Shown here: positions 1 to 60,551 of the stretch, in pieces
Position numbering within the stretch: position 1 is the first letter of the stretch
Layout of the letters: every line of letters starts with the position of its first letter
Source: Pirellulales bacterium
GTDB lineage: Bacteria; Planctomycetota; Planctomycetia; Pirellulales; UBA7805
DNA length: 60,551 bases
NCBI GenBank assembly: GCA_030751095.1
Contig: JASMGX010000001.1
Coordinates: 1 to 60,551 of the forward strand
Direction: 5' to 3'
Translations under genes and position numbers: made by a program
Notes under the pieces: generated by a model
Database searches by the model: none
What the model was told of the DNA's origin: nothing
The model's input: only the letters and a program-made list of their open reading frames with translations

Positions 1-988
1 AAAGGTCGACCCAGCGACCGATGAGCACCACGACCGCAACTTTCATCATCACGCTCCCACTCCGCTTGCAAGGCCGGGGCAAGAGGATAAAGAACGGCAC
101 GATCCAATTCAGGACAATGCTCAGAATCATGATCGGGCCCCAGGGACCCTGCATCCGCACAAAGTAAAACGCCGTCTCTTCCGGAATGTTGGTGTACCAG
201 ATCAACATGTACTGGCTGAACCAGATGTACATCCAGAAACAACTGAACCCAAAGAGAAGCTTGCCCATATCATGCAAGTGCTCATCGGTAAACGAACCGC
301 AAAGCGGACCGCCCGGACGGCGAAGCGCGAGAGACAGGAGGATGATGGTCGCCAATGTCGCCTGAAACATTCCCGCAAAGTTATAAACGCCCCAGATCGT
401 ACTGAACCACATCGGCTCGAGCAGCATGAGCCAGTCGCAACTGGCCAGGGTGAATGTCACGGCATAGACCGCAAGAAACAGCACCGATAAACGTCTGTTG
501 ATAAATGTCAGCCGGACATCCCCGGTGCGATCTTGACGACGCGAAACGCGGATGATCGCCGTGGAGAAACAGACCCATATGAGAATATAGGCGACTGCCC
601 GGGAAAACCAGAATTGCGGGTTGGACCAAGACTCCTTGAACCAGAATGTCCCCGCCCCGCCATCGCCATGATGGTGCCACCCGTACTGCCCCAGCCGCAC
701 CGCAAGCAGAGCGAGTAGGGCAATACCGGTATAGGGCAAAGTCGCCGCCATCGCTTCGGGAACGCGGCGGAAGCTGACATTCCACGACGCACCGCAGACG
801 TACGAGAGTGCAATAAACACCGTGCCGCCAAGCCCGAGTGTGACCAGAATAAACGCGGCGATCAGAGAGTTGCTCCAAAAACGTTCCGGAGCGATCGCCG
901 CGATGATGACAAACAGTACAGCTGCGCCGAGCGCGAGCTTCTGCAGGAGGCGGATCGGGATCACATTCTCTTTGACGGTACGCATCAT
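1..988 (-). CDS. actF: Alternative complex III membrane subunit ActF-like (partial; C-terminus lies beyond the left edge)
   Basis: Absent from the ORF track because it runs off the window. Manual minus-strand translation from ATG-ATG at 988/985 gives an uninterrupted polytopic hydrophobic protein (MMRTVKENVIPIRLLQKLALGAAVLFVIIAAIAPERFW...WFSTIWGVYNFAGMF...YMLIWYTNIPEE...). The start overlaps the actE stop (ATGA). Its position after actE fits the actABCDEF order. Confidence 0.7.
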   Translation of the reverse strand, partial: MMRTVKENVIPIRLLQKLALGAAVLFVIIAAIAPERFWSNSLIAAFILVTLGLGGTVFIALSYVCGASWNVSFRRVPEAMAATLPYTGIALLALLAVRLGQYGWHHHGDGGAGTFWFKESWSNPQFWFSRAVAYILIWVCFSTAIIRVSRRQDRTGDVRLTFINRRLSVLFLAVYAVTFTLASCDWLMLLEPMWFSTIWGVYNFAGMFQATLATIILLSLALRRPGGPLCGSFTDEHLHDMGKLLFGFSCFWMYIWFSQYMLIWYTNIPEETAFYFVRMQGPWGPIMILSIVLNWIVPFFILLPRPCKRSGSVMMKVAVVVLIGRWVDL

Positions 989-1701
989 GGCTCGGAATCG
1001 GTCTCCGTCTGTTTTGTATCTTCACGTTGTACTGGGGCATCGCCCGATTGCACGCTATTGCCCGGTTCCTTCTCCTGCGCAGCGGCGGGCGCATCGAGCG
1101 GGCGATCCTCCGGAGCCGCTTTGCGCTGGAGCTTGCGGATGTAACCGATAACATCCCAGCGGCGGGCGGGCGAAAGCTGCGCGGCAAAATTCGGCATGCT
1201 TCCCTGGCCGTAGGTGAGGATGTGGAAGAGCTGCCCGTCTTTCATCTGGGCCGATTTTCCGGTCAACAAAGAGGGGGGCGGTGGAAAGCCACGTTTGACG
1301 ACCGGGCCATCCCCGAGACCACCGTCACCGTGGCAGGCGGTGCAGAACACGGTGTATTCGGCCCCGCCCCGCCGAGCGGCCTGCTTGCCCTCATCGCTCG
1401 CCGGGCTGTAGGGGCTCGTCAATACCTCACCGGCCCGGAGAGCATCTTCGCCGCTCGGCGCGAAGTAGAGCGGCAACTCCCCCCCCCGGGGAATCGTCCC
1501 GGCGGGCGGCGCCTGCAACGTGCGGCCATCGGCAAAGTTTGTGTTCGGAGCGTAAGCACCGTAGGCAGGCGAGTACGCCATGTCGTAGCCGAAATGGATC
1601 TCAAAATTCGGTCGGGCGTTATCGACGTGGGCCAATGCGGCAATCGCAAGGACGACGATGAGAGACACAGCGAGCATGAGATTCAACGTGCTGGGTTTCA
1701 C
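985..1701 (-). CDS. actE: Monohaem cytochrome c subunit of alternative complex III (ActE-like)
   Basis: 238-aa ORF with an N-terminal hydrophobic anchor (LMLAVSLIVVLAIAALA) and a single CxxCH motif (CTACHGDGG). The GTG start overlaps the actD stop, and the stop overlaps the actF start. Confidence 0.8.
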   Translation of the reverse strand: MKPSTLNLMLAVSLIVVLAIAALAHVDNARPNFEIHFGYDMAYSPAYGAYAPNTNFADGRTLQAPPAGTIPRGGELPLYFAPSGEDALRAGEVLTSPYSPASDEGKQAARRGGAEYTVFCTACHGDGGLGDGPVVKRGFPPPPSLLTGKSAQMKDGQLFHILTYGQGSMPNFAAQLSPARRWDVIGYIRKLQRKAAPEDRPLDAPAAAQEKEPGNSVQSGDAPVQREDTKQTETDSEP

Positions 1702-2234
1702 CGGTTGCCTCCCGCTGGAAGGACCCGCTCTTCAACCTCCAGGACGTTGAACTGGTTGAGCAATGTTTCGACTGTTGCTATGTCGAATGTGGCATCCGCC
1801 TCGTTGAGCACCAGGACAAACCGGTCATCGGTAACCTCCGGGCGGGGCAGGCGTGCCCGCTTGCCCGGGTAAAGGCGGCATACGACCAATAAGGCGAAGA
1901 CAGTGCCGAATCCCGCCAGCAGCACCGCCAGTTCAAAGGCTGCCGGGAGATCGGACGGCAGCGCGTTGAAGGGCTTGCCGCCCACGTCGATCGGCCAGCT
2001 CACTGCCGCTGTCCAATGTTCGAACCAGAGCATGCCGATCGCTCCGATCGCACCGCAGATAAAACAGACCCAGGTCAGCCGCGACGGCTTCATGCCCATC
2101 GCCCGATCGAGTCCATGCACCGCATACGGAGTGTAGGCATCGACGACCTGGTAGCCTTGGCGGCGGACTTCCGTCGTCGCCTCTACGAGGTCTTCCGCTG
2201 AATCAAAACTGGCCAATAGCATCCGATCGCTCAT
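1698..2234 (-). CDS. actD: Alternative complex III subunit ActD-like (DUF3341)
   Basis: The ORF-track frame 1698-2597 is trimmed to the ATG at 2234 ([42 protein letters not shown]...), which overlaps the actC stop as ATGA. It has a soluble N-terminal domain plus two TM helices. The longer N-terminal extension overlaps actC and is Arg/His-rich. Confidence 0.8.
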
Positions 2235-3658
2235 GCCACCTCCTCTTGCGAAACGGCTACCGATGATTTGCGCCGCTTCACCTTCAACACACCCTTGACC
2301 TCCGCCATGGCAATCACAGGAATGAAGCGGCAGAACAGCAGGAAACAGGTGAAAAACAGGCCGAAACTGCCGATCAACGTCGCAATTTCGATCGACGTCG
2401 GGATGTAGTGCGCCCAACTGGACGGCAAAAAGTCCCGATGCAGGCTCGTCACGATGATCACAAATCGTTCGAACCACATGCCGATATTTATCAGGATACT
2501 GATGGCAAAGACCGTCACGATATTGCGCCGCACCCAACGGAACCAAAGCAACTGCGGCACCAGCACGTTGCAGGTGACCATCGTCAGGTACGCCCAACTG
2601 TATGGTCCAAACGCCCGGTTCATAAACGCAAACTGCTCGTACGGATTGCCGCTATATGCCGCAATGAAAAATTCGGTGCCGTACGCCAAGCCAACGATAC
2701 AACCCATCGACAGCATGAGCTTGCACATCATCTCAATGTGAAAGATGGTGATGTAATGCTCCAACTGCATCACCTTGCGGGCGATGATCATCAGGGTCAA
2801 CACCATCGCCAGTCCACTGAAAATCGCACCGGCCACGAAGTAGGGCGGGAACACCGTCGTGTGCCAGCCGGGGATGACCGACGTGGCAAAATCCATGCTC
2901 ACGATCGTGTGTACCGAAAAGACCAGCGGCGTCGCCAGACCGGCCAGCAACAGGTAGACCGTTTCGTGACGGTGCCACGTCCGTGCCGACCCGTCCCAAC
3001 CGAGGCTAAAAATACGGGCCAGACGGGTCCGCAAACCGGCGCGTCCGCGATCGCGGATCGTTGCCAAATCGGGCAACAGACCGACATACCAGAAAACGGC
3101 CGAGATCAGGAAATAGGTCGAAATGGCAAACACGTCCCAGAGCAGGGGCGACTTGAAATTGACCCAGAGCGGCCCGCGGGTGTTGGGATAGGGAAAGGTC
3201 CAGAAGGCAAGCCACGGCCGACCCATGTGAATTAACGGAAAGATGCTCGCGCAGATGACCGCGAACAATGTCATCGCTTCGGCAGACCGGTTGACGCTGG
3301 TCCGCCATTTCTGACGGAACAGAAACAGCACGGCGGAAATGAGTGTTCCGGCATGGCCGATTCCGACCCAAAAGACAAAGTTGGTGATGTCAAAGGCCCA
3401 ACCGACTGTCCGATTGAGGCCCCAGGTACCGATGCCGACGGTGATCTGGTAGGTGACCGCGGTCAGACCCAGGAGCAGCGCGGAGGATGCGACGAGAAAC
3501 GCCGCCCACCATAACTTGGTCGCTTTGCGCTCCATAGGAGCGCAGATATCGCGCGTTACATCGCCGAGGGACCTGTTCCCGGTGACCAACGTCGGACGCA
3601 GCAACGCGGATGCGTCCTCCATCGGTACTTGGCAGTCGGTGGCGGTGGTGCTGCTCAT
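2231..3658 (-). CDS. actC: Alternative complex III quinol-interacting membrane subunit ActC (NrfD/PsrC-like)
   Basis: 475-aa polytopic membrane protein with NrfD-like sequence character ([31 protein letters not shown]). ATGA overlaps on both sides. Confidence 0.9.
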
Positions 3659-6600
3659 GCTTCCTTATTCTTCTCGTTCTGCTCGTCTTGGTTTTTTACG
3701 ACGCGCAAATAGGAAACGGAGGGGCGCACGTTCAATTCTTCCAGAACACGATACCGCCGCGGATTCTGCTGCGCGGCATGGATCTCGCTCTTTAAATCGT
3801 TCATGTCGCCGAACACAATGGCCCGGGCGGGACACGACTGTTGGCAGGCCGTCTGCACATCGCCATCGGCCAGTGGCACACCAGCGCTGCGAGCGGCAAT
3901 CCGCGCTTCTTCGATCCGCTGGACGCACATGGAACATTTTTCCATGACGCCCCGCGAGCGGACCGTAACGTCGGGATTCAACGCAAGATTCTGCAACAGA
4001 TCGTCGTGGGCATACTCAAACCAGTTGAAACGGCGGACTTTGTAGGGGCAGTTGTTCGCACAGTAACGTGTCCCCACGCAACGGTTGTAGATTTGTTCGT
4101 TCAAGCCCTCGGAACTGTGGACCGTCGCCAGCACCGGGCAGACCGTCTCACACGGCGCGTTGTCGCAATGCTGGCACAACATCGGCTGGTGCGCGACGCC
4201 CTCCCGGGCGTCCTCCCCTTCGTAATAGCGGTCGATTCGGAGCCAGTGCATCTCGCGATGCCGTCGGACTTCGTCGGCGCCCACGACCGGCACGTTGTTT
4301 TCGGATTGGCAGGCGATCATGCAGGCCGAACAGCCCGTGCAGGCATTCAAATCGATGACCATTCCCCAATGGTGGTCTTTTTTGGGATGGTCTTCCGGCC
4401 AGAGCTGTGCCTCCGGGTCGTAATGAACTTCGGCCGCGCCGGCTTCCGGGTTTTTAGTAAATGCCGCGAGCGTCGTCTCTTGAATGATCTCGCGCCGCGC
4501 CGCGCCGTGCGGGGCAACGTCCGGCGGAACCTCGATCGCGTGATGTTCCTGTGTCGCCGCCAACTGGCGCCGCTTTGCCGTTTTGCGTAGCGTTACATTG
4601 TCGCGCGAATATCGTAGAGAACCGTTTTGGAAATGCAAAAATCGGGCGGCATTTTTGCCGACCCGCTCGCCCGGTTGTACCGTCGGTCTCGCTTCGAGCC
4701 ATTCGGGGCCAATTCCGGCGAAGCGTTCGGTTCCCTTGCAGCCGTATGCCAGGGCAATCGCCAACACCCTGTCGTGCTGGCCCGGCTGGATCACGAGAGG
4801 CAACTCGATCCGCGCTTCGGCATCCTCGGCGTTGACCTCGAGGACATCCCCCTCTTTCAATCCGAGCTCCGCCGCTACATGCGGCGACAGAGAGACATAA
4901 TTTCCCCACGTCACTTTCGTCACCGGGTCCGGCAACTCCTGCAGCCAGGGATTGTGGGCGTGGCGGCTCTCGGGCATCGCGACGTTCGTGTAGAGGACCA
5001 GCGAAAAACCGTCGGGGGCTTCTGCGGGCCGGGGCGGCTTTAGCACCGACTTGTCGAACGCTCGCACGCGCGTCGCGCGTGGCGTCAGGTGGACGAACCC
5101 CTTCTGCAGCGTCTCATCCCAGAACTGCTGAAAATCTCCCGCCTCCGGGCACCGGGGCAGAATCGCCCCCCGCCAGTGCGCGCGCACGATGTCGTACGCC
5201 GAGTCGCGGCGAGAGGACCAAAGTGCGAGACTTTCCAGGATCGAGCGCGTCTTGCCCTGCGGGTTCAATGTGGGCTGCGCCAAACTGACCAGTCCGTCGA
5301 TCGGTTCGGCATCGGACCACGATTCCAGCGGCCGATGGTCGGGACAGACAAAGCGGGCGAGGCTTGCAAAATCGTCCTCGCGCTCGGCAAAACTGACGAT
5401 TAGCGGCACATGGCCGATCGCATCGAGAAGCGATGCGCGGTCGGGAAGGTTGTGGGTCAGGTCGGTCCTGGCAACCAGAAGTGCGCCGACGTTGCCCGTC
5501 TTCAAATCCTCGAGGAGTTGCGCAACCTCCCGGTCGTTTCCCTGCCGCTGGCGGCTCGGACGCTCCAGGTCGATCGTCGCTCCATAGCTGCCGAGCAGGT
5601 GGTTGATGTAGTTCACCAGGATTTGCTCATCGACATCCTGGCTGTCGGAAAGAACAAGGCTTCGATTCTTTGCTTTCCATAATCGCTCCGCCACTTCGTC
5701 CAGTAGCGTACCGAGATTGCCGTTGAGTAACGGCGGATCGGGCTGTAGCGGCCAGTCCAACCTGTCGCCCGCCAGAATTGCAATGTTTGATGCCAGGTGT
5801 TCGAGCAGCAAACGCTGCTCTTCGGGACGGATCTGGATGCGGCGATCGGCGTTGCTTCCGGTAAGCGACATCCGGCCTTCAAACTGGACGTGGTAGGACA
5901 TCGCCGGATGTTCCACCGTCGGAATGCGCCGATCCCGCCAGGCCGCGGTATATTCAACCGGCGAGATCCAGGTCCCCAGAAAGTCGGCACCGAACGAGAC
6001 GAGGACCTCGGCGCGTTCTAACCGGTAGTGTGGCAGCAGGCGACTCCCGTGCGTCTGCTCGTGCGCATCGAGGATGGCCGAACTACTGACCGCATCGAGC
6101 GTGATATGCTTGGCATCGGCAAACTGGCCGAGGAAGCTGTCGATCGTCGCCTGCAGGGTCGGACTGGTAATGGTCGATGAGACGAAGCGCACCGATTTTT
6201 TCTGCTCCCGGACGCTCCGGAGTGCGGCGATGATCTCCTGGTCGATGTCGAACCAACTGGCCGTCTTGCCGTCGCGGAGTGGCGCCATAAGTCTTTGGGA
6301 ATCGTAGAGTTCCATCGGCACCGCCTGGCCCACGGCACAGAGCCCGCCGCCGGAGAGAGGGTGTTCCGGCATCCCTTCCATTTTCAGCGGTCGGCCATCA
6401 CGCGTTCCGACCAGCAATCCACACGATGCACTACATCCCTCACAGGTCGAAGCGTAGTAGCGCATCTGCCCGGGAATGACGCCGGGCGGCTGGATCGGAA
6501 ATGGCAGAGCGATCTGGCGCGGTGCACGGCGGCAGCCACCGATCGCCGCCAGGGAGATAGAGAACCCGGCCGCCTCGAGGAACCGGCGCCGGTTGAGCCC

Positions 6601-6675
6601 GCCTTGATCGACCGCACCGGGGTGCGTTGCATCTTTCGGTCGATCAGGATCACTTTTTGCGTTGTCGCGTTTCAT
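3655..6675 (-). CDS. actB: Alternative complex III subunit ActB (molybdopterin-oxidoreductase-like domain fused to a 4Fe-4S ferredoxin domain)
   Basis: Has a Tat-like motif ([12 protein letters not shown]), a long MopB-like region and C-terminal Cys clusters ([46 protein letters not shown]). The start is trimmed to the ATG at 6675 (MKRDNAKSD), 10 nt after the actA stop. The track start at 6738 would overlap actA by 53 nt. Confidence 0.9.
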
Positions 6676-6685
6676 AGACAGAACT

Positions 6686-7462
6686 TCAATGGTGGCACAC
6701 GGTACAATTGATCGAAGCAGAAACAGGATGGCCATCAATCCCCCGCTCGCTCGCCTCGCGGTGGCAGTTCACGCACCATCCCATCGAGAGGCTCGCGAAC
6801 TGCCGCACTCGATCCATCGTTTCTACCGGACCGTGGCATCGCTGGCAGGTTACTCCTGCGGTGACATGGGCCTGATGGTTGAAACAAACGTAGTCCGGCA
6901 AATTGTGGACGCGAACCCACGGGATCGACTTGGGCGTTTTGCCCTCGATCGGCTGCAGTTGGTCATCGAGGCCGAGCGAATCGTAAAGGATCTTGAGTTG
7001 GTCCGATGGAATCTGCAATGCGTCGGACTGCTCGTGCAAATCCTCGAGGGCCTGCTTCGTCAAAGCGGGAATCTCCGACTCCGGCTTGCCCTCCACCTTC
7101 GCAAGAAGGTTCTTTGTCTCATCGGCGAGCCGGAGTTCCTCCCGCATCACGTTAAACGAGGCGGTGACGAACGCATGACATTTCATGCAGACATCACTCG
7201 AGGGAATGGCGGCGTATTGGCTCATGGTGGCGGCAGAATGACAAAAACCACACTTGATCTGCAATTCGCCGGCATGCAAACGATGCGAGTAGGCGATCGG
7301 CTGTACCGGCGCGTACCCCTGCTGGTCGTCGGGCAGACGCCATCCGCTCATGCCCGAGACGAGCAACGACAGGCTGAAGAACAACCCGATCAGCAGGACA
7401 ATCGTTATGACGCGCTGCTGCATGGCTGGCGTATCGTTGGTCGTTGGCAGTCGCGATCTCAT
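6686..7462 (-). CDS. actA: Pentahaem cytochrome c subunit ActA of alternative complex III
   Basis: N-terminal TM anchor plus five CxxCH motifs (CGFCH, CMKCH, CQRCH, CVNCH, CTVCH). Lies 16 nt downstream of the narK stop. Confidence 0.9.
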   Translation of the reverse strand: MRSRLPTTNDTPAMQQRVITIVLLIGLFFSLSLLVSGMSGWRLPDDQQGYAPVQPIAYSHRLHAGELQIKCGFCHSAATMSQYAAIPSSDVCMKCHAFVTASFNVMREELRLADETKNLLAKVEGKPESEIPALTKQALEDLHEQSDALQIPSDQLKILYDSLGLDDQLQPIEGKTPKSIPWVRVHNLPDYVCFNHQAHVTAGVTCQRCHGPVETMDRVRQFASLSMGWCVNCHREASERGIDGHPVSASINCTVCHH

Positions 7463-7478
7463 CGGAAACGCTTGTCTT

Positions 7479-9098
7479 TCAGCACTTTATCTCGGCATTC
7501 TTTCGGGCATAAAACCACCAGTTCATGATCAGGCAGGTTGCGTAGTAGAAGGCGAACCCGTAGAGCGCGTACTGGGGTGTGTCTGCTTTGATCTGTTCAG
7601 CGAAGAACATCGGAATGAGGTAGGCGCCGTAGGCGGCGATGGCCGAGGTGAAACCCAACACCGGTCCGCGCACGTCCTTGGTGAAGATCACCCCGATCAT
7701 GCGAAAAGTAGAACCGTTTCCGATGCCCGTGGTCGCGAAGAGCAGGATGAAGAGTAAGAGAAAGGGAACAAAAAACTGTTGCGGCTCCTCCGATTTCATC
7801 GCGAGCGAGACATAATAGCCCGCCCCGACCGTAGCGGCGATCATGACAATGGTATCCCATTGCGTGACACGGGCGCCACCGAACTTGTCCGCCAACCAAC
7901 CGCCAACCGGACGGATCAATGCGCCGACCCCGGCACCGATCCAGATGAATGCAGCCGAACTCATACCGGTCGGCTCACCAACGTGTTCCCCCACGCGGTA
8001 GACGCCGAAGACGTCGTCGATGAGCTTCGGGAAGGCGCTGGCGTACCCGATGAACGAACCGAAGGTCATGGTGTACAGGTAGGTCATGACCCAGTTGTGC
8101 TTCATCTTGAAGATGCCGAACTGGCCCTTCAGGTTGTCCTTCGTCTCCTTCGGGGTCAAAAAGCGCATGAGGGCCAACGTGACCGGCACAGCGACCAGCA
8201 CGATGAGCACCGTCTTGAGAAGTTTCGGGAAGTCGCCCCACGGAATGAGCAGAAGGACAACGCCGGCGGCCGCGCCGACGAGGGCGAGCACGCTCAACCA
8301 GAGATACTTTCCGACCGCGACCGGCGTCGGCCCGCACTTGTGGAACGGCAGGTTGTGCATGAACAGAAAGGCAAGCAGAGACGTGGCGGCCAGGATCGGC
8401 ACCCAGACGAGGCCGGCGTTCTGGATCCACATTTGGCCGATGCTACCGTCCGACTGCATGTAGTCGTAGGGCTCTCCTCCCAGGCCACCAAACGCGCCGA
8501 AGGTGATGATCCAGGGGATCAGGAACTGCATCGCGCTGACGCCGAGGTTTCCGATACCGGCGTTCAAGCCCAGCGCCAGCCCCTGCATCCGCTTTGGGAA
8601 AAAGAAACTGATGTTAGACATCGACGAGGCAAATGCGCCGCCCCCGATGCCGGACAGTGTTGCCAGGATGACGAACATCCAGAACGGCGTGTCCGAACTC
8701 TGAAGGGCGATTCCCGCACCCAGGGCAGGTATGATCAGCAGCAGGGTCGTCATGAACTTGACGTTGCGCCCGCCGGAAATCGACACCATGAACGAGTGGG
8801 CGACGCGCATCGTCGCACCCGAAAGGCCCGCTACGGCGGGCAGCATGAACATCAGCGCCCGGTAGGCGCTCTCGTCGTACGGCTTTCCGTCGTTCATGAA
8901 GGTAAAGTTAAAGAGATCGGGATCGTGGAAGTGAAGCTGTTGGATGTACTTGGCGACCATCCCCCAGTAGATCCAGACCGCGAAACCGAGAAACAGGTTC
9001 GGAATGGAGATCCAGAGATTGCGGTTGGCGATTTTCTTCCCGGTCGATTCCCAGAAAGCCTTGTCTTCGACATCCCAATGTTTCAGACTACTTGCCAT
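7479..9098 (-). CDS. narK: MFS nitrate/nitrite transporter (NarK-type)
   Basis: 539-aa 12-TM MFS protein with a NarK-like N-terminus (WDVEDKAFWESTGKKIANRNLWISIPNLFLGFAVW) and Gly-rich NNP-type motifs. It sits directly after narI and a narK paralogue. Confidence 0.85.
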   Translation of the reverse strand: MASSLKHWDVEDKAFWESTGKKIANRNLWISIPNLFLGFAVWIYWGMVAKYIQQLHFHDPDLFNFTFMNDGKPYDESAYRALMFMLPAVAGLSGATMRVAHSFMVSISGGRNVKFMTTLLLIIPALGAGIALQSSDTPFWMFVILATLSGIGGGAFASSMSNISFFFPKRMQGLALGLNAGIGNLGVSAMQFLIPWIITFGAFGGLGGEPYDYMQSDGSIGQMWIQNAGLVWVPILAATSLLAFLFMHNLPFHKCGPTPVAVGKYLWLSVLALVGAAAGVVLLLIPWGDFPKLLKTVLIVLVAVPVTLALMRFLTPKETKDNLKGQFGIFKMKHNWVMTYLYTMTFGSFIGYASAFPKLIDDVFGVYRVGEHVGEPTGMSSAAFIWIGAGVGALIRPVGGWLADKFGGARVTQWDTIVMIAATVGAGYYVSLAMKSEEPQQFFVPFLLLFILLFATTGIGNGSTFRMIGVIFTKDVRGPVLGFTSAIAAYGAYLIPMFFAEQIKADTPQYALYGFAFYYATCLIMNWWFYARKNAEIKC

Positions 9099-9104
9099 TG
9101 TTTG

Positions 9105-10643
9105 TTACTCCATTTGTCGGACTAGTTCAGGAACTTTGGATTTCATCATTTTCTGGACAACCCAGTGCATCCACACGAGACAGACAGCGATCAGCACCAA
9201 GAAGAACATCCAGCAGGATGTCCATAGTCCCGTTGCCCGCAAGAGATACCCAAAGATGACCGGACAGATGAATCCACCCAGGCCACCCAACACACCGACA
9301 ATACCTCCTACCACACCAATATCTTCCGGAAAATAATCGGGAATGTGTTTGTAGACTGCCGCTTTGCCGATCCCCATCACCGCTCCGATAATCAGGCTCA
9401 GCGCCGTAAAGATCCAGATGTTGGCCTGAAAGAAAATCTCGGTGATTCCGCGGGCCAGCAACTCCTTTTTCTTAACTTCCTGTCCCTCTTTCACGACAGG
9501 TTCTTGCCAGGCCATCGACCGCGGCAAGACCAACAGCCTCTTGGCACGCTCTTCCGGCGTCACCAACTTACCCTGTTTCGTCTTTAATGCGTATGTGTTC
9601 TGTCGCTCTGCCCCACTCTCGACGACGATTTCTGAATCGGAGACACTTACGACTCGACCGGATGCTCTTGCCATGATACCGCTACCGGGCGAGCGAATAT
9701 CCATCTGCGGGACGATCAGCAGTACACAACAAACCAGGGATAATCCCAGCACCCAGTACATGACCAGTCGGGCCCCCCACGCATCGGACATCCACCCGCC
9801 CACTGCGCGAATGACACCCGACGGCAGGCTGTTGCACGCCGCCAGCGCGCCGGCCAGCGCCACCGAAGTGGCATAGGCGTTGACGTAATACGGCACCAGC
9901 CACTGCGCTAGCGCGACGAAACCGCCGAAGACGAAGAAATAGTACAGACCAAAGCGCCACACGCGCAGAACCTTCAGAGGAGCCAGTCGCTCGCCGAGCG
10001 TCTTGTGCGCGGTGCCCGGCGGAAGCCGGTTGGTGGTCACCAATAAAAAAATGATCCCCGTAACGACCAGCAGCGCTGCATAGAGCCGCGGCAGGTTTCG
10101 CCAGCCCTCCAGATTTTCGCCGCCACTGGTCAACCAATTCAGGACCCACGGCGCGCCGAGACTGGTCAGTGCCGCACCGGCATTGCCCGCACCAAAAATT
10201 CCGAGCGCGGTGCCCTGCTGGTGTTTGGGAAACCAGAGTGAGGTGTAGGCGATGCCGATCGCAAAACCGGTCCCGGTGAATCCGAATCCCAGGCCGGCAA
10301 TGAAGAATTGCCAATAGGTATTGCAGTAGCTGACCAAAAACATCGGCACGGCTGTAACGAGCAGCAAGAGACCGTAGACATACTTGCCACCCCATTTATC
10401 GGTCGCCAAACCCAACGGCAAACGGAACAGGGCCCCGGTCAAAACCGGTATACCGATCAACCAGCCCATCTCCGAGGGTCCCCAATCGTGAATTCCGTTG
10501 TCGACGAGGAAGGTGATCAGCACGCCGTTCATCATCCACGCAGCAAAGCAGATGGTGAACGTCAGCGTGTTTACCGTCAGCATCCACCACGCGCGATGCC
10601 GCTCCTGTGGCGTCAAATTCTCGTTCATCGCTTCCGTGGACAT
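9105..10643 (-). CDS. narK: MFS nitrate/nitrite transporter paralogue (NarK-type) with a ~90-aa insertion between TM9 and TM10
   Basis: 12 predicted TM helices with MFS loop motifs (GLATDKWGGKY, GGWMSDAWGAR). The ATG at 10643 is preferred over the track GTG at 10649. The soluble insert is aa ~316-405 (nt ~9435-9704). Confidence 0.8.
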   Translation of the reverse strand: MSTEAMNENLTPQERHRAWWMLTVNTLTFTICFAAWMMNGVLITFLVDNGIHDWGPSEMGWLIGIPVLTGALFRLPLGLATDKWGGKYVYGLLLLVTAVPMFLVSYCNTYWQFFIAGLGFGFTGTGFAIGIAYTSLWFPKHQQGTALGIFGAGNAGAALTSLGAPWVLNWLTSGGENLEGWRNLPRLYAALLVVTGIIFLLVTTNRLPPGTAHKTLGERLAPLKVLRVWRFGLYYFFVFGGFVALAQWLVPYYVNAYATSVALAGALAACNSLPSGVIRAVGGWMSDAWGARLVMYWVLGLSLVCCVLLIVPQMDIRSPGSGIMARASGRVVSVSDSEIVVESGAERQNTYALKTKQGKLVTPEERAKRLLVLPRSMAWQEPVVKEGQEVKKKELLARGITEIFFQANIWIFTALSLIIGAVMGIGKAAVYKHIPDYFPEDIGVVGGIVGVLGGLGGFICPVIFGYLLRATGLWTSCWMFFLVLIAVCLVWMHWVVQKMMKSKVPELVRQME

Positions 10644-10658
10644 TACCACTGCTCCATT

Positions 10659-11363
10659 TTAAGAAAGTGTCTCTTTGCGATCGCGCCGCGCACGGTACCA
10701 GCGGACCACTTGGGGTTTGCGCCACAGATATGGATTCGGGATTACCAGAACGTGTACCAAACGGGTAAAGGGAAAGAATCCAATGGTAAGAAACGCAAGG
10801 ATGACATGGAATTTGACCAAATGAGGCATCGCGACAACATAGCTGATATCCGGACTCAACGTGAAGATGGACCAAAGGTATGGCGAAAGGTTCGACGCGA
10901 ACCAGGAGGAGCCCCAGGGGTAGAACATCGCCATCGCAATTCCGCTCACCGTTTGCACAAGTAGCATGCCGATCAGGATCCAATCGGTCCGCGTGGTGAC
11001 TTTGCGAATTTTCAACATCGTCGCCCGCCGCAGCACAATACCCACCAGACCGATTAACGTCATCAGCCCGAACACGAGCGCCGCAATCTCCAGAATGTAG
11101 AGTCGCAAGGGATGGCTGTTCCAGGCCAACAGCGAACGGGGAATCAGGAATGCGATCAGATGGCCCACAGTAATCGCGAGGATACCGTAATGGAACGGCA
11201 CGACCGCCCAAAAGTGACTTTCGTTTTCCAGAAACTGGCTCGACAGGCTGGAATACGAAAAGGACTGCCTCCAGTAACGGTAAATCGTCATCAGCAAAAG
11301 CGTGGAGAGGCAAATATAGGGCAGGGCCACAAACAGAAATTGGTCTAAAAAGTGTGGGTCCAT
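10659..11363 (-). CDS. narI: Respiratory nitrate reductase gamma subunit (dihaem cytochrome b)
   Basis: MDPHFLDQFLFVALPYICL...FWAVVPFHYGILAITVGHLIAF. Five TM helices with conserved His positions. The ATG at 11363 lies 1 nt after the narJ stop. Confidence 0.85.
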   Translation of the reverse strand: MDPHFLDQFLFVALPYICLSTLLLMTIYRYWRQSFSYSSLSSQFLENESHFWAVVPFHYGILAITVGHLIAFLIPRSLLAWNSHPLRLYILEIAALVFGLMTLIGLVGIVLRRATMLKIRKVTTRTDWILIGMLLVQTVSGIAMAMFYPWGSSWFASNLSPYLWSIFTLSPDISYVVAMPHLVKFHVILAFLTIGFFPFTRLVHVLVIPNPYLWRKPQVVRWYRARRDRKETLS

Positions 11364-11364
11364 C

Positions 11365-12126
11365 TCAGTCTTTCTGCGGTGTCTCATTGCCCGATTTCAC
11401 CGGGAGAACATCGTCTGCCTCCGCGATGCTATCGGTTTTGTCTGCTCGTTGCGATTCCATCTCCGGGGTGCGTGGAAGATCCATCTGCAATTCCACCGTC
11501 TCGTCGGGTTCGCACGAAACGCACGGCATGGGAAAGTCGCGAAGTGGGTCACCGTGCGGGGCGGCGGATCGTACGACCGGTTCGGATAGATCGTCATCGC
11601 TATCGGCAGCGCGGCCGAATTCGTCTTCCAACACCAGAGAGAGACAACGGATCACGTCGCGAAACGGATTCTCGACCCGCTCGAGCGCCTGCTGCATCTT
11701 GTCCACCGCCGGATGCACACACGCCTGCACGAACCGCTCCGCTTCGTCCTGGTTCATCGCCGCTATGATCGCAAGAACATGGGCGAGATGGTCCGGCAGT
11801 TCCGTCGACTCTTCGAGGTCCCGCTCGCGCATCTCGTTGCGCAACCGGACAAGAAATAGCCCGCGGGCATACTCTTCGCCAAAAAGATGCCAACCCACCT
11901 CCAGCGCACAGGCCGGATTGACATCGAAGGTGCTGGCGTAGATTTCTTCCAGTGCCGTTAACTCCAACGGCTCGACAAAGGCACCGAAACGGGACATCGA
12001 CTCCGCCGCCTCGGGCAACGCATCTTGCAGGATAACGTACAAAACCTCAGCCGCCTCGACGTACGTTTCGGTCGGATAGCTCAGCAGTTTGGCAAACGCG
12101 GAGAGCGCTTGTGTGCGATGCGACAT
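11365..12126 (-). CDS. narJ: Nitrate reductase molybdenum cofactor assembly chaperone (NarJ/TorD family) with an acidic C-terminal extension
   Basis: NarJ-like core (FDVNPACALEVGWHLFGEEYARGLFLVRLRNEM). Sits between narH and narI, and the start overlaps the narH stop (TGATG). Confidence 0.8.
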   Translation of the reverse strand: MSHRTQALSAFAKLLSYPTETYVEAAEVLYVILQDALPEAAESMSRFGAFVEPLELTALEEIYASTFDVNPACALEVGWHLFGEEYARGLFLVRLRNEMRERDLEESTELPDHLAHVLAIIAAMNQDEAERFVQACVHPAVDKMQQALERVENPFRDVIRCLSLVLEDEFGRAADSDDDLSEPVVRSAAPHGDPLRDFPMPCVSCEPDETVELQMDLPRTPEMESQRADKTDSIAEADDVLPVKSGNETPQKD

Positions 12127-13619
12127 CAGAGCCCCCTCCGCGGTCCACCGACGAATCCAAAGCCGGCATCCCTACGGTATTCATGCGGGTCTTTGATCAT
12201 CTCGATCGCCTGCTCACGATACATCGGCGGAATCACGAATCGATCGTCGAAGGTGCATAGCGACGTGAGTTTGTAGATCGCTTCGGCTTCTTCTACCGAA
12301 CAGTCCGCCTCGAACAACATTCGGTCAACCATTTCTCGATCGACATCCCCCACCGTCTCGGCGCGTCGGTGCCAGCGGACCGCCATCTGTTTGGCCAACG
12401 CATAGCGAACAACGCCCTCGTGGCCTGCCCCGAGCAGGTTGGCAAGGTATTTCATCGGCACGCGGGCATTGTCGATCTCGTGAAACAGATTGTCCGTTGC
12501 GTGATGGATCGTGTCCTCTTCGCGACTGGCCAGCACGGGCGACATCGGCGGCACGTAAAAAAGCATCGGCAGTGTCCGGTACTCGATGTGCGGCGGCAGT
12601 GCGATCTTCCATTTCATCACAAACTGATAGACAGGCGACCGCTGAGCAGCGTCGATCACGCCCTCGGGAATATCGTTGCGTTCGGCCTCGGCGATGACTT
12701 TGGGGTCGAACGGATCGAGAATGATCGATCGCATGCCTTCGACCAGCTCGTCATCGGGCAGCTTGGCGATCTCTTCTATACGCTCCGCGTCATAGAGCAA
12801 AACGCCCAAGTAACGGATCCGCCCCACGCAGGAATGGAAGCATGCCGGCGCCTGCCCCGTTTCCAACCGCGGAAAACAGAGAATGCATTTTTCCGATTTG
12901 CCCCAGAACCAGTTGAAATAGGTCTTCTTGTACGGGCATGCCGCCACGCACGACCGCCAGGCCCGGCACCGCTTCTGGTCAATGAGCACGATGCCATCTT
13001 CGCCGCGCTTGTACAGAGCGCCGGACGGGCACGAAGCGACACAACAGGGATTCAAACAGTGATTGCAAATTCGCGGCAGATAAAAAAGCACCAACCGCTC
13101 GACACTGCTCAACTGCATCCGCTGCTGTTCGGTCAGGCCTTCCAGATTCGGATCGTTTTCCGCATAAATCTGCGAGCCACCCAGATCGTCGTCCCAGTTG
13201 GGGCCGGACTTCACGTCGATCACCTCACCGGTGATTTTTGAAATCGGCAGTGCCGTCGGTTGATCGGCACCTTCCGGAGCGTTGAACAGGTGCTGGTAGT
13301 CGTAGGTCCAAGGCTCGTAATAATCGTCCATGCTCGGCATGTGCGGATTATGAAAAATATTGGGTACCACCTCGGCCTTGCCGGTCGACTTGATCTTGAG
13401 TTCACCGTCGTCGTTCTTTTCCCAGCCCCCCTGATATTTGTCCTGATTTTCCCACTGGGTGGGATAGCCGGTGCCCGGTTTGGTTTCGACGTTGTTCCAC
13501 CACATGTATCCCGTGCCCTTGCGGTCGGTCCATACGTTCTTACACGCAACGCTGCACGTATGACAGCCGATGCACTTGTCCAGATGAAACACCATGGAAA
13601 CTTGCGATCGAACGTCCAT
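12126..13619 (-). CDS. narH: Respiratory nitrate reductase beta subunit (Fe-S)
   Basis: MDVRSQVSMVFHLDKCIGCHTCSVACK plus further Cys clusters (CNHCLNPCCVASCPSGALYKR, CRAWRSCVAACPYKK). 497 aa, with a GGAG about 7 nt upstream of the ATG. Confidence 0.95.
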   Translation of the reverse strand: MDVRSQVSMVFHLDKCIGCHTCSVACKNVWTDRKGTGYMWWNNVETKPGTGYPTQWENQDKYQGGWEKNDDGELKIKSTGKAEVVPNIFHNPHMPSMDDYYEPWTYDYQHLFNAPEGADQPTALPISKITGEVIDVKSGPNWDDDLGGSQIYAENDPNLEGLTEQQRMQLSSVERLVLFYLPRICNHCLNPCCVASCPSGALYKRGEDGIVLIDQKRCRAWRSCVAACPYKKTYFNWFWGKSEKCILCFPRLETGQAPACFHSCVGRIRYLGVLLYDAERIEEIAKLPDDELVEGMRSIILDPFDPKVIAEAERNDIPEGVIDAAQRSPVYQFVMKWKIALPPHIEYRTLPMLFYVPPMSPVLASREEDTIHHATDNLFHEIDNARVPMKYLANLLGAGHEGVVRYALAKQMAVRWHRRAETVGDVDREMVDRMLFEADCSVEEAEAIYKLTSLCTFDDRFVIPPMYREQAIEMIKDPHEYRRDAGFGFVGGPRRGL

Positions 13620-13723
13620 TGTTTATCTCCGTAGCAGAGGACCGGGAATCTTTTACACTCTGCACCGCTGCGAATCACAACCATGCCTCGTGGCGAACAA
13701 TGTTCCCGACACCTTTCCTTTCG

Positions 13724-16700
13724 TCAAAAATCAACCGTCGGACACTTCCGCACCAGGATGTGCGTGTCGCGGTTACAACCGATAGGGCCCCAATAATTAA
13801 AGTGGAATGTAAACTGGCCATATCCACCGATCATAAAATTCGGTTTCAGGCGGGTTCGCGTCAGGCTGTTGTGCCCGCCGGCGCGCCGATTCTTTCGTAA
13901 GGGCGACTTGGGAACGCTGTAGGTCCGCTCGGGCGAGTGGTACAGAAGGCAAATGCCCGGTGGTATCCGCGCGCTGACCGCAGCACGAGTAACCACAACG
14001 CCGTGATCGTTGTAGACCTCCACCCAATCGTTGTCTTCGATTCCCAAAACCTCGGCATCCTGGTCGCTGACCCAGAGCGGATCGACACCGCGCGAGAGTG
14101 TCGTCATGCGTTCGGTGTCGCCGTAGGTCGAATGGATGTGCCACTTGCCGTGTGGCGTCAGGTAATTGAGCATCAATGTTCCTTCGACATCTTCGCTGAA
14201 ATTCAGATCGGCATACTGCGTGGGAAGCGGTTTTGGCTTGAAGGTCGGCACATGTTCGCCGAATTCGATATAGATCGGATGGTCGAGATAAAAATGCTGC
14301 CGACCGGTAAGCGTCCGCCACGGAACGTCCGCTTCGACGTTGTAGGTAAACGCCGCATAGGGACGGCCATTCTCCAGCAGCCCCGACCACATGGGGCTGT
14401 TGATAAACCGGCGCGGCTGGCTCTGCAAATCCTTAAAGTCGCAGCGGACGCCGCGATTTTTTTCCGCGAGGTGTACCAGAGGCACCCCTGTCTTCGCTTC
14501 GATGTTCTTGTACGAACGGTACGCCAACTCACCGTTGGTGGTCGTCGCAAAATGCAGTACGACGTTGCAGACTTCCGTATCGCGCTTCAGTGATGGATAC
14601 GTCTTGCCGCCCCAGGTCACGGTGGGGCTCGTTTTGAGATACTCGTCGTAGACATCGTCGACGGCATAGTGTGTCCCGTGGGCGCCGAGTCCGTTTTTGG
14701 AAACCATCGGGCCGTAGGAAATATATTGGTTGTACACGTTCTTGTAATCGCGCGAGACGACCTTGAAGGAGGGCATCGTCTTGCCCGGAATGGCCTGCGT
14801 CTCATCGCGAATCCACTCGCGGACCTCGCTCTGAGCAATCTCGGCAGGCGTATCGTGCGCCAGCGGCGTGGCAATCACATCCTCCACCGGTTCGGGAAAA
14901 TGGCGTTCGGCCATTTCGGAAAAACGCTTGGCGACCGATTCGAAAATTTGCCAGTCGCTCTTCGATTCCCAACACGGCGGCACCGCCGGTGAGAGCGGAT
15001 GGATAAAACTGTGCATGTCGGTCGAGTTGAGATCGGCCTTCTCGTACCACGTGGCGGCCGGCAGGATAATGTCCGAATAGAGGGCCGAGGTATCCATGCG
15101 GAAATTCAGGTCGACGACCAAGTCCATTTTTCCGTGGGGGGCGTGTTCGTGCCAGACGACTTCCTCGACCGAATCGGCCGCCATGTCTTCGCCCACGAGG
15201 TTGTCGTGCGTGCCGAGATAGTGGCGGAGAAAATATTCGTGACCCTTGGCGCTGGACATCAGCGCGTTGCCGCGCCAGATAAACCAGACCCGCGGCCAGT
15301 TTTCTTCGGCATCGGGGTCTTCGACAGAAAACTTCATCTCCCGATTTTTTAAACGCTCGGCAATCCAGGCCGAAATTTCATCCGCTCCCTTCGCTCCGTC
15401 GGCCCTCGCCGTCTGGGCGATGTCGAGTGGGTTTTCGGGAAACTGGGGATAGAACGGTAGCCAGCCTTGGCGGACTGCGCGGACCTGCATATCCATCGCG
15501 TGACCGCGCGCCGAACTGTTGGCCGCATGCTGGGGTACGGTATGGTAGTCGGTAAAATCTTTTTCGTACCTCCATTGGTCCGAGTGCACATAGTGCCAAC
15601 TCGGCGCGTTCTGCAGACGCGACGGGGGATACCAGTCTTTCGCCAGCGCGATCGACGACCACGATTCCATCGGTGCGAGCTTTTCCTGGCCGACATAATG
15701 CGCCAGCCCACCGCCGTTCTTTCCGACGCAGCCGCAGAACATCAACGCATGGATACCGGCACGGTACATCAAATTGGCGTGGTACCAGTGATTGATCCCG
15801 GCGCCGATGATAATCGTGCACCGTCCGTCCGTCTTCTCCGCAGTAGTGGTCCACTCGCGGGCGAATCGAATCAATACATCGCGACCGATTCCTGTGTACT
15901 TCTCCGACCAGGCGGGCGTATAGGGCGATTCGGTGTCGTCGTAATCGGCCGGATACTCGCCGGCCAAGCCACGATCCACGCCATACTGCGCCATCAACAG
16001 GTCGTAGACCGTTGTGACCTGCACCGACTCGCCATCGGCCGTCTCGATCGACTTGACCGGCACACCCCGGGTGCAGACGGTCCCGGCACCAAAATTATCG
16101 AGTTCGATCTGAATGACAGCGTTCTGTTCGGCGAGAAATGTCAGTTGCGGGTTGATTTCATTTCCATCTTTGCCGTCCTTGAGCAGCAAATTCCATTTGC
16201 CCTGCTCCTGGCCCCAACGGAAACCGGAACTTCCCATCGGCATCTTGGGCCGATTGGCCACTTCGTCCCACATGAGAAATTTCCAGTCGCCATGTTCCTC
16301 GTCGGCATAGTCTGCCAACCGTCCGGCGCGGAGCAATTGGCCGGGTCGCATGACACCATCGTCCCCTTTGACGAGTTGCACCAGATAGGGCGCGTCGGTG
16401 TACTTGCGGGTGTACTGCAAAAACGAAGGAACCGGGTTCTTGTGATGGCATTCGGTCAGCAGGACGTGGTTGACCGCCATCCACCAGGCGCCATCCTGCC
16501 CTGCGTTCAAACCGACCCACTCGTCGGCATATTTTGAGACCTGGCTGAAGTCGGGCGAAAAGACCCACATCTTGGTCCCGTTGTGGCGGGCCTCGGCGGC
16601 AAAATGGACGTCCGGGGTGCGGGTCATGTTGAGGTTCGAACCCATCACGGCCAGCATTTTGGCGTTGTACCAGTCGGCACTTTCCGCCACATCGGTCTGT

Positions 16701-17368
16701 TCGCCCCACGTCTCCGGCGACGCGTTGGGCAGATCGCAATACCAATCGTAGAAAGAGAGCGAAATGCCGCCGAGCAGTTGCATGAGCCGCGCGCCGGACG
16801 CATAGCTGATCATCGACATGGCGGGAATCGGCGAAAATCCCGCAATGCGGTCCGGCCCATGTGTCTTGATCGTGTGCACGAGAGATGCTGCGATGATTTC
16901 CAAGACGGTGTCCCAGTCGGTTCGACGCAACCCGCCCTTACCCCGCGCACGCTGCCACCGCTGGCGGCTTTCCGGATTGCCGACCAGGCTCGCCCACGCT
17001 TCGACAGGATCGCTGCACTCGGCGCGGGCCTTCCGCCAGAGGTCCACCAGCGCACCGCGAATGTACGGATATTTCACACGCAGCGGACTGTAGAGATACC
17101 AGCTATAAGAAATCCCCCGCTGGCAACCGCGCGGTTCGTAGGGCGGTATGCCGGACTCGAGCGCAGGATAATCGAGCCCCTGCATTTCCCAGGTGACGAT
17201 TCCGTCTTTAACGTGGATCTGCCAGGTACAGCCACCGGTGCAGTTGACACCATGCGTGCTGCGGACAATTTTGTCGTATTGCCATCGATTACGATAAAAC
17301 TCCTCCCAACTGCGGGCCTTGGGATTCACTTCGTCTCGAATCCACCCGATTGCGTCCAACAGACTCAT
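13724..17368 (-). CDS. narG: Respiratory nitrate reductase alpha subunit (Mo-bisMGD catalytic subunit, cytoplasm-facing type)
   Basis: 1214 aa. The N-terminal FS0-type motif [11 protein letters not shown] is present and there is no twin-arginine signal. Long MopB-family similarity throughout. The start overlaps the upstream cytochrome c stop (ATGA). Confidence 0.95.
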
Positions 17369-18240
17369 GCTTTACCTCTTTTGGGTAGGGATTCGACCAA
17401 CGGCCGACGGACGGCGTGGAATCGTCGCTTCCAGATCACATCAAAGAGAAAGATAATCGCCACCGCCCCAATCAGACCGCTCAGCAGAAACGCCACCCGA
17501 TTGCCCGCCGTACTCGCGGCCTGTTGGCCAGCGGTCGATTCGAAGTAGGCCACAAGGGAATGGATTTCGTTACTTGAGAGTGGATGTTTTTTGAAGATCG
17601 GCAACATCGTCTCGGTCGCAGGCGCCATCAACCAGGCACTCAACGTCGCGCGTCCTTCCAGCCGTTCACAGATGTTTGTCAGGTCGGGTCCCAGTTGTCC
17701 ACCGCCCAGTGGTGCAAGACCGTGAATGCTATGGCAGGAAATACATGATGCACCACCCGCCTCGAGCGGCCGGACCCCCAGAAAGATTTCACTGCCTCGT
17801 TCGCGATCTTCCTCGGTAAACGGCTCGGTCGATATTTGCAGCCCGCGGAATTGGGACTCGTCGAGTTTTGACTCCGTCTCAATCAGCTCAAGCAGCTTTT
17901 CCGCACGCTCCCGCGTCATTTGTGGCGCCATCGGCATCGGAACGCGGCGCGACTCCTCGAATATTTTTTTGGCATACGGGTCGCTGCTGGCGAGTACGGC
18001 GGTCGGGTTCATGATGAACTTAATCAGCCACTCGCGATCGGGCTGCCGCTCGGTAATGTCTTTCAGGTCCGGGCCGGTGAGACGCCCGCCACCGATGGTG
18101 TGGCAGCTAAGACAGTTCTGGCGAAAATAGTCCGGGGTATCCTGTGCCGATGTGACCAGTGGCAACGCGGCTACATAAGAGAGGGCGAAAAAGAGTAGGA
18201 GGGGTCTCTTGATTCGAGTCAATCGTGACACCACGAACAT
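17365..18240 (-). CDS. Membrane-anchored periplasmic dihaem cytochrome c (analogous in position and architecture to Thermus NarC)
   Basis: Two CxxCH motifs ([19 protein letters not shown]), a signal peptide from the ATG at 18240 ([34 protein letters not shown]) and a C-terminal TM helix ([21 protein letters not shown]). Sequence 18241-18348 is AT-rich and looks non-coding, so the track start at 18348 is disfavoured. Confidence 0.75.
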
Positions 18241-18371
18241 TCCGAGGCTTGTTGCTTTGGTCTCTAGAAAATCTAACCAAGATGGACGAAATGACAACCT
18301 AGCACTCCCAAAAATGGGCAACAAGATCATTAAGTCCAATTTCATCAAATTTTCCCTGGACGGTTCCTTCG

Positions 18372-18387
18372 AGGTCTAGATAGACCT
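18372..18387. promoter_or_regulatory. Perfect 7-2-7 palindrome AGGTCTA-GA-TAGACCT upstream of the cytochrome c/nar gene string (candidate operator)
   Basis: Read directly from the sequence. It lies ~130 nt upstream of the preferred start at 18240, in the only sizeable non-coding gap upstream of the nar genes. Confidence 0.3.
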
Positions 18388-18550
18388 TCTCGCGGTGCCT
18401 GAACTAGATTGGACCTACGGGAACCTGCGGAGTTGCACCCCCCTTCTCATCGTGGGGTTCGGCGCCTGGAAAGTCAAGCGTCGTGCCACCTCTTTTTCAA
18501 ACCTACCGGGTCGTTGTCACTCGGACTCTTTACCCGTCGCCGCGTAGCCC

Positions 18551-18595
18551 GAACGGGGCATGGCGTTCTGCCGCCCCACCGGAACGGGGGCGTTC
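18551..18595. repeat. Two tandem hairpins sharing the same stem (GAACG...CGTTC) within a ~20-nt direct repeat
   Basis: GAACG-GGGCATGG-CGTTC at 18551-18568 and GAACG-GGGG-CGTTC at 18582-18595, each followed by T[G/C]CC. They lie just downstream of the RraA-family gene stop. No U-tract follows. Confidence 0.3.
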
Positions 18596-18619
18596 TCCCG
18601 GCTCGATCTTTATCCCCGC

Positions 18620-19369
18620 TTAGCCCCATTCCCCTCCGCCGGATGAGAACTTTTCTTCGACAAGCCGGCCAAACTCCGAACAGGCAGTATCGATCTGTTC
18701 GAGGATCTCCTCCCGCGACTTGCCGACGCAGCTGCGGGCCGCTGCGATCATGGTCTGGCACTCGAAGCGGTCCATGATCCGCGCCGCGGCGAGCAACCGG
18801 GGTGTCTCCTCAGAGGGAATTGCGAGAAACCCATGCTTGTCTGCATGGATGAGCATTCCCGGCTCGACGCGGGTGCCAAAAACTTCGACCTCGCAGTCCC
18901 AGCGGACCGGTATGCCATAGGCGTGCCCCACGCACAATCGCCTGGCGATCGCCTTAAATCCGGCGTTGCACATCTCATCGACGTCGCGGATCGCGCCATC
19001 GATAATGGTCCCCACGCACCCGAGGCTCCGATGGATGTTGCTGTTCACTTCGCCCCAGAAAGCACCATAGGTGAACGGCTTGTCGAGATCCTGAACGACG
19101 ACGATTTTCGGCCCCGGCACAGACGCAACATATTTTCGATAGTCGCTCCATGCATCCGGATTCTTCTGCTGGTGCTCGGCGTTGCCCGGTTCGATCACCA
19201 CGGTCACCGCGCGGCCGACCATCGAGCCCATCTGAGGCATGAAATCGTGGGTTTCCTCAAGGTTGAAACAGTCGCGCCCTGCATCGCGGCTTGTAAGCTG
19301 TTCCCATCCATTGTAGATGGTCGGCGTATTCCAGCGTTTCAGCTCGAGCATTTCTTCGTGTTCGATCAT
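18620..19369 (-). CDS. RraA-family protein (RraA / HMG-CHA aldolase-like fold)
   Basis: Trimmed to the ATG at 19369 (MIEHEEMLELKRWNTPTIYNGW...), which overlaps the upstream symporter stop as ATGA. RraA-like core GAFWGEVNSNIHRSLGCVGTIIDGAIRDVDEM. Confidence 0.8.
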   Translation of the reverse strand: MIEHEEMLELKRWNTPTIYNGWEQLTSRDAGRDCFNLEETHDFMPQMGSMVGRAVTVVIEPGNAEHQQKNPDAWSDYRKYVASVPGPKIVVVQDLDKPFTYGAFWGEVNSNIHRSLGCVGTIIDGAIRDVDEMCNAGFKAIARRLCVGHAYGIPVRWDCEVEVFGTRVEPGMLIHADKHGFLAIPSEETPRLLAAARIMDRFECQTMIAAARSCVGKSREEILEQIDTACSEFGRLVEEKFSSGGGEWG

Positions 19370-22329
19370 GATCGCGGCTCCTTCACCTGCGTAGTGAGTG
19401 GTTGCTGTGTATAGAGCGTGAGGCCCGCCAGGCTGCGGCGACTCGTAGGAAGGACAAGGCTGACGACGTACCCTATGACAAAACAGGTGGCAACACCAGT
19501 CGCGCCGTACGCCCACGGGTGCAGCGGGAAGTATTGCTTGATCAAGTACTGGAGGATACCGGAGGCGATAATGCCGACGAGCGCCCCTGCGCCGCTGGCG
19601 CGTCGCGTGGCGATGCCGAGCAAAAACACCCCGCCGAGCCCGCCGCCGAACAGGCCGATGTACTTGCTGAACTCATCCCAGAGCGACTTGATATCGGGTT
19701 GCGAGGCCATCCAGAGCGCAAAGGCCATACTCAGTACGCCGATCACCACCGTAACGACCCGTGCGGTCGCGAGCGCTTTGGCCTGCGAGATGTCCTTGCC
19801 GAACCGCTGGTAAAAATCGGTGGTGAACGCGGCGGAAACGGAGTTCATCGACGAGTCGAGCGAACTCATCGCCGCGGCAAAGATCGCGGCAACGAGGAGC
19901 CCCGCGACCCCGAGGGGCATCTGCGTAACGATAAAGAGCGGGAAGATCGCACTTTCGTTCGCGAGCGTCGGGTCCATCGCGTGCGGATGCGAGCGATAAA
20001 ACGCAAAGAGCATCGAGCCGAGGCTGAAGAACAGCAGCGTCGCGGGGATGGTCAGGGCGGCGTTGGTCCAGATCGCCCGCCGGGCCCCCCGTTCGTCTTT
20101 GGTCGTAAGATACCGCTGGATCACCGTCTGATCGGTGCCATAGCTGATCAGTTGCAACCCGAAACCGCTGATGACGATGGTGAAGAATGTTGCATCTTTC
20201 CAGTCCCAGCGGAAGTCGAGCATCCGAAATTTGTCGCCCGCCTCGGCCAGCGCAAGCGTGCCGCTCCACCCCCCCTCGATCTGCATGGGGATCAGGATCA
20301 GGCACAAGAGCGCACCGCCCATCAGCACGAGTACCTGCAGCACGTCGGTCCAGATGACCGCCTCCATACCGCCCATGACGGTGTAGAGGATGCAGAGCAG
20401 GCCCATGATGGTGATGCACAGATTGATGTCGATCCCGGTGACCACACTCAAGGCGATCGACGGCAGAAACAGCACGATCCCGATCCGCCCGAACTGGAAC
20501 AGCATGAACATCGCGCTGCCGATCAAGCGGACCGGCAGGTTGAAACGCAACTCGAGGTACTCATACGCGGTAGTCACATCGAGCCGTCGGTAAAAGGGGA
20601 GGAACAGAAAGATGATCAACGGAGCGATGGCGACGATCGTCATGTTGGCCCAAAAGTAACGCCAGTCGGTCGCGAAGGTTTTGGCGGGGATCGCCATAAA
20701 CGTGAGCGCCGAGAGTTGGGTCCCAAAAATACTCACACCTGCAGCCCACCACGGAATGCGTTTGCCAGCCTTGAAAAAATCTTCCGTCGAATGCATCCGC
20801 CGCGAGAAGTAAAGTCCCATGAGGACCAGGACCAGCAGGTAGAGCCCCAGCACCGTGTAGTTCACCCGATCGAACGTGCTGCGCGAGATCGGCCTGGCCA
20901 GCAGCATCTGTCCGCTACGGACGCCGGGACGGATTTCGCCGGATGCCAGGACGATATCCTCGCCCCACCGCACCGCAGCGGTAGTGACAGGCCCCCCTTT
21001 CGCATGATGTTGCCCATCGACCGGTTCGGTGGCGGCGGGAATGGGATTTTTTAGTTTGCTCCACGTGTCGGTCACGGTGTGATACGCCAGCACATCGCGC
21101 GAAAACCCCGGGTGCTCGCTACCGCGGAGACGATTGAGTTCTTCGAGCGTGCTCGCCGCCGCCTGCTGGTTGCCTGCCGCCCGGCAGGTGTTGAGGTCCG
21201 CTTCGAGCCGAAGAATTTTTGAAAACACATCTCCGCGATCGCCACCGAACACGAGAATGTTGTATTTCCCCGATGCGAGGCCGCTACCGGCCATCACCGA
21301 ACGGGGCGCATCGCCACCAACATCGCGGAGCCTCTTCCAGCTTTTCTGTTCGGGGTCCAATGCGTAGGCGTCGGTCAGGATCACCGACTCTTCGGCGTTG
21401 CCCGGGGTGCGTCCGGAAAAGAGGTAGACGTTGTTGCGGGTGCCGTCGTTTTGGGCGGCGACGACCGGCAGGATGCGTGCCGGGCCGGGGATCGGCGGCC
21501 CGGCCTGCCACCTCCAGGGGAGGACGTTGCCCGCAGCATCTTTGGTGACGCGTGCGCGGTCCAGGTCGAGCATCCAGACCTTGTCGGTCGCGCCTGTTTG
21601 CGTGGCGCCACCGAGAACGTAGATTTTGTTGCCTACGATCGTGCCGCCGAGCATTGTGGTCGCCTGCGGGAGCGGTGGGAAGGGATGAAAATCCTCCGCA
21701 GGCTCCGGCGCCTCGGCATACCGGTTTTTGAGTCTGACCGATTCGCTCTGCGGGTCCCAGGCGAGCAGAAAAATTTGGTCCGAGGGGTGTGTGGTGCTCG
21801 TCGCCTTACCCCCGGCATCTTCGGCATAGGTTTTCCATTCACCTCCGATACAGAGCACACCTTTGGGTGTCGGGATCGACGTGCCGTAGGCGAGCGGCTG
21901 CGGCAGGTGCGTCTTGGCGACGGACCATTCGGGCGACGCACCATTTTGTTTACTCAGCACAAACACGGTGTCGTAGTAGATTTTTTGTGGCAGCTTGCCA
22001 GTCGCATCGATCGGGATCCAGGGCAGGCCATCGGGAAAATTGGCGCCGCCGGCGACGATGAGCCGGTCGTGGTGGACCCCGGCGAACGGGCCGGCCACAC
22101 CGAGTGCGGTCGACTGCTGCCCGCTGCCGTCGGGCAGTGGTGGGAGTTGGCCTTCTGCCTGCGCGTCTACCCAGTTGAGGTAGGCCGCGCCGGTTACCTT
22201 TGGCCCGGCTTCCTTTGGCCCGTTTTTCTGCGGCCTATCCTTTGGCCCGTCGGCCCAGGCAGAGACGCTCGCGAGCCACATTCCCGCTGCGAGAAAGAGG
22301 ATCGGCTTCACGATACACCTTTTACACAC
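19366..22329 (-). CDS. Fusion protein: N-terminal secreted Kelch-like / cyclically permuted mutarotase (NanM-like) domain plus C-terminal sodium:solute symporter (SSS family)
   Basis: Signal peptide (KPILFLAAGMWLASVSAWADG; alternative GTG start at 22311). The propeller region has GGANFPDGLPW and repeated G-G strand motifs (nt ~20845-22329). A ~13-TM SSS domain follows (nt 19366-~20844; FFKAGKRIPWWAAGVSIFGTQLSALTFMAIPAKTF). Confidence 0.8.
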   Translation of the reverse strand: MCKRCIVKPILFLAAGMWLASVSAWADGPKDRPQKNGPKEAGPKVTGAAYLNWVDAQAEGQLPPLPDGSGQQSTALGVAGPFAGVHHDRLIVAGGANFPDGLPWIPIDATGKLPQKIYYDTVFVLSKQNGASPEWSVAKTHLPQPLAYGTSIPTPKGVLCIGGEWKTYAEDAGGKATSTTHPSDQIFLLAWDPQSESVRLKNRYAEAPEPAEDFHPFPPLPQATTMLGGTIVGNKIYVLGGATQTGATDKVWMLDLDRARVTKDAAGNVLPWRWQAGPPIPGPARILPVVAAQNDGTRNNVYLFSGRTPGNAEESVILTDAYALDPEQKSWKRLRDVGGDAPRSVMAGSGLASGKYNILVFGGDRGDVFSKILRLEADLNTCRAAGNQQAAASTLEELNRLRGSEHPGFSRDVLAYHTVTDTWSKLKNPIPAATEPVDGQHHAKGGPVTTAAVRWGEDIVLASGEIRPGVRSGQMLLARPISRSTFDRVNYTVLGLYLLVLVLMGLYFSRRMHSTEDFFKAGKRIPWWAAGVSIFGTQLSALTFMAIPAKTFATDWRYFWANMTIVAIAPLIIFLFLPFYRRLDVTTAYEYLELRFNLPVRLIGSAMFMLFQFGRIGIVLFLPSIALSVVTGIDINLCITIMGLLCILYTVMGGMEAVIWTDVLQVLVLMGGALLCLILIPMQIEGGWSGTLALAEAGDKFRMLDFRWDWKDATFFTIVISGFGLQLISYGTDQTVIQRYLTTKDERGARRAIWTNAALTIPATLLFFSLGSMLFAFYRSHPHAMDPTLANESAIFPLFIVTQMPLGVAGLLVAAIFAAAMSSLDSSMNSVSAAFTTDFYQRFGKDISQAKALATARVVTVVIGVLSMAFALWMASQPDIKSLWDEFSKYIGLFGGGLGGVFLLGIATRRASGAGALVGIIASGILQYLIKQYFPLHPWAYGATGVATCFVIGYVVSLVLPTSRRSLAGLTLYTQQPLTTQVKEPRS

Positions 22330-22704
22330 CTTTTACGATTCTCTGTGCGCGTTTCGCTGTCGATTTTTGGAGAGTGCATCCAAACGTTACCACCGGCCAG
22401 CTACGCAGACAAGATACCGAAAAACCAGTCACCTGCGGGCCGGGAGAGCTAAAAAAGAGAGATCCTTGTGCCCTATGAATGGGAGCGGTCGCATTCGGCG
22501 ATCGGCATCGATTTTGGCCAGTCATCGCCACCAATCTACCGGATCGAAAAAATGCCGCTAAAATGAAGGGCGGTAGGGACGACCGCCAACACCCACTTCG
22601 CCCATGCCCTCGGCAACCGTAAGGTCGGGGCAACAAGGTGCGGGCAAGAAGAATCTGGATCGACTTGAGAGCGTATGAAGAAGGCATGACACAAAAATGA
22701 TTCC

Positions 22705-22777
22705 GGGGCGGTAGCTCAGTTGGGAGAGCGCTGCGTTCGCAATGCAGAGGTCGAGGGTTCAACTCCCTTCCGCTCCA
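22705..22777 (+). tRNA. tRNA-Ala (anticodon CGC)
   Basis: 73-nt cloverleaf folded by hand: acceptor GGGGCGG/CCGCTCC with the G3:U70 alanine identity pair, D stem GCTC/GAGC, anticodon stem CTGCG/TGCAG with loop TTCGCAA, 5-nt variable loop, T arm GAGGG-TTCAACT-CCCTT, discriminator A. No encoded CCA. Confidence 0.9.
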
Positions 22778-22945
22778 CTTGATGTCAAAGTCATGCCTCG
22801 AACAATTTAACCTGCACACCCCGGCTCAGGTCGCACGCAAGGCCGGCACAATCTCCGCGCGGGCCGCAACAATCGCCGGCGCAATGCCGGCAAGCAGACC
22901 GATATTCGCCGCGATCAGCAGACCCCAAAGCACCACACGCAGCGA
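22728..22945 (+). repeat. Left copy of the ~218-bp imperfect direct repeat (tRNA-Ala 3' two-thirds + spacer + ABC permease 3' end)
   Basis: Gap-free hand alignment with 34817-35034 at a constant offset of 12089. I counted about 25 mismatches in 218 positions: 4/50 in the tRNA part, 10/48 in the spacer, 11/120 in the permease part. The first ~76 nt of the permease part have only 2 mismatches. Confidence 0.85.
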
Positions 22946-22960
22946 GCCAAACCGATAAGC
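22826..22960 (-). pseudogene. Truncated 3' fragment of an FtsX-type ABC permease gene (last ~44 codons only)
   Basis: The minus-strand translation AYRFGSLRVVLWGLLIAANIGLLAGIAPAIVAARAEIVPALRAT* matches the C-terminus of the intact permease at 34915-36057 (AFTPSLRLALWGLLIAAISGLLAGIAPAIVAARAEIVTALRAT*). There is no start codon and no upstream permease sequence. The giant gene stop lies 26 nt upstream, in another frame. Confidence 0.7.
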
Positions 22961-22985
22961 AAAATGCGGTGTCTCAAAACGCAAG

Positions 22986-25900
22986 TCAGACAGCAGCGGC
23001 TCGGCGAGAAAAGAAAAAGATCACCAGTCCGGCGATGATCATGAGGAGACCTGCAAAAGGGAAGATGCAGGTCAACAGGCTGGCGAGTCCCAGCACAATC
23101 AATATCAGTGAGCCTCGGCGGTCGCCGAGCGCAGAGAGGACGCCGCGGCGGATCCAGCGGATCAAAATCAGGGCCAGGACCACGACACCGACAACCCACC
23201 CGAGCGCTATCAGACGGTCGAGCAGCGGCGTGGAGATGGTCCGCGCGCTAATTTGGGCGTTGCCGCGAGGGGTTGTGAACAGGTAGAGGTCGCCCCGCGC
23301 AGGGATCGTAACCTCAAGACTCGCCATCCCGCCAATCGAAGGTCCACCGGTCGTCGGCAAAGCTGCGTCCTGCGGACTTTCTTCCAGGTCCGCTCTAGCG
23401 ATCTCGGCGGGTTCAGGGATCTTCCCCTCCTTGCGTGCTCTTTTCTTTTTGGCCTTGCCCTTCCGACCGCCAGCCTTGCCGCCGGGTTTGTCCTGATTGG
23501 ATTGTTGTGCTTCGAGTTTTTCCTGGTAGCGGCGGGCGTTGTTCTTGGTGCTTTCGATGTCCGACTCGGGGCGATAGAGGAAACCAGAATCTCCGCCATC
23601 ACCGCCGATAACGCCACCGCCGATGCCGCCCTGCCCGCCTATCTCACTTTTTTGGATTTGGCCTTTTTGGATCGAGTCTGCAAAAAGATCTGCTTTTCCG
23701 CCGACCTTGTTGGAGGTTTTATCGGGGTCTTGCGCAACCTGATAGCGACCGGCCTGTTGGGCGGGGGCGGGGGCAGCCAGTTCGCTTTGGCTCTCTTGGC
23801 CGCCCTCTGCCGAGAGGAAACCATCACGATCCAACTCGTTTCCCACCAACCACTTTTCGTTGAATCCCCGGTCGACTGGACGCTCGGCATCATTGATTCT
23901 GCCACCGATCCTCCAACCATTTTCCAACTGTTTCAGCTCGCCATCAGCGTTCCAGTTACGGCCCGTGTCCTGCACGACATTCGAAGCCCGGTCGTTGCGT
24001 TGGGCTCGCCACGCCTCGTCCAAGCGACTGCGGTTGTCAACCGTGTCGATTGTCGCGTCCACGACGTCCGCCTTTTCCAACTTGTCCCCAACAAGGTCCC
24101 GCCAAGTGGCGTTCAGATCGACATTTTCGCTGAGTTCCTGATTTAAATGCCTTTCTTCCTGCTGGTTGATCAATTTATTGTTTTCTGCCATCAGTCCACT
24201 CGAATTCGCGATCGCCCTGGCCCTGGCGTAATCGTCATCGCCACTGAGGACCTCGGCGAGTTTTTGTAGTTGTCTTGTGTTGTAAGCTACCTGGCCCGCT
24301 GCATGGTCTGCTTCGGTCACCAGTTTCATGTCGCCACCAAAGTCGAACCAAGAATGGTTTTTCGGCAAGTAGAGCCGCACCTGGCTCGTCTCGACGTTGA
24401 TATTGACAGTATGAATCAGCGGAAAACCGACCGTGCCCAGGTTGCCAAGCGACCCGAGTGTACCCCCATATTTGAGAATTACGGCGTAGTCCTGGTCCCC
24501 CTTGGCAGTTTTGATGAGCGGGATCTGCAGCTTGGCCGCGCCGCCGGTTGCAGGCTCTTCGATAGGTTTAACGGGCTCACCCGCCACCGTGGCGGACCAG
24601 AGGTGGGCTCCGGTGGGCAGGGCGATTTCTAAAAACTGCTCGGTTTCGTTATCGAGACGATATTCCTGAACGCCACGAAAGGCACCGCTGCCATCGACAA
24701 CGAGCTGGGTCCGCGCGAGGCCAATCGAAGCGCGGGCTGTTTCGACCGCTTTGCGCTCGCGCGTCTTGAAGGTCAATTCAGCGGTGTCGGAACCTTTGCG
24801 GACGACATAGGCCAGGGTAAGCCCCTCGCCGAGCAACGCGGCAAGCTCTCGCCATTGCTGCTGCTGTCGATTGAGCACCTCCAGGCCACTGTGCTGCTCA
24901 ACCACCAGTTCGTCTCGACCTGCATTTTCGAGGACCACGAATCGACGCCTGGTCTGCCCTGTCTGAACCACAGGGATCGGCGCCGTATGGAGGCCTTCGG
25001 TCAACAGATGGTCGTGAACGATCTTGACGTCGAACTGCCCCTTGAGATCGTCTTGCAGGTCGAGCTGCACGCGGACGAGTGGCTTGCCAGCGACGGGCGT
25101 GACCGTCGTTTGCCTGAGTTGCGGGGCACTGATCCGAGCCTGCTGCATCGATTCAGGCAATAGAAAAACAACCTGGCGAATCCCGGCATCGCTGATACTG
25201 AAATCGAGCAGGATGGTTTCTTCAATGGTATTTTCAGTGATTTTCGTGTTCGTAATGGTGCGGCAGGTCACTTTGGGCTGGCGACGGGTGAAGGCAAGTG
25301 ACCCGGCATAGTCGGCATTGCGGGCACGAAGAACCAGCCTTGCCAACTCGCGTTGCTGCCGCTGGATTAGCCAACTGTAAACACTCTGCGGCAATACATT
25401 TTGGCAATTTTGTAGATTTGCTGCGCGGACTTCGTAGGCCGGATCGACCTGAAGGACAATATCGCTTTCCTGATGGTCAACGCCCAAGATCGATAATTGT
25501 GGCAGCTCAAAAGTTTTTTTGTCGGTACCACCCTGAATCGTACCGCCGATGAAGACAGGAAAATCGCCCCTCCGACCCTCGCCCAACTGGATACTCAATA
25601 CGCGTTTGCCCTCTTCCTCAGCCACCGACCACTGAAACGGCTCCGGCGCGCGGACACGGTTATTCAGCTCCAGGCCCTCCGGAAGCACGATCTTCAAGCG
25701 AAAGATTTTTCGACGTTTCACCCGATATTGGATCCGGCTCTCAAGCGTCGTTTCTCTTTGGGCGACGCCGAGGATCGATTGCACGGTGGCCGATGTCTCC
25801 GCAGTGATTTGTGCGTCCGAGAGTCCAATTTGAAACGGCGTCGAAACAAACCGATACGTCTGGTAGGGCTGGATGCCGAGCGGACTCTCTTCAGCTCCGA

Positions 25901-28900
25901 TCACCGCGGCCAGGCGGGTCGCGGCTTGATCCGAAGCATCGGTTCGTGTCGCGCCCGCGAGCTGGGTCGTCTGCAATTGCAGGATCGGGCTACGGCGAAC
26001 GGTCAGCTTGCCCCGGTGCAGTGCAGCTCCGGTGACCATGACGTTGGGAACATCAAACGGGGATACCTGCTGTTGGCCCACGGCCCGATGCTGTGAAAGT
26101 TGGATCGTAACGCTCTGCTGGCCTTGAGACGCTTTCAACAGCGTGATCTCCACCTGCTGGGTATCGCCCACTGTTTTGGCTTGCCAATTACGAACATTGT
26201 CACCCACAATTCGTTCGAGCAGATACTCTTTTGGAACGGCGATCGTGAACGAATCGCGTAAGGTCCGGCCAAAGTCGACCTGGAGGCGCCACATCAGGAA
26301 AAGACCATCTTCGCGGACATCAAATACGGCTTGGGAGTTGGCAGTCAGGGTGCGGTCGATCGCTCCCTCGGCCACCGTCGGTCGCCATTCGATCTGCAAC
26401 AACCCATCTGCGGCGAGGACTGTTTCGATCGTTTCGTTGTTTTTGGTGGTCTCGTAAGTCTTGCGGTCGGCGGCGGCCGGCATGCGGATTTCGGTCTTGG
26501 CCAGCGGAACTTCGAGCGTCAGCGCCGTCGCCGGGGAAAATGGAATGTTGCCCGAGAGCAATCGCCATCCGCCACGACGCTCCAAGGGCAAACGAACCGC
26601 CACGTCGAGCCGATGCCGCCCTTTTCCGGACGCCAAGAGTACGACCAGCGGCCGTTGTGGCCGTTGGGAGACCGCCGGGCCGGCCCGCTGCGCTTTTTTC
26701 GTCTTTTGAACATTCGCGTGGCGAAGCTGTGGGACTTGGGCAGGAGCATTCGTCGCGGCCGGGTCGGCTGCTGAGATGAATCTCAGCCGGGCCGGCTGTC
26801 CGTCAAGCTCCGCTTCGGTCAACACACCCCCAGCCAGTGCCAGCGGCACGGAGACGACGTCATCGTCGGTGAACAGATCGACATCCACCGAGCCACGGAC
26901 GAGGAGAAATGTATCTCCTTCCAATCGAGCGGAGAATGCTCCACCCGAGAGGGCGAATTTGGCCGTCTGCTCCGCGACCTCGATTTTTTTGTCCGGGTGC
27001 GCCTGGTTCCAAAGTTTCACATACTGGTCGTAAGGGACCAAAACCTTTTCCGCTTGCTCAGCCCGGGAATCGATCCCGACCCCATCGCCAACATTGTAGG
27101 GGATGATGATTGCGTCGCGCGGTATCTTGACCGGCTCCGGAGGTGGCGCGATCTGGACGATCACCGGCGGCGCGGCCTCGGAAATTGCCGAAATCGTAAT
27201 GAACAACAACAGGATCGTCGCCGTGACCGAACGGGTACCTCGCGTTGGCCGACGGCCGCAGCATTGATGAGCAAACCAGCGGAGGATTCCGACAAACAAG
27301 TAGTAGGGAATCAACAGACAGGCGGTGAAAAAGGCAACGTCAAACGAGTCGCCAAGCTGGTTGGTCCAACCCGTTATGAGCGGCACCAGGCTACTGATCA
27401 GGATGACAGCAACGAGGTAACGCGTTTTGGTCCCCACCGGTCGCCGGGTCAGGAGAAGGCCGACCAGCAGGATCGCCAGCCCGATGGCGGCAGCAAAAGA
27501 CTGAACGCGATTTTTCTCGATGAGTTTTACTCGCAGGAGCGGGTCGACACCGAGGCTCTGGAATGAAATGTCTTTAGCCGATTTTTCGGGTAGATCGATT
27601 TGCAGACTGCTGAGACCTTCCAGGGCCCAGCTGCCTGTTGTTTTTGACTTGAAATATTTCCCGGACCTGGGCGGTACGCTCCGTGTGCTGGCCCTTCCTC
27701 CGTAGGCACGAGAGCCGAAGGCAGAGGCAGAGCTCGGTTCTGCTTCTTCTAATAGATCCATTTCTTCTGTTGTTACTTCCATTTCTTCTATTTCATCTAT
27801 TTCGTCCAATGCAAATGCATCGACGTCGGAATCCTCCGCTATTTCGATCGTCAACTCTCCCCTACCCGAGCTCAAACGCTCTCTTTCTGCAAAATCCTCG
27901 GCTGCCCTGCGACTTGATTCCCTCACACTCTGTATGCTCGAGAGCATAACGAATGGCTGAAACCCTCCGGCCAGGTAATACAGGGTCCGGACGACGGCCG
28001 CTAATGGTGAGGGTCTTTGTTGAGCCTGACTGAGAAACACCGTCCCTGCCGAACTGGCAACACGGTAACCGGCAGGTAGTTGCAAGCTCCACTGGACGTC
28101 GGCGACCGGGACTTCCGCCCGCTGCCGGTCGGGAGCAGACCACAAGTAAAGTTTTGGAGCAGCCAGTTCGACCGTCCCCATCAGGCCCAACACATCCGAC
28201 GGTGTCTCGAAGACAACCTGTAGTTTCCGCACCCCAGCGGTCGTTTTTGCAGGGAGGCTCAACAGCAACCGCCGCGATTCCCGTTGCGGCTTGATCGGTT
28301 CCCCGTCCAGAAACGCAGACCAGAGGCTCGACCCGGGCGGAAGTTCAATTTCCAGGTAGGAAGCCTTGGTCCTCAACTGATAGCGAGCGACCGTCTGGCT
28401 GATGCCATCGGCACCGATCGCGGTCACCAACTCAGCACGCTCGATGATCGCGCCGGGCAAACCGTATCCCGGATGGCGAAAGACGTTGATCTTGATATCG
28501 GCCTTTCCCCCACCGTAGGCGTAGGCACCGAGCAGCCGGGGACCGGGCAGGTACTCGGCGGCGGAGAGTTCTCCCACGTCAACCTCTCTGGCGGTCGTCA
28601 CCACCTGCACATCGAGTTCCGGGCTCCCCTCCACGGCAACGTGGCCCGATTGGAATGCCACGTCAACGGCTGCAATCAGCGGCAACGGCAGATTTTTCGG
28701 TTCTTCCGACTCAAGCCGCTGCAAAAAATCGACGGCCAGGCGAATGTGGCCACGGCGGCGCTGGGCCAACAAAACCGTCCAGCGTCGCACGCCGCCGGTA
28801 AGCTGGCTGCTGAATTCCTTCAACGCAGCACCGTCCATCCCCTGGATCGAGATGGAGTCGGGCGTGTCGGCGGGCAACTCGACGATGAGCTTGCGAACGC

Positions 28901-30863
28901 CAGCCTGCTGGACCAGGAAATCGACCTCGTAGTGCGCTTTGAGACTGTCGGGCAACACGGTTAAAAATGAATACGTGCGGGCAGTGATCCAGGGATCACG
29001 CCGCTCGACGGTTAAACTGGCTCGATAGGGCTGGCGGTCGTAGAAATAGGCGAGCGCTGTGGGAACGTCTGCCAGGCCATACCTGGCCCGGTCTTGTTGA
29101 TTCAAGGGAATCAATCCTTCGATCCGGTCCGCGCGCACGATCAGATCATCCTGGGCGACGACCGCCAGGGCACCGATGTCCTGAACGGCGTTGCGGACAA
29201 CAAAGGCTGGAAAAGTCAGCTTGTTCTGCTTCCAGTCGTTGAGCCAATTTTCTGGTACCGAGACCGCGGCGATTTGAAAAACAGTCGGCACCCGGACCGG
29301 AGCCCCCTTGGGGACGCGGATGCGGAGCAGCGAGGCGGTATCCCCCTCTTCTTGTTCGTGTAGCACCACCTGCCCATCGGCACCGCGAACGCTCGTCACG
29401 TGCCAACCTTTCGGCATCTCGATTTCCAGTTCAAAAAGTCGCTCGGCGGTCGGAACGACGGTAAAACTGGCGCGCAACGCCAACTCGCTTTCCGAAACCG
29501 TCAGCATCAGGTTCGAGACAACCTCGTGTTGCGCGGGCGGTTGGACGAAGCGGGCAGTCAGTCCGTAGTCCGCTTGGGGTGCGAAGTAGGTGACAATCGA
29601 GCGAATCGCAGGAGCCCCCGGTTCGGTCTGCAGGACGCTTTTTGGAATACTCCACATGAGCACCTGATTTTCGATCGTAATCAACCCGCTGGCGGTGATT
29701 TGTTCGGCATCGAGCCGCTCTTCCGCCACGAGCCCGACGACCGCGACCTGGCCGGCGACATCGAGCGGAGTCAAACGCGGCAATTGCCAATCATCCAGCG
29801 CCACTGCCGTTTTGATCAGCACAATATTCATGGAAACGGTACCCGCTGCCGGCTCGCGGAGTTTGACCGTCAGCACCCTTTGAGCATCTTTCCCCTCTAC
29901 CGCCCATTGGGCCAATAGTGGCGACTCGACCTGGCTGACCTCAAACCCGTCTGGCAGCGCAAATCGAAATTGTGCCGCTTCGCCGTAGAGCACGCTCATC
30001 GAGACCTGGGCGTGCAGGCGTTCGTAGGCCTTGGTGACTTCGTCCACAAGGACGCTGCGTGCCACGACAACCTGCCGCGTCTGGGCCGCTCGGTTATTGA
30101 GCGACATGACCACCGATAGCGGGCCACCTGGCGGGAGCAGCTCAAGTTCTGTGGTGTCGGCGGTCAGCTTGCGGCTCACCACCGCCGCGCCGCTTTTTAC
30201 TTCCACGTTTCCCGGCACGACGAGTTGCAATTTCGTGCTCGGTGGCGTCGGGACCTGGATGTTCAACGCCTGTTCGGCAGCAGAGGCCTGCAGCGGCGCA
30301 AGCAGATCGAGCACTAACGTGTGCTGGCCACGTCCTTCGACAAACAATACGATCCGGCCGTCCGGTCCCCTGGCCAACGGTGCCGGTGTCTTGTCGAGCG
30401 TCGCGGCGCGGATACCGACGCCGCTGAAACGTAACGGCAACTGTTGCAGTCCATCTTCCAGCACATCGACCTGCAACGTGCCGGTGATTCTCGCTCTGTC
30501 CTGTTTCAAGCTCCCCTTGTAGAGGGCCGACAAGACAAGCGCCTTGACAGGCGGCGGTTCGCCGGGCGAAGTGCGGACGCGGGCCAGCATCTCTTCGTAT
30601 TGCTGGCGTTTCATGAAAACCCGCCGCACGCCGCTCTTTAGAATGACGTTCAAGTCTTCGAACGGGACGAAGATTTCACGCACGACTTCGGGTTGTTTGG
30701 TCGGTGGTGGTGCGGCCGGGGCAGGCGCGATGTTGGCGAGCAGCACGAGGAGAAAAAGCAACCGCTTGTGACTACCGCAGCGTGCCGGAGTGAACGTTTC
30801 TCTGCGACTGGAGGTCACAGCCACCATTCTGCAACCGCAAACCGAGGAAAAAAACCTAGCCAT
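22986..30863 (-). CDS. Giant (~2625 aa) envelope protein made of two tandem paralogous modules with TM clusters; function unknown
   Basis: Uninterrupted 8-kb ORF. The preferred ATG at 30863 (MARFFSS...HKRLLFLLVLLANIAPAPAAPPP) overlaps the upstream gene stop by 8 nt; the track start at 31031 is TTG. Module A is nt ~27200-30863 and module B is nt 22986-~27190. A central TM cluster lies at ~27190-27510 and there are three C-terminal TM helices. Each module is alignable by eye to the 1195-aa neighbour. Confidence 0.75.
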   Translation of the reverse strand: MARFFSSVCGCRMVAVTSSRRETFTPARCGSHKRLLFLLVLLANIAPAPAAPPPTKQPEVVREIFVPFEDLNVILKSGVRRVFMKRQQYEEMLARVRTSPGEPPPVKALVLSALYKGSLKQDRARITGTLQVDVLEDGLQQLPLRFSGVGIRAATLDKTPAPLARGPDGRIVLFVEGRGQHTLVLDLLAPLQASAAEQALNIQVPTPPSTKLQLVVPGNVEVKSGAAVVSRKLTADTTELELLPPGGPLSVVMSLNNRAAQTRQVVVARSVLVDEVTKAYERLHAQVSMSVLYGEAAQFRFALPDGFEVSQVESPLLAQWAVEGKDAQRVLTVKLREPAAGTVSMNIVLIKTAVALDDWQLPRLTPLDVAGQVAVVGLVAEERLDAEQITASGLITIENQVLMWSIPKSVLQTEPGAPAIRSIVTYFAPQADYGLTARFVQPPAQHEVVSNLMLTVSESELALRASFTVVPTAERLFELEIEMPKGWHVTSVRGADGQVVLHEQEEGDTASLLRIRVPKGAPVRVPTVFQIAAVSVPENWLNDWKQNKLTFPAFVVRNAVQDIGALAVVAQDDLIVRADRIEGLIPLNQQDRARYGLADVPTALAYFYDRQPYRASLTVERRDPWITARTYSFLTVLPDSLKAHYEVDFLVQQAGVRKLIVELPADTPDSISIQGMDGAALKEFSSQLTGGVRRWTVLLAQRRRGHIRLAVDFLQRLESEEPKNLPLPLIAAVDVAFQSGHVAVEGSPELDVQVVTTAREVDVGELSAAEYLPGPRLLGAYAYGGGKADIKINVFRHPGYGLPGAIIERAELVTAIGADGISQTVARYQLRTKASYLEIELPPGSSLWSAFLDGEPIKPQRESRRLLLSLPAKTTAGVRKLQVVFETPSDVLGLMGTVELAAPKLYLWSAPDRQRAEVPVADVQWSLQLPAGYRVASSAGTVFLSQAQQRPSPLAAVVRTLYYLAGGFQPFVMLSSIQSVRESSRRAAEDFAERERLSSGRGELTIEIAEDSDVDAFALDEIDEIEEMEVTTEEMDLLEEAEPSSASAFGSRAYGGRASTRSVPPRSGKYFKSKTTGSWALEGLSSLQIDLPEKSAKDISFQSLGVDPLLRVKLIEKNRVQSFAAAIGLAILLVGLLLTRRPVGTKTRYLVAVILISSLVPLITGWTNQLGDSFDVAFFTACLLIPYYLFVGILRWFAHQCCGRRPTRGTRSVTATILLLFITISAISEAAPPVIVQIAPPPEPVKIPRDAIIIPYNVGDGVGIDSRAEQAEKVLVPYDQYVKLWNQAHPDKKIEVAEQTAKFALSGGAFSARLEGDTFLLVRGSVDVDLFTDDDVVSVPLALAGGVLTEAELDGQPARLRFISAADPAATNAPAQVPQLRHANVQKTKKAQRAGPAVSQRPQRPLVVLLASGKGRHRLDVAVRLPLERRGGWRLLSGNIPFSPATALTLEVPLAKTEIRMPAAADRKTYETTKNNETIETVLAADGLLQIEWRPTVAEGAIDRTLTANSQAVFDVREDGLFLMWRLQVDFGRTLRDSFTIAVPKEYLLERIVGDNVRNWQAKTVGDTQQVEITLLKASQGQQSVTIQLSQHRAVGQQQVSPFDVPNVMVTGAALHRGKLTVRRSPILQLQTTQLAGATRTDASDQAATRLAAVIGAEESPLGIQPYQTYRFVSTPFQIGLSDAQITAETSATVQSILGVAQRETTLESRIQYRVKRRKIFRLKIVLPEGLELNNRVRAPEPFQWSVAEEEGKRVLSIQLGEGRRGDFPVFIGGTIQGGTDKKTFELPQLSILGVDHQESDIVLQVDPAYEVRAANLQNCQNVLPQSVYSWLIQRQQRELARLVLRARNADYAGSLAFTRRQPKVTCRTITNTKITENTIEETILLDFSISDAGIRQVVFLLPESMQQARISAPQLRQTTVTPVAGKPLVRVQLDLQDDLKGQFDVKIVHDHLLTEGLHTAPIPVVQTGQTRRRFVVLENAGRDELVVEQHSGLEVLNRQQQQWRELAALLGEGLTLAYVVRKGSDTAELTFKTRERKAVETARASIGLARTQLVVDGSGAFRGVQEYRLDNETEQFLEIALPTGAHLWSATVAGEPVKPIEEPATGGAAKLQIPLIKTAKGDQDYAVILKYGGTLGSLGNLGTVGFPLIHTVNINVETSQVRLYLPKNHSWFDFGGDMKLVTEADHAAGQVAYNTRQLQKLAEVLSGDDDYARARAIANSSGLMAENNKLINQQEERHLNQELSENVDLNATWRDLVGDKLEKADVVDATIDTVDNRSRLDEAWRAQRNDRASNVVQDTGRNWNADGELKQLENGWRIGGRINDAERPVDRGFNEKWLVGNELDRDGFLSAEGGQESQSELAAPAPAQQAGRYQVAQDPDKTSNKVGGKADLFADSIQKGQIQKSEIGGQGGIGGGVIGGDGGDSGFLYRPESDIESTKNNARRYQEKLEAQQSNQDKPGGKAGGRKGKAKKKRARKEGKIPEPAEIARADLEESPQDAALPTTGGPSIGGMASLEVTIPARGDLYLFTTPRGNAQISARTISTPLLDRLIALGWVVGVVVLALILIRWIRRGVLSALGDRRGSLILIVLGLASLLTCIFPFAGLLMIIAGLVIFFFSRRAAAV

Positions 30864-33800
30864 CGGCCCGGCCTCCTTCCGAAGAGCCGCCTGAGGGTTC
30901 GTCACCGTCGTCACCGTCAGACCCTTCTTCCGGTTCCAACTCGGGAGGAGATTCGCTACTTTTCCCCTCTCCCTGCTTCTCGGTCTCTCCCGGTATCTCC
31001 CCCTCTTCGTCTCCCGATGGTGCATCCGCAACGATGCCTGCCGTCACAACATCGCCTCGAGGTGGATTGCGCCTCGATGCGAGCCTCGGCAGGTCCCGGA
31101 TCACAAACCAGACACCCCAGAGGATGAGCACGATGGCGAGCGCCCAAAATAACACGCCCCGCAGCACCTCACCCGAGAGCGTTGGCAGGAAGACACCCAT
31201 CAGGATCAAGGCGATTACCAGAACGGCCAGCGCCGTGAACTTCTCCGAAACGCGCCGTCGAATCATCACCAACCCGATCGCCAGGACAGCGAAGAAGACA
31301 ATCGACTGAAACCAGTTTTCGTTCATGGTCACTAAACAAAGCGCGCCTTTTTTACCACCCGGTGGCTGAAGTGTTGAGAACAGATAGAGTTGACCGGCGA
31401 CAGAGAAGGTGTCCGTAATGTTGCCCTTCTGTTTTGTGCCCGTGGCGACTTCCTCGAGCAATTTCTTCACCCTCTTGCGGGAATTGGATAACGGGTGGAA
31501 GCGCCACCAGGGGGGCTGCTGGTTGGTCCACGGTCCGCTGACCCCCAACAAAACCTGCTCGTCCGGCACGTATGCGCACAAGTAGACATTTTGCACCGCG
31601 GGTTCGTCCGGAAAAGAGGGTACCTGCAGGTCTCGGGCCGAACCTGTTTGCGTATAATTCAGTTCCAACAGGAAGGTGTCTTTTGCGTCGAGACCTACCA
31701 GCGGTATGTAGTAGTTGTCTTTGCCACCACTTTCCAGTGGCACGGACTGGCCGTTGATTCTTACCGGCTGTGCATCAAATTCCGGCTTGTTCTCGTTGTT
31801 CGTGGGGAGCACCAATTTGATGCGTTGCCGCGCGCTTCGCATCCGGTAACGGGCTTGCACGGCAACCTGGCCGGAGCGGGTGATGACCTGGCGGACGACC
31901 CCCATTTCGATGCTCGTCCGTTTCACTGCTTCCAGTTTGTACCGCGTGGCTTCCAGGATGAGCTTCCAATCGTCATAAAATTCGAACGCCAGGGCGGCAC
32001 CTTCAAGACGGTCTTTTTGATCAATGTCATGCTGCGGGTCGACCGGACGCAAGCGGTCCACCTCGCTCGGTCGTACGTCGATCGTTTCGCTCTTGGCGAC
32101 CACGATCTGTCCCCAGGCCAGATCGACACCGGAGGGCTTCAGCGACGGCACGACGATCGACACCGGCTTGCCGACTTCCAGGTCGCTCATGTTCTGCTCC
32201 CACTCGAAACCGACGACCACCTCGCCAAGCAGTTCGGTCTCGCCTGCCAGCTCCATGGCGACATAGCCTTCGCCGACATCCTTCGGCTGTGTCTGCATCC
32301 GCACCTGGCGAATGGCCGGCGTGGTGTTGTTCATTTTTTCGATCAGGTCCGCCGGCACGTCGATCCTCAACGACTCGACGCCGCTGTAGCGAATCAAATA
32401 GTAGAAGCGGGAAACATATTTGACTTGGCCCGACTTGATTTCCACAGTCAGTAGCTGGCGGACGGTGATGTGTGGCTTTCGCCTTTCCGCTTGGACAACG
32501 AGCGAGACCGCTTGGTCGGTGAACGCAAAGGCCAGGGAAGGTTTGGCTTTGGGAAACCGTGTGTCGCGGCAGGTGGGGATCTTCTGATAAGCTGCAGCGA
32601 TGGAGACACTGCGAAGCCCTTCCTGCTTCAATGGATTGACTTTCAGGCTCTCCGGTTTGCAGATCACCAGCCTGCCGGTCGACCGTTCCACACTCGCAGG
32701 TGCAACGCGCGGGATGGACAACTTCATTTCCGAAGCCTTGCCCGTAGGGCTCAGCAGATTCGGGTCCTTGAGCCGCTTTTCAAGCTCGAGGAAGAGACCG
32801 ACTTTGCCAATCGCCTTGCGAGCCAGATTGACGATCAGTTTCGTTTTATCATCCTCGTCGATATCGTAGTTATCGACATGGACGGGCGTTGCGCCGGGTG
32901 CTGCCCGTCCGCTCACCCGCCGGACCTGATAACCTGCCGGGATATCGATGTCGAACTGAAAGAGACCTGCCTTTTTGATGTTGTACAACACCAGTAAATC
33001 GAGCGTTAGTTTGTCCGGCTCCAGATACACTTCGACAAGCTGGTCCGCAACCACTCTCGGCTGAATCTTCTCAACGTCCATTTTTAGATCGAAGGGCAGA
33101 GCGGCGTAACGGTAGGCGAAGTTCCACCGGTCAGGTCCGATCCTGCGAGGCAGTTCGGAGGCGTCGAGTTGCAACAATCCACTGCGACTGATCCCTTCGG
33201 CGCGAAGACCTGCGCCCAAGCGGACAACTACGATCCCTTGTTGCCGGCCAACATCGAGCGCTTGTACCACCGGGACGACAAACTGTTTCTTCTCAAACTC
33301 GCCGACAAATTTTTCGAGTTCCACGGTCAGATTTTGTTTTCCCCGAGTCGGCTGAAAAAGCTGGATTGTGATCTGTTGGGTTTCCCCTTCGGTTTTGACA
33401 TCCCACTGGCGGACATTTGCGTCAAAGACTCCGGCCACTTTTTGGTCCGCGGGCACTTCGATGCGGAGTTGAGACAAATCGGCCCGGGTGATCTCATATC
33501 GCAATTGAGATCGGGTCCGGACAACACCCTGGTCCAGAGTCACCTGCTGTTCCGCCTGCACCGTGGCCAGAGCGGCCAGGCCGAGCGCACCTTCGGCCTT
33601 GGGCGTCCAATCAATCCGAACCATAGGCGCCGCGCCGAGAAAGGCCATCACCACCGTCTCTTTCGCATCGCTCTCGTCCTTGTTTGGGACCTCGGCGGCT
33701 GCAATCATCGGCTTGACGTTGACCTTCACGCCCGCTTCCGGGATCCGGATCTGCCAGCGGTTCACCGCCGCCTGGGGAGCCTGGATCGCCACACTGTTCT

Positions 33801-34383
33801 GACCCGGAGCCTTGGTGTAGGTCTTGGAGTACTGTAACGAAAGCTCAATTTTTTGCGGGTCGTTCTTTTCCTTCTTGACGAGCAACTTGTATCCGTTCTT
33901 GCCGATCAGCCGAGCGGGCTGGCCATTGAGTTGTGCCTCCGCGATCGCCGCGTTGTTGAGCCTCAAGGGAATCTCGTGCCAGCCGTCGGTCAACAATTCA
34001 ATTTTGAGACTGGCGTCGACCGAGATCACGTCCTCATCAATCGTTGCTTTACTTTCAATTTCGGTAATCACCGCTCGGACCGGCGGTCCCTCGTCCGGCA
34101 CCCGCCTCTCGGCCGCCCGAGCAGCTTTCCACAACGCCTGGAACTGGTCGTACGGCAGAAACACTCCGCGTCCATTCTTCTCGAACGAGTCGCGCAGTTT
34201 GGAATACGGTACGTAGATCGTCTGTTCGCGGAGTACGGAATCTTTCTTGTCGTCTTTAGCCGATTCTTCCGACGCCGGTTGCGCCAGGGCGATGGAACTG
34301 AGAAAAACCGACAAGACCACCGACAAGACCAGCGCCACACCAGCAGCGCAATAGAGGGAACGCGTAGCGGGGGTTGAGATCAT
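30856..34383 (-). CDS. Giant (~1175 aa) envelope protein, single module paralogous to the two modules of the downstream gene; function unknown
   Basis: The ATG at 34383 (MISTPATRSLYCAAGVALVLSVVLSVFLSSIALAQPA) is preferred over the TTG at 34443. A long beta-rich region is followed by three C-terminal TM helices (IVFFAVLAIGLVMI, ALAVLVIALILMGVFLPTL, VLFWALAIVLILWGVWFVI) and an acidic Gly/Glu/Asp tail. Confidence 0.75.
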   Translation of the reverse strand: MISTPATRSLYCAAGVALVLSVVLSVFLSSIALAQPASEESAKDDKKDSVLREQTIYVPYSKLRDSFEKNGRGVFLPYDQFQALWKAARAAERRVPDEGPPVRAVITEIESKATIDEDVISVDASLKIELLTDGWHEIPLRLNNAAIAEAQLNGQPARLIGKNGYKLLVKKEKNDPQKIELSLQYSKTYTKAPGQNSVAIQAPQAAVNRWQIRIPEAGVKVNVKPMIAAAEVPNKDESDAKETVVMAFLGAAPMVRIDWTPKAEGALGLAALATVQAEQQVTLDQGVVRTRSQLRYEITRADLSQLRIEVPADQKVAGVFDANVRQWDVKTEGETQQITIQLFQPTRGKQNLTVELEKFVGEFEKKQFVVPVVQALDVGRQQGIVVVRLGAGLRAEGISRSGLLQLDASELPRRIGPDRWNFAYRYAALPFDLKMDVEKIQPRVVADQLVEVYLEPDKLTLDLLVLYNIKKAGLFQFDIDIPAGYQVRRVSGRAAPGATPVHVDNYDIDEDDKTKLIVNLARKAIGKVGLFLELEKRLKDPNLLSPTGKASEMKLSIPRVAPASVERSTGRLVICKPESLKVNPLKQEGLRSVSIAAAYQKIPTCRDTRFPKAKPSLAFAFTDQAVSLVVQAERRKPHITVRQLLTVEIKSGQVKYVSRFYYLIRYSGVESLRIDVPADLIEKMNNTTPAIRQVRMQTQPKDVGEGYVAMELAGETELLGEVVVGFEWEQNMSDLEVGKPVSIVVPSLKPSGVDLAWGQIVVAKSETIDVRPSEVDRLRPVDPQHDIDQKDRLEGAALAFEFYDDWKLILEATRYKLEAVKRTSIEMGVVRQVITRSGQVAVQARYRMRSARQRIKLVLPTNNENKPEFDAQPVRINGQSVPLESGGKDNYYIPLVGLDAKDTFLLELNYTQTGSARDLQVPSFPDEPAVQNVYLCAYVPDEQVLLGVSGPWTNQQPPWWRFHPLSNSRKRVKKLLEEVATGTKQKGNITDTFSVAGQLYLFSTLQPPGGKKGALCLVTMNENWFQSIVFFAVLAIGLVMIRRRVSEKFTALAVLVIALILMGVFLPTLSGEVLRGVLFWALAIVLILWGVWFVIRDLPRLASRRNPPRGDVVTAGIVADAPSGDEEGEIPGETEKQGEGKSSESPPELEPEEGSDGDDGDEPSGGSSEGGRADG

Positions 34384-34582
34384 GGAATGATCTTTCCTTT
34401 TCAAAGATGGTAACCCGGTAAAGAAGGTAGTTACCAAAGCCAATTCTCCATTCTAGTTGCACGAAAAACAGATGTTGCCTGCCAGAACTTTTTCGCACAA
34501 ATAGATAGACACCGTTTACGGCCTGTTCGTTTCCCTAAATGTACCAAATTCGTAAAATTCCTGCCGGCCAACCGGCGAGTTG

Positions 34583-34597
34583 CTTCCGCTCCACTTG
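34583..34597 (+). repeat. Isolated 15-nt exact copy of the tRNA-Ala 3' end plus trailer (CTTCCGCTCCACTTG), a possible att-core relic
   Basis: Identical to 22766-22780 and carries the C variant found in the intact tRNA, not the T variant of the 34817-34866 relic. It lies in the 370-bp non-coding stretch between the giant operon start and the tRNA relic. Confidence 0.45.
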
Positions 34598-34816
34598 TTG
34601 TAAGTTTTTTGCTGAATCCGAGTTAGGGATACCTGCCGGGTCTGCGGCACCAAAGTTCAAAACGGCACGCGTGGACCATTTTTATGAAATCGGTACCGCG
34701 AACATGCGCGCATCGATGGTCTATTTTCTGCGTCGCGGCGAACGCTTGAGAAAATAGTTTCCGGGCGATAAACCGCAGCTGCCCTTGGACTTTGTTGCTT
34801 ATCCGCAAGCTGTTTT

Positions 34817-34866
34817 GCGCTGCGTTCGCAATGCAGAGGTCGGGAGTTCGACTCCCTTTCGCTCCA
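34817..34866 (+). pseudogene. Relic of tRNA-Ala (3' 50 nt only: anticodon arm to acceptor 3' strand)
   Basis: Aligns with tRNA positions 24-73 at 22728-22777 with 4 mismatches, two of which break T-stem pairing. No 5' half is present upstream. Confidence 0.75.
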
Positions 34867-35034
34867 CTTGATGGCAAAGTCATACCTCTAACCGCCTAGC
34901 CTGCAGACTCCGGCTCAGGTCGCACGCAAGGCCGTGACAATCTCCGCGCGGGCCGCAACAATCGCCGGCGCAATGCCGGCAAGCAGACCGGAAATCGCCG
35001 CAATCAACAGGCCCCAGAGCGCCAGACGCAGCGA
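34817..35034 (+). repeat. Right copy of the ~218-bp imperfect direct repeat (tRNA relic + spacer + 3' end of the intact permease gene)
   Basis: See the left copy at 22728-22945: same order, same orientation, no gaps. Confidence 0.85.
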
Positions 35035-36057
35035 CGGCGTGAAGGCGATCGTGACCGCCTCGGCACCGACCGAGAGACTGCTTAACTGCAACATCCCCAT
35101 CGCAAGCCCCACGCCCAGTACCCCGCCCGCAACGCCCAACACGAGACTTTCGGTCACCACAAGCCAAAAAACCTTCGGCCCGGAAAAGCCGATCGTCTGC
35201 AATAAGGCATGCTCGCGAATCCGGTCCTGCACCGACATGATCGTGGTCGTGGCAACAAGTGCGAGCACCAGACCGACACAGGCGTAACCGAGGTAGTGGG
35301 CCATGCCAATCAATTCCGCCAGATCGCCGAGACTGCGGGCCTGAAATACCCCCTTGGGCCGCGTGTCGGTCTCGACAGGGCCACCCTGAAACAGCTCGTC
35401 GACCTCTTCGGATTTGGCGACCGGGTCGACCCCCTCGGCGAGCAGGGTTTCGAGCTGCGTTACCGTCCCGACAAGATTCTTGCCCTTGCTCCGCTGCAAA
35501 AATTCGAGATGCGAGTAGATGTAATTCTCCTCCGCCGGGTCGCTGCTCTCAAAAATGCCCGCCACGTTCACGCTCAAATCGCCAATCGAAAACTTGCTGC
35601 CGACATTGAGATCGCGCCGCGCCGCAACCGCCCGGCCGATCACCGCGGCATCCTGGTGCTTTTCAAACTCCTCCCAACTCCCGGCGCTGAGCGTAAAATC
35701 GCGCGCGGGGCGGAGTTTCTCCGGCGGCACGCCGTAAAACACGACCACATCGAGACTCGCCCGGCAGTTGTTCGTAAAAACCTGAATCGGCACCACCTGC
35801 CGCACGCCATCGAGCTTGGAAATCTGTTGTTCGTAATCCTGCGGCAGATTGCTCGTCGCCGGGCAGAACTTGTTGGCCTGGAAGGTGATGAGCGAACCTT
35901 TCGCCCCCTGCTGGCGATGGATGGCGTTCATCCCCTCCTGCACCGCGCCCACAAAGCAGAAGACAAACAGCGCAACGGCCGAACCGCTCACCGTGAGCAG
36001 CGTGCGAGAGCGATGCCGCCAGAGCGTCTTGCCAATGTAGGGAAAAAATTTGATCAT
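34915..36057 (-). CDS. ABC transporter permease, FtsX/MacB-type (4 TM plus periplasmic domain)
   Basis: 380 aa. N-terminal TM (RTLLTVSGSAVALFVFCFVGAV), a ~200-aa periplasmic domain and a C-terminal three-helix FtsX-like bundle. Last gene of the efflux operon. Confidence 0.85.
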   Translation of the reverse strand: MIKFFPYIGKTLWRHRSRTLLTVSGSAVALFVFCFVGAVQEGMNAIHRQQGAKGSLITFQANKFCPATSNLPQDYEQQISKLDGVRQVVPIQVFTNNCRASLDVVVFYGVPPEKLRPARDFTLSAGSWEEFEKHQDAAVIGRAVAARRDLNVGSKFSIGDLSVNVAGIFESSDPAEENYIYSHLEFLQRSKGKNLVGTVTQLETLLAEGVDPVAKSEEVDELFQGGPVETDTRPKGVFQARSLGDLAELIGMAHYLGYACVGLVLALVATTTIMSVQDRIREHALLQTIGFSGPKVFWLVVTESLVLGVAGGVLGVGLAMGMLQLSSLSVGAEAVTIAFTPSLRLALWGLLIAAISGLLAGIAPAIVAARAEIVTALRAT

Positions 36058-36072
36058 CGTTATTTCACTCCG

Positions 36073-36801
36073 TTAGTGGCCGGACGCCTGGACCTGGTAA
36101 GCGTCGGACGTTTCCAGACCCACCCCACCTGTCTGCACGAGCCGGCCGTGGTCGAGATGGAATTGTTTGTCGGCCGCCAAGGCCACCTCGGTATCGTGCG
36201 TGACCATCAACAGCGTCACGTTCAACTGCTCGTTTAATCGCTTTAAAAGGTCGATGATCTGTCCGGACGTATCGGGATCGAGGTCTCCGGTCGGTTCGTC
36301 CGCCACCACCACTTTGGGGTGCGCGACAATCGCCCGGGCAATCCCGACCCGCTGTTCCTGGCCACCGGAAAGCTGGCGGGGATAGTGCTCAGCGCGGTCG
36401 CGCAACTGGACCGCATCGAGGGCGATCTCTACCCGCTTGCGCCGCTCGCTTCGGGGCATCGGCAGCAGCAGCAGCGGCAACTCGATGTTTTCGTATGCGG
36501 TCAGGACGGGAACCAGATTGTGCGTCTGAAAAATGTAGCCCATGTTGGCCGCACGCCAGCTCGCCAATTGGGTTCGCGAAAGGCTGGTGATGTCGACTCC
36601 ATCGACCACAATCGTGCCGCTGTCGGGCCGGTCGATGCTCGCCACCAGGTTCAGCAGCGTCGACTTGCCCGTACCGCTGGCGCCCATGAGTGCGAGAAAC
36701 TCCCCCTCTTCGACAGAGAGCGTGACCCCATCGAGGGGCGTAATGGTCTCGTCCCCCTTGTGGTATTGCTTGGTGACATTGTTGATTTCGATCAAAGACA
36801 T
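36073..36801 (-). CDS. ABC transporter ATP-binding protein (MacB/LolD-like)
   Basis: Walker [10 protein letters not shown], signature [14 protein letters not shown], Walker [13 protein letters not shown]. The start overlaps the adaptor gene stop (TAATG). Confidence 0.95.
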
Positions 36802-38420
36802 TAGAGATCACCTCCGTTGGGTGATGGGTTTAAAGAGCGGTTGGCTTCACCTTCTTGAGCACTTGCCGACGGGCCGGGAGTTGCCGCCTCACCGGAAATC
36901 TGGATCCGCGCACCGTCCCGAAGCGACTCTGTGCCCGAAGCGATCACCCGGCTGGAACTGTTCAGGCCCCCCGTAATCGAAACCAGGCCTCCGGCTCCGG
37001 TCGGGCCAAGTTGTATCCTCGTTTTGCGGGCGACGTTTTGGGACTGATCGGCCACCCAGAGATACGGACCCTGGGAATCGCGTTGGATCAGTTGCGGCAG
37101 AACGTAGAGTTTGACTTCCTCCGTCTGCACCACCGCCTCAGGATCGCGCTCTGGTGCGAGGAACGTCACGTCGACAAGCATCTCCGGCTTGAACACCGGA
37201 GGGGGATCGGTGATCGCCACCTTCACCTGGAGTGTGTTTTTCTGGATGTCGGCCTCGGAGTTGATAAACAGTACCGTACCTGCAAGCGAAGAGGAGAGTG
37301 CCGGATTGTCGATCACCACCGGCTGCCCGGGCAGGACTTTGGGAATATCTTCAAAACGGACATCGACCCGCACCTGCAACATTTCAGGACGATAGAGCGT
37401 GACGATGGTGCGGCCGTCATGTCCCGCCATCTGTGCCATGGTGTCGCCCATGCGAGCACCGGGATGGGCAATCAAACGAAACACCCGGCCATCGATCGGC
37501 GAGCGGATCGTCATCCGGTCGAGCCGCAGCTTGGCTTCGGCAACGGAAACGCGGGCACGTTCCACGCGCGCAGCGGCCACTTTGACTTTGGAATCGGCAA
37601 CCTGCTTGATCCGGATTTCGTCGGCGAGAAGCTCCCGTTGCGTTTTAACGGCATCGCGCCGCTGCGAAAGAGCCTCCCGTTCCCGCTCGAGCGAGTCGGC
37701 CCGGTCCCGCAGCCCCTCGAGGGCGGCCAATGCAGAATCCTGCCTGGCCTTGGCAAGGTCGAGATCGACACTGGCAATAATATCTTTGACCTTCAGCTTG
37801 CTCCGATAATCCTGGCGCGTCGCTTCATAGTCGGCCTCGGCACGGCGAATCATAAAGGGAATGTTGCTGATCTGGGTGTCGGCGCGCGCGAGCGAAGCAT
37901 CTGCGTCACTCAAAGAGGCATCGAGGTGGACCGGCTGATCGTGCCGGACCTCGGCGGCCTGCAATGTCGCTTTGGCCGCAGTGAGATCGGCTTTGCGAAG
38001 TTCCAGGTCGGCCAGTTCGCGGCGATGGGCGAGTTGGGCATCCTCCTCGACAAGCAGGGCAATCGGCTCGCCGACGCGAACCGGTTGATCTTCGACCACC
38101 AGCAGTTTCTCAACGATCCCGGTTGCCAGGGCCGCAACGCGCACCGGAGTCGGCCGCGGCTCGATCCAGCCGGCTGCCTGAAACAAGGGAGTCCCCGCCT
38201 GCCGCATCTCCGCCGTGGTAGAAAACACCGGAACCACTTTCACCGACTGCGGAGGAAAGACAAAGTCCCACGACGCCCAGGCAACCAGACCGAGAAAACC
38301 GACGATCAAGATCCCGGGGATCACGTAACGGCTGAGCAGGTGCCGCCGGAGTGCACCGCTCGCGCGGGCCGGTTCGCTTCGATCGATTGCTAATTCTTTC
38401 AGGTCAACCTGATTGTCCAT
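36801..38420 (-). CDS. HlyD-family periplasmic adaptor (membrane fusion protein)
   Basis: 539 aa with an N-terminal TM ([19 protein letters not shown]), a lipoyl-like motif ([25 protein letters not shown]), long coiled-coil segments and a beta-barrel region. Confidence 0.85.
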
Positions 38421-38429
38421 GATGATCTA

Positions 38430-39014
38430 TCAATCCTGTTTTACAAAGATGTGTGTGGCAAGGATGGTGAGGTTGCCGGTCTTGTCCCGTTCGGCTTTGC
38501 CTTCGACGACGACCGTCGAAAGTTCCTTCACGCCAAGCAATTGACGCGCATCCTCTTTGACGAGATTGCCCTCACCATCGACGACTTTCACCAGGGCGGT
38601 GCCCGTCGGCAACTTGTCTGTCTCACAACAGTAATCCCAGGGAATGGGGCAGGCGTCTCCGGGGATATCGCTGCACGCCTTGAGCGACCGGTCGACGATA
38701 CTGAACGCCGCCCGGTTTTCAATCCAGGGGTTGGCGCTGCCACCGATGCGGCCCACAACCACGACCGGTTCACCGCTCTTGGCCGTTTCCCGAGCGCCAA
38801 TGACATCGTTCGCCTTCGGCGGTTCCTGGCCTAAAATATATTTTAGCCCGCCAGCCGACGGGGTTGGCGCGGCCGTCTTACCGCTCTCCTGCGAGCAACC
38901 GACCACAAAGAACAGGCCCACGATCGCGAAACTAATGATTGCACTTCTCACTGTATTGACTCCTTCAAAAATTGTTGTGTTCCAGCGGCTTCGTACCGCC
39001 GGCGAAAATTCCAT
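38430..39014 (-). CDS. Lipoprotein of unknown function with a Cys motif, embedded in the efflux operon
   Basis: Lipobox LFFVVGC. The ATG at 39014 overlaps the upstream permease stop (ATGA). An alternative GTG at 38951 is preceded by GAAGGAG 8 nt upstream. Cys motif: KACSDIPGDACPIPWDYCCETD. The 386-aa track ORF extension overlaps the permease gene and is Arg/Gly-rich, so it is rejected. Confidence 0.6.
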   Translation of the reverse strand: MEFSPAVRSRWNTTIFEGVNTVRSAIISFAIVGLFFVVGCSQESGKTAAPTPSAGGLKYILGQEPPKANDVIGARETAKSGEPVVVVGRIGGSANPWIENRAAFSIVDRSLKACSDIPGDACPIPWDYCCETDKLPTGTALVKVVDGEGNLVKEDARQLLGVKELSTVVVEGKAERDKTGNLTILATHIFVKQD

Positions 39015-40177
39015 CAAACCGATTTGAGCCCGTCTACGACAGGCATCCGCAAAGCCCGCACGGCCGGGTAGATTGCACCGCCGAAACCGAGCAGCAAACT
39101 CACACCACAACCGATCAATATCGCCATGCTGTCGACGCGGAGCGCAAAGGCACCCATCGTGAACCGCACGGCAACGCCGTTGACAAATACCAAAGCGAGT
39201 ACCGCCGCAAGCAAACTGGCGGCGGCCGAAAGCAGCAGACCCTCCTGGATCAGGCTCACGACGACCGCCCGGCGGACAAACCCGATGGTCTGCAGTGTGG
39301 CGAGTTCCGAGGTCCGCCCCACCACCGATCCGTACATCGTGTTCATGCCGGCAAAAATACCCGCACCGGCGAGCAACAGCACAACCAGCCATGCCAAGCT
39401 GCGAACCGGGCCATAATCTTTTTGGAGCGATTCGTAATACGCCGTCTCCTCCATCGTCTGCAATTCCAGATCGAGTCTCTCCTTGCAAAACAGATCGAGG
39501 TCCGCAAAGTCCCCCTCCGGAGCGAGCGTCACGACAACGAGGCTCAGGTCCTGCCGCTTCATCGCCTGCTGCAGACCGTCGAGCCGGCACCAGATCTCCG
39601 ACTCGAACGCAGACCCGCCCGCCGAAAAAATACCGCTGATCTGCCAGGTCCGGCCCTCGAGGCGGAGCGACTTTCCGATAGCCATCTCTTCGGGTGCCGC
39701 GCCGAGTTTTGCTGCCGCGAGCCGGCCGACCATCACCTCCCCCGGCCCGGGCCAGGTCCCTTTAAAGAGATCGAAACTCCGGCGAACCAGCACCGAAGAT
39801 CGCGTCACGCCACGGACCAGTCCCATCGACGACTCGCGGTCCCCCACGCCGACCTGGGTCCCGAGATACAACTCGGGGGAGACATACTTCTTTCCATATC
39901 GCTCCTCGATACCCGCGACACTGGCCGGAACCAGGTCGCTCGTTCGCATCGGGATCGACGAGTATTCGAGATTTTCACCCATTCCGAGCGAAAGGATCAC
40001 CGCCGCGCGCGGATCGCCACTGACGGCCAAGGACCGCTCGAGCCCGCGGATGAACCCGACGACGACGAACACCAGCACGATCACCGTGGTCAGACCCGCG
40101 AACGTAAGCGTGGTTCGCAGCGGGCGACGAAAAAGGTTTCGAATTGCATACTCCCAGGGGAGCAGGTGAAAAAACAT
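39014..40177 (-). CDS. Second, distinct ABC transporter permease, FtsX/MacB-type
   Basis: 387 aa ([41 protein letters not shown]...) with the same 1 TM + periplasmic domain + 3 TM layout as 34915-36057 but clearly divergent sequence. First gene of the operon. Confidence 0.85.
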
Positions 40178-40218
40178 GGTTCGTATACAAAGGGTACGCG
40201 TTCTTTTCGAGGGGAAAA

Positions 40219-40248
40219 TTTTTAGCGGGCTTTTTCAGCCGCTAAAAA
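40219..40248. promoter_or_regulatory. 10-bp perfect inverted repeat TTTTTAGCGG-N10-CCGCTAAAAA between the Cys-rich ORF and the efflux operon (terminator or operator candidate)
   Basis: Read directly from the sequence. Lies 42 nt upstream of the permease ATG at 40177 and 84 nt downstream of the stop at 40332. The A/T runs flank a short GC core. Confidence 0.3.
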
Positions 40249-40331
40249 ACGACAATCGAGCGCAGAGGCGTTGATCCACACGAGTCCGCATCTTGTTGGG
40301 TGCTCAGTGCGTCACGTCGCTGCGCGCACCG

Positions 40332-40754
40332 TTAGAGCAGAAGTGCTCGATAGAGAATGCACCGGCTTTGGCCCGAATCGGCCACGCCAACATCGGGCGG
40401 ATGGGCAGAGAGTTCACTTGAAGCGCCGGGTAGGGTGGCCAACTCGTCCGCCACAAGCTGCCAAATTCCGGTGCTCTGTAGCTGCTCTGTCAGGAGGCTG
40501 TCACTCGATCCCACCAGGGCACCACTGCAGATGCACTGGCAGTCCCCGGAGTCACCCGGCGCAAGCGGCGCGGTAGAATGCGGGTCGGAACCATCCTCTG
40601 CGCTGCGCTCTTGCGAGGCGCTGCAGAGGGAGCAGGCCTGCGGCAGCGTGCAGCAGGAATCGCTCGACGTACAGAGGCCCGCGAGACAACGGAGCGGGCA
40701 GGTGACGATCGCCGCGATCAAAAACAGGTTTAAAAGGGTGCGTATCATATTCAT
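40332..40754 (-). CDS. Hypothetical secreted or membrane-anchored Cys-rich protein (11 Cys)
   Basis: ATG start and hydrophobic N-terminus (MNMIRTLLNLFLIAAIVTCPLRCLAGLC). Cys clusters SCCTLPQACSLCS and DCQCICSG. Third-codon positions look GC-rich. The overlapping plus-strand ORF looks less protein-like. I recognise no family. Confidence 0.45.
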   Translation of the reverse strand: MNMIRTLLNLFLIAAIVTCPLRCLAGLCTSSDSCCTLPQACSLCSASQERSAEDGSDPHSTAPLAPGDSGDCQCICSGALVGSSDSLLTEQLQSTGIWQLVADELATLPGASSELSAHPPDVGVADSGQSRCILYRALLL

Positions 40755-41090
40755 GGACCTCTACGGAGCATTATATTTGGCAGGCCCTGCATTGGCAAAC
40801 TCGATTATCGGGTCATTTCGTCGATTTGGCCAGTTTTCACGTCTTATTATCGTCTGAAAAAAGCCGCTGGAACTGACACCCGGCAGCGACCGATCGGATC
40901 GGTAGGGTGCCGCGCAAAGCGAAACGCGTTGCAAGAGAACAATCGACCTTGCCGACATGTTTGCCGGGGAGACATTTGAGGTGGTTGCAGACATTTTTTG
41001 CGCCCCCTACACTGCACTGGGCAGTTTTTGCGGGCCCAACCCATTTAACATCCGTACCACAAAACCCTATATGCATAGAGAGTCTGTCCA

Positions 41091-41603
41091 ATGCTAAAGC
41101 ACACTTTGCTAATTGCGTTTTTCGTTCTGCTTGCCTCCTGCAATTCCCAAGCTCCGCTCCATGCCGCAGAGAGCCCGAGCGATGTACTCTCTCGAGCTGT
41201 TGGAAGTTGGACCTACACCTATAAGATCACCGTGCCCACAAAAATGACCTTCACCGGAGAAGAGACTGGAAAGTGGATTCTCGGCAAAAAGTTTCTCCAG
41301 TCCAATACGACACTGAGCAATGGCGACACCCAACTCGGCCTTGCGAATTACAGCAAGGAAGCGAAGACCTTTTTCTTCTGGACCTTTAAGAGCGACGGCA
41401 GTTTCCCACTCGGGGCCACGACCGGAACGTGGGATGAAGATTCCGAGACCATGACACTTGAGGGTGAGTATCTTGGAGGTTTTAGCTTGACCGGTTTCTA
41501 TCGTTATCCGGATGCCGATCAGGTCGAGTTCGAGATGGAACTCATGTCGCCCGACGGCACCGTGGTATTCGCCATGTCGGCCACCGGGACCCGAAAAAAG
41601 TAA
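41091..41603 (+). CDS. Small lipoprotein, possibly DUF1579-like (lipocalin-like beta-barrel); function unknown
   Basis: Lipobox LLASC, and a 170-aa beta-rich sequence (WTYTYKITVPTKMTFTGEETGKWILGKKFLQ...). The next gene starts 4 nt after its stop. Confidence 0.55.
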   Translation: MLKHTLLIAFFVLLASCNSQAPLHAAESPSDVLSRAVGSWTYTYKITVPTKMTFTGEETGKWILGKKFLQSNTTLSNGDTQLGLANYSKEAKTFFFWTFKSDGSFPLGATTGTWDEDSETMTLEGEYLGGFSLTGFYRYPDADQVEFEMELMSPDGTVVFAMSATGTRKK

Positions 41604-41606
41604 CCG

Positions 41607-42908
41607 ATGCACAATCCGAACGGCAACCTGCGCCTTTGCCGCACCGTAGCACTCGGGCTGGTGCTGCTGCTCGCTCCGGAGAAGGCAGATGCCGAGCCAT
41701 TCGTTTTCAAAGATCAGGAACTCTCGTTCCAGTTGCTCCGCGTGATCGGCGCGACCGCCAGCGGCGGCGCGGACGTCGGCGAATGCCTCGTCGCCGCCCG
41801 CAACACCAAACCGGGCAGCGACGAGAGCTGGTACGAGGCGTGGCACAAAAAAGCAGACGAGCTGGACGGACAGGCAAAGGCATTTCTCGCCGCCGGCCAC
41901 CGGCAAAGTGCCCGGGAGGCTTTTTTTCGTGCCTGCAACTACTACCGCAACGCAGAATTTTTTCTGCATGCCGATCCGCACGATCCGCGAATCCTCAAAA
42001 CCGCACGCAGGAGCCGCGATGCGTTTTTGCAGGCGGCCCGCTTGAGCGAAACCCCGATCCGGCCGGTCAGGATTCCCTTCGAAGGCACTACACTTCCGGG
42101 ATACCTCTGCCTCGACGGCTCGGGTCAAAAGAAACCGCTCCTGCTTGCACAGACCGGATTTGACGGGACAGGCGAAGAACTTTATTTTCAGATCGCCCGC
42201 TTCGCAAACGAACGGGGCTACCACTGCCTGATCTTTGAGGGACCCGGGCAGGGGATGGCGCTCCGCGAACAAAATCTGCTCTTCCGTCCCAACTGGGAGA
42301 CGGTCGTGACGCCGGTCGTCGATTTTGCCCTCAAGCAACCGGAGGTGGAAGGTAACAAGATCGCGCTCATCGGGTACAGCATGGGCGGGTATCTGGCGCC
42401 CCGGGCGGCTGCTTTTGAACCGCGAATCTCCGCGCTGATCGCCGACGGCGGGGTTTTTAATTTTCATGCCTCCACGGTCGCCGATCTGGGGCCAAACGTC
42501 GAGGCGATACTCGACGACCCGCAGCAGGCGAAAGTGCTCGACAAGGACATTCTCGCGGCAATGCCCAAGAACACGAAGGCACGGTGGTTCTTTAACGACG
42601 GGATGTGGAAGTTCGGCGCAAAGACTCCCAGTGCGCTGCTGCGGAAAACGCGGCCCTACAACCTCAAGGAGTGCGCGGATAAAATCGGCTGCCCGACACT
42701 CATCATCGACGGCGAACTCGATACGCTGATCCCCGGTCAGGCCAAAAAACTCTTTTCGGTCCTAAAATGTCCCAAGGACTATCATCTGTTCACGGCCGAA
42801 GAGGGTGCCGGCAGCCACTGTCAGGTCGGGGCGTGGCTGCTCTCGAGCGAGGTGATCCTCAACTGGCTGGACCGAACGTTTGCCTGCAGTAACGACCGGT
42901 CCGAGTAA
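41607..42908 (+). CDS. Secreted alpha/beta hydrolase (FrsA/DUF1100-like or peptidase S9-like fold)
   Basis: Signal peptide, nucleophile elbow GYSMGG, and later conserved D and H candidates (IIDGELDTLIP, GAGSHCQ). Confidence 0.75.
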   Translation: MHNPNGNLRLCRTVALGLVLLLAPEKADAEPFVFKDQELSFQLLRVIGATASGGADVGECLVAARNTKPGSDESWYEAWHKKADELDGQAKAFLAAGHRQSAREAFFRACNYYRNAEFFLHADPHDPRILKTARRSRDAFLQAARLSETPIRPVRIPFEGTTLPGYLCLDGSGQKKPLLLAQTGFDGTGEELYFQIARFANERGYHCLIFEGPGQGMALREQNLLFRPNWETVVTPVVDFALKQPEVEGNKIALIGYSMGGYLAPRAAAFEPRISALIADGGVFNFHASTVADLGPNVEAILDDPQQAKVLDKDILAAMPKNTKARWFFNDGMWKFGAKTPSALLRKTRPYNLKECADKIGCPTLIIDGELDTLIPGQAKKLFSVLKCPKDYHLFTAEEGAGSHCQVGAWLLSSEVILNWLDRTFACSNDRSE

Positions 42909-42938
42909 ACAGTACCGCGCAGGGAACCGCAGGCCGAC

Positions 42939-43751
42939 TCATCCGAAGAGCGGCGCGATGGTCGCATTCTTTTTGTGGATCAGCAGCCGGCTGCTCTCGG
43001 GAACCTCCTGCCAGTGGTCGACCACCTCGTCGAGCGGCTCGGACAATACAAGATACCCGGTCTTCGGAAGTTCGATCGGCCCGCCGTCGCCGGCCATGAG
43101 CACAACGTCCGGTGTGCTGTGGTAGAGAGAGGGCTGTTTACCAAAACTCGCATACCGGGCGGCATACAAACTCTCTCCATCCGCGACCGCTACGGTCATG
43201 TGGAAAGACTCTTTTACACCCGCCGCCTCGCGGGCCGCCTCGACCCGCTCGATCATGCGGCAGAGGCCGCCAAACGGATCGTCCTGCATCCCGAGCGTGA
43301 GGGCGAGCAAGAACATTGTCTCGGTGTCGGTCTGTCCGATCTTCTCGCCATAGAGATCGGCATCGATCTGCATGTCCAGCTCGTGCTTGATCTTCTCAAA
43401 CTCCCCGATCGCACCGTTGTGCCCGAAGAGCCAGTTGCCGTGCCGGAAGGGATGGCAGTTGCTGCGGACCACCTCGCTGCCGCCCGCCGCGCGGATGTGA
43501 CCGAAAAATAGAGGAGAACGGATGTGGGCGGCGATACTCGATAGGTTCCAGTCGTTCCAGGCGGGCCGCGTATCGTGGTAGACGCCCGGGGTCGACCGGT
43601 CGGTGTACCAGCCGATTCCGAACCCGTCGGCGTTCACCTCAAACGTCGCCTCGCGGGCATGCCGCGACTGGACCAGCAGCGAATGTTCCGGTCGCAAAAG
43701 CAACTCATCGAGATAAAGCGGCGGTCCGCTATAAGCCACCCAACGGCACAT
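42939..43751 (-). CDS. Class II (Ntn) glutamine amidotransferase, YafJ/EgtC-like
   Basis: Trimmed to the ATG at 43751 so that Cys follows Met (MCRWVAYSGPPLYLDELLLRPEHSLLVQS...), as the Ntn catalytic Cys requires. Motifs NADGFGIGWY, NCHPF and FGHNGAIGEF. Confidence 0.8.
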   Translation of the reverse strand: MCRWVAYSGPPLYLDELLLRPEHSLLVQSRHAREATFEVNADGFGIGWYTDRSTPGVYHDTRPAWNDWNLSSIAAHIRSPLFFGHIRAAGGSEVVRSNCHPFRHGNWLFGHNGAIGEFEKIKHELDMQIDADLYGEKIGQTDTETMFLLALTLGMQDDPFGGLCRMIERVEAAREAAGVKESFHMTVAVADGESLYAARYASFGKQPSLYHSTPDVVLMAGDGGPIELPKTGYLVLSEPLDEVVDHWQEVPESSRLLIHKKNATIAPLFG

Positions 43752-43889
43752 ACTTTTTCTCACTCCTCGGTCTGGAATTCACTCGGCCCGCTCGAGGCCG
43801 AGCTGGCTGATAAAAATTTTAGTCGCGGGATCCTTTTGGGCAATGGCGGCAGAGCAGACAATTTTTTATCCGAAACACAAAAGCTCCAC

Positions 43890-44846
43890 TCAGGTGAGCA
43901 GTTTTTTGACAAGCTGCCCCAACGCGGCCCGCTCCCGCGAGGGGCCGAACAGCGGCAATCGAGTCGCCACGGCCCTGCGGAGGGTGCGGTAGAAACGGGC
44001 ATCCTGCTCGCAGCGGAGCATGAGCGCACCGAGCTGCTCCGTGTTTTTCAAATCAAAATACCCCGGATATGCCGGACCGAGCATCCCGACATTTCCCAAA
44101 ATACGGCTCGCAAGCACAGGCACCCGGTCGGTAACCGCCTCGGCAATCACATTGGCCCCCCCCTCAATGAGCGAAGAGACGACCAGCACCCGGCTGCGGG
44201 CCAGAAGCTGCCGCGCCCGCCGGCGGGGAACCTCGCCCAGGTAGCGGTAGCGGCGATTGCGTTCCATTTCGCGCTCGGCGCGCTGTAGGAGTCCGCGGGA
44301 AAGGGCCGCCCCGAACTGGGTGATGCGAATCCGCGATTCTGCCGGCAACCGCCGCGCCGCAAGCGCCGCGCGGAGGGGATCTTTGACGCTCCTGAGGTGG
44401 CCCGAGACAGAGATCTCAAAAGACCGCTTCAGCGGCACGGCCGCAGCAGCAAAGGGGCGGCACGATTTGTAAATCACCTCCGTTTTTTTCCGCAACTTGG
44501 CGGGCAAATTTTGAAGGGCCTCGTCGTGATAGACCACCAACTGCTCGGCCGCCGCAACCGCATCGCGGGAGGTGGGACTGGTCATCAAATCGCCGTAGAG
44601 ATCGGTACCGGTCAGCAGCAGGACGGTGGGCCGCCGCGGATAGCGGCGAACAAAATCCAAAAGTGCCGCTCCGCTCTTGCGGGCATGCAGCGCAACGAGC
44701 AGGTCGGCGGCATGAGAATCGATCTTCTCAGCGAGCGTAACGCGATGGCCCAAAGCGCGGAAATGGCCCGCATACCGCTCGGCCGTCACCCGGTTACCGG
44801 AGCTGCAGGTCTTGGCGGCCGGGGTCACGATCAAAATTCGAGCCAT
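43890..44846 (-). CDS. GT-B glycosyltransferase resembling the TIGR04348 / SenB-like family
   Basis: Trimmed to the ATG at 44846 (MARILIVTPAAKTCSSGNRVTAERYAGHFRALGHRVTL). From memory, the SGNRVTA...LGHRV N-terminus is characteristic of that family rather than ordinary GT4. C-terminal EGGANVIAEA motif. The track extension overlaps the neighbouring gene and is Arg-rich. Confidence 0.6.
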   Translation of the reverse strand: MARILIVTPAAKTCSSGNRVTAERYAGHFRALGHRVTLAEKIDSHAADLLVALHARKSGAALLDFVRRYPRRPTVLLLTGTDLYGDLMTSPTSRDAVAAAEQLVVYHDEALQNLPAKLRKKTEVIYKSCRPFAAAAVPLKRSFEISVSGHLRSVKDPLRAALAARRLPAESRIRITQFGAALSRGLLQRAEREMERNRRYRYLGEVPRRRARQLLARSRVLVVSSLIEGGANVIAEAVTDRVPVLASRILGNVGMLGPAYPGYFDLKNTEQLGALMLRCEQDARFYRTLRRAVATRLPLFGPSRERAALGQLVKKLLT

Positions 44847-44877
44847 CTGGTCTGTTCTGCCTTGCGGGGTGTCGGGA

Positions 44878-46374
44878 TCAGCGGGGCCGCGGGCCGCGCG
44901 GTGGCGGGCCGCGATGCTGCGGGCGCTCGCTTTCCTCCAGATAGCCGTCCCGGTTTGTATCGAGCCGATCAAACGCATCGGGCGGCCCGTCGAATTCCTT
45001 GCGGGAGACGCGGCCGTCCGCGTTTCGATCGAGGCGCTGCACGAACCCCGGCTGCCTGCGATCGCTGCCGCGCGGCTCTGCCCGAGAGCGACCCGGTCCG
45101 GAACGCTCCGCAACAGGCGGGCCACCGGTACGCACGCTCGCCACACCGCCACGGACCGGGCGGACCATGTTCTCAATACCGATCACATCACCCTGCGGTC
45201 CGCGACCGCGGGGGAACCGGGACGCATCGCCCGCCTTCGGGTCGCTCCGCTGCGAGCCGGCACCGTGGACATCGAGCAACTCGTACCCACCGCTCCGCGA
45301 CCGCATCCACCCCTGCGAACGGCCAAAGGCGACGTATGCCGCTGCCGCACCGGCTCCGTCCCGTTTGTGGGTGGTGCTGCTCCAGTAAAAGGGATAGTTG
45401 CGATTCCCGGCCGGATCGCGAATCGGGGTGACGCGGAACTTTGGATCGATCGCCGGTGAGCGACTCGCATCGGGCGAACGGGTGTAATCGACAATACTCT
45501 GTAGCTCCTTGATGTTGGGCAACCGCCAGTCGGAATGTCCGGCGTATTGGAGGTTTTCGGCCCAACGGAGCGCTTCTTCCCAGTTCATCTTGCCATCCCC
45601 CCTTGCGCCTGCCCGCAGATGGCCACTGTCGTTCTGTGCCCACATCAATCCGGTAGCGCGGTCGGTGATTGTTGCGTCTCCGTTGTCCAAAAAATCGTTC
45701 TTGCCATATTTCGGATTGCCCCGGACATAAAAGACATAATATCCCTTCTGCGGCCCGCCCCGCCGCACCGAGCCGGTCGGATAGCCTTTGATCCGCCCAT
45801 CGGCAAAATTGACACCGAACATCGTTTTGTTCCCGTGCATCGTGGTGCTGACATATTGGGTCGAGCTGGCCATTTGCGAATCAATGATCCGCTCGCCCTT
45901 TGCTCGGTTGCCGTAGACGAAGCCAAAATAGTCGGTGTCGATAAACGGTTTGAGACGTGCGGTGTCGGTGACCTGATGGCCCACATCCTCGCCACTGTAG
46001 AGAATCAAGGAATAGAGTTCCTTAATACTCGGCAGCCGCCAGTCGTCGTAACCGCCTTCTCGGCAGCGGCGGGCACCGGCAACGGCCTGGGAAAATGTCT
46101 TTTTCGAACCCGGATCTTTTTGCCACATCAGCCCGGTCACCAGATCGCTGATCGTGCCGTCGCCGTTATCGCGATAGGAAGGTACGTGGCCCCGGTACTG
46201 CGCATCCTGACCGAAAAAAGGTTCTCCCGACTGCGGATAGCGGATTTCCTCGCGGTTGCCGAAAGTCCGCTCCTGTTGCGTATCGACGATGGGGTAATTT
46301 TCGGCCAGAGACTCCGAGGTGAAAAAGAGAGCCACCACGAGAAAGAATCGGTGAGACGTTGTCCAAAAACCCAT
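44878..46374 (-). CDS. Secreted DUF1566 (Lcl C-terminal-like) repeat protein with C-terminal EF-hand pair
   Basis: Signal peptide, two DUF1566-like units (DWRLPSIKELYSL and DWRLPNIKELQSI), and EF-hand loops DRNADGRVSRKEF and DTNRDGYLEESE. Confidence 0.75.
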   Translation of the reverse strand: MGFWTTSHRFFLVVALFFTSESLAENYPIVDTQQERTFGNREEIRYPQSGEPFFGQDAQYRGHVPSYRDNGDGTISDLVTGLMWQKDPGSKKTFSQAVAGARRCREGGYDDWRLPSIKELYSLILYSGEDVGHQVTDTARLKPFIDTDYFGFVYGNRAKGERIIDSQMASSTQYVSTTMHGNKTMFGVNFADGRIKGYPTGSVRRGGPQKGYYVFYVRGNPKYGKNDFLDNGDATITDRATGLMWAQNDSGHLRAGARGDGKMNWEEALRWAENLQYAGHSDWRLPNIKELQSIVDYTRSPDASRSPAIDPKFRVTPIRDPAGNRNYPFYWSSTTHKRDGAGAAAAYVAFGRSQGWMRSRSGGYELLDVHGAGSQRSDPKAGDASRFPRGRGPQGDVIGIENMVRPVRGGVASVRTGGPPVAERSGPGRSRAEPRGSDRRQPGFVQRLDRNADGRVSRKEFDGPPDAFDRLDTNRDGYLEESERPQHRGPPPRGPRPR

Positions 46375-46435
46375 TACGCTCTGTTCCTTGGAATAACCGA
46401 AGCGACACCAGTGAGTCTAGCAGACTCCGTTTTCT

Positions 46436-46467
46436 TTTGAAAACAATCGGGCCGCGCCGCTCGCGGC
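46436..46467 (-). terminator. Candidate intrinsic terminator after the metallophosphoesterase gene
   Basis: Minus-strand RNA would fold as GCCGCG-AGCGG-CGCGGC, followed by CCGAUUGUUUUC. Lies 22 nt downstream of the stop at 46489. Confidence 0.4.
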
Positions 46468-46488
46468 ACATTGCCAGATGCCGGGGCT

Positions 46489-48405
46489 TTAGCGAGCGGA
46501 CCCGCTCGGCGGCTGGTTTACAAAGTGGCCGTAGCCCAGATTGTTATTGCGGATCCGGCGGGTGCCCCGCCAGAGGATACCGACCGGCGGATCTCCCGGT
46601 TCATCCGTATCTTCCAGTAAGAGCGCGGCCTGAAAAGAATGCCAATCCTTGCCCTGCTGGTCCGTGAGGATACTCCGTGGAATGGACGCCTCAATCGTAT
46701 ACCCCTCGTTCTGCCGCGCAACGACCGCCTCGCAAGTCGCCTTGACCCCGGCGGCGGACTGCATTGTCAAAGGGCCACGAAATTCGACTGCGGGAAAAGA
46801 GACGCGATAAAAGCCCGGCACGAACTCGGTCTGCCGGGACCGGGCGGAAATCGGTCGGGTATCGAGGAACAGGATCAGTTGGTCCCCTTCAAGGATTTTG
46901 TCGTCGCTCACGCGGGCAAAAAAGTTGAGTGATTTTTCGTCCTGCGAAAAATCAAAGGCGACATGGGCATCCCCCTTGCCCTGCCACGCGTGTGCCGGGC
47001 CGACAACGAGCGGCGCTTTTTCGGTCTGGTGCGCGAGCTCTTTCCAGTCGCGGGCATTGCCGTCGAGCACCACCTCGCCGGTAGCGCGGGGACAATCGAA
47101 ACGACGATCGATCACCACCGGGATGACGATATCGGCCACAAGCGGTGGTTTCTCCAGGGTCTCGACGTGGGCGCGGAAGAGCGTGTTGCCCAGATCGGCA
47201 ATCGGCACCGGCTGGCTAAACTGGACCGCGACCGAAAGGGACTCGCTCGCTTGCGGTGCCGCCTCCAAATCGAGCGAGACCGGATCGACCGTAAGGCCCC
47301 GCAGCGGCAAGCCCTCGATCCGCCCGCTCACCCGGACCGGAGCGTCAAATTCATTAATCAGGCGGATATCGATCTGTCCCTCGCTGAGCCCTTCGCCCTG
47401 GCCCAAGAGAATCGGCGCCACCTCGAGTTTGGCCTTGGCTAAAAAGGTTCGAAAACGCGCCAGCGTCTCTTCGGTCACCCGGTCGCCCGGCACAATCCCA
47501 TCGAGCAGCAGGTTGGCAACATAGGGACCTTCCTTTTCCATCGTGAGCCACATGATGTGGTCGAACTCACCGTACGGAATCCCGCGGAGTTGCGAACCGC
47601 CTCCGGTGGTCGCCAACTGGTAGTAGGTTGCCCCGTTGCGATGGAACTGGGCGTAGTGGTGCGTATGCCCCGCAAACACCGTATGCCGCCGGCCGTGCAG
47701 AAGTTTTTCAACCTCGGGCCAGTTGGTCGAGTCCTGCATGCCGAACGAACGATACCGCTCGGAGATAAACCAGAGCGGCTTGTGGAGAAAAACCAGCGTC
47801 CATCGGGCGGTGGCCGATTTTTCCAGGTCGGCCTTGAGCCAGTTCATCTGTGTATCGCCAATCCGAAAATTGGGGTCTTCCGAGCAGAGGCAGATAAAAT
47901 GAACTCCGTTGTAATCGAAGGAATACCACTCCGGACCAAAATGCTTTCGCCATTTTTCGTGCATCATCGGGTTGGTCAGATCGTGGTTGCCTCCGACGAA
48001 GAAGAATTTCATCTCCATCTGATCGATAAAGCCCAAAAATTCCTGCCACTCCCGTTCCACCTGTTCCGGATCTTCGGTATAGCCTTCGATCAAGTCGCCG
48101 ACCGACATCACAAAATCGGGCCGAAGCAAATTGACGCTCTCGACCGCTTTCATCCAGACACCCGGTCGGTGTCCGCCGGTGCGGTCGGTCATGATGGCGA
48201 TCTGGAAGCGGTTCGGGTCCGAGAGGACCGGCTTGTCGGACCAGGGATGCGGGCCTGTCGTCGCCGGCAGCACCAGCCCCTTGGGCAATTCGGTCCGCTG
48301 CGCATGACCCGGCTCGTGATCCTCCGGTGGATGCGCGGTCACATCGAGAGCGCAAGCCGCAACGAGTGAGACACACCAGAACAGAGTGATGATTTGCTTC
48401 CGCAT
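46489..48405 (-). CDS. Secreted metallophosphoesterase (calcineurin-like) with a C-terminal CBM9/DOMON-like beta-sandwich domain
   Basis: Signal peptide. Phosphoesterase motifs MTDRTGGH, GDLIEGY, GGNHD and GHTHHY. The C-terminal domain has a CBM9-like pattern (AHVAFDFSQDEKSLNFFARVSDD...YTIEASIPRSIL). Confidence 0.8.
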   Translation of the reverse strand: MRKQIITLFWCVSLVAACALDVTAHPPEDHEPGHAQRTELPKGLVLPATTGPHPWSDKPVLSDPNRFQIAIMTDRTGGHRPGVWMKAVESVNLLRPDFVMSVGDLIEGYTEDPEQVEREWQEFLGFIDQMEMKFFFVGGNHDLTNPMMHEKWRKHFGPEWYSFDYNGVHFICLCSEDPNFRIGDTQMNWLKADLEKSATARWTLVFLHKPLWFISERYRSFGMQDSTNWPEVEKLLHGRRHTVFAGHTHHYAQFHRNGATYYQLATTGGGSQLRGIPYGEFDHIMWLTMEKEGPYVANLLLDGIVPGDRVTEETLARFRTFLAKAKLEVAPILLGQGEGLSEGQIDIRLINEFDAPVRVSGRIEGLPLRGLTVDPVSLDLEAAPQASESLSVAVQFSQPVPIADLGNTLFRAHVETLEKPPLVADIVIPVVIDRRFDCPRATGEVVLDGNARDWKELAHQTEKAPLVVGPAHAWQGKGDAHVAFDFSQDEKSLNFFARVSDDKILEGDQLILFLDTRPISARSRQTEFVPGFYRVSFPAVEFRGPLTMQSAAGVKATCEAVVARQNEGYTIEASIPRSILTDQQGKDWHSFQAALLLEDTDEPGDPPVGILWRGTRRIRNNNLGYGHFVNQPPSGSAR

Positions 48406-48467
48406 CGTGATCCGCCTTTACGTGAATTGTTTTTTACTGCCGTCACCGTGCGATCGTGTTTTCATCT

Positions 48468-50849
48468 TTAGGGAACAACTTCGACCACCTCCACGTCACC
48501 CCCTTCGGTTTTTTTGAGCAGCGCCAATTGCCCGGTCACCTGCTGGCCACCGTATGCAAATGTCTGCGGCTTCTCCGCACTGAGCACCCACCAGCGGGTG
48601 CCATCGGCATCGACCCGCTCGATGCCCAATACGGCGTCGGGCAGATCGGTCAGTTGATGGAACTTGGCGCCCGCCGCTCGCGTGGGGAAAGAAAGCACAT
48701 CGACAAAATCAGCGTTTTTACCTGTTTTCCGTAGCAGCAGGACCTCTTTGGTCTTCCCCTTCAAATCGGCGTGTCCAGTCGCTGCGGTGAGCGTACTCGG
48801 ACCCGATGAGAGCAAATCAATCTGCAACGGTTCTGCGGGAGTGTTGTAATGCAACGTTTCCGCTTCGCCGCTGAGTTTGCCGTTCCGTGGCGACTTGAGG
48901 TGCTCGTAGCCGAGCTTGTCCGAAACCGAACCCTCGGTCTCCGGACCGAGCGGCAACGAGGCGTTCGCCAACTCACCGTCGAGATGCAGGGCATAGTCGT
49001 AGGTATGCCCTTGCTCGCTGCGACAGCGAAAAAAGTCCACAACCGCATCGCCAAAAAGGACGATGGTGCGGTCGAGCAACACACCCTCATACGCCGCGGT
49101 ACACTCCGCGCGAAACGCCTTGAGTTGCTCACCGGGGTGGAAAAAAATCGGTTTCCCACGTGCCTGCTTCCCCCCCCGCTCCACCACCCAGACATCCTTG
49201 CCATCCTCCTGGGGATATTGTGAGAGTTCATCGACCGTTACCGTGTTGTGGGCGATCGATTGCCGGTCCCAACTGAGAAAATCTTTGTGTCCGTAGTGGT
49301 GGTAACGAACCTCGGGGATGACCTGGTGGCCCGCGAGAGAGACGGCAATTGCCAAAAGTTCCGGATGGGTATGGCAGGAACCCCAGTCGCCATAGGTCAT
49401 CTGCACACCGAGAGAATTTGCATCGGCACTCTCTCGCAGTACGGTAATACCACCGTTGGGCAGAAGCGTGCAGACATTTTCGTGGCGGCCGGTAACGCCG
49501 ATGCGGGCATCTTCCGTGTGATCGAAGGAACCTTGCGGCAGCTCGGGGGCAAGCCAGATCAACTCCAACGGATCGAGCGGCCGGCGAGGCGATTTGCCCG
49601 AGAGTTTTGCTTTTTTCACCGCGGCTTCCATCGTGCCGGGGGCGATATACCCGCCTCCGGCAATCGGCCGGACAAAATTGACCGGTCGCTGCAGGATCCA
49701 GGCAAATTTGGGGTCCCGATACGCTTGCCAGGCTCGCTCATAACACCGCTTGCGTTCCAAACGGTCGGTGTAGGAGTTTCCGAGCCGCACCAGCGACCCG
49801 TCGCTAAACGCCTCGTAGAAGGGCGAGTCAAAAACCGCCTTGACCGTCTTCTTGCCGGTCGGGCCGAAGTTGCGCTCAAGATCGGTACCGGCATCCAACG
49901 GGTGCCCCATCACCTCGAGGTTCCAAAGATCCATCCCACGGTGACGGGCCGCTTCGGCAATGATCGCATACGCATCGGCGGTGTAGAGGTGGTAGTGCAT
50001 CGACCGCTCGTAAAACACACCATCGGCCAGGATCGACCAGGCAACGTGTTGCACAAATCCGTCGCGCACAACGCGGCCCAAATCATCGCGAGCCCCGTTG
50101 ACCGCTTCTTCCATCAGATCGCGGTCGTCGATACAAAATCCGATCGCGGCCACTCCGGCAATCGCCCGCCCCCGCCAGTTGCTGCGATAGCGATGGTTGC
50201 AATCCCGCATCACCTCGGCGGAGGCCTTCAGCACCTGCTGCTCGATCGCGATTTTATCCTCGTCGCTAAGAACTCCCGCATTGTAGATCAAATCGTAGGC
50301 CGAAGCGGCGTCGAGGGCCCAGTCGCATTCGCCAAGCGTTGCTGAGGTCGCCTTCCCTTTGAGGCCGGAAACCAAATAGTCGGGAAACAGATCGACGTAG
50401 GCCCGCAGGATCGCAGCGGCCGCCTCGGCAAATTTCTTTTGGCCCCGCAGCGCGTAGATGATCGCATAGCGATGCGCATCTCGGGCAATCTTTTTATTCG
50501 GGCCGCGGTTCTCGGTGGGCAATTCCGGATCATCGACCGTCTTATTCAGATCGGCCTGCATGTCATCGAGGTATTTGCTGAGCCAGGGTGTTTGCTGCGA
50601 CCATGCTTTGAGCGCGTCGATTTCTTCTTGATTGATAAACAATCGGGGATGCGGTGGCGCTTGCTGGGGAATCTCAACCGGCTTGCGCCTCTCAGCGGCA
50701 CAAAGTGGCGCCATCGGCACCGCAATCAAGAGCAGACACATACTCAGCAGGCAAGATACTTTCACGAGAGAAATCCTTCCAAAAAACTGGGCGATTGGCC
50801 GGCAGGCGAGATCGCTCGGACCGTTTCGCGCAAAGGTGGGTCTATCCAT
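48468..50849 (-). CDS. Heparinase II/III-family (alginate lyase-like N-domain) polysaccharide lyase-like protein
   Basis: Heparinase II/III-like C-terminal motifs (CHTHPELLAIAVSLAGHQVIPE...SIAHNTVTVDE). The start is uncertain: the GTG at 50765 gives a classic signal peptide (MKVSCLLSMCLLLIAVPMAPLCAAE), while the ATG at 50849 adds 28 aa. Confidence 0.75.
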   Translation of the reverse strand: MDRPTFARNGPSDLACRPIAQFFGRISLVKVSCLLSMCLLLIAVPMAPLCAAERRKPVEIPQQAPPHPRLFINQEEIDALKAWSQQTPWLSKYLDDMQADLNKTVDDPELPTENRGPNKKIARDAHRYAIIYALRGQKKFAEAAAAILRAYVDLFPDYLVSGLKGKATSATLGECDWALDAASAYDLIYNAGVLSDEDKIAIEQQVLKASAEVMRDCNHRYRSNWRGRAIAGVAAIGFCIDDRDLMEEAVNGARDDLGRVVRDGFVQHVAWSILADGVFYERSMHYHLYTADAYAIIAEAARHRGMDLWNLEVMGHPLDAGTDLERNFGPTGKKTVKAVFDSPFYEAFSDGSLVRLGNSYTDRLERKRCYERAWQAYRDPKFAWILQRPVNFVRPIAGGGYIAPGTMEAAVKKAKLSGKSPRRPLDPLELIWLAPELPQGSFDHTEDARIGVTGRHENVCTLLPNGGITVLRESADANSLGVQMTYGDWGSCHTHPELLAIAVSLAGHQVIPEVRYHHYGHKDFLSWDRQSIAHNTVTVDELSQYPQEDGKDVWVVERGGKQARGKPIFFHPGEQLKAFRAECTAAYEGVLLDRTIVLFGDAVVDFFRCRSEQGHTYDYALHLDGELANASLPLGPETEGSVSDKLGYEHLKSPRNGKLSGEAETLHYNTPAEPLQIDLLSSGPSTLTAATGHADLKGKTKEVLLLRKTGKNADFVDVLSFPTRAAGAKFHQLTDLPDAVLGIERVDADGTRWWVLSAEKPQTFAYGGQQVTGQLALLKKTEGGDVEVVEVVP

Positions 50850-50980
50850 CGCCCGACATTATAGTGCATCTTCGGGCCACATGCCCGGCCCCCCTCCAGG
50901 ACGGTTGCTTCGCGAATGGATCGCCATGCGGTATAAACGGAAAAAGAATTCGCTGATTTTCTGTTCCTTAACGGAGCGTC

Positions 50981-52051
50981 ATGTCCTTCAAAATGCAACG
51001 AATGGCAAACCTTTTTCTCATTCTGGCTGTGCTGCTCGTCGGCATGCCGCCCGCTGCCGCTGCGGAGCAAGAGACTTTTGATGTCCTGATCGGGCCTCGC
51101 GCGGCAGGCGACGGGGAAGCGGCAACGGGCATGAGCCCGCTCGAGTATCCGCTCGGCATCGATTTTAATCGCAAAGGCGATGCGGTCGTTGTCGAGTTGG
51201 GCGGAGGCCGCGTTCACCGGCTCAGCCGCGACGGCAACCTGAAAGTGATCGCCGGAAGTCCAACGAGCGGCTATGCGGGCGACGGTGGCCCGGCCCGCGA
51301 CGCGCTCTTTGCCGACATGCACAATGTGGCGATTGGCACCAGCGGGGAAATCTATATTTCTGATAGCTCCAACCACGCGATTCGCCAGATCGATCCAACA
51401 ACGGGTACCATCAGCACCCTCGCCGGCAACGGCCAGGAAGGATTTGACGGCGACCGGGGAACCTTGCGCGATGCCCGGTTCCGCAAACCGATTTGCATCA
51501 GCCTCACGCCCGATAAAAAACGTCTGCTCGTTGCCGATATTAACAACCTCCGCATTCGCGAAATCGATCTCGACGACCGCAGCGTGCGGACGCTCGCTGG
51601 AACGGGCAAAAGCGGCGTGCCGAACGATGGCGATTTAGCAACGGCCAGCCGGCTCGTCGATCCGCGGGCAGTCGCCGCGGACGCTCGCGGCAATGTCTAT
51701 GTTCTCGAACGGGCCGGACACGCCCTGCGGATGATCGACCGACAGGGCCGGATTTTCACCGTGGCCGGAACCGGAAAGAAAGGGTTTGCAGACGGGCCTG
51801 CAATGGAGGCTCAGTTTGCCGAACCCAAACATCTCTGTATCGATGACCGGGACCGGGTCTACATTGCCGACGACAAAAATGAGGCGATCCGCTGTTATGA
51901 TCCACAGACTGGCAGCGTCAGCACGGTACTCGGCCGCGGCGAGCGGGGCGCGACGCTCAAATCCCCGCACGGCGTCTGTTTTCATAATGGAAAACTCTAC
52001 GTGGTCGACAGTGGCAACCACCGGGTACTGCGTATGACGCTCAAGCGGTAG
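50981..52051 (+). CDS. Secreted NHL-repeat beta-propeller protein
   Basis: Signal peptide (LFLILAVLLVGMPPAAAAEQ). About six repeats of the NHL type (GYAGDGGPARDALF...V..G.IYI.D..NH.IR.ID). Confidence 0.8.
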   Translation: MSFKMQRMANLFLILAVLLVGMPPAAAAEQETFDVLIGPRAAGDGEAATGMSPLEYPLGIDFNRKGDAVVVELGGGRVHRLSRDGNLKVIAGSPTSGYAGDGGPARDALFADMHNVAIGTSGEIYISDSSNHAIRQIDPTTGTISTLAGNGQEGFDGDRGTLRDARFRKPICISLTPDKKRLLVADINNLRIREIDLDDRSVRTLAGTGKSGVPNDGDLATASRLVDPRAVAADARGNVYVLERAGHALRMIDRQGRIFTVAGTGKKGFADGPAMEAQFAEPKHLCIDDRDRVYIADDKNEAIRCYDPQTGSVSTVLGRGERGATLKSPHGVCFHNGKLYVVDSGNHRVLRMTLKR

Positions 52052-52142
52052 TGGAGCGAGGGCGAGGTGCTTCATTTGCACAGTGGCAGGCCGTAGAATA
52101 GCGAGAAGATTTTTTCACCCGATTCTCCAGAGGCTGATCCAA

Positions 52143-52949
52143 ATGCGAGGCGTCTCTGCAAACTGGCTTCTCTACCTGGTGCTGCCGTTTGTCGCAGGCA
52201 GCCTGATCGGTCTGTTCGTACTCTTCCCGGTCAATGAGTTTGCCGACTATTACGAACATCCAAAATACGTTCTGGACCATTATGGCGAGATTTCAGTCGG
52301 CCGTTTTGTCCTCGAGCGGTTCTCCGAGGCGACCCGGGGTGAGCTGCCGCTAAAAGTGACCAGTTTTGTTTCCGTCGGCGCACTGTTGGGATTGCTTTTC
52401 GGTACGTTTTACGGGGTGCTCGGCCGCCACAAGAGAAAAATTGAGCAGCTCCAGTCCGCCCTGGAAAAAGATGTTGCGACCCTGATTTCCGGGGGTGAAA
52501 ACAATCGCGTGGAGTTCAAGAGTTCGCTCCGCTGGGATCTGAAAAAAGGGGAGCGGAATCGGGCGATGGAGGGAGTGATTCTCAAGACCCTGGCCGGTTT
52601 CATGAACGCCGAGGGAGGGACGCTGCTGATCGGCGTGGCCGACGATGGCACCATTGTCGGCATCGAACACGATTATCCCACGCTGAAGAAAAAAGACCGC
52701 GACGGGTTTGAAGTCACCTTAATGACACTCGTCGCCCACAATCTGGGGGCCGCAAACTGTCAGGCGGTACACCCCGTGTTTCACGAACTCGCAGGCAAGG
52801 TCATCTGCCGCACCATCGTTGCCCCCGCCCCGCATCCGGTCTACGTAACCCACCAGGGCGCGCGAAAATTCTACCTGCGAACCGGTGGCAGCACCCGCGA
52901 GCTAGATATCGAGCAGGCGGTGGACTTCATCGCCACGCGGTGGCCGTAG
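52143..52949 (+). CDS. Membrane-anchored AlbA_2 (Schlafen-like nucleic-acid-binding) domain protein
   Basis: Two N-terminal TM helices (WLLYLVLPFVAGSLIGLFVLF and SFVSVGALLGLLFGTFYGVL), a short coiled linker, then the AlbA_2 motif ENNRVEFKSSLRWDL...LAGFMNAEGGTLLIGVADDGTIVGI. The ATG at 52143 is preferred; the track start at 52083 is GTG. Confidence 0.65.
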   Translation: MRGVSANWLLYLVLPFVAGSLIGLFVLFPVNEFADYYEHPKYVLDHYGEISVGRFVLERFSEATRGELPLKVTSFVSVGALLGLLFGTFYGVLGRHKRKIEQLQSALEKDVATLISGGENNRVEFKSSLRWDLKKGERNRAMEGVILKTLAGFMNAEGGTLLIGVADDGTIVGIEHDYPTLKKKDRDGFEVTLMTLVAHNLGAANCQAVHPVFHELAGKVICRTIVAPAPHPVYVTHQGARKFYLRTGGSTRELDIEQAVDFIATRWP

Positions 52950-53037
52950 TCGATGTTCAGAGTCGATCTACAAAGTCGCCCTACAGGGCCAAAGTCGGGT
53001 ACCGGTCCGAGAAGCATCCGCTCAAGATTCGACGCGA

Positions 53038-54345
53038 TCAAGACTCGACGTTGATGCGTCCCGTAATCATCTCGGCACTCGCCTTTTGTCGCGGTTCGCT
53101 GAGCCTGAGGGTCTGCAGCCAGCCGGCGAACAGCAGCGCACTGATACCAAAGAAGACCTCCTCAAAGCCCCAGGTGTCGATCGCCAACCCGACGAGCGGT
53201 GCGGTCATTATCGGTGCCGCCACACACAGCCCCATGGTACTAAGATAGCGGGGATAGTTGTTCACCGGAGCCAACTCCAGCGTATAGTTCTGAAGTGTCC
53301 GCAGGGTCACGGGCGTGAGGCCGATCAACACAAAAACGCCCCAGTAATGACTCTTCCCGAATTGCTCGAAGTTGGCCAGGGCCAACGCCGCCGGTGGCAA
53401 GAGACAGAGGCCCAGGAGTAAAAGCCGGAGTACGAGACGATTGCCGCGCCAGTCGGCCAGCAAACCCGCCACCATACTCAACACGGCGGTCCCCGCATTC
53501 TGGATAATGATCCAGGAAATCAGGTCCGAAAATTCAAACCCGAACCGCGCATGTCCGAGTGCCTGATAATGGGGAAAGAGCACAAAGGAGGTCCCGAAAA
53601 AAAAAGCGACCCACGCCACGCGTTGGAACGGAATGTCTCGCCTGAGAATTTTCCACGACTCCGCAAAATGGACAACGCCCTCCTGAGGCTGCTGTTGCGT
53701 TTCGTCGCTCGGCTCTACCAATCTCGATGCGATCAGGGCGCTGACCAAAAAGAAAAAAGCGGAACAAGCAAAGATCCAATGAAAATCACCTCCACCACTG
53801 CGGAGCCAAGAGGGCAAGAGGACTGCTGCCCCCACGATTGCAACGGCGGCGCCTCCCACGTTGCCCAGCAGCATCAAACGGCCCCGCCGCGTCGCTCGAA
53901 CCAATTTTCCTTGTAGCGTCCCAAAACCGAGTTGGGTCATTCCCGCACAGACAAAAAAAGATGCGTAGGCCGCAAAAAAAATAATGGGCATCCAAGTCGA
54001 AGCCTGGCCACCGGCGATCATCCATAAGAGTGAAAGGATCGCAAAGCATGCAGACATCCCAACGATCGCTATGCAGAGCCCCCATTTCTTCCGCTTCATC
54101 TGATTGAAGCGGTGGCTCAACAGCCAAGGAGAGAGACTGTAGGCGCCCCGAGAGAACATCGGCAAGAACCCCCGCAACCAGGCGGCACCGCCCATGGTGT
54201 CGAGTACCACCGGCATGATGATGTTCTCGGTTTTGAAGATCCAACCGGTACGGATGGCGATCTGGACCAGGCCGAGGGTCCAGAAGTTCCGCCTCGCATG
54301 TTGGTCGATTGCCTCCGTCGAGGGCCGATCCGGCTCAGCCTTCAT
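53038..54345 (-). CDS. MFS transporter (substrate unknown)
   Basis: 435 aa with ~12 TM helices and an ATG start. No diagnostic substrate motif recognised. Confidence 0.8.
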   Translation of the reverse strand: MKAEPDRPSTEAIDQHARRNFWTLGLVQIAIRTGWIFKTENIIMPVVLDTMGGAAWLRGFLPMFSRGAYSLSPWLLSHRFNQMKRKKWGLCIAIVGMSACFAILSLLWMIAGGQASTWMPIIFFAAYASFFVCAGMTQLGFGTLQGKLVRATRRGRLMLLGNVGGAAVAIVGAAVLLPSWLRSGGGDFHWIFACSAFFFLVSALIASRLVEPSDETQQQPQEGVVHFAESWKILRRDIPFQRVAWVAFFFGTSFVLFPHYQALGHARFGFEFSDLISWIIIQNAGTAVLSMVAGLLADWRGNRLVLRLLLLGLCLLPPAALALANFEQFGKSHYWGVFVLIGLTPVTLRTLQNYTLELAPVNNYPRYLSTMGLCVAAPIMTAPLVGLAIDTWGFEEVFFGISALLFAGWLQTLRLSEPRQKASAEMITGRINVES

Positions 54346-54634
54346 CGGAGGAGTCGTCTTTGCCGTAGTAGATCATACCGACCAGCCAGGCAGAGATGAC
54401 CATCGCCGCGGCCCACCCGAGGGGCAACATAATCAGCAGCCCCACCGGTCGCTCGGAAGCAAAATCGAGTTTTAACTCAAAGAGCGTGTCAAAAACGACC
54501 AGAATAAACGCGCACAAAAAGAAACGTACGAAAAAGAGCGGGGCACCCGTCAATTTTCGGGCAGGGCGATCAGATTCTGGATTAGGGGATGGCACGGCAA
54601 GTTCCCGTGATGCGTTGTTGAAGTGGATCGGCAA
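54335..54634 (-). CDS. Possible small two-TM membrane protein overlapping the MFS start
   Basis: Two hydrophobic helices (LFFVRFFLCAFILVVFDTLF and LLIMLPLGWAAAMVISAWLVGMIYY). Its stop overlaps the MFS ATG by 11 nt. No ATG precedes the first helix (only TTG/GTG options), which lowers confidence. Confidence 0.35.
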   Translation of the reverse strand: MPIHFNNASRELAVPSPNPESDRPARKLTGAPLFFVRFFLCAFILVVFDTLFELKLDFASERPVGLLIMLPLGWAAAMVISAWLVGMIYYGKDDSSDEG

Positions 54635-54751
54635 AACAATAGAATGACGGTTTTGATGCGATTGTCAACCGATTACAACCGCACGAAGTTGTTTGTTTTT
54701 TTGCAAGGCATTTGTGATCCGAGATTGAAAACCTAACGGGAGGTATTTGCG

Positions 54752-55111
54752 ATGGCAGTTGAACTCGTCGAAGGGGCCGATGGCCACAGCCTGGAAGTAC
54801 AGGTAACCGGAAAACTGACAAAGGAAGATTACGAGCATTTTGTGCCCCGAACGGAAGAGATGATGAAAGAGGGCAAGGTAAAAATTTTGATGTCGATGCA
54901 CGACTTTGCCGGCTGGGAAATGGGAGCCCTCTGGGAAGACATCAAGTTCGATATCAAACATTTTTCAGATATTGAAAAATTGGCACTGGTTGGAGAAAAA
55001 CAATGGGAAAAGGGGATGGCAATGTTTTGCAAACCTTTCACCACTGCCAAAGTCAAATATTTTGACCGGAGCGAAATCGACCAGGCCCGCGAATGGCTCG
55101 CCGCCGAGTAG
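54752..55111 (+). CDS. STAS/SpoIIAA-like protein (DUF3478-like)
   Basis: 119 aa with a GGGAGG Shine-Dalgarno-like element upstream of the ATG. Sequence pattern: LEVQVTGKLTKEDYEHFVPRTEEMMKEGKVKILMSMHDFAGWEMGALWEDIKFDIKHFSDIEKLALVG. Confidence 0.7.
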   Translation: MAVELVEGADGHSLEVQVTGKLTKEDYEHFVPRTEEMMKEGKVKILMSMHDFAGWEMGALWEDIKFDIKHFSDIEKLALVGEKQWEKGMAMFCKPFTTAKVKYFDRSEIDQAREWLAAE

Positions 55112-55159
55112 GCTTTTCGTTTTTTCTGCCACCGCTATTCGATGCGATCCGATCGCGAA

Positions 55160-55402
55160 TCAGGCGATGATCGATAGCACGACATAGGGGATCAGGTTGA
55201 ACATGAAGATCATGAGCTTCCACTGTCCCATGAGCTTGTAATGCGCCGCATCAAAGCTCTCTGTGGACAGCTTGAACCAGCGCGAATGCACCCGATAGAT
55301 CCAGTCGTGGACGCATGCGAACATCATCCACCAGAGTAGAAGTAGTGCAACATTGATGATCGTACAGCCCAACAGAAAATTACGTAGTTGCTCAAGTTCC
55401 AT
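55160..55402 (-). CDS. Small membrane protein (80 aa, two TM helices); function unknown
   Basis: Trimmed to the ATG at 55402 (MELEQLRNFLLGCTIINVALLLLWWMMFACVHDW...). The upstream part of the track ORF overlaps the RluA gene end. Confidence 0.5.
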   Translation of the reverse strand: MELEQLRNFLLGCTIINVALLLLWWMMFACVHDWIYRVHSRWFKLSTESFDAAHYKLMGQWKLMIFMFNLIPYVVLSIIA

Positions 55403-55533
55403 TGCGACCTCGCTGCAAAAAAGAAAAGGGAACCATAACCTGACGCTTGCCACAATCTGTCGGGGTGGGGCAGATTCAAATGCAATGTAGTGCGAAATCG
55501 AGAACACGTCGAGTTTAGCGGTCCAAAGGCCGA

Positions 55534-56259
55534 TCATGCCTCCTCGAGAGCCGCAATGTGCGTCTCGAGCACAAGATCGTTCCAATGTCCGGGCAAAGGG
55601 GCCGTGACCGCCACCTGCTCGCGGGTCATCGGATGACGGAAACAGACGCGCCGCCCATGAAGGGCAATGGCGTTGCGCCGCGGATCGGGTTCGGGTTTTC
55701 CGAGGGTGGCCTCGGCCCCGTAAAAAACATCGCCAAGAACCGGATGGCCGCGCGACGCGGATTGCAGTCGGATCTGATGCATGCGGCCGGTCTTTAGTTC
55801 CACCTCCAGCCAGGAGCCGAACGGAGTCTCGCCGAGTGTACGGTAGGTGAGACGTGCCTCCCGGGCACCCTCAACTTCGGAGGGAACGATTTCACCGCGG
55901 GCCTGCCCCGGGATTTTTCGCATCCAGTCGCACCATTCACCCGCCTCGGGACGTACCCTCCCCTGCACGAGGGCCCAATAGACCTTGCGGAGCGTCCGTC
56001 CTGAAAATTGTTCGCTGATGCGGCGGCAGGCCCGGACATGCCGGGCGAGGATCAACGCGCCGGAGACCGGGCGATCGAGGCGATGGGGAACTCCCAGATA
56101 GATGTTGCCCGTCTTTTGTTCGCGGGCCTTGAGAAATTCTTTCACCCGCCTCTCAAGGCTATCGATCCCGGGTGGCGCCTGGGTCAAAAGACCACTCGGC
56201 TTGTTTACGACCAGACAGGGCCCCTGCTCGTATACAAGATCGACCACCGCAGCGCTCAC
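55534..56259 (-). CDS. RluA-family pseudouridine synthase
   Basis: Catalytic motif HRLDRPVSGALILA, with VVNKPSGLL upstream of it. GTG start. No S4 domain. Confidence 0.9.
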   Translation of the reverse strand: MSAAVVDLVYEQGPCLVVNKPSGLLTQAPPGIDSLERRVKEFLKAREQKTGNIYLGVPHRLDRPVSGALILARHVRACRRISEQFSGRTLRKVYWALVQGRVRPEAGEWCDWMRKIPGQARGEIVPSEVEGAREARLTYRTLGETPFGSWLEVELKTGRMHQIRLQSASRGHPVLGDVFYGAEATLGKPEPDPRRNAIALHGRRVCFRHPMTREQVAVTAPLPGHWNDLVLETHIAALEEA

Positions 56260-56322
56260 AATGCGTCACTCGCTTCTGCTCACGGAATATTGGCACAGCG
56301 GCCCGGTCGCTCCCACCGCAAC

Positions 56323-56375
56323 GCTCCCCTTTAGGGCTCCCCTTTAAGAAAAGCCCTTTTTAAGCGAAGCCCTTT

Positions 56376-56380
<5 letters not shown>
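56323..56380. repeat. Two pairs of short tandem direct repeats at the 3' end of the DUF1501 gene
   Basis: GCTCCCCTTTAG / GCTCCCCTTTAAG at 56323-56348, and AAGCCCTTTTTAAG twice at 56351-56364 and 56367-56380. The last copy overlaps the stop codon at 56376. Confidence 0.5.
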
Positions 56381-57848
<1,468 letters not shown>

Positions 57849-57918
57849 TGATCTTCTCCTCGTTATTTGAAAGTATGTTCCCGAACATGCGCCCGGAAAG
57901 CCTATCTCTTACTGTTTA

Positions 57919-60551
57919 TTAGTGGTTAAAAAGGAATGCCGGATTATTGATCAGGGCCCAGGCAATATCCTGAGCGACCGTCAAGCGTTGATTCTCCAAC
58001 TGTTTGGTACTGAGGTCAATCGCCCGCTTCAATTCGACAAGCTGGTGATCCTCGGAAATTGGCTGTTTGAGTAATGCTATCCGATAACGGAGTGTCTCCA
58101 GTTCTTTATCGCCCTCCCGGGGCACCTTCGCCTTGTTTAATACGGCCAAAAGCCCTTTTCGTTCTATGGAATCCTTTTTGTGGAACTTTTTGAGCTGCTC
58201 GCGCTGCTCGTCAGACCGCTTGTCCACCGGAGTTTCCACCACTTCGACGAGTTCGGGCGGAATCCCATAACGGACATCTTCCTGCTGGGTCACCGAAAGC
58301 CGGAAACGACCGATCGAGTGCTTGCTGGTGAGATACTGCTGGTCCATCAGGAAACGGAGCTTTGCACCACCCTTGAAGGAAATCTTGTCTTGCGTCTGAA
58401 AAGAAGCCAGGCGGGTTTCGCCCAGATCGGGGTCTGATGCCCAGCCGTCGTCGTCGTCCTGGACTTTGCCATCGATAGCCCGCTTGACGGTAAAATACTC
58501 ATTGCTGTAATCGGCCTTGGCCCCTTCCTTATTGAAGGCCACCTTCCGGGGCAATTCGTGCCGGTAAAGACGAACTTCTTTGATCGCAACACTCGCTCCT
58601 GCCGGATCGAAACGCAATCCGCTGAGATCATCGTAGGAGATGAAATCGAAGCGGTAGGTATTCCAATCGCCGTCTTTGCCAAGCGGTGTCACTTCGGTAA
58701 CGCGACGCCCGCTGTACGGATCATCTTTGGCGGCTTTCCAGAAGATCCTCGCTGGCGCCGGGCCATCCGCTTTGGCAACGACCTCTACCGCATACGATCC
58801 GGCACCCCCTTCGGTGTCGGTCGCCACGGAGGGATTGATGGCTGGAACACTGTCGGTTGCAAAATAGAAAGAACTCGGTCCCTCTGCGTTGACAATTTTC
58901 ACCATCAATTCGTTCTCACCCTCTTTGAGCATTACCGGGATCAGTTCCTGATCGGCCGCCGCTTTACGATCGACGTTCTTCGTGAAGACTTCTGCGCCGT
59001 TGAGCCAGGCCTTGATCCCCTCGTCACTCCCAAATCGCAGAATCATTTTCCGCGCTGCAGAAGTTTTGATCTGCCGGTAAAAGTAGGTCGCCGAATCATC
59101 GCTCGACGAGTAGGTATGGACCCTGCCATCGGGCAGATCGAGGCGTCGCTGCCAGGCAAGGCGATTGCCCTTTTCCCTAAAGGTCTGTTGCGGGTCGATC
59201 TGACTTCCCTCCGGACCGAGTACCGCATTAAACGCTTCTTTATCAAAGAAAGGACCTACCGAGGACCAGTTGGTCAGCGTTGTCTCCACTTGCGGCGCCT
59301 CACCGCTCACATTCAGCATGCCGCCTGAGCGGGTAACTTTAGCCCCCTCCTGGGGCAACCACACATTCGCCACTGCCGCATCTCCAAAATCCCAACTGCG
59401 AACGAGATCCCAGTTGGCCAAATTGGAATTGGGTGCCGCGAACAACTCGAGTTCGCTCAAAACAAAATTGCCATTTTCAGCGCGGCCGGGGCCTCCGCTG
59501 GGCAACCGCTCATCGGCGATCACTTCGAGGCGGACTCCGGTGATATCCTCCACAGGTGTCTCCGTGACGACCTCGTACGCCCCTCTGCCATTTTCACCGG
59601 AAACAAAGATCGATTGATCGTCCTGCAACTCCAGTGTCGCCCCATTGGCGGCCTTGAATTCGCTCGGATGCAGCACCTGCCAACTCTTGCTGGCGGAGCC
59701 TAACTCTTTCTCCCAGTTCTTGAGCTTTGTGGAATCTTTATCAAATTTCTTAAGTGCCGCCTCAGCGAGGACGAGCTTTTCATGATGCTGCGCATCGAGC
59801 TTCTTTTCATGAGCGACCACCTTCTGAACTTTCGGAGAGGCGAGCGTCGCTTCCGCCTCTTTGAGCTTCGCCTGCCGCACTACGAGCAACTTTGCCTGCC
59901 GCGCCTCAGCTTCGGCGGTCACGGACTTGAGTTGTTCGAGTAAATGCTCGTGACTGAGCGGAAGATCTATGAGGAGTTGCTGGCAGGAGCTAATCTCTTC
60001 CTCGGTCGCTGGCCGATTGAGGATGCGGAGAAAAATCTCATTGATCAGTCGCGGATCATCCTGCTCTTCGCTCACCAGCCTTGCTAATTCGTTATCCGGA
60101 TCGGCGATCGCGTTCCCCACGGTGGGACCCCCGACGATTGCAATCACACCTCCAAGATGCATGTCGCCGACACGCTCACATTCGCACGCGCTCTCGCGCG
60201 CAGGACGACCCATGTTGGACAAAAAGCCATCTGGCACCGTAATCCCCGCATCGGGAATTGCCGCTGCCCGCGTCCCGTCCGCCAAGCCGGGGATCTTGCT
60301 GACCGAACCGGTCACGCTGTGCAACGCATCGTAGAGGACTTCTGCGGGCAATCGCCTCGCAATCGCATGGGAATAATTGAGCCCGTCGTCCTCATTCCAG
60401 CGGTTGGTGGCTACCGAGAGCTGGTACGTTCGAGAAGTGCAGATCAACTGCATCACATGACGAACGTCAAAGTCGCTGCGAATGAATTCATCGGCCAGAT
60501 AGTTGAGCAGTTCAGGATTCGTCGGCGGGTTGCCGGCACGGATATCATCGA
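57919..60551 (-). CDS. DUF1553 (PSD1) domain protein, partial (N-terminus beyond the right edge), with a ~625-aa insertion inside the PSD1 region
   Basis: The reading frame stays open upstream of the track start to the window edge (..DDIRAGNPPTNPELLNYLADEFIRSDFDVRHVMQLICTSRTYQLS). PSD1 motifs are RRLPAEVLYDAL and RESACECERV, with terminal WALINNPAFLFNH. The inserted coiled coil and beta-sandwich segments span nt ~58087-59964. Confidence 0.85.
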   Translation of the reverse strand, partial: DDIRAGNPPTNPELLNYLADEFIRSDFDVRHVMQLICTSRTYQLSVATNRWNEDDGLNYSHAIARRLPAEVLYDALHSVTGSVSKIPGLADGTRAAAIPDAGITVPDGFLSNMGRPARESACECERVGDMHLGGVIAIVGGPTVGNAIADPDNELARLVSEEQDDPRLINEIFLRILNRPATEEEISSCQQLLIDLPLSHEHLLEQLKSVTAEAEARQAKLLVVRQAKLKEAEATLASPKVQKVVAHEKKLDAQHHEKLVLAEAALKKFDKDSTKLKNWEKELGSASKSWQVLHPSEFKAANGATLELQDDQSIFVSGENGRGAYEVVTETPVEDITGVRLEVIADERLPSGGPGRAENGNFVLSELELFAAPNSNLANWDLVRSWDFGDAAVANVWLPQEGAKVTRSGGMLNVSGEAPQVETTLTNWSSVGPFFDKEAFNAVLGPEGSQIDPQQTFREKGNRLAWQRRLDLPDGRVHTYSSSDDSATYFYRQIKTSAARKMILRFGSDEGIKAWLNGAEVFTKNVDRKAAADQELIPVMLKEGENELMVKIVNAEGPSSFYFATDSVPAINPSVATDTEGGAGSYAVEVVAKADGPAPARIFWKAAKDDPYSGRRVTEVTPLGKDGDWNTYRFDFISYDDLSGLRFDPAGASVAIKEVRLYRHELPRKVAFNKEGAKADYSNEYFTVKRAIDGKVQDDDDGWASDPDLGETRLASFQTQDKISFKGGAKLRFLMDQQYLTSKHSIGRFRLSVTQQEDVRYGIPPELVEVVETPVDKRSDEQREQLKKFHKKDSIERKGLLAVLNKAKVPREGDKELETLRYRIALLKQPISEDHQLVELKRAIDLSTKQLENQRLTVAQDIAWALINNPAFLFNH

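Follow-up and report, generated by a model that had tools for sequence, protein, structure and literature searches.

The window analysed here, meaning the whole stretch of 60,551 nt (60.5 kb), comes from an uncultured marine Pirellulales bacterium. Its sole tRNA gene is an intact tRNA-Ala(CGC) on the + strand at 22705–22778, detected by both ARAGORN and Rfam (RF00005, 65.8 bits); an earlier reading made from the sequence alone (the sequence-only reading) had already recognized this gene, ending it at 22777. To the right of the tRNA, which constitutes the attL-like end of the islet, lies an insert that is filled by two very large ORFs, giant2 and giant1, and beyond it a resident ABC export operon on the − strand (34915–38420). 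By Pfam, the operon comprises an intact MacB/FtsX-type permease gene (34915–36057; PF12704 and PF02687), an ABC ATPase gene (36073–36801) and a gene for an HlyD-like adaptor (36801–38420). Among the contigs of relatives used for comparison (designated by L numbers), the synteny of this operon is kept in L021–L026, L033 and L051.

Both giant genes are encoded on the − strand, with an 8 nt overlap. The giant1 gene (30856–34383) specifies 1175 aa, arranged as a signal peptide or transmembrane (TM) helix, beta-sandwich domains spanning about 850 aa, three to four TM helices and an acidic tail. The giant2 gene (22986–30863) specifies 2625 aa in two giant1-like modules: a signal peptide is followed by ~1070 aa, four TM helices, ~1300 aa and two further TM helices; a stretch that is both acidic and hypervariable corresponds to about 27675–27864. 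A 40 nt 3′ flank of giant2 ('x'; 22946–22985, − strand) belongs to the cassette in every lineage, and the region upstream of giant1 (U; 34384–34580) is 96% identical to that of the sister lineage. Neither protein gave a match in Pfam, NCBIfam or PDB sequence searches, and Foldseek with the AF2 model of giant1 (pLDDT 82) returned only generic multi-beta-sandwich ectodomains such as integrin legs and OST subunits, at TM-scores ≤0.17. The gene pair is conserved across Planctomycetota. A six-frame Pfam search of the 640 nt of free DNA in the insert was empty, and Rfam found nothing in the insert beyond the tRNA. The absence of any integrase, excisionase or transposase from the insert, noted in the sequence-only reading, therefore holds, and it extends outwards: there was no recombinase within ±10 kb of the insert and no integrase in the 60 kb window.

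The insert is bounded by a direct repeat, the only direct-repeat family ≥30 nt in the window. Software alignment of 22728–22945 with 34817–35034 was ungapped, with 193 of 218 positions identical (88.5%, exactly 25 mismatches) at an offset of 12,089 nt, in full agreement with the hand alignment of the sequence-only reading, which had given the same offset and about 25 mismatches without gaps. The left copy consists of the tRNA 3′ part (22728–22777), a spacer that we call spacer B (22778–22825) and, on the − strand, the dead remnant of a permease C-terminus (40 codons; 22826–22945), which carries a +1 frameshift in other strains. The right copy contains, as had also been recognized, a 50 nt displaced tRNA 3′ relic (34817–34866) and the end of a complete permease gene; between them lies a 48 nt spacer B (34867–34914), and the copy finishes with the last 40 codons and stop codon of the live gene (34915–35034). 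The tRNA portions of the two copies are identical at 46 of 50 positions. The truncated permease C-terminus beside the tRNA, previously drawn at 22826–22960, is real, but the repeat homology ends at 22945, with a 7 nt motif, GCAGCGA (22939–22945), at its outer end.

A third, shorter tRNA 3′ relic, overlooked in the sequence-only reading, lies inside the insert at 34581–34600 (+ strand). Its core, CTTCCGCTCCACTTG at 34583–34597, is exact over 15 nt, and no such match arose in 100 shuffles. Because this mini-relic forms a second, inner att-like boundary at ~34583 and marks the exact end of the cassette homology to L028, the structure is nested. Between the two relics lies the 219 nt segment A (34598–34816), a remnant of an earlier insertion layer; its first ~100 nt are homologous (83%) to the sequence downstream of the intact tRNA in the sister contig L027.

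Comparison with relatives reveals the native state of the site. In L032 the site is pristine: an intact tRNA-Ala(CGC) is followed by CTTTTTTTCAGCCGTAA (17 nt) and then by the permease stop codon, and the native spacer is 16–17 nt long in L025 and L032, versus 48 nt for spacer B in the window. Relics adjoin the permease gene in L025, which has the same cassette, and in L026, L033, L034, L044 and L053. The relic boundary lies at tRNA position 24 in the window, where the relic keeps a complete anticodon stem-loop, and at positions 29–31 in L025, L026, L033, L034, L044, L053 and L060. The cargo flanked by relics varies: in the distant relative L026, whose tRNA is 100% identical to that of the window, it is a 2.5 kb segment encoding a kinase and a methyltransferase; the ORFs of L044 had no Pfam match. 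In L051, which belongs to a different lineage from the window, a tyrosine integrase gene (PF00589, 3e-9) sits within low-GC DNA 172 nt from the orthologous tRNA, on its 5′ side.

Sublocation classes for integration within tDNA were reportedly distinguished by Williams in 2002, and the relic boundary in the window falls at such a recognized crossover sublocation (the anticodon loop, the other being the T-loop). The Islander approach takes a tDNA together with a displaced fragment of it as the signature of an island (Hudson, Lau & Williams 2015, PMC4383910). Like Islander islands, the window islet has a regenerated tRNA at one end and a cognate displaced 3′ fragment in direct orientation at the other, with the boundary at the anticodon stem-loop; it is missing from some relatives with an uninterrupted target (L032, and the empty allele L003 described below), the site has been reused with different cargo, and its nested fragments resemble those of tandem arrays. 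Unlike Islander islands, it contains no tyrosine integrase gene and is host-like in composition, it carries a conserved module of two genes in place of accessory or phage genes, and its repeat runs 170 nt past the tRNA into a neighbouring gene to end at a microhomology. The sequence-only reading had seen the classical signature of an integrated island here. The tRNA-linked variable segment, and the relics with other cargo in other relatives, bear this out; the repeat extension and the composition do not fit it.

Composition was measured as the sequence-only reading had proposed, in tetranucleotides, GC3 and codon usage, and gave no foreign signal. The GC3 of the cassette is 0.67–0.69, against 0.60–0.80 in the flanks, with an RSCU correlation of 0.93–0.96 and a tetranucleotide correlation of 0.93, and the two cargo genes form a conserved pair of planctomycetes. 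Such host-like values, together with the occupancy of this site by the cassette in both the sister lineage L025 and a 95%-ANI relative and the retention of the gene pair phylum-wide, would suit an ancient vertical arrangement, with the cassette always at this site in the clade and the repeat an old segmental duplication that was never mobile. Divergence tells a different story. Between the window and L025, dS is 0.071 for giant1 and 0.10 for giant2, versus 0.43–0.57 for four flanking genes (5–8 times lower); between the window and Ga0315338 it is 0.04–0.06 for the cassette, versus 0.11–0.22 for the flanks (2–4 times lower). Since dN/dS is higher in the cassette than in the flanks, stronger constraint cannot account for its low dS. 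Along the alignment with L025, identity drops from 94–99% to 75–89% at about 34,500. A cassette dS so far below that of the flanking genes indicates that the cassette was exchanged laterally between related lineages long after their divergence, and this phylogenetic discordance, found with both relatives, is the mark of an island that composition fails to give. The right outer edge of the laterally shared block lies between ~34,500 and the relic at 34817–34866, and can be placed no more finely; as the left flanks of the sister-lineage contigs are non-syntenic with the window, the edge was placed on the right side only. The distribution of the cassette also speaks against a fixed arrangement: relatives that are closer by permease identity do not carry it (the site is empty in L032, at 93%, and holds different cargo in L026, at 87%), the cassette and tRNA occupy other genomic neighbourhoods in L028 and L076, and no tRNA lies near a distant homologue pair of the giant genes. 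We consider the ancient arrangement very improbable. Vertical inheritance had first been inferred because the sister species has this cassette at the orthologous position, and was ruled out by the dS discontinuity.

The 218 nt repeat is a composite of an old ~50 nt tRNA relic and a ~170 nt extension made up of the spacer and the permease end. The sequence-only reading was right that the repeat extends ~170 bp past the tRNA into the neighbouring gene, but the extension was apparently not borne by the cassette: it is confined to the species group of the window and absent from three sister-lineage contigs. In these contigs (L027, L028 and L076) the tRNA is followed by an A′-like segment, then by a junction at which CAGG abuts GCAGCGAGCCAAACC, and then by giant2, with no permease fragment. 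GCAGCGA opens the giant2 3′ flank in these three contigs and recurs within the permease gene of the window and of L025, L026 and L032; the BLAST homology of the window to the three contigs begins exactly at 22939, the first base of the heptamer. On grounds of parsimony, we infer that the left junction changed from the sister type to the window type. The change may also have run the other way, with the permease fragment present first and then replaced in the sister lineage to leave 7 nt.

This anatomy resembles homology-facilitated illegitimate recombination (HFIR), which uses one homologous anchor and a microhomology of 3–10 bp (PMC6382021). The likeness to HFIR as originally described (de Vries & Wackernagel 2002; Prudhomme et al. 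2002; Meier & Wackernagel 2003; summarized in PMC6382021) is that the tRNA 3′ half provides the homologous anchor for one joint, whilst the other joint falls at a GC-rich 7 nt microhomology, within the 3–10 bp range and present in both parental sequences. The difference is that the outcome here is a 218 nt duplication of resident sequence flanking an insert rather than an insertion–deletion, and that it is deduced from comparative anatomy.

A rival explanation, in line with the capture or imprecise excision suggested by the sequence-only reading, is a classical island with a captured flank: an attP carrying the tRNA 3′ half, spacer and permease end would have arisen by imprecise excision from an earlier host with the same synteny, making the left copy foreign and the right copy native. 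Such an island would be expected to have an intact tRNA at one edge and a direct 3′ relic at the other, as seen here, and at the Pro of EIVPALR the left fragment retains the ancestral residue, which is Thr in the resident gene. Synonymous and non-synonymous differences stand at 5:5, a hint of some past purifying selection. However, L027, L028 and L076 have the same cassette and tRNA without the fragment, a microhomology to cassette sequence that already existed forms the end of the fragment, and the C-terminus of the left copy, with AANIGLLAG and EIVPALRAT, was found in none of the 120 closest permease homologues in the databases. The right copy, too, has spacer B in place of the native T-run spacer, and the left and right copies have in common the RAT* ending and 16 derived states relative to L025 and L026. 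These shared states had been taken to mean that the left fragment is a copy of the resident gene, but they are no proof of it, because gene conversion between the copies would also produce them; a foreign origin could equally be wiped out by gene conversion. Overall, capture of the flank seems improbable.

Conversion between the copies is evident from other strains. In Ga0315338 the left and right copies are 93.6% identical, and in five lineage-specific states they agree with each other and differ from both window copies; amongst strains, the repeat copies are mosaic. These patterns show that the two copies evolve in concert, by gene conversion.

Recombination between the copies also appears to have removed the cassette. 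In the population contig L003, tRNA-Ala is followed directly by the permease gene; the cassette is gone and the junction lies inside the repeat, in the spacer, ~85–90 nt downstream of the anticodon loop. Empty sites of the kind that the sequence-only reading had asked for thus exist, in L003 and L032, but the one in L003 is not ancestral. Its flanks are 99.8–99.9% identical to those of the occupied contigs L005, L007, L011 and L013, which are less close to the window. As this empty allele is nested among occupied strains, it points to a recent deletion, and L003 is probably a secondary loss of the cassette, known from one metagenome contig. This test of flank nestedness ruled out L003 as an ancestral empty site with a Campbell-type crossover in the spacer. 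The switch from left-copy to right-copy sequence occurs within an interval of just 6–9 shared bases, and at two spacer positions (G128 and T131) L003 has states unlike those of its nearest occupied relatives; both features make a k-mer graph shortcut, and hence misassembly, unlikely. The two deviant spacer states also weigh against the favoured account given below. A scan of GTDB species representatives with the permease yielded four relatives (59–74% identity), none of which has a tRNA beside the permease gene, so they are of no use as outgroups.

The position of the L003 junction bears on whether the segment is still moved site-specifically by an integrase encoded elsewhere, for instance one like that of L051, which would act at both the anticodon stem-loop of the tRNA and the relic, the repeat extension being incidental. 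The complete anticodon stem-loop in the window relic would provide a target, relic boundaries cluster at tRNA positions 24–31 in many lineages, the nested relics look like tandem accretion, and empty and occupied states occur in two lineages (L051 versus L053; L003 or L032 versus the window). Yet a site-specific crossover would not fall ~85–90 nt past the anticodon loop, the mosaic conversion tracts point to general recombination, and neither the tRNA 3′ half (as attP) nor the L051 integrase had a match in IMG/VR. No integrase is tied to the window cassette, and evidence of action in trans is confined to the integrase beside the orthologous tRNA in L051. We regard such continued site-specific mobilization as unlikely. 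Elements of a comparable build are known: CIMEs are att-flanked remnants of integrative elements without their own recombination module, as described for ICESt1/ICESt3 of Streptococcus. Like CIMEs, the window islet is flanked by att-like sequences, is devoid of integration, recombination and transfer genes and shows signs of accretion, and an integrase-bearing related element occupies the same target in L051. Unlike CIMEs, it has a deletion junction outside the presumed core site, and its phylum and cargo are different.

Taken together, the evidence leads us to favour, with modest confidence, a degenerate islet that lacks an integrase, lies at an insertion hotspot, the tRNA-Ala(CGC) gene of a marine Pirellulales bacterium, and has a secondarily extended repeat. 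We propose that, from the native order of tRNA-Ala, short T-rich spacer and MacB-type permease stop codon, at least one tyrosine-integrase element once integrated at the tRNA anticodon stem-loop, as the relics and the nearby integrase suggest. This old integration would have pushed a 45–50 nt tRNA 3′ fragment up to the permease gene, and the second, shorter relic would represent a further layer. What now lies between the rebuilt tRNA and the relics is just the two giant membrane-anchored beta-sandwich proteins. Exchange of the cassette may have proceeded by homologous recombination, with the invariant tRNA and the relics as portable homology, or through an integrase acting in trans. In the species group of the window, the repeat would then have lengthened from ~50 to 218 nt, so that the cassette became flanked on both sides by the resident tRNA 3′ half, the spacer and the final 120 nt of the permease gene. 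With one joint in the tRNA homology and the other at GCAGCGA, the signature is suggestive of HFIR, template switching or templated break repair, and not of an att site. The present copies behave as ordinary recombining repeats, recombination between which deletes the whole 12 kb cassette in some cells of the natural population.

More speculatively, the cassette may have no need of an integrase at all. RecA-type recombination would use the invariant tRNA-Ala and the displaced copies of it as portable homology arms, circling out the 12 kb pair and re-inserting it into any related genome with this tRNA, and would so drive gene-specific sweeps of an envelope-protein module across species; on this view, the longer repeat of one species (218 nt, up from ~50 nt) would represent an adaptation, or a ratchet, towards faster switching. 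We hold this extension of the favoured reading to be doubtful.

The islet is essentially an ordinary degenerate genomic island, though an instructive one. The locus suggests that a tRNA integration site can outlast its integrase yet stay a hotspot of gene flow. A conserved, host-like pair of giant envelope-protein genes is swapped between lineages with ~85% identical flanks and varies in presence within one natural population. Its bounding repeat appears to record three processes, namely integration at a specific site, joining at a microhomology and gene conversion. For annotation, it cautions that an intact tRNA with a direct relic does not make the whole repeat an att site, nor the cargo foreign. 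The cargo family itself, membrane-anchored beta-sandwich proteins of ~1,200 and 2,600 aa found across Planctomycetota without a Pfam or NCBIfam model, is worth flagging. Finally, the same pattern of displaced tRNA relics was seen in unrelated soil contigs.

The window's sole tRNA gene, a forward-strand tRNA-Ala(CGC) at 22705-22778 (ARAGORN; Rfam 65.8 bits), contributes to a long direct repeat. Software alignment of the two repeat copies, L (22728-22945) and R (34817-35034), which lie 12,089 bp apart, was ungapped with 193 of 218 positions identical, bearing out the direct repeat described in the sequence-only reading. A repeat search found this to be the only pair of direct repeats of ≥30 nt in the 60.5-kb window. 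Each copy comprises the 3'-terminal 50 nt of the tRNA, 48 nt of spacer (spacer B) and, on the reverse strand, the last 40 codons and stop of a permease gene. The R copy forms the 3' end of an intact MacB/FtsX-type permease gene (34915-36057, reverse strand; PF12704 and PF02687), and the permease part of the L copy is a fragment only. The insert encodes two overlapping reverse-strand genes, giant1 (34383..30856; 1175 aa) and giant2 (30863..22986; 2625 aa), and contains only ~640 nt of non-coding DNA. Six-frame translation of these ~640 nt gave no Pfam match and an integrase was absent from the insert, as the initial reader had reported. The repeat with its tRNA and permease parts was confirmed, and a short third relic of the tRNA 3' end inside the insert (34583-34597) had been overlooked; the insert structure is nested, which revises the earlier picture.

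Using the permease and one left-flank protein as queries, we recovered dozens of metagenome contigs. Named members of this cluster were 'Pirellulales bacterium' MAGs and TARA sequences, and the closest GTDB representatives were Pirellulaceae, with permease identity of ≤74%. The cassette was carried, or the data were compatible with its presence, in 19 of 20 population loci. The exception, contig L003, runs directly from the permease to tRNA-Ala and then to the left-flank genes.

In the relative L032 (permease 93% identical), the site is uninterrupted: an intact tRNA is followed by CTTTTTTTCAGCCGTAA and the permease stop. L025 (permease 92% identical) carries the same giant cassette, and here a tRNA relic starting at the anticodon loop adjoins the permease, with the short T-rich spacer of L032 after the relic. 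Relics with the same boundary were found in L026, L033, L034, L044 and L053; in L026, a 2.5-kb insert with genes for a methyltransferase and a kinase-like protein lies between relic and intact tRNA. In L051, from the lineage of these relic-bearing loci, the intact tRNA-Ala(CGC) adjoins the permease, and a 440-aa tyrosine integrase (PF00589; L051:3060-4382, reverse strand, Ga0209986_10001466) is encoded in low-GC DNA, 172 nt from the tRNA 5' end. Unrelated soil contigs, too, contained relics of this tRNA half, similarly bounded. The tRNA-Ala site is a recurrent integration hotspot. An intact tRNA with a displaced tDNA fragment is the criterion by which Islander recognizes integrase-made islands (PMC4383910); the relic pattern at this site matches such islands, but the integrase is missing from the window's insert. 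The L051 integrase element might belong to the rarer class that displaces a 5' tDNA fragment, as in 159 of 3919 Islander islands (PMC4383910). Its low-GC DNA also codes for a winged-helix protein, and the far end of the element lies beyond the locus.

The GC3, RSCU and tetranucleotide frequencies of the cassette were host-like, and the compositional check (GC3, codon usage and tetranucleotides) that had been proposed therefore gave no foreign signal. Pairs homologous to giant1 and giant2 were found throughout Planctomycetota at 40-65% identity with the 8-nt overlap kept, in other neighbourhoods and with no tRNA there. Between the window and L025, dS was 0.43-0.57 in the flanking genes, 0.071 in giant1 and 0.10 in giant2. 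Because dN/dS was higher in the cassette, constraint cannot account for its low dS. The identity profile of the same pair dropped from 94-99% to 75-89% in a step near 34,500. The comparison with Ga0315338, a 95%-ANI relative, showed the same trend, with dS of 0.04-0.06 in the cassette versus 0.11-0.22 in the flanks, and contigs L028 and L076 hold the same cassette and tRNA in differing genomic contexts. Together, the low dS, the identity step and the differing contexts show that lineages exchanged the cassette after their divergence. The tRNA of L028 (ERZ1303167 c_000000055068) has two stem mismatches, A6xC67 and C11xT24, and may therefore be a passenger copy in decay. Imperfect direct repeats flank the cassette and tRNA unit of L028; they are 75% identical over at least 92 nt, up to where the contig end truncates them. 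To the right, the unit adjoins a small gene for a CxxC zinc-ribbon protein.

Three contigs of a sister lineage (L027, L028 and L076) have a left junction without any permease fragment. Their order is tRNA, a segment resembling window segment A (34598-34816), then ...CTCGTCAGG|GCAGCGAGCCAAACC... and giant2; in L027, ~109 nt of the A-like segment match window 34583-34682 at 83% identity. Homology of the sister contigs to the window begins exactly at 22939 with the heptamer GCAGCGA, which is also present at the corresponding position of the permease genes of the window, L025, L026 and L032. The 218-nt repeat is thus composite: it joins old tRNA homology of ~50 nt to a 170-nt extension, confined to the window species and its 95%-ANI relative, the outer end of which is a 7-nt microhomology. 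The proposal that the extension was part of the att site or was captured from a previous host is disfavoured by its absence from the three sister contigs and by its microhomology end; more probably, the extension arose secondarily, as a product of junction formation in this lineage. Homology-facilitated illegitimate recombination produces one homologous joint and one microhomology joint (PMC6382021), and the joints of the extension, as read from the alignments, fit the pattern of this process, of template switching or of templated break repair. Such an event may have occurred on cassette arrival or afterwards, and by parsimony the left junction probably changed from the sister type to the window type. 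Alternatively, the permease fragment was element-borne and then lost in the sister lineage, but this requires the 7 nt of GCAGCGA to be a chance leftover, and a search for a donor permease lent it no support. Spacer B (22778-22825 and 34867-34914) is hypervariable among strains with >99% identical flanks and is unrelated in length to the native 16-17-nt T-rich spacer of L025 and L032. Segment A begins with a sequence (CTTGTTGTAAG) similar to the first ~13 nt of spacer B (CTTGATGTCAAAG).

The L and R copies were mosaic among strains whose flanks are >99% identical. In Ga0315338 they were 93.6% identical to each other and had in common five lineage-specific states, unlike both copies in the window species. 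The copies thus evolve in concert by gene conversion, with the consequence that their likeness (16 shared derived states) cannot date or source the duplication. In most strains of the species, the presumably dead R-copy tRNA relic (34817-34866; ~11190-11240 in L001-L010) has the T-arm GGGAG/CTCCT, not GAGGG/CCCTT, a variant of five changes, among which two pair swaps are compensatory. The relics of L025, L026 and the 95%-ANI relative lack these changes, and the window's own relic kept only those on the 5' side; the variant may stem from patch conversion by another tRNA-like att sequence.

Within the spacer, at window 22811-22816, the L003 sequence changes from L-type to R-type. Its flanks on both sides are 99.82-99.91% identical to the occupied contigs L005, L007, L011 and L013, and it is nearer to these than they are to the window. 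This nesting among occupied contigs argues that L003 arose by recent loss of the cassette from an occupied genome, as judged from contig-level evidence on a single contig. The search for an empty site suggested at the outset thus returned an uninterrupted site in L032 and an empty allele in L003, the latter probably by recent deletion. Two spacer states of L003 differ from those of its closest relatives. The reciprocal circle or tandem junction would join the left part of the R copy to the right part of the L copy (e.g. ...GTCATACCTCTAACCGCCTAGCCTGCA|CACCCCGGCTCAGGTCGCACGCAAGGCCGGCAC...).

The locus is a degenerate, CIME-like tDNA islet, a variant of a well-known kind. The island proposed in the sequence-only reading is retained as regards the tRNA hotspot, lateral exchange of the cassette and presence/absence polymorphism, and is amended as regards the 170-nt extension and the nested structure.

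Pfam and NCBIfam searches gave no match for either giant protein. Each half of giant2 shows homology to giant1 (22% identity, E = 2e-27). Hydropathy gave giant1 a signal peptide or TM helix, ~1000 aa, three TM helices and an acidic tail, and giant2 the same plan twice over. For giant1, an AF2 model built on 60 aligned sequences (pLDDT 82) showed a string of beta-sandwich domains over residues 104-950, then four helices, and Foldseek matched this model only to generic multi-beta-sandwich ectodomains (TM-score up to 0.17). The pair is best described as predicted membrane-anchored envelope proteins with no assigned function. Residues ~1000-1060 of giant2 (window ~27675-27864) form an acidic low-complexity stretch, …EIAEDSDVDAFALDEIDEIEEMEVTTEEMDLLEE…, at which all inter-lineage alignments break and three scaffolds have 100-N gaps; strains differ in giant2 length (2620-2630 aa). 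Identity was 91% on one side of the stretch and 96% on the other, which suggests a recombination mosaic inside giant2.

To the right, the intact permease belongs to a reverse-strand five-gene export operon (34915-40177; MacB-like permease, 173-aa ORF, HlyD-like adaptor, ABC ATPase and second MacB-like permease). Its gene order was constant in all Pirellulales relatives examined, and no linkage of the operon to a giant pair was seen in the distant relatives examined. To the left is a respiratory nitrate reductase cluster (7479-18348) with NarG-like (13724-17368), NarH (12126-13619), NarJ and NarI proteins, a cytochrome c protein (17365-18348) and two MFS (NarK-like) transporters. The fusion protein of a reverse-strand gene at 19366-22329 (977-987 aa) joins a Kelch/NanM-type beta-propeller, of the N-acetylneuraminate epimerase family, to a sodium:solute symporter domain. 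The next gene encodes an RraA-like aldolase, and the two products suggest a sialic-acid-type uptake module.

What the first reader, a model, noticed from the sequence alone, without database searches (positions are those of the whole stretch)
22986..34383. Two translationally coupled giant genes encode three paralogous ~1100-1300 aa envelope modules of unrecognised family
Seen in sequence:
- The 1175-aa product and both halves of the ~2625-aa product share one architecture: an N-terminal signal or anchor, a very long beta-rich region, a bundle of about 3 TM helices, and a charged low-complexity tail.
- They also share alignable blocks. Near the N-termini: IYVPYSKLRDSF..VFLPYDQFQALW / IFVPFEDLNVIL..VFMKRQQYEEML / IIIPYNVGDG..VLVPYDQYVKLW, followed by the pattern V.A.I....Y.G.I......I...L.V.V/L.DG...IPL.
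- Mid-module: W.V......Q.ITI.L.Q...G.Q..TV.L...... P.V..LDV.RQQG.VVV.
- Just before the last TM bundle: SL.I.LP..G....F...G...I.
- The genes overlap by 8 nt (ATGGCTAG).

Inference: I recognise no catalytic, adhesin-repeat, vWA, AsmA/TamB or secretion-system signature. The pair therefore looks like a three-module hetero-oligomeric envelope-spanning assembly of unknown function.
Basis: partly seen in the sequence, partly recalled or inferred. Interest (0 to 1): 0.8.

Follow-up and report, generated by a model that had tools for sequence, protein, structure and literature searches.

The report
Conserved planctomycete giant membrane-protein gene pair
Two overlapping giant genes encode three related, membrane-anchored proteins that fill the space between the two cell membranes; the pair recurs almost unchanged in hundreds of Planctomycetota genomes, yet belongs to no described protein family and its function is unknown.

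Summary
Gene A (34383..30856, minus strand, 1175 aa) and gene B (30863..22986, 2625 aa) overlap by 8 nt. Together they encode three full-length paralogous modules (profile-profile E 7e-41 to 3e-35, about 1000 aligned columns each).

Each module has a Sec-type signal peptide, a highly conserved N-terminal motif and five beta-sandwich domains. Three of those domains are internal ~180-aa repeats. A disordered linker, a beta-hairpin and a three-helix membrane anchor follow. Almost nothing faces the cytoplasm.

Pfam, NCBIfam, PADLOC and PDB sequence profiles give no family. Structure search gives only fold-level matches: ribophorin I/OST1, the VIT-containing protein ITIH1, the M1-aminopeptidase N-domain and integrin legs.

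The A-B pair is adjacent in all 85 related loci, and all the complete B genes recovered are fused. The junction carries a GGAGG Shine-Dalgarno in 71 of 73 distinct sequences and the 8-nt overlap in 74 of 82. No neighbouring gene is conserved. A orthologs stay about 50% identical between Pirellulales and Phycisphaerae.

New here: the middle of B looks like an internal signal peptide (AxA site in 26 of 32 orthologs), so B is probably cut into two proteins.

Best reading, at low confidence: a 1:1:1 passive structural complex on the periplasmic face of the cytoplasmic membrane. Function is untested.

The parts
30856..34383 (-). Gene A, 1175 aa (module A)
   Evidence: ORF and translation. 841 or more homologs of about 1170 aa. 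AlphaFold2 model with mean pLDDT 80.
22986..30863 (-). Gene B, 2625 aa (modules B1 and B2 fused)
   Evidence: ORF and translation. Full-length orthologs of about 2450-2930 aa (one 3504-aa variant).
30856..30880 (-). Coupling junction: Shine-Dalgarno GGAAGGAGG (30880..30872), B start ATG (30863..30861) and A stop TAG (30858..30856), an 8-nt overlap
   Evidence: Sequence. The 8-nt ATGnnTRR overlap is in 74 of 82 loci. An SD-like core lies at -22..-4 in 71 of 73 distinct junctions, against 14% in controls.
34279..34383 (-). A signal peptide (aa 1-35, ALA|QP site)
   Evidence: Hydropathy. An AxA motif precedes the N-motif in 29 of 40 orthologs.
34108..34233 (-). A N-terminal motif (aa 51-92, REQTIYVPY...GRGVFLPY..F..LW), the most conserved segment
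   Evidence: 20 of 42 columns are at least 90% conserved. Counterparts exist in B1 and B2.
31519..34086 (-). A periplasmic ectodomain, five beta-sandwich domains D1-D5 (aa 100-955). D2-D4 (aa 270-816) are internal repeats.
   Evidence: AlphaFold2 secondary structure and pLDDT. hhalign D2/D3/D4 probability 88-98%. Foldseek.
31321..31395 (-). A pre-membrane beta-hairpin (aa 997-1021)
   Evidence: Strands 998-1004 and 1015-1021, block-mean pLDDT about 83. The motif is conserved in all three modules.
31075..31320 (-). A three-helix membrane anchor (aa 1022-1103)
   Evidence: Hydropathy. Helices in the model.
30859..31074 (-). A cytoplasmic acidic disordered tail (aa 1104-1175). Only G1170 (invariant) and G1171 (at least 90%) are conserved, and they are encoded by the SD for B.
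   Evidence: pLDDT about 30. Conservation. SD consensus.
30705..30863 (-). B N-terminal signal peptide region (aa 1-53)
   Evidence: Hydropathy. n-h-c layout in orthologs.
27984..30686 (-). B1 N-motif plus ectodomain (aa 60-960), with three repeat copies at aa 270-440, 475-623 and 622-798
   Evidence: hhalign to the A profile, E=7e-41. Repeat hits.
27630..27983 (-). B1 acidic low-complexity periplasmic linker (aa 961-1078)
   Evidence: Sequence. Unconserved, 100-168 aa in orthologs.
27279..27629 (-). B1 pre-membrane hairpin (aa 1079-1115) and three-helix anchor (aa 1119-1195)
   Evidence: Helices in the second model.
27165..27278 (-). Short basic cytoplasmic loop plus internal signal-peptide-like segment (aa 1196-1233, ...ISEA|AP). 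Probable signal peptidase I site separating B1 from B2.
   Evidence: An AxA motif at the end of the hydrophobic region in 26 of 32 orthologs. Background rates. Hydrophobicity like the N-terminal signal peptides.
24309..27131 (-). B2 N-motif (aa 1245-1290) plus ectodomain (to about aa 2185)
   Evidence: hhalign. AlphaFold2 of aa 1075-1500: strand-strand-helix motif and D1 at pLDDT about 90. Foldseek.
23334..24308 (-). B2 coiled-coil-like and low-complexity periplasmic stretch (aa 2186-2510)
   Evidence: This stretch is the site of the spurious 20-30 aa DUF1559 hit in some orthologs.
23001..23333 (-). B2 pre-membrane hairpin (aa 2511-2545) and three-helix anchor (aa 2550-2621)
   Evidence: Aligned with the B1 anchor by hhalign.

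Best explanation
What it is. The pair is a self-contained two-gene cassette of an undescribed protein family, found in Planctomycetota.

How the products are made. Ribosomes that finish gene A restart on gene B, through a Shine-Dalgarno sequence in A's last codons and an 8-nt start/stop overlap. B carries two modules in one chain. The three homologous modules are therefore made in equal amounts.

Module layout. Each module is exported by a Sec signal peptide. The third module uses an internal signal peptide in the middle of B, so B is probably cut by signal peptidase I into B1 and B2. Each mature module is a chain of five beta-sandwich domains of about 900 residues. It carries a very conserved N-terminal motif and is held in the cytoplasmic membrane by a C-terminal three-helix anchor. 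Only short loops and one disordered acidic tail face the cytoplasm. No catalytic, nucleotide-binding or ion-conducting feature was detected.

Most likely mechanism. A, B1 and B2 assemble 1:1:1 into a passive structural complex on the periplasmic face of the cytoplasmic membrane. It would act as a scaffold, spacer or tether that organises the unusually large planctomycetal periplasm.

Shown: the genes, the paralogy, the predicted topology, the fold class, the conservation, and the coupling signals.
Inferred: the cleavage of B, the hetero-oligomer, and the structural role.
For: - Paralogy over the full module length, with three internal repeats per module.
- Topology follows the positive-inside rule, and no charged residue lies inside any TM helix.
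- The ectodomain is all-beta at high confidence.
- Only fold-level structural matches, all to non-catalytic beta-sandwich domains of membrane-anchored or extracellular proteins: ribophorin I/OST1, integrin alpha legs, ITIH1 and the M1-peptidase N-domain.
- No profile hit in Pfam, NCBIfam, PADLOC or PDB.
- A and B are adjacent in 85 of 85 loci, and all the complete B genes recovered are fused. The overlap is conserved in 74 of 82 loci and the SD in 71 of 73.
- No flanking gene family occurs in more than 5 of 82 loci.
- Conservation is uniformly high across all five ectodomain domains (majority fraction 0.65-0.79). It is lower in the TM helices (0.52) and absent in the cytoplasmic tail (0.27). 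The constraint therefore lies in the periplasmic part.
- A orthologs are about 50% identical between Pirellulales and Phycisphaerae.
- The internal signal peptide is supported.
Against: - No interaction between the modules was computed or measured.
- An AlphaFold2 test of one possible head-to-tail contact (B1 hairpin with the B2 N-motif) gave no confident fold for the hairpin.
- Uniform 50% conservation over 900 residues is more typical of a machine with many specific contacts than of a mere spacer.
- Absence of a recognisable catalytic domain is negative evidence only.
- The AxA site sits in an Ala-rich stretch, where AxA is common (58% of windows with at least 4 Ala).
- No hit in the top lists comes from a cultured strain or a complete genome, so no phenotype data could be linked.
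Confidence: 0.4

Rival explanations
1. Ribophorin-like accessory platform. The modules sit beside a membrane-embedded enzyme or the Sec translocon and handle exported substrates in the periplasm, as ribophorin I does next to the oligosaccharyltransferase.
For: OST1/ribophorin I chains are among the best Foldseek matches for both models (6s7o_E at E=2e-8; 6s7t_E at rmsd 7.4). Both have the layout of tandem beta-sandwiches followed by a C-terminal membrane anchor. High conservation fits specific partners.
Against: Sequence identity is 8-12% and TM-scores are low (0.12-0.31). The same fold is matched in integrins, ITIH1 and M1 peptidases, so the match is to a fold, not a family. No conserved partner gene lies nearby. 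The size is 3 x 5 domains against 2 in OST1.
Confidence: 0.15
2. Envelope-spanning tether. The conserved N-terminal motifs at the far ends of the ectodomains bind peptidoglycan or an outer-membrane partner and tie the cytoplasmic membrane to the outer layers.
For: The N-motif is the most conserved segment, and it is modelled at low confidence in isolation, as expected for a part that folds on a partner. Five-domain chains plus 49-300 aa flexible linkers could reach far.
Against: No peptidoglycan-binding or outer-membrane-targeting domain was detected. The pre-TM hairpin appears to fold only with its own ectodomain (modelled as two confident strands in full-length A, against pLDDT 38-54 when modelled without it). 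The linkers may therefore be loops rather than leashes. No partner is known.
Confidence: 0.2
3. Periplasmic conduit for lipids or other cargo, functionally like AsmA/TamB/YhdP or the Lpt bridge.
For: The products are giant, inner-membrane-anchored and beta-rich, with very long strands of about 25 residues in the repeats.
Against: No AsmA, TamB or DUF3971 Pfam hit at E<=1 in A, B or 40 A orthologs. Those proteins are absent from the listed top 50 of 170 and of 122 Foldseek matches with E<=0.001. The matched folds are closed sandwiches. The anchor is C-terminal with three helices, not N-terminal.
Confidence: 0.07
4. Accessory of the MacB-type ABC exporter encoded immediately upstream (34915..40177).
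For: Same strand, directly upstream in this window: FtsX/MacB permease, HlyD adaptor, ABC ATPase, FtsX/MacB permease.
Against: Neither of the two FtsX permeases nor the HlyD adaptor is found in any of the 85 related loci. ABC ATPase matches occur in 5 of them, at 26-38% identity. About 470 nt and a tRNA fragment separate the last FtsX gene from gene A.
Confidence: 0.03
5. Cargo of a mobile or defence island integrated at tRNA-Ala.
For: The cassette is bracketed by tRNA-Ala(CGC) at 22705-22778 and a direct partial copy of its 3' part at about 34816-34920.
Against: No gene other than A and B lies between the two copies, so no integrase. GC content is like the rest of the window. No tRNA lies next to the cassette in 42 of 43 other loci. 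No PADLOC hit. The family is deeply conserved and the repeat similarity runs past the tRNA 3' end.
Confidence: 0.02

Closest known systems
Ribophorin I / OST1 (subunit of the eukaryotic oligosaccharyltransferase)
   Same: Tandem ~200-aa beta-sandwich domains on the non-cytoplasmic side, followed by a C-terminal membrane anchor. Among the best Foldseek matches for both models.
   Different: Two domains and one TM helix, against five domains and three helices. Identity is 8-12% and TM-scores are 0.12-0.31. The Pfam Ribophorin_I model does not hit. No oligosaccharyltransferase gene lies in the cassette.
Integrin alpha-chain legs (thigh, calf-1, calf-2)
   Same: A string of beta-sandwiches ending in a membrane anchor and a short cytoplasmic tail. 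Integrins work as an obligate hetero-oligomer (my own knowledge). Best Foldseek E-value, 1.5e-8.
   Different: No beta-propeller or FG-GAP head. TM-score is 0.14-0.17 with rmsd above 20 A, so only the domain type is shared.
VIT-containing protein ITIH1 and the N-terminal domain of M1 aminopeptidases / LTA4 hydrolase
   Same: Best structural matches for domain D1 of module B2 (6fpz_A at E=1e-5; many M1 peptidases). Also matched by the A model (4gaa_A, 219 columns, rmsd 5.7).
   Different: Fold-level only, at 5-16% identity. No vWA domain, no zinc-peptidase domain, and no Pfam VIT or Peptidase_M1_N hit.
AsmA/TamB/YhdP-type giant inner-membrane-anchored periplasmic proteins
   Same: Very large, beta-rich, anchored in the cytoplasmic membrane and facing the periplasm.
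   Different: No Pfam or NCBIfam hit. Absent from the listed top 50 Foldseek matches for either model. The anchor here is C-terminal with three helices, and the domains are discrete sandwiches rather than one continuous groove.
BatD and the aerotolerance (Bat) operon proteins
   Same: Signal peptide, beta-rich periplasmic part and a C-terminal membrane segment (layout recalled from memory).
   Different: No BatD hit at E<=1. One single A ortholog gave a weak BatA_N hit in its TM region. No MoxR, DUF58 or vWA neighbours in the 82 loci.
Cytochrome b-c1 polyprotein FbcH of Bradyrhizobium (my own knowledge, not checked here)
   Same: A bacterial membrane polyprotein split at an internal signal peptide. 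This is a precedent for the proposed processing of B.
   Different: Unrelated proteins. Cleavage of B is only predicted.

Membership tests
AsmA/TamB-like lipid transporters | Match to AsmA, AsmA_2, TamB or DUF3971 profiles | tested here: not met
   No Pfam or NCBIfam hit at E<=1 for A or B, nor for 40 A orthologs.
AsmA/TamB-like lipid transporters | Continuous beta-taco groove fold with an N-terminal anchor | tested here: not met
   The model shows discrete beta-sandwich domains and a C-terminal three-helix anchor. No such structure appears among the 50 listed matches of either Foldseek search.
BatD / aerotolerance operon | BatD profile match | tested here: not met
   No BatD hit at E<=1.
BatD / aerotolerance operon | Operon with MoxR ATPase, DUF58 and vWA proteins | tested here: not met
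   Neighbours differ in every locus inspected. No flanking family occurs in more than 5 of 82 loci.
DUF4139/DUF4140 proteins | Profile match to PF13598 or PF13600 | tested here: not met
   No hit at E<=1. More sensitive profile-profile search against Pfam was not available.
Alpha-2-macroglobulin-like proteins | MG, A2M or thioester domain profiles, or a matching fold | tested here: not met
   No Pfam hit for A, B or the 40 A orthologs. No A2M or complement chain appears among the 50 listed matches of either Foldseek search. One 3504-aa B variant (P0141) has an inserted SQHop_cyclase_C-like stretch; this is not general.
VIT-vWA proteins | VIT plus von Willebrand A domains | tested here: not met
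   D1 resembles ITIH1, a VIT-containing protein, at fold level only. No VIT or VWA profile hit.
Ribophorin I / OST1 | Ribophorin_I profile match and association with an STT3-type transferase | tested here: not met
   Fold similarity only. No profile hit. No family of any kind recurs next to the cassette; STT3-type genes were not searched for specifically.
MacB-type tripartite ABC exporter (as accessory) | Conserved linkage to MacB/FtsX, HlyD and ABC genes | tested here: not met
   FtsX and HlyD are found in 0 of 85 loci; ABC matches occur in 5 of 85.
Mot/Tol/Exb/PorLM-type energised periplasmic machines | Conserved acidic residue inside a TM helix and a cytoplasmic partner domain | tested here: not met
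   No charged residue lies inside any of the ten hydrophobic segments. The cytoplasmic exposure is limited to short loops and one unconserved tail.
Anti-phage defence systems | Match to PADLOC models | tested here: not met
   No hit.
This new A-B family itself | A-type gene followed by a fused B1-B2 gene, with an SD plus overlapping start/stop | tested here: met
   The window matches the consensus junction aGGAGG..ATGnnTAR and the module order seen in 85 loci.

The most novel reading that the evidence does not exclude
The cassette encodes the core of a planctomycete-specific periplasmic superstructure. It would be a 1:1:1 assembly of three ribophorin-I/VIT-like multi-domain proteins that shapes or holds the enlarged periplasm, for example by setting membrane spacing at invaginations or forming the base of crateriform structures. 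Gene B would be a bacterial membrane polyprotein matured by signal peptidase at an internal signal peptide.
Probability: 0.15. Interest if true: 0.85.

Novelty: categorically new. Interest (0 to 1): 0.62.

Why it matters
- Planctomycetota have an unusual envelope: a very large periplasm, an invaginated cytoplasmic membrane, and cell division without FtsZ. The structural determinants of this envelope are largely unknown.
- This is an 11.4-kb cassette that stays about 50% identical between classes of the phylum. It is always built the same way, sits in the cytoplasmic membrane, and puts about 3000 residues of conserved beta-sandwich domains into the periplasm.
- That gives a concrete, testable candidate for part of that architecture.
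- The family has 5045 clusters at 50% identity in public data and no annotation, so a large block of 'hypothetical' sequence could be named at once.
- The predicted internal signal-peptidase cleavage of B would be a rare case of polyprotein maturation in a bacterial membrane protein.

Tried and rejected
1. Head-to-tail docking. I tested whether the B1 pre-membrane hairpin docks on the B2 N-motif, using AlphaFold2 on B residues 1075-1500. The hairpin stayed unfolded (pLDDT 38-54), so there is no support for this contact.
2. Three-gene arrangement in L003. It is a frameshift artefact. The 'B1' C-terminus is out-of-frame Arg/Gly-rich sequence and 'B2' starts mid-module.
3. Weak family names on orthologs.
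   - DUF998 is the name NCBI gives the window's own protein.
   - DUF1559 is a 20-30 aa hit in the B2 coiled coil.
   - DUF4131, DUF5693 and Bax1-I hits lie in the TM region.
   - All are short or below cut-off and were rejected.
4. Link to the upstream MacB-type exporter. Rejected by synteny.
5. tRNA-flanked island. The geometry is real, but there is no integrase, the composition is normal, and the arrangement is not seen elsewhere.
6. Conserved third gene. All-against-all clustering of 572 flanking ORFs of at least 80 aa found none.
7. Literature. Five searches found no description of the family. The terms covered crateriform structures, cryo-ET, envelope and division.
8. Essentiality in Planctopirus limnophila (PMC10632474). 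The stored supplement is cut and its first part holds only raw insertion sites. No ortholog from a cultured strain surfaced in the hit lists.
9. Relatives outside the family. The listing limits (best 120 or 150 hits) are filled by orthologs, so the roughly 1600 clusters with E between 1e-10 and 1e-3 could not be inspected.
10. Promoter, terminator and Rfam scans of the flanks gave nothing useful.

Full report
**What is at the coordinates**

Two long ORFs lie on the minus strand. Gene A runs 34383..30856 and encodes 1175 aa from the ATG. The ORF could formally start at a TTG at 34443. Gene B runs 30863..22986 and encodes 2625 aa.

The B start codon and the A stop codon overlap as ATGGCTAG at 30863..30856. 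GGAAGGAGG lies 9-17 nt upstream of the ATG. GC content across the pair is 0.57-0.60, like the rest of the window.

**The three modules are real paralogs**

I split B at residue 1209 into B1 and B2.
- BLASTP, A vs B1: E=2e-28 over 856 aa at 21.6% identity.
- BLASTP, A vs B2: E=3e-24 over 938 aa.
- BLASTP, B1 vs B2: several colinear pieces, down to E=1.7e-7.

Ortholog profiles (40 A and 32 B sequences) make the relationship unambiguous with hhalign.
- A-B1: E=7e-41, 998 columns, covering A residues 18-1101.
- A-B2: E=1.5e-36.
- B1-B2: E=2.8e-35, 1100 columns, reaching through the membrane anchors.

**Anatomy of a module**

Hydropathy and the positive-inside rule give each module the same layout:
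- an N-terminal hydrophobic signal;
- about 900-1000 aa outside the cytoplasm;
- three TM helices, with basic loops on the inside.

Module A then ends in a 72-aa acidic disordered cytoplasmic tail. B1 returns to the outside through a fourth hydrophobic segment that starts B2.

The AlphaFold2 model of A has mean pLDDT 80, and most blocks in the ectodomain are at 85-95.

| Element | Residues in A | Note |
|---|---|---|
| Signal helix | 6-33 | |
| N-motif | about 51-92 | poorly defined in the model |
| All-beta region | 104-949 | read here as five domains: D1 100-262, D2 270-441, D3 440-636, D4 636-816, D5 820-955 |
| Helix | 966-980 | |
| Beta-hairpin | 998-1021 | |
| TM helices | 1022-1103 | three helices |

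D2, D3 and D4 are homologous ~180-aa repeats (hhalign probability 88-98%). The D3 profile finds three colinear copies in each of A, B1 and B2. Eight of the nine copies score probability 57% or more; the third in B2 is weak.

The charged low-complexity stretches of B1 (median 141 aa) and B2 (about 116 aa of coil plus 188 aa of low complexity) lie on the periplasmic side, between D5 and the hairpin. They are not after the anchor.

No TM helix contains a charged residue.

**No known family, only a fold class**

Nothing meaningful was found in the profile libraries.
- Pfam and NCBIfam at E<=1: nothing for A or B.
- All 40 A orthologs against Pfam: only scattered noise in the TM region.
- A PDB sequence-profile search: empty.
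- PADLOC: empty.

Foldseek of the A model against the PDB gave:
- integrin alpha chains, E=1.5e-8, TM-score about 0.15;
- ribophorin I/OST1, E=2e-8;
- the N-terminal beta-domain of M1 aminopeptidases and LTA4 hydrolase (4gaa_A, 219 columns, rmsd 5.7).

A second model covers B residues 1075-1500. Its Foldseek matches for domain D1 of B2 were ITIH1 (a VIT-containing protein, E=1e-5), M1 peptidase N-domains and OST1.

These are all the same kind of large beta-sandwich, at 5-16% identity. I read this as a fold class, not as membership of any of those families. AsmA/TamB-like and alpha-2-macroglobulin structures are absent from the listed top 50 matches of both searches.

**Distribution and gene order**

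- Gene A has 841 or more homologs of about 1170 aa at roughly 45-65% identity. All are 'hypothetical' and none has a Pfam domain.
- Gene B has 388 or more homologs.
- A full HMMER scan of 1.84 billion cluster representatives found 5045 clusters at E<=1e-3 and 1433 at E<=1e-30.
- A pattern scan of one genome per species found relatives in 330 stretches. The 80 best are almost all labelled Planctomycetota: Pirellulales, Planctomycetales, Thermoguttaceae and Phycisphaerae.
- A Phycisphaerae ortholog is 50% identical to the window's protein.
- The window itself matches a marine uncultured Pirellulales MAG, whose A protein NCBI names 'DUF998 domain-containing'.

In all 85 fetched loci an A gene is followed by a B gene. 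All the complete B genes recovered are fused, at about 2450-2930 aa, apart from one 3504-aa variant. The single apparent split, in L003, is a frameshift artefact.

None of the window's other neighbours recurs. FtsX and HlyD are found in 0 of 85 loci. Clustering of 572 flanking ORFs found no family in more than 5 of 82 loci. The conserved unit is therefore exactly A plus B.

**The junction is a conserved coupling device**

The 8-nt overlap of the form ATGnnTRR occurs in 74 of 82 loci. Most of the rest have a 4- or 11-nt overlap.

In 71 of 73 distinct junctions an SD-like core lies 4-22 nt before the B start. The consensus is aGGAGG, and 63 junctions have a 5-mer. The rate at control positions inside gene A is 14%.

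This explains an oddity in the protein alignment. In the otherwise unconserved tail of A, only G1170 (invariant) and G1171 (at least 90%) are conserved. They are the translation of the SD.

**B is probably a polyprotein**

The fourth hydrophobic segment of B follows a short basic loop. It has a hydrophobic core of about 10-15 residues. In 26 of 32 orthologs it ends in an AxA motif (AFA|Q, ASA|Q, AVA|Q and similar). In the window the site is SEA|A.

About 15-30 mostly Pro-rich residues later comes the B2 N-motif. The N-terminal signal peptides of A and B are spaced in the same way.

- AxA occurs in 9% of all 12-aa windows of these proteins, and in 58% of Ala-rich windows.
- The true N-terminal signal of A has AxA in 29 of 40 orthologs.
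- The 19-residue hydrophobicity of the internal segment (median 1.86) matches the N-terminal signals (1.91-1.99). It is below the ten other TM helices (1.98-2.60).

I infer cleavage by signal peptidase I, giving B1 (with four helices) and a free B2. This is a prediction, at roughly even odds.

**How it most likely works**

The following steps are shown:
- equal-dose production signals;
- export signals;
- cytoplasmic-membrane anchoring by prediction;
- a large, uniformly conserved periplasmic part. The majority fraction is 0.65-0.79 in every domain and 0.79 in the N-motif, against 0.52 in the TM helices and 0.27 in the tail;
- no detectable catalytic or energy-coupling element.

From these I infer a 1:1:1 complex of A, B1 and B2 that acts structurally on the periplasmic face of the cytoplasmic membrane, as a scaffold, spacer or tether. 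Membrane-anchored strings of beta-sandwich domains doing such jobs are known elsewhere (integrin legs; ribophorins). That analogy is from general knowledge, not tested here.

The pre-membrane hairpin is modelled as two strands in full-length A (block-mean pLDDT about 83). It is unfolded when B1's hairpin is modelled without its ectodomain. It probably packs on its own module, which would make the low-complexity stretches loops.

I give this reading 0.4. The high conservation argues for many specific contacts, so a more machine-like role remains open. The rivals are:
- a ribophorin-like substrate-handling platform (0.15);
- a true envelope-spanning tether (0.2);
- a cargo conduit (0.07);
- an accessory of the neighbouring exporter (0.03);
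- island cargo (0.02).

**Limits**

- No interaction, localisation or phenotype data exist.
- Topology rests on hydropathy only.
- AlphaFold DB and HHpred were not available, so a remote link to a described family cannot be excluded.
- No hit in the top lists comes from a cultured strain or a complete genome; the longest contig is 0.87 Mb. Presence in model planctomycetes is therefore untested.
- A few MAGs holding the pair are labelled Anaerolineales or Kiritimatiellia. This may be mis-binning.
- Five literature searches found no description of this family.

**Verdict**

The cassette belongs to no described family or system. Its domains have a known fold class. Interest is moderate to high: a very large, very conserved, unannotated envelope component of a phylum whose envelope is poorly understood, with a testable polyprotein prediction.

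Noticed in passing
window 22705-22778 (+) and about 34816-34920 (+): tRNA-Ala(CGC) lies just past the end of gene B. A partial direct copy lies between gene A and the FtsX gene. It covers the 3' two-thirds of the tRNA plus about 50 nt of its 3' flank; the alignment of the two regions is 83% identical. The cassette is therefore bracketed like an island, but there is no integrase, and the similarity runs past the tRNA end.
   Followed up: partly
window 22322-22819 (-): The 165-aa ORF downstream of gene B is spurious. Its N-terminus is the reverse-strand reading of the tRNA-Ala gene, and the same peptide reappears at the tRNA fragment (74% identity over 31 aa).
   Followed up: yes
window 30859-30880 (-); A residues 1170-1171: The only conserved residues in the disordered tail of A (Gly-Gly) are encoded by the Shine-Dalgarno sequence for gene B. 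This is a nucleotide-level constraint that shows up as protein conservation.
   Followed up: yes
window 19366-22329 (-): A 987-aa fusion of a Kelch/NanM-like (N-acetylneuraminate epimerase) beta-propeller with a sodium:solute symporter. Close homologs (52% identity) also lie within 10 kb of the cassette in two other loci (L021, L026).
   Followed up: partly
window 34915-40177 (-): MacB-type exporter genes: FtsX/MacB permease, HlyD adaptor, ABC ATPase and a second FtsX/MacB permease. A 386-aa ORF (38430-39590) with no Pfam hit overlaps the first permease gene by about 580 nt, so its true start is probably further downstream.
   Followed up: partly
window 3655-17368 (-): Respiratory nitrate reductase cluster: NarG-like 13724-17368, NarH 12126-13619, an unscanned 253-aa ORF at 11365-12126 where narJ is expected, and NarI 10659-11387. 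There are also two MFS transporters (9105-10649, 7479-9098) and a second molybdopterin/4Fe-4S oxidoreductase (3655-6738). A cytochrome c gene lies at 17365-18348.
   Followed up: partly
protein P0141 (B ortholog, 3504 aa): One B variant carries an inserted stretch at about residues 1035-1193 with a weak squalene-hopene-cyclase C-terminal (alpha/alpha toroid) hit. It sits near the B1/B2 boundary.
   Followed up: no
loci L014, L018, L021, L033, L083 (labelled Anaerolineales) and L072 (labelled Kiritimatiellia): MAGs labelled outside Planctomycetota carry the A-B pair at 45-50% identity. Their junction sequences look like those of Phycisphaerae loci. This is either mis-binning or mislabelling, or real presence outside the phylum.
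   Followed up: no
locus L003 13512-21566: Gene B appears split into 1342-aa and 1196-aa ORFs in a long contig (780 kb). The first ORF ends in out-of-frame Arg/Gly-rich sequence, so this is an assembly frameshift or a pseudogene.
   Followed up: yes
window 44878-46374, 48468-50849, 57919-60456 (-): Other genes in the window: an Lcl_C-domain protein with an EF-hand, a heparinase II/III plus alginate-lyase protein, and a PSD1 (DUF1553) protein.
   Followed up: no
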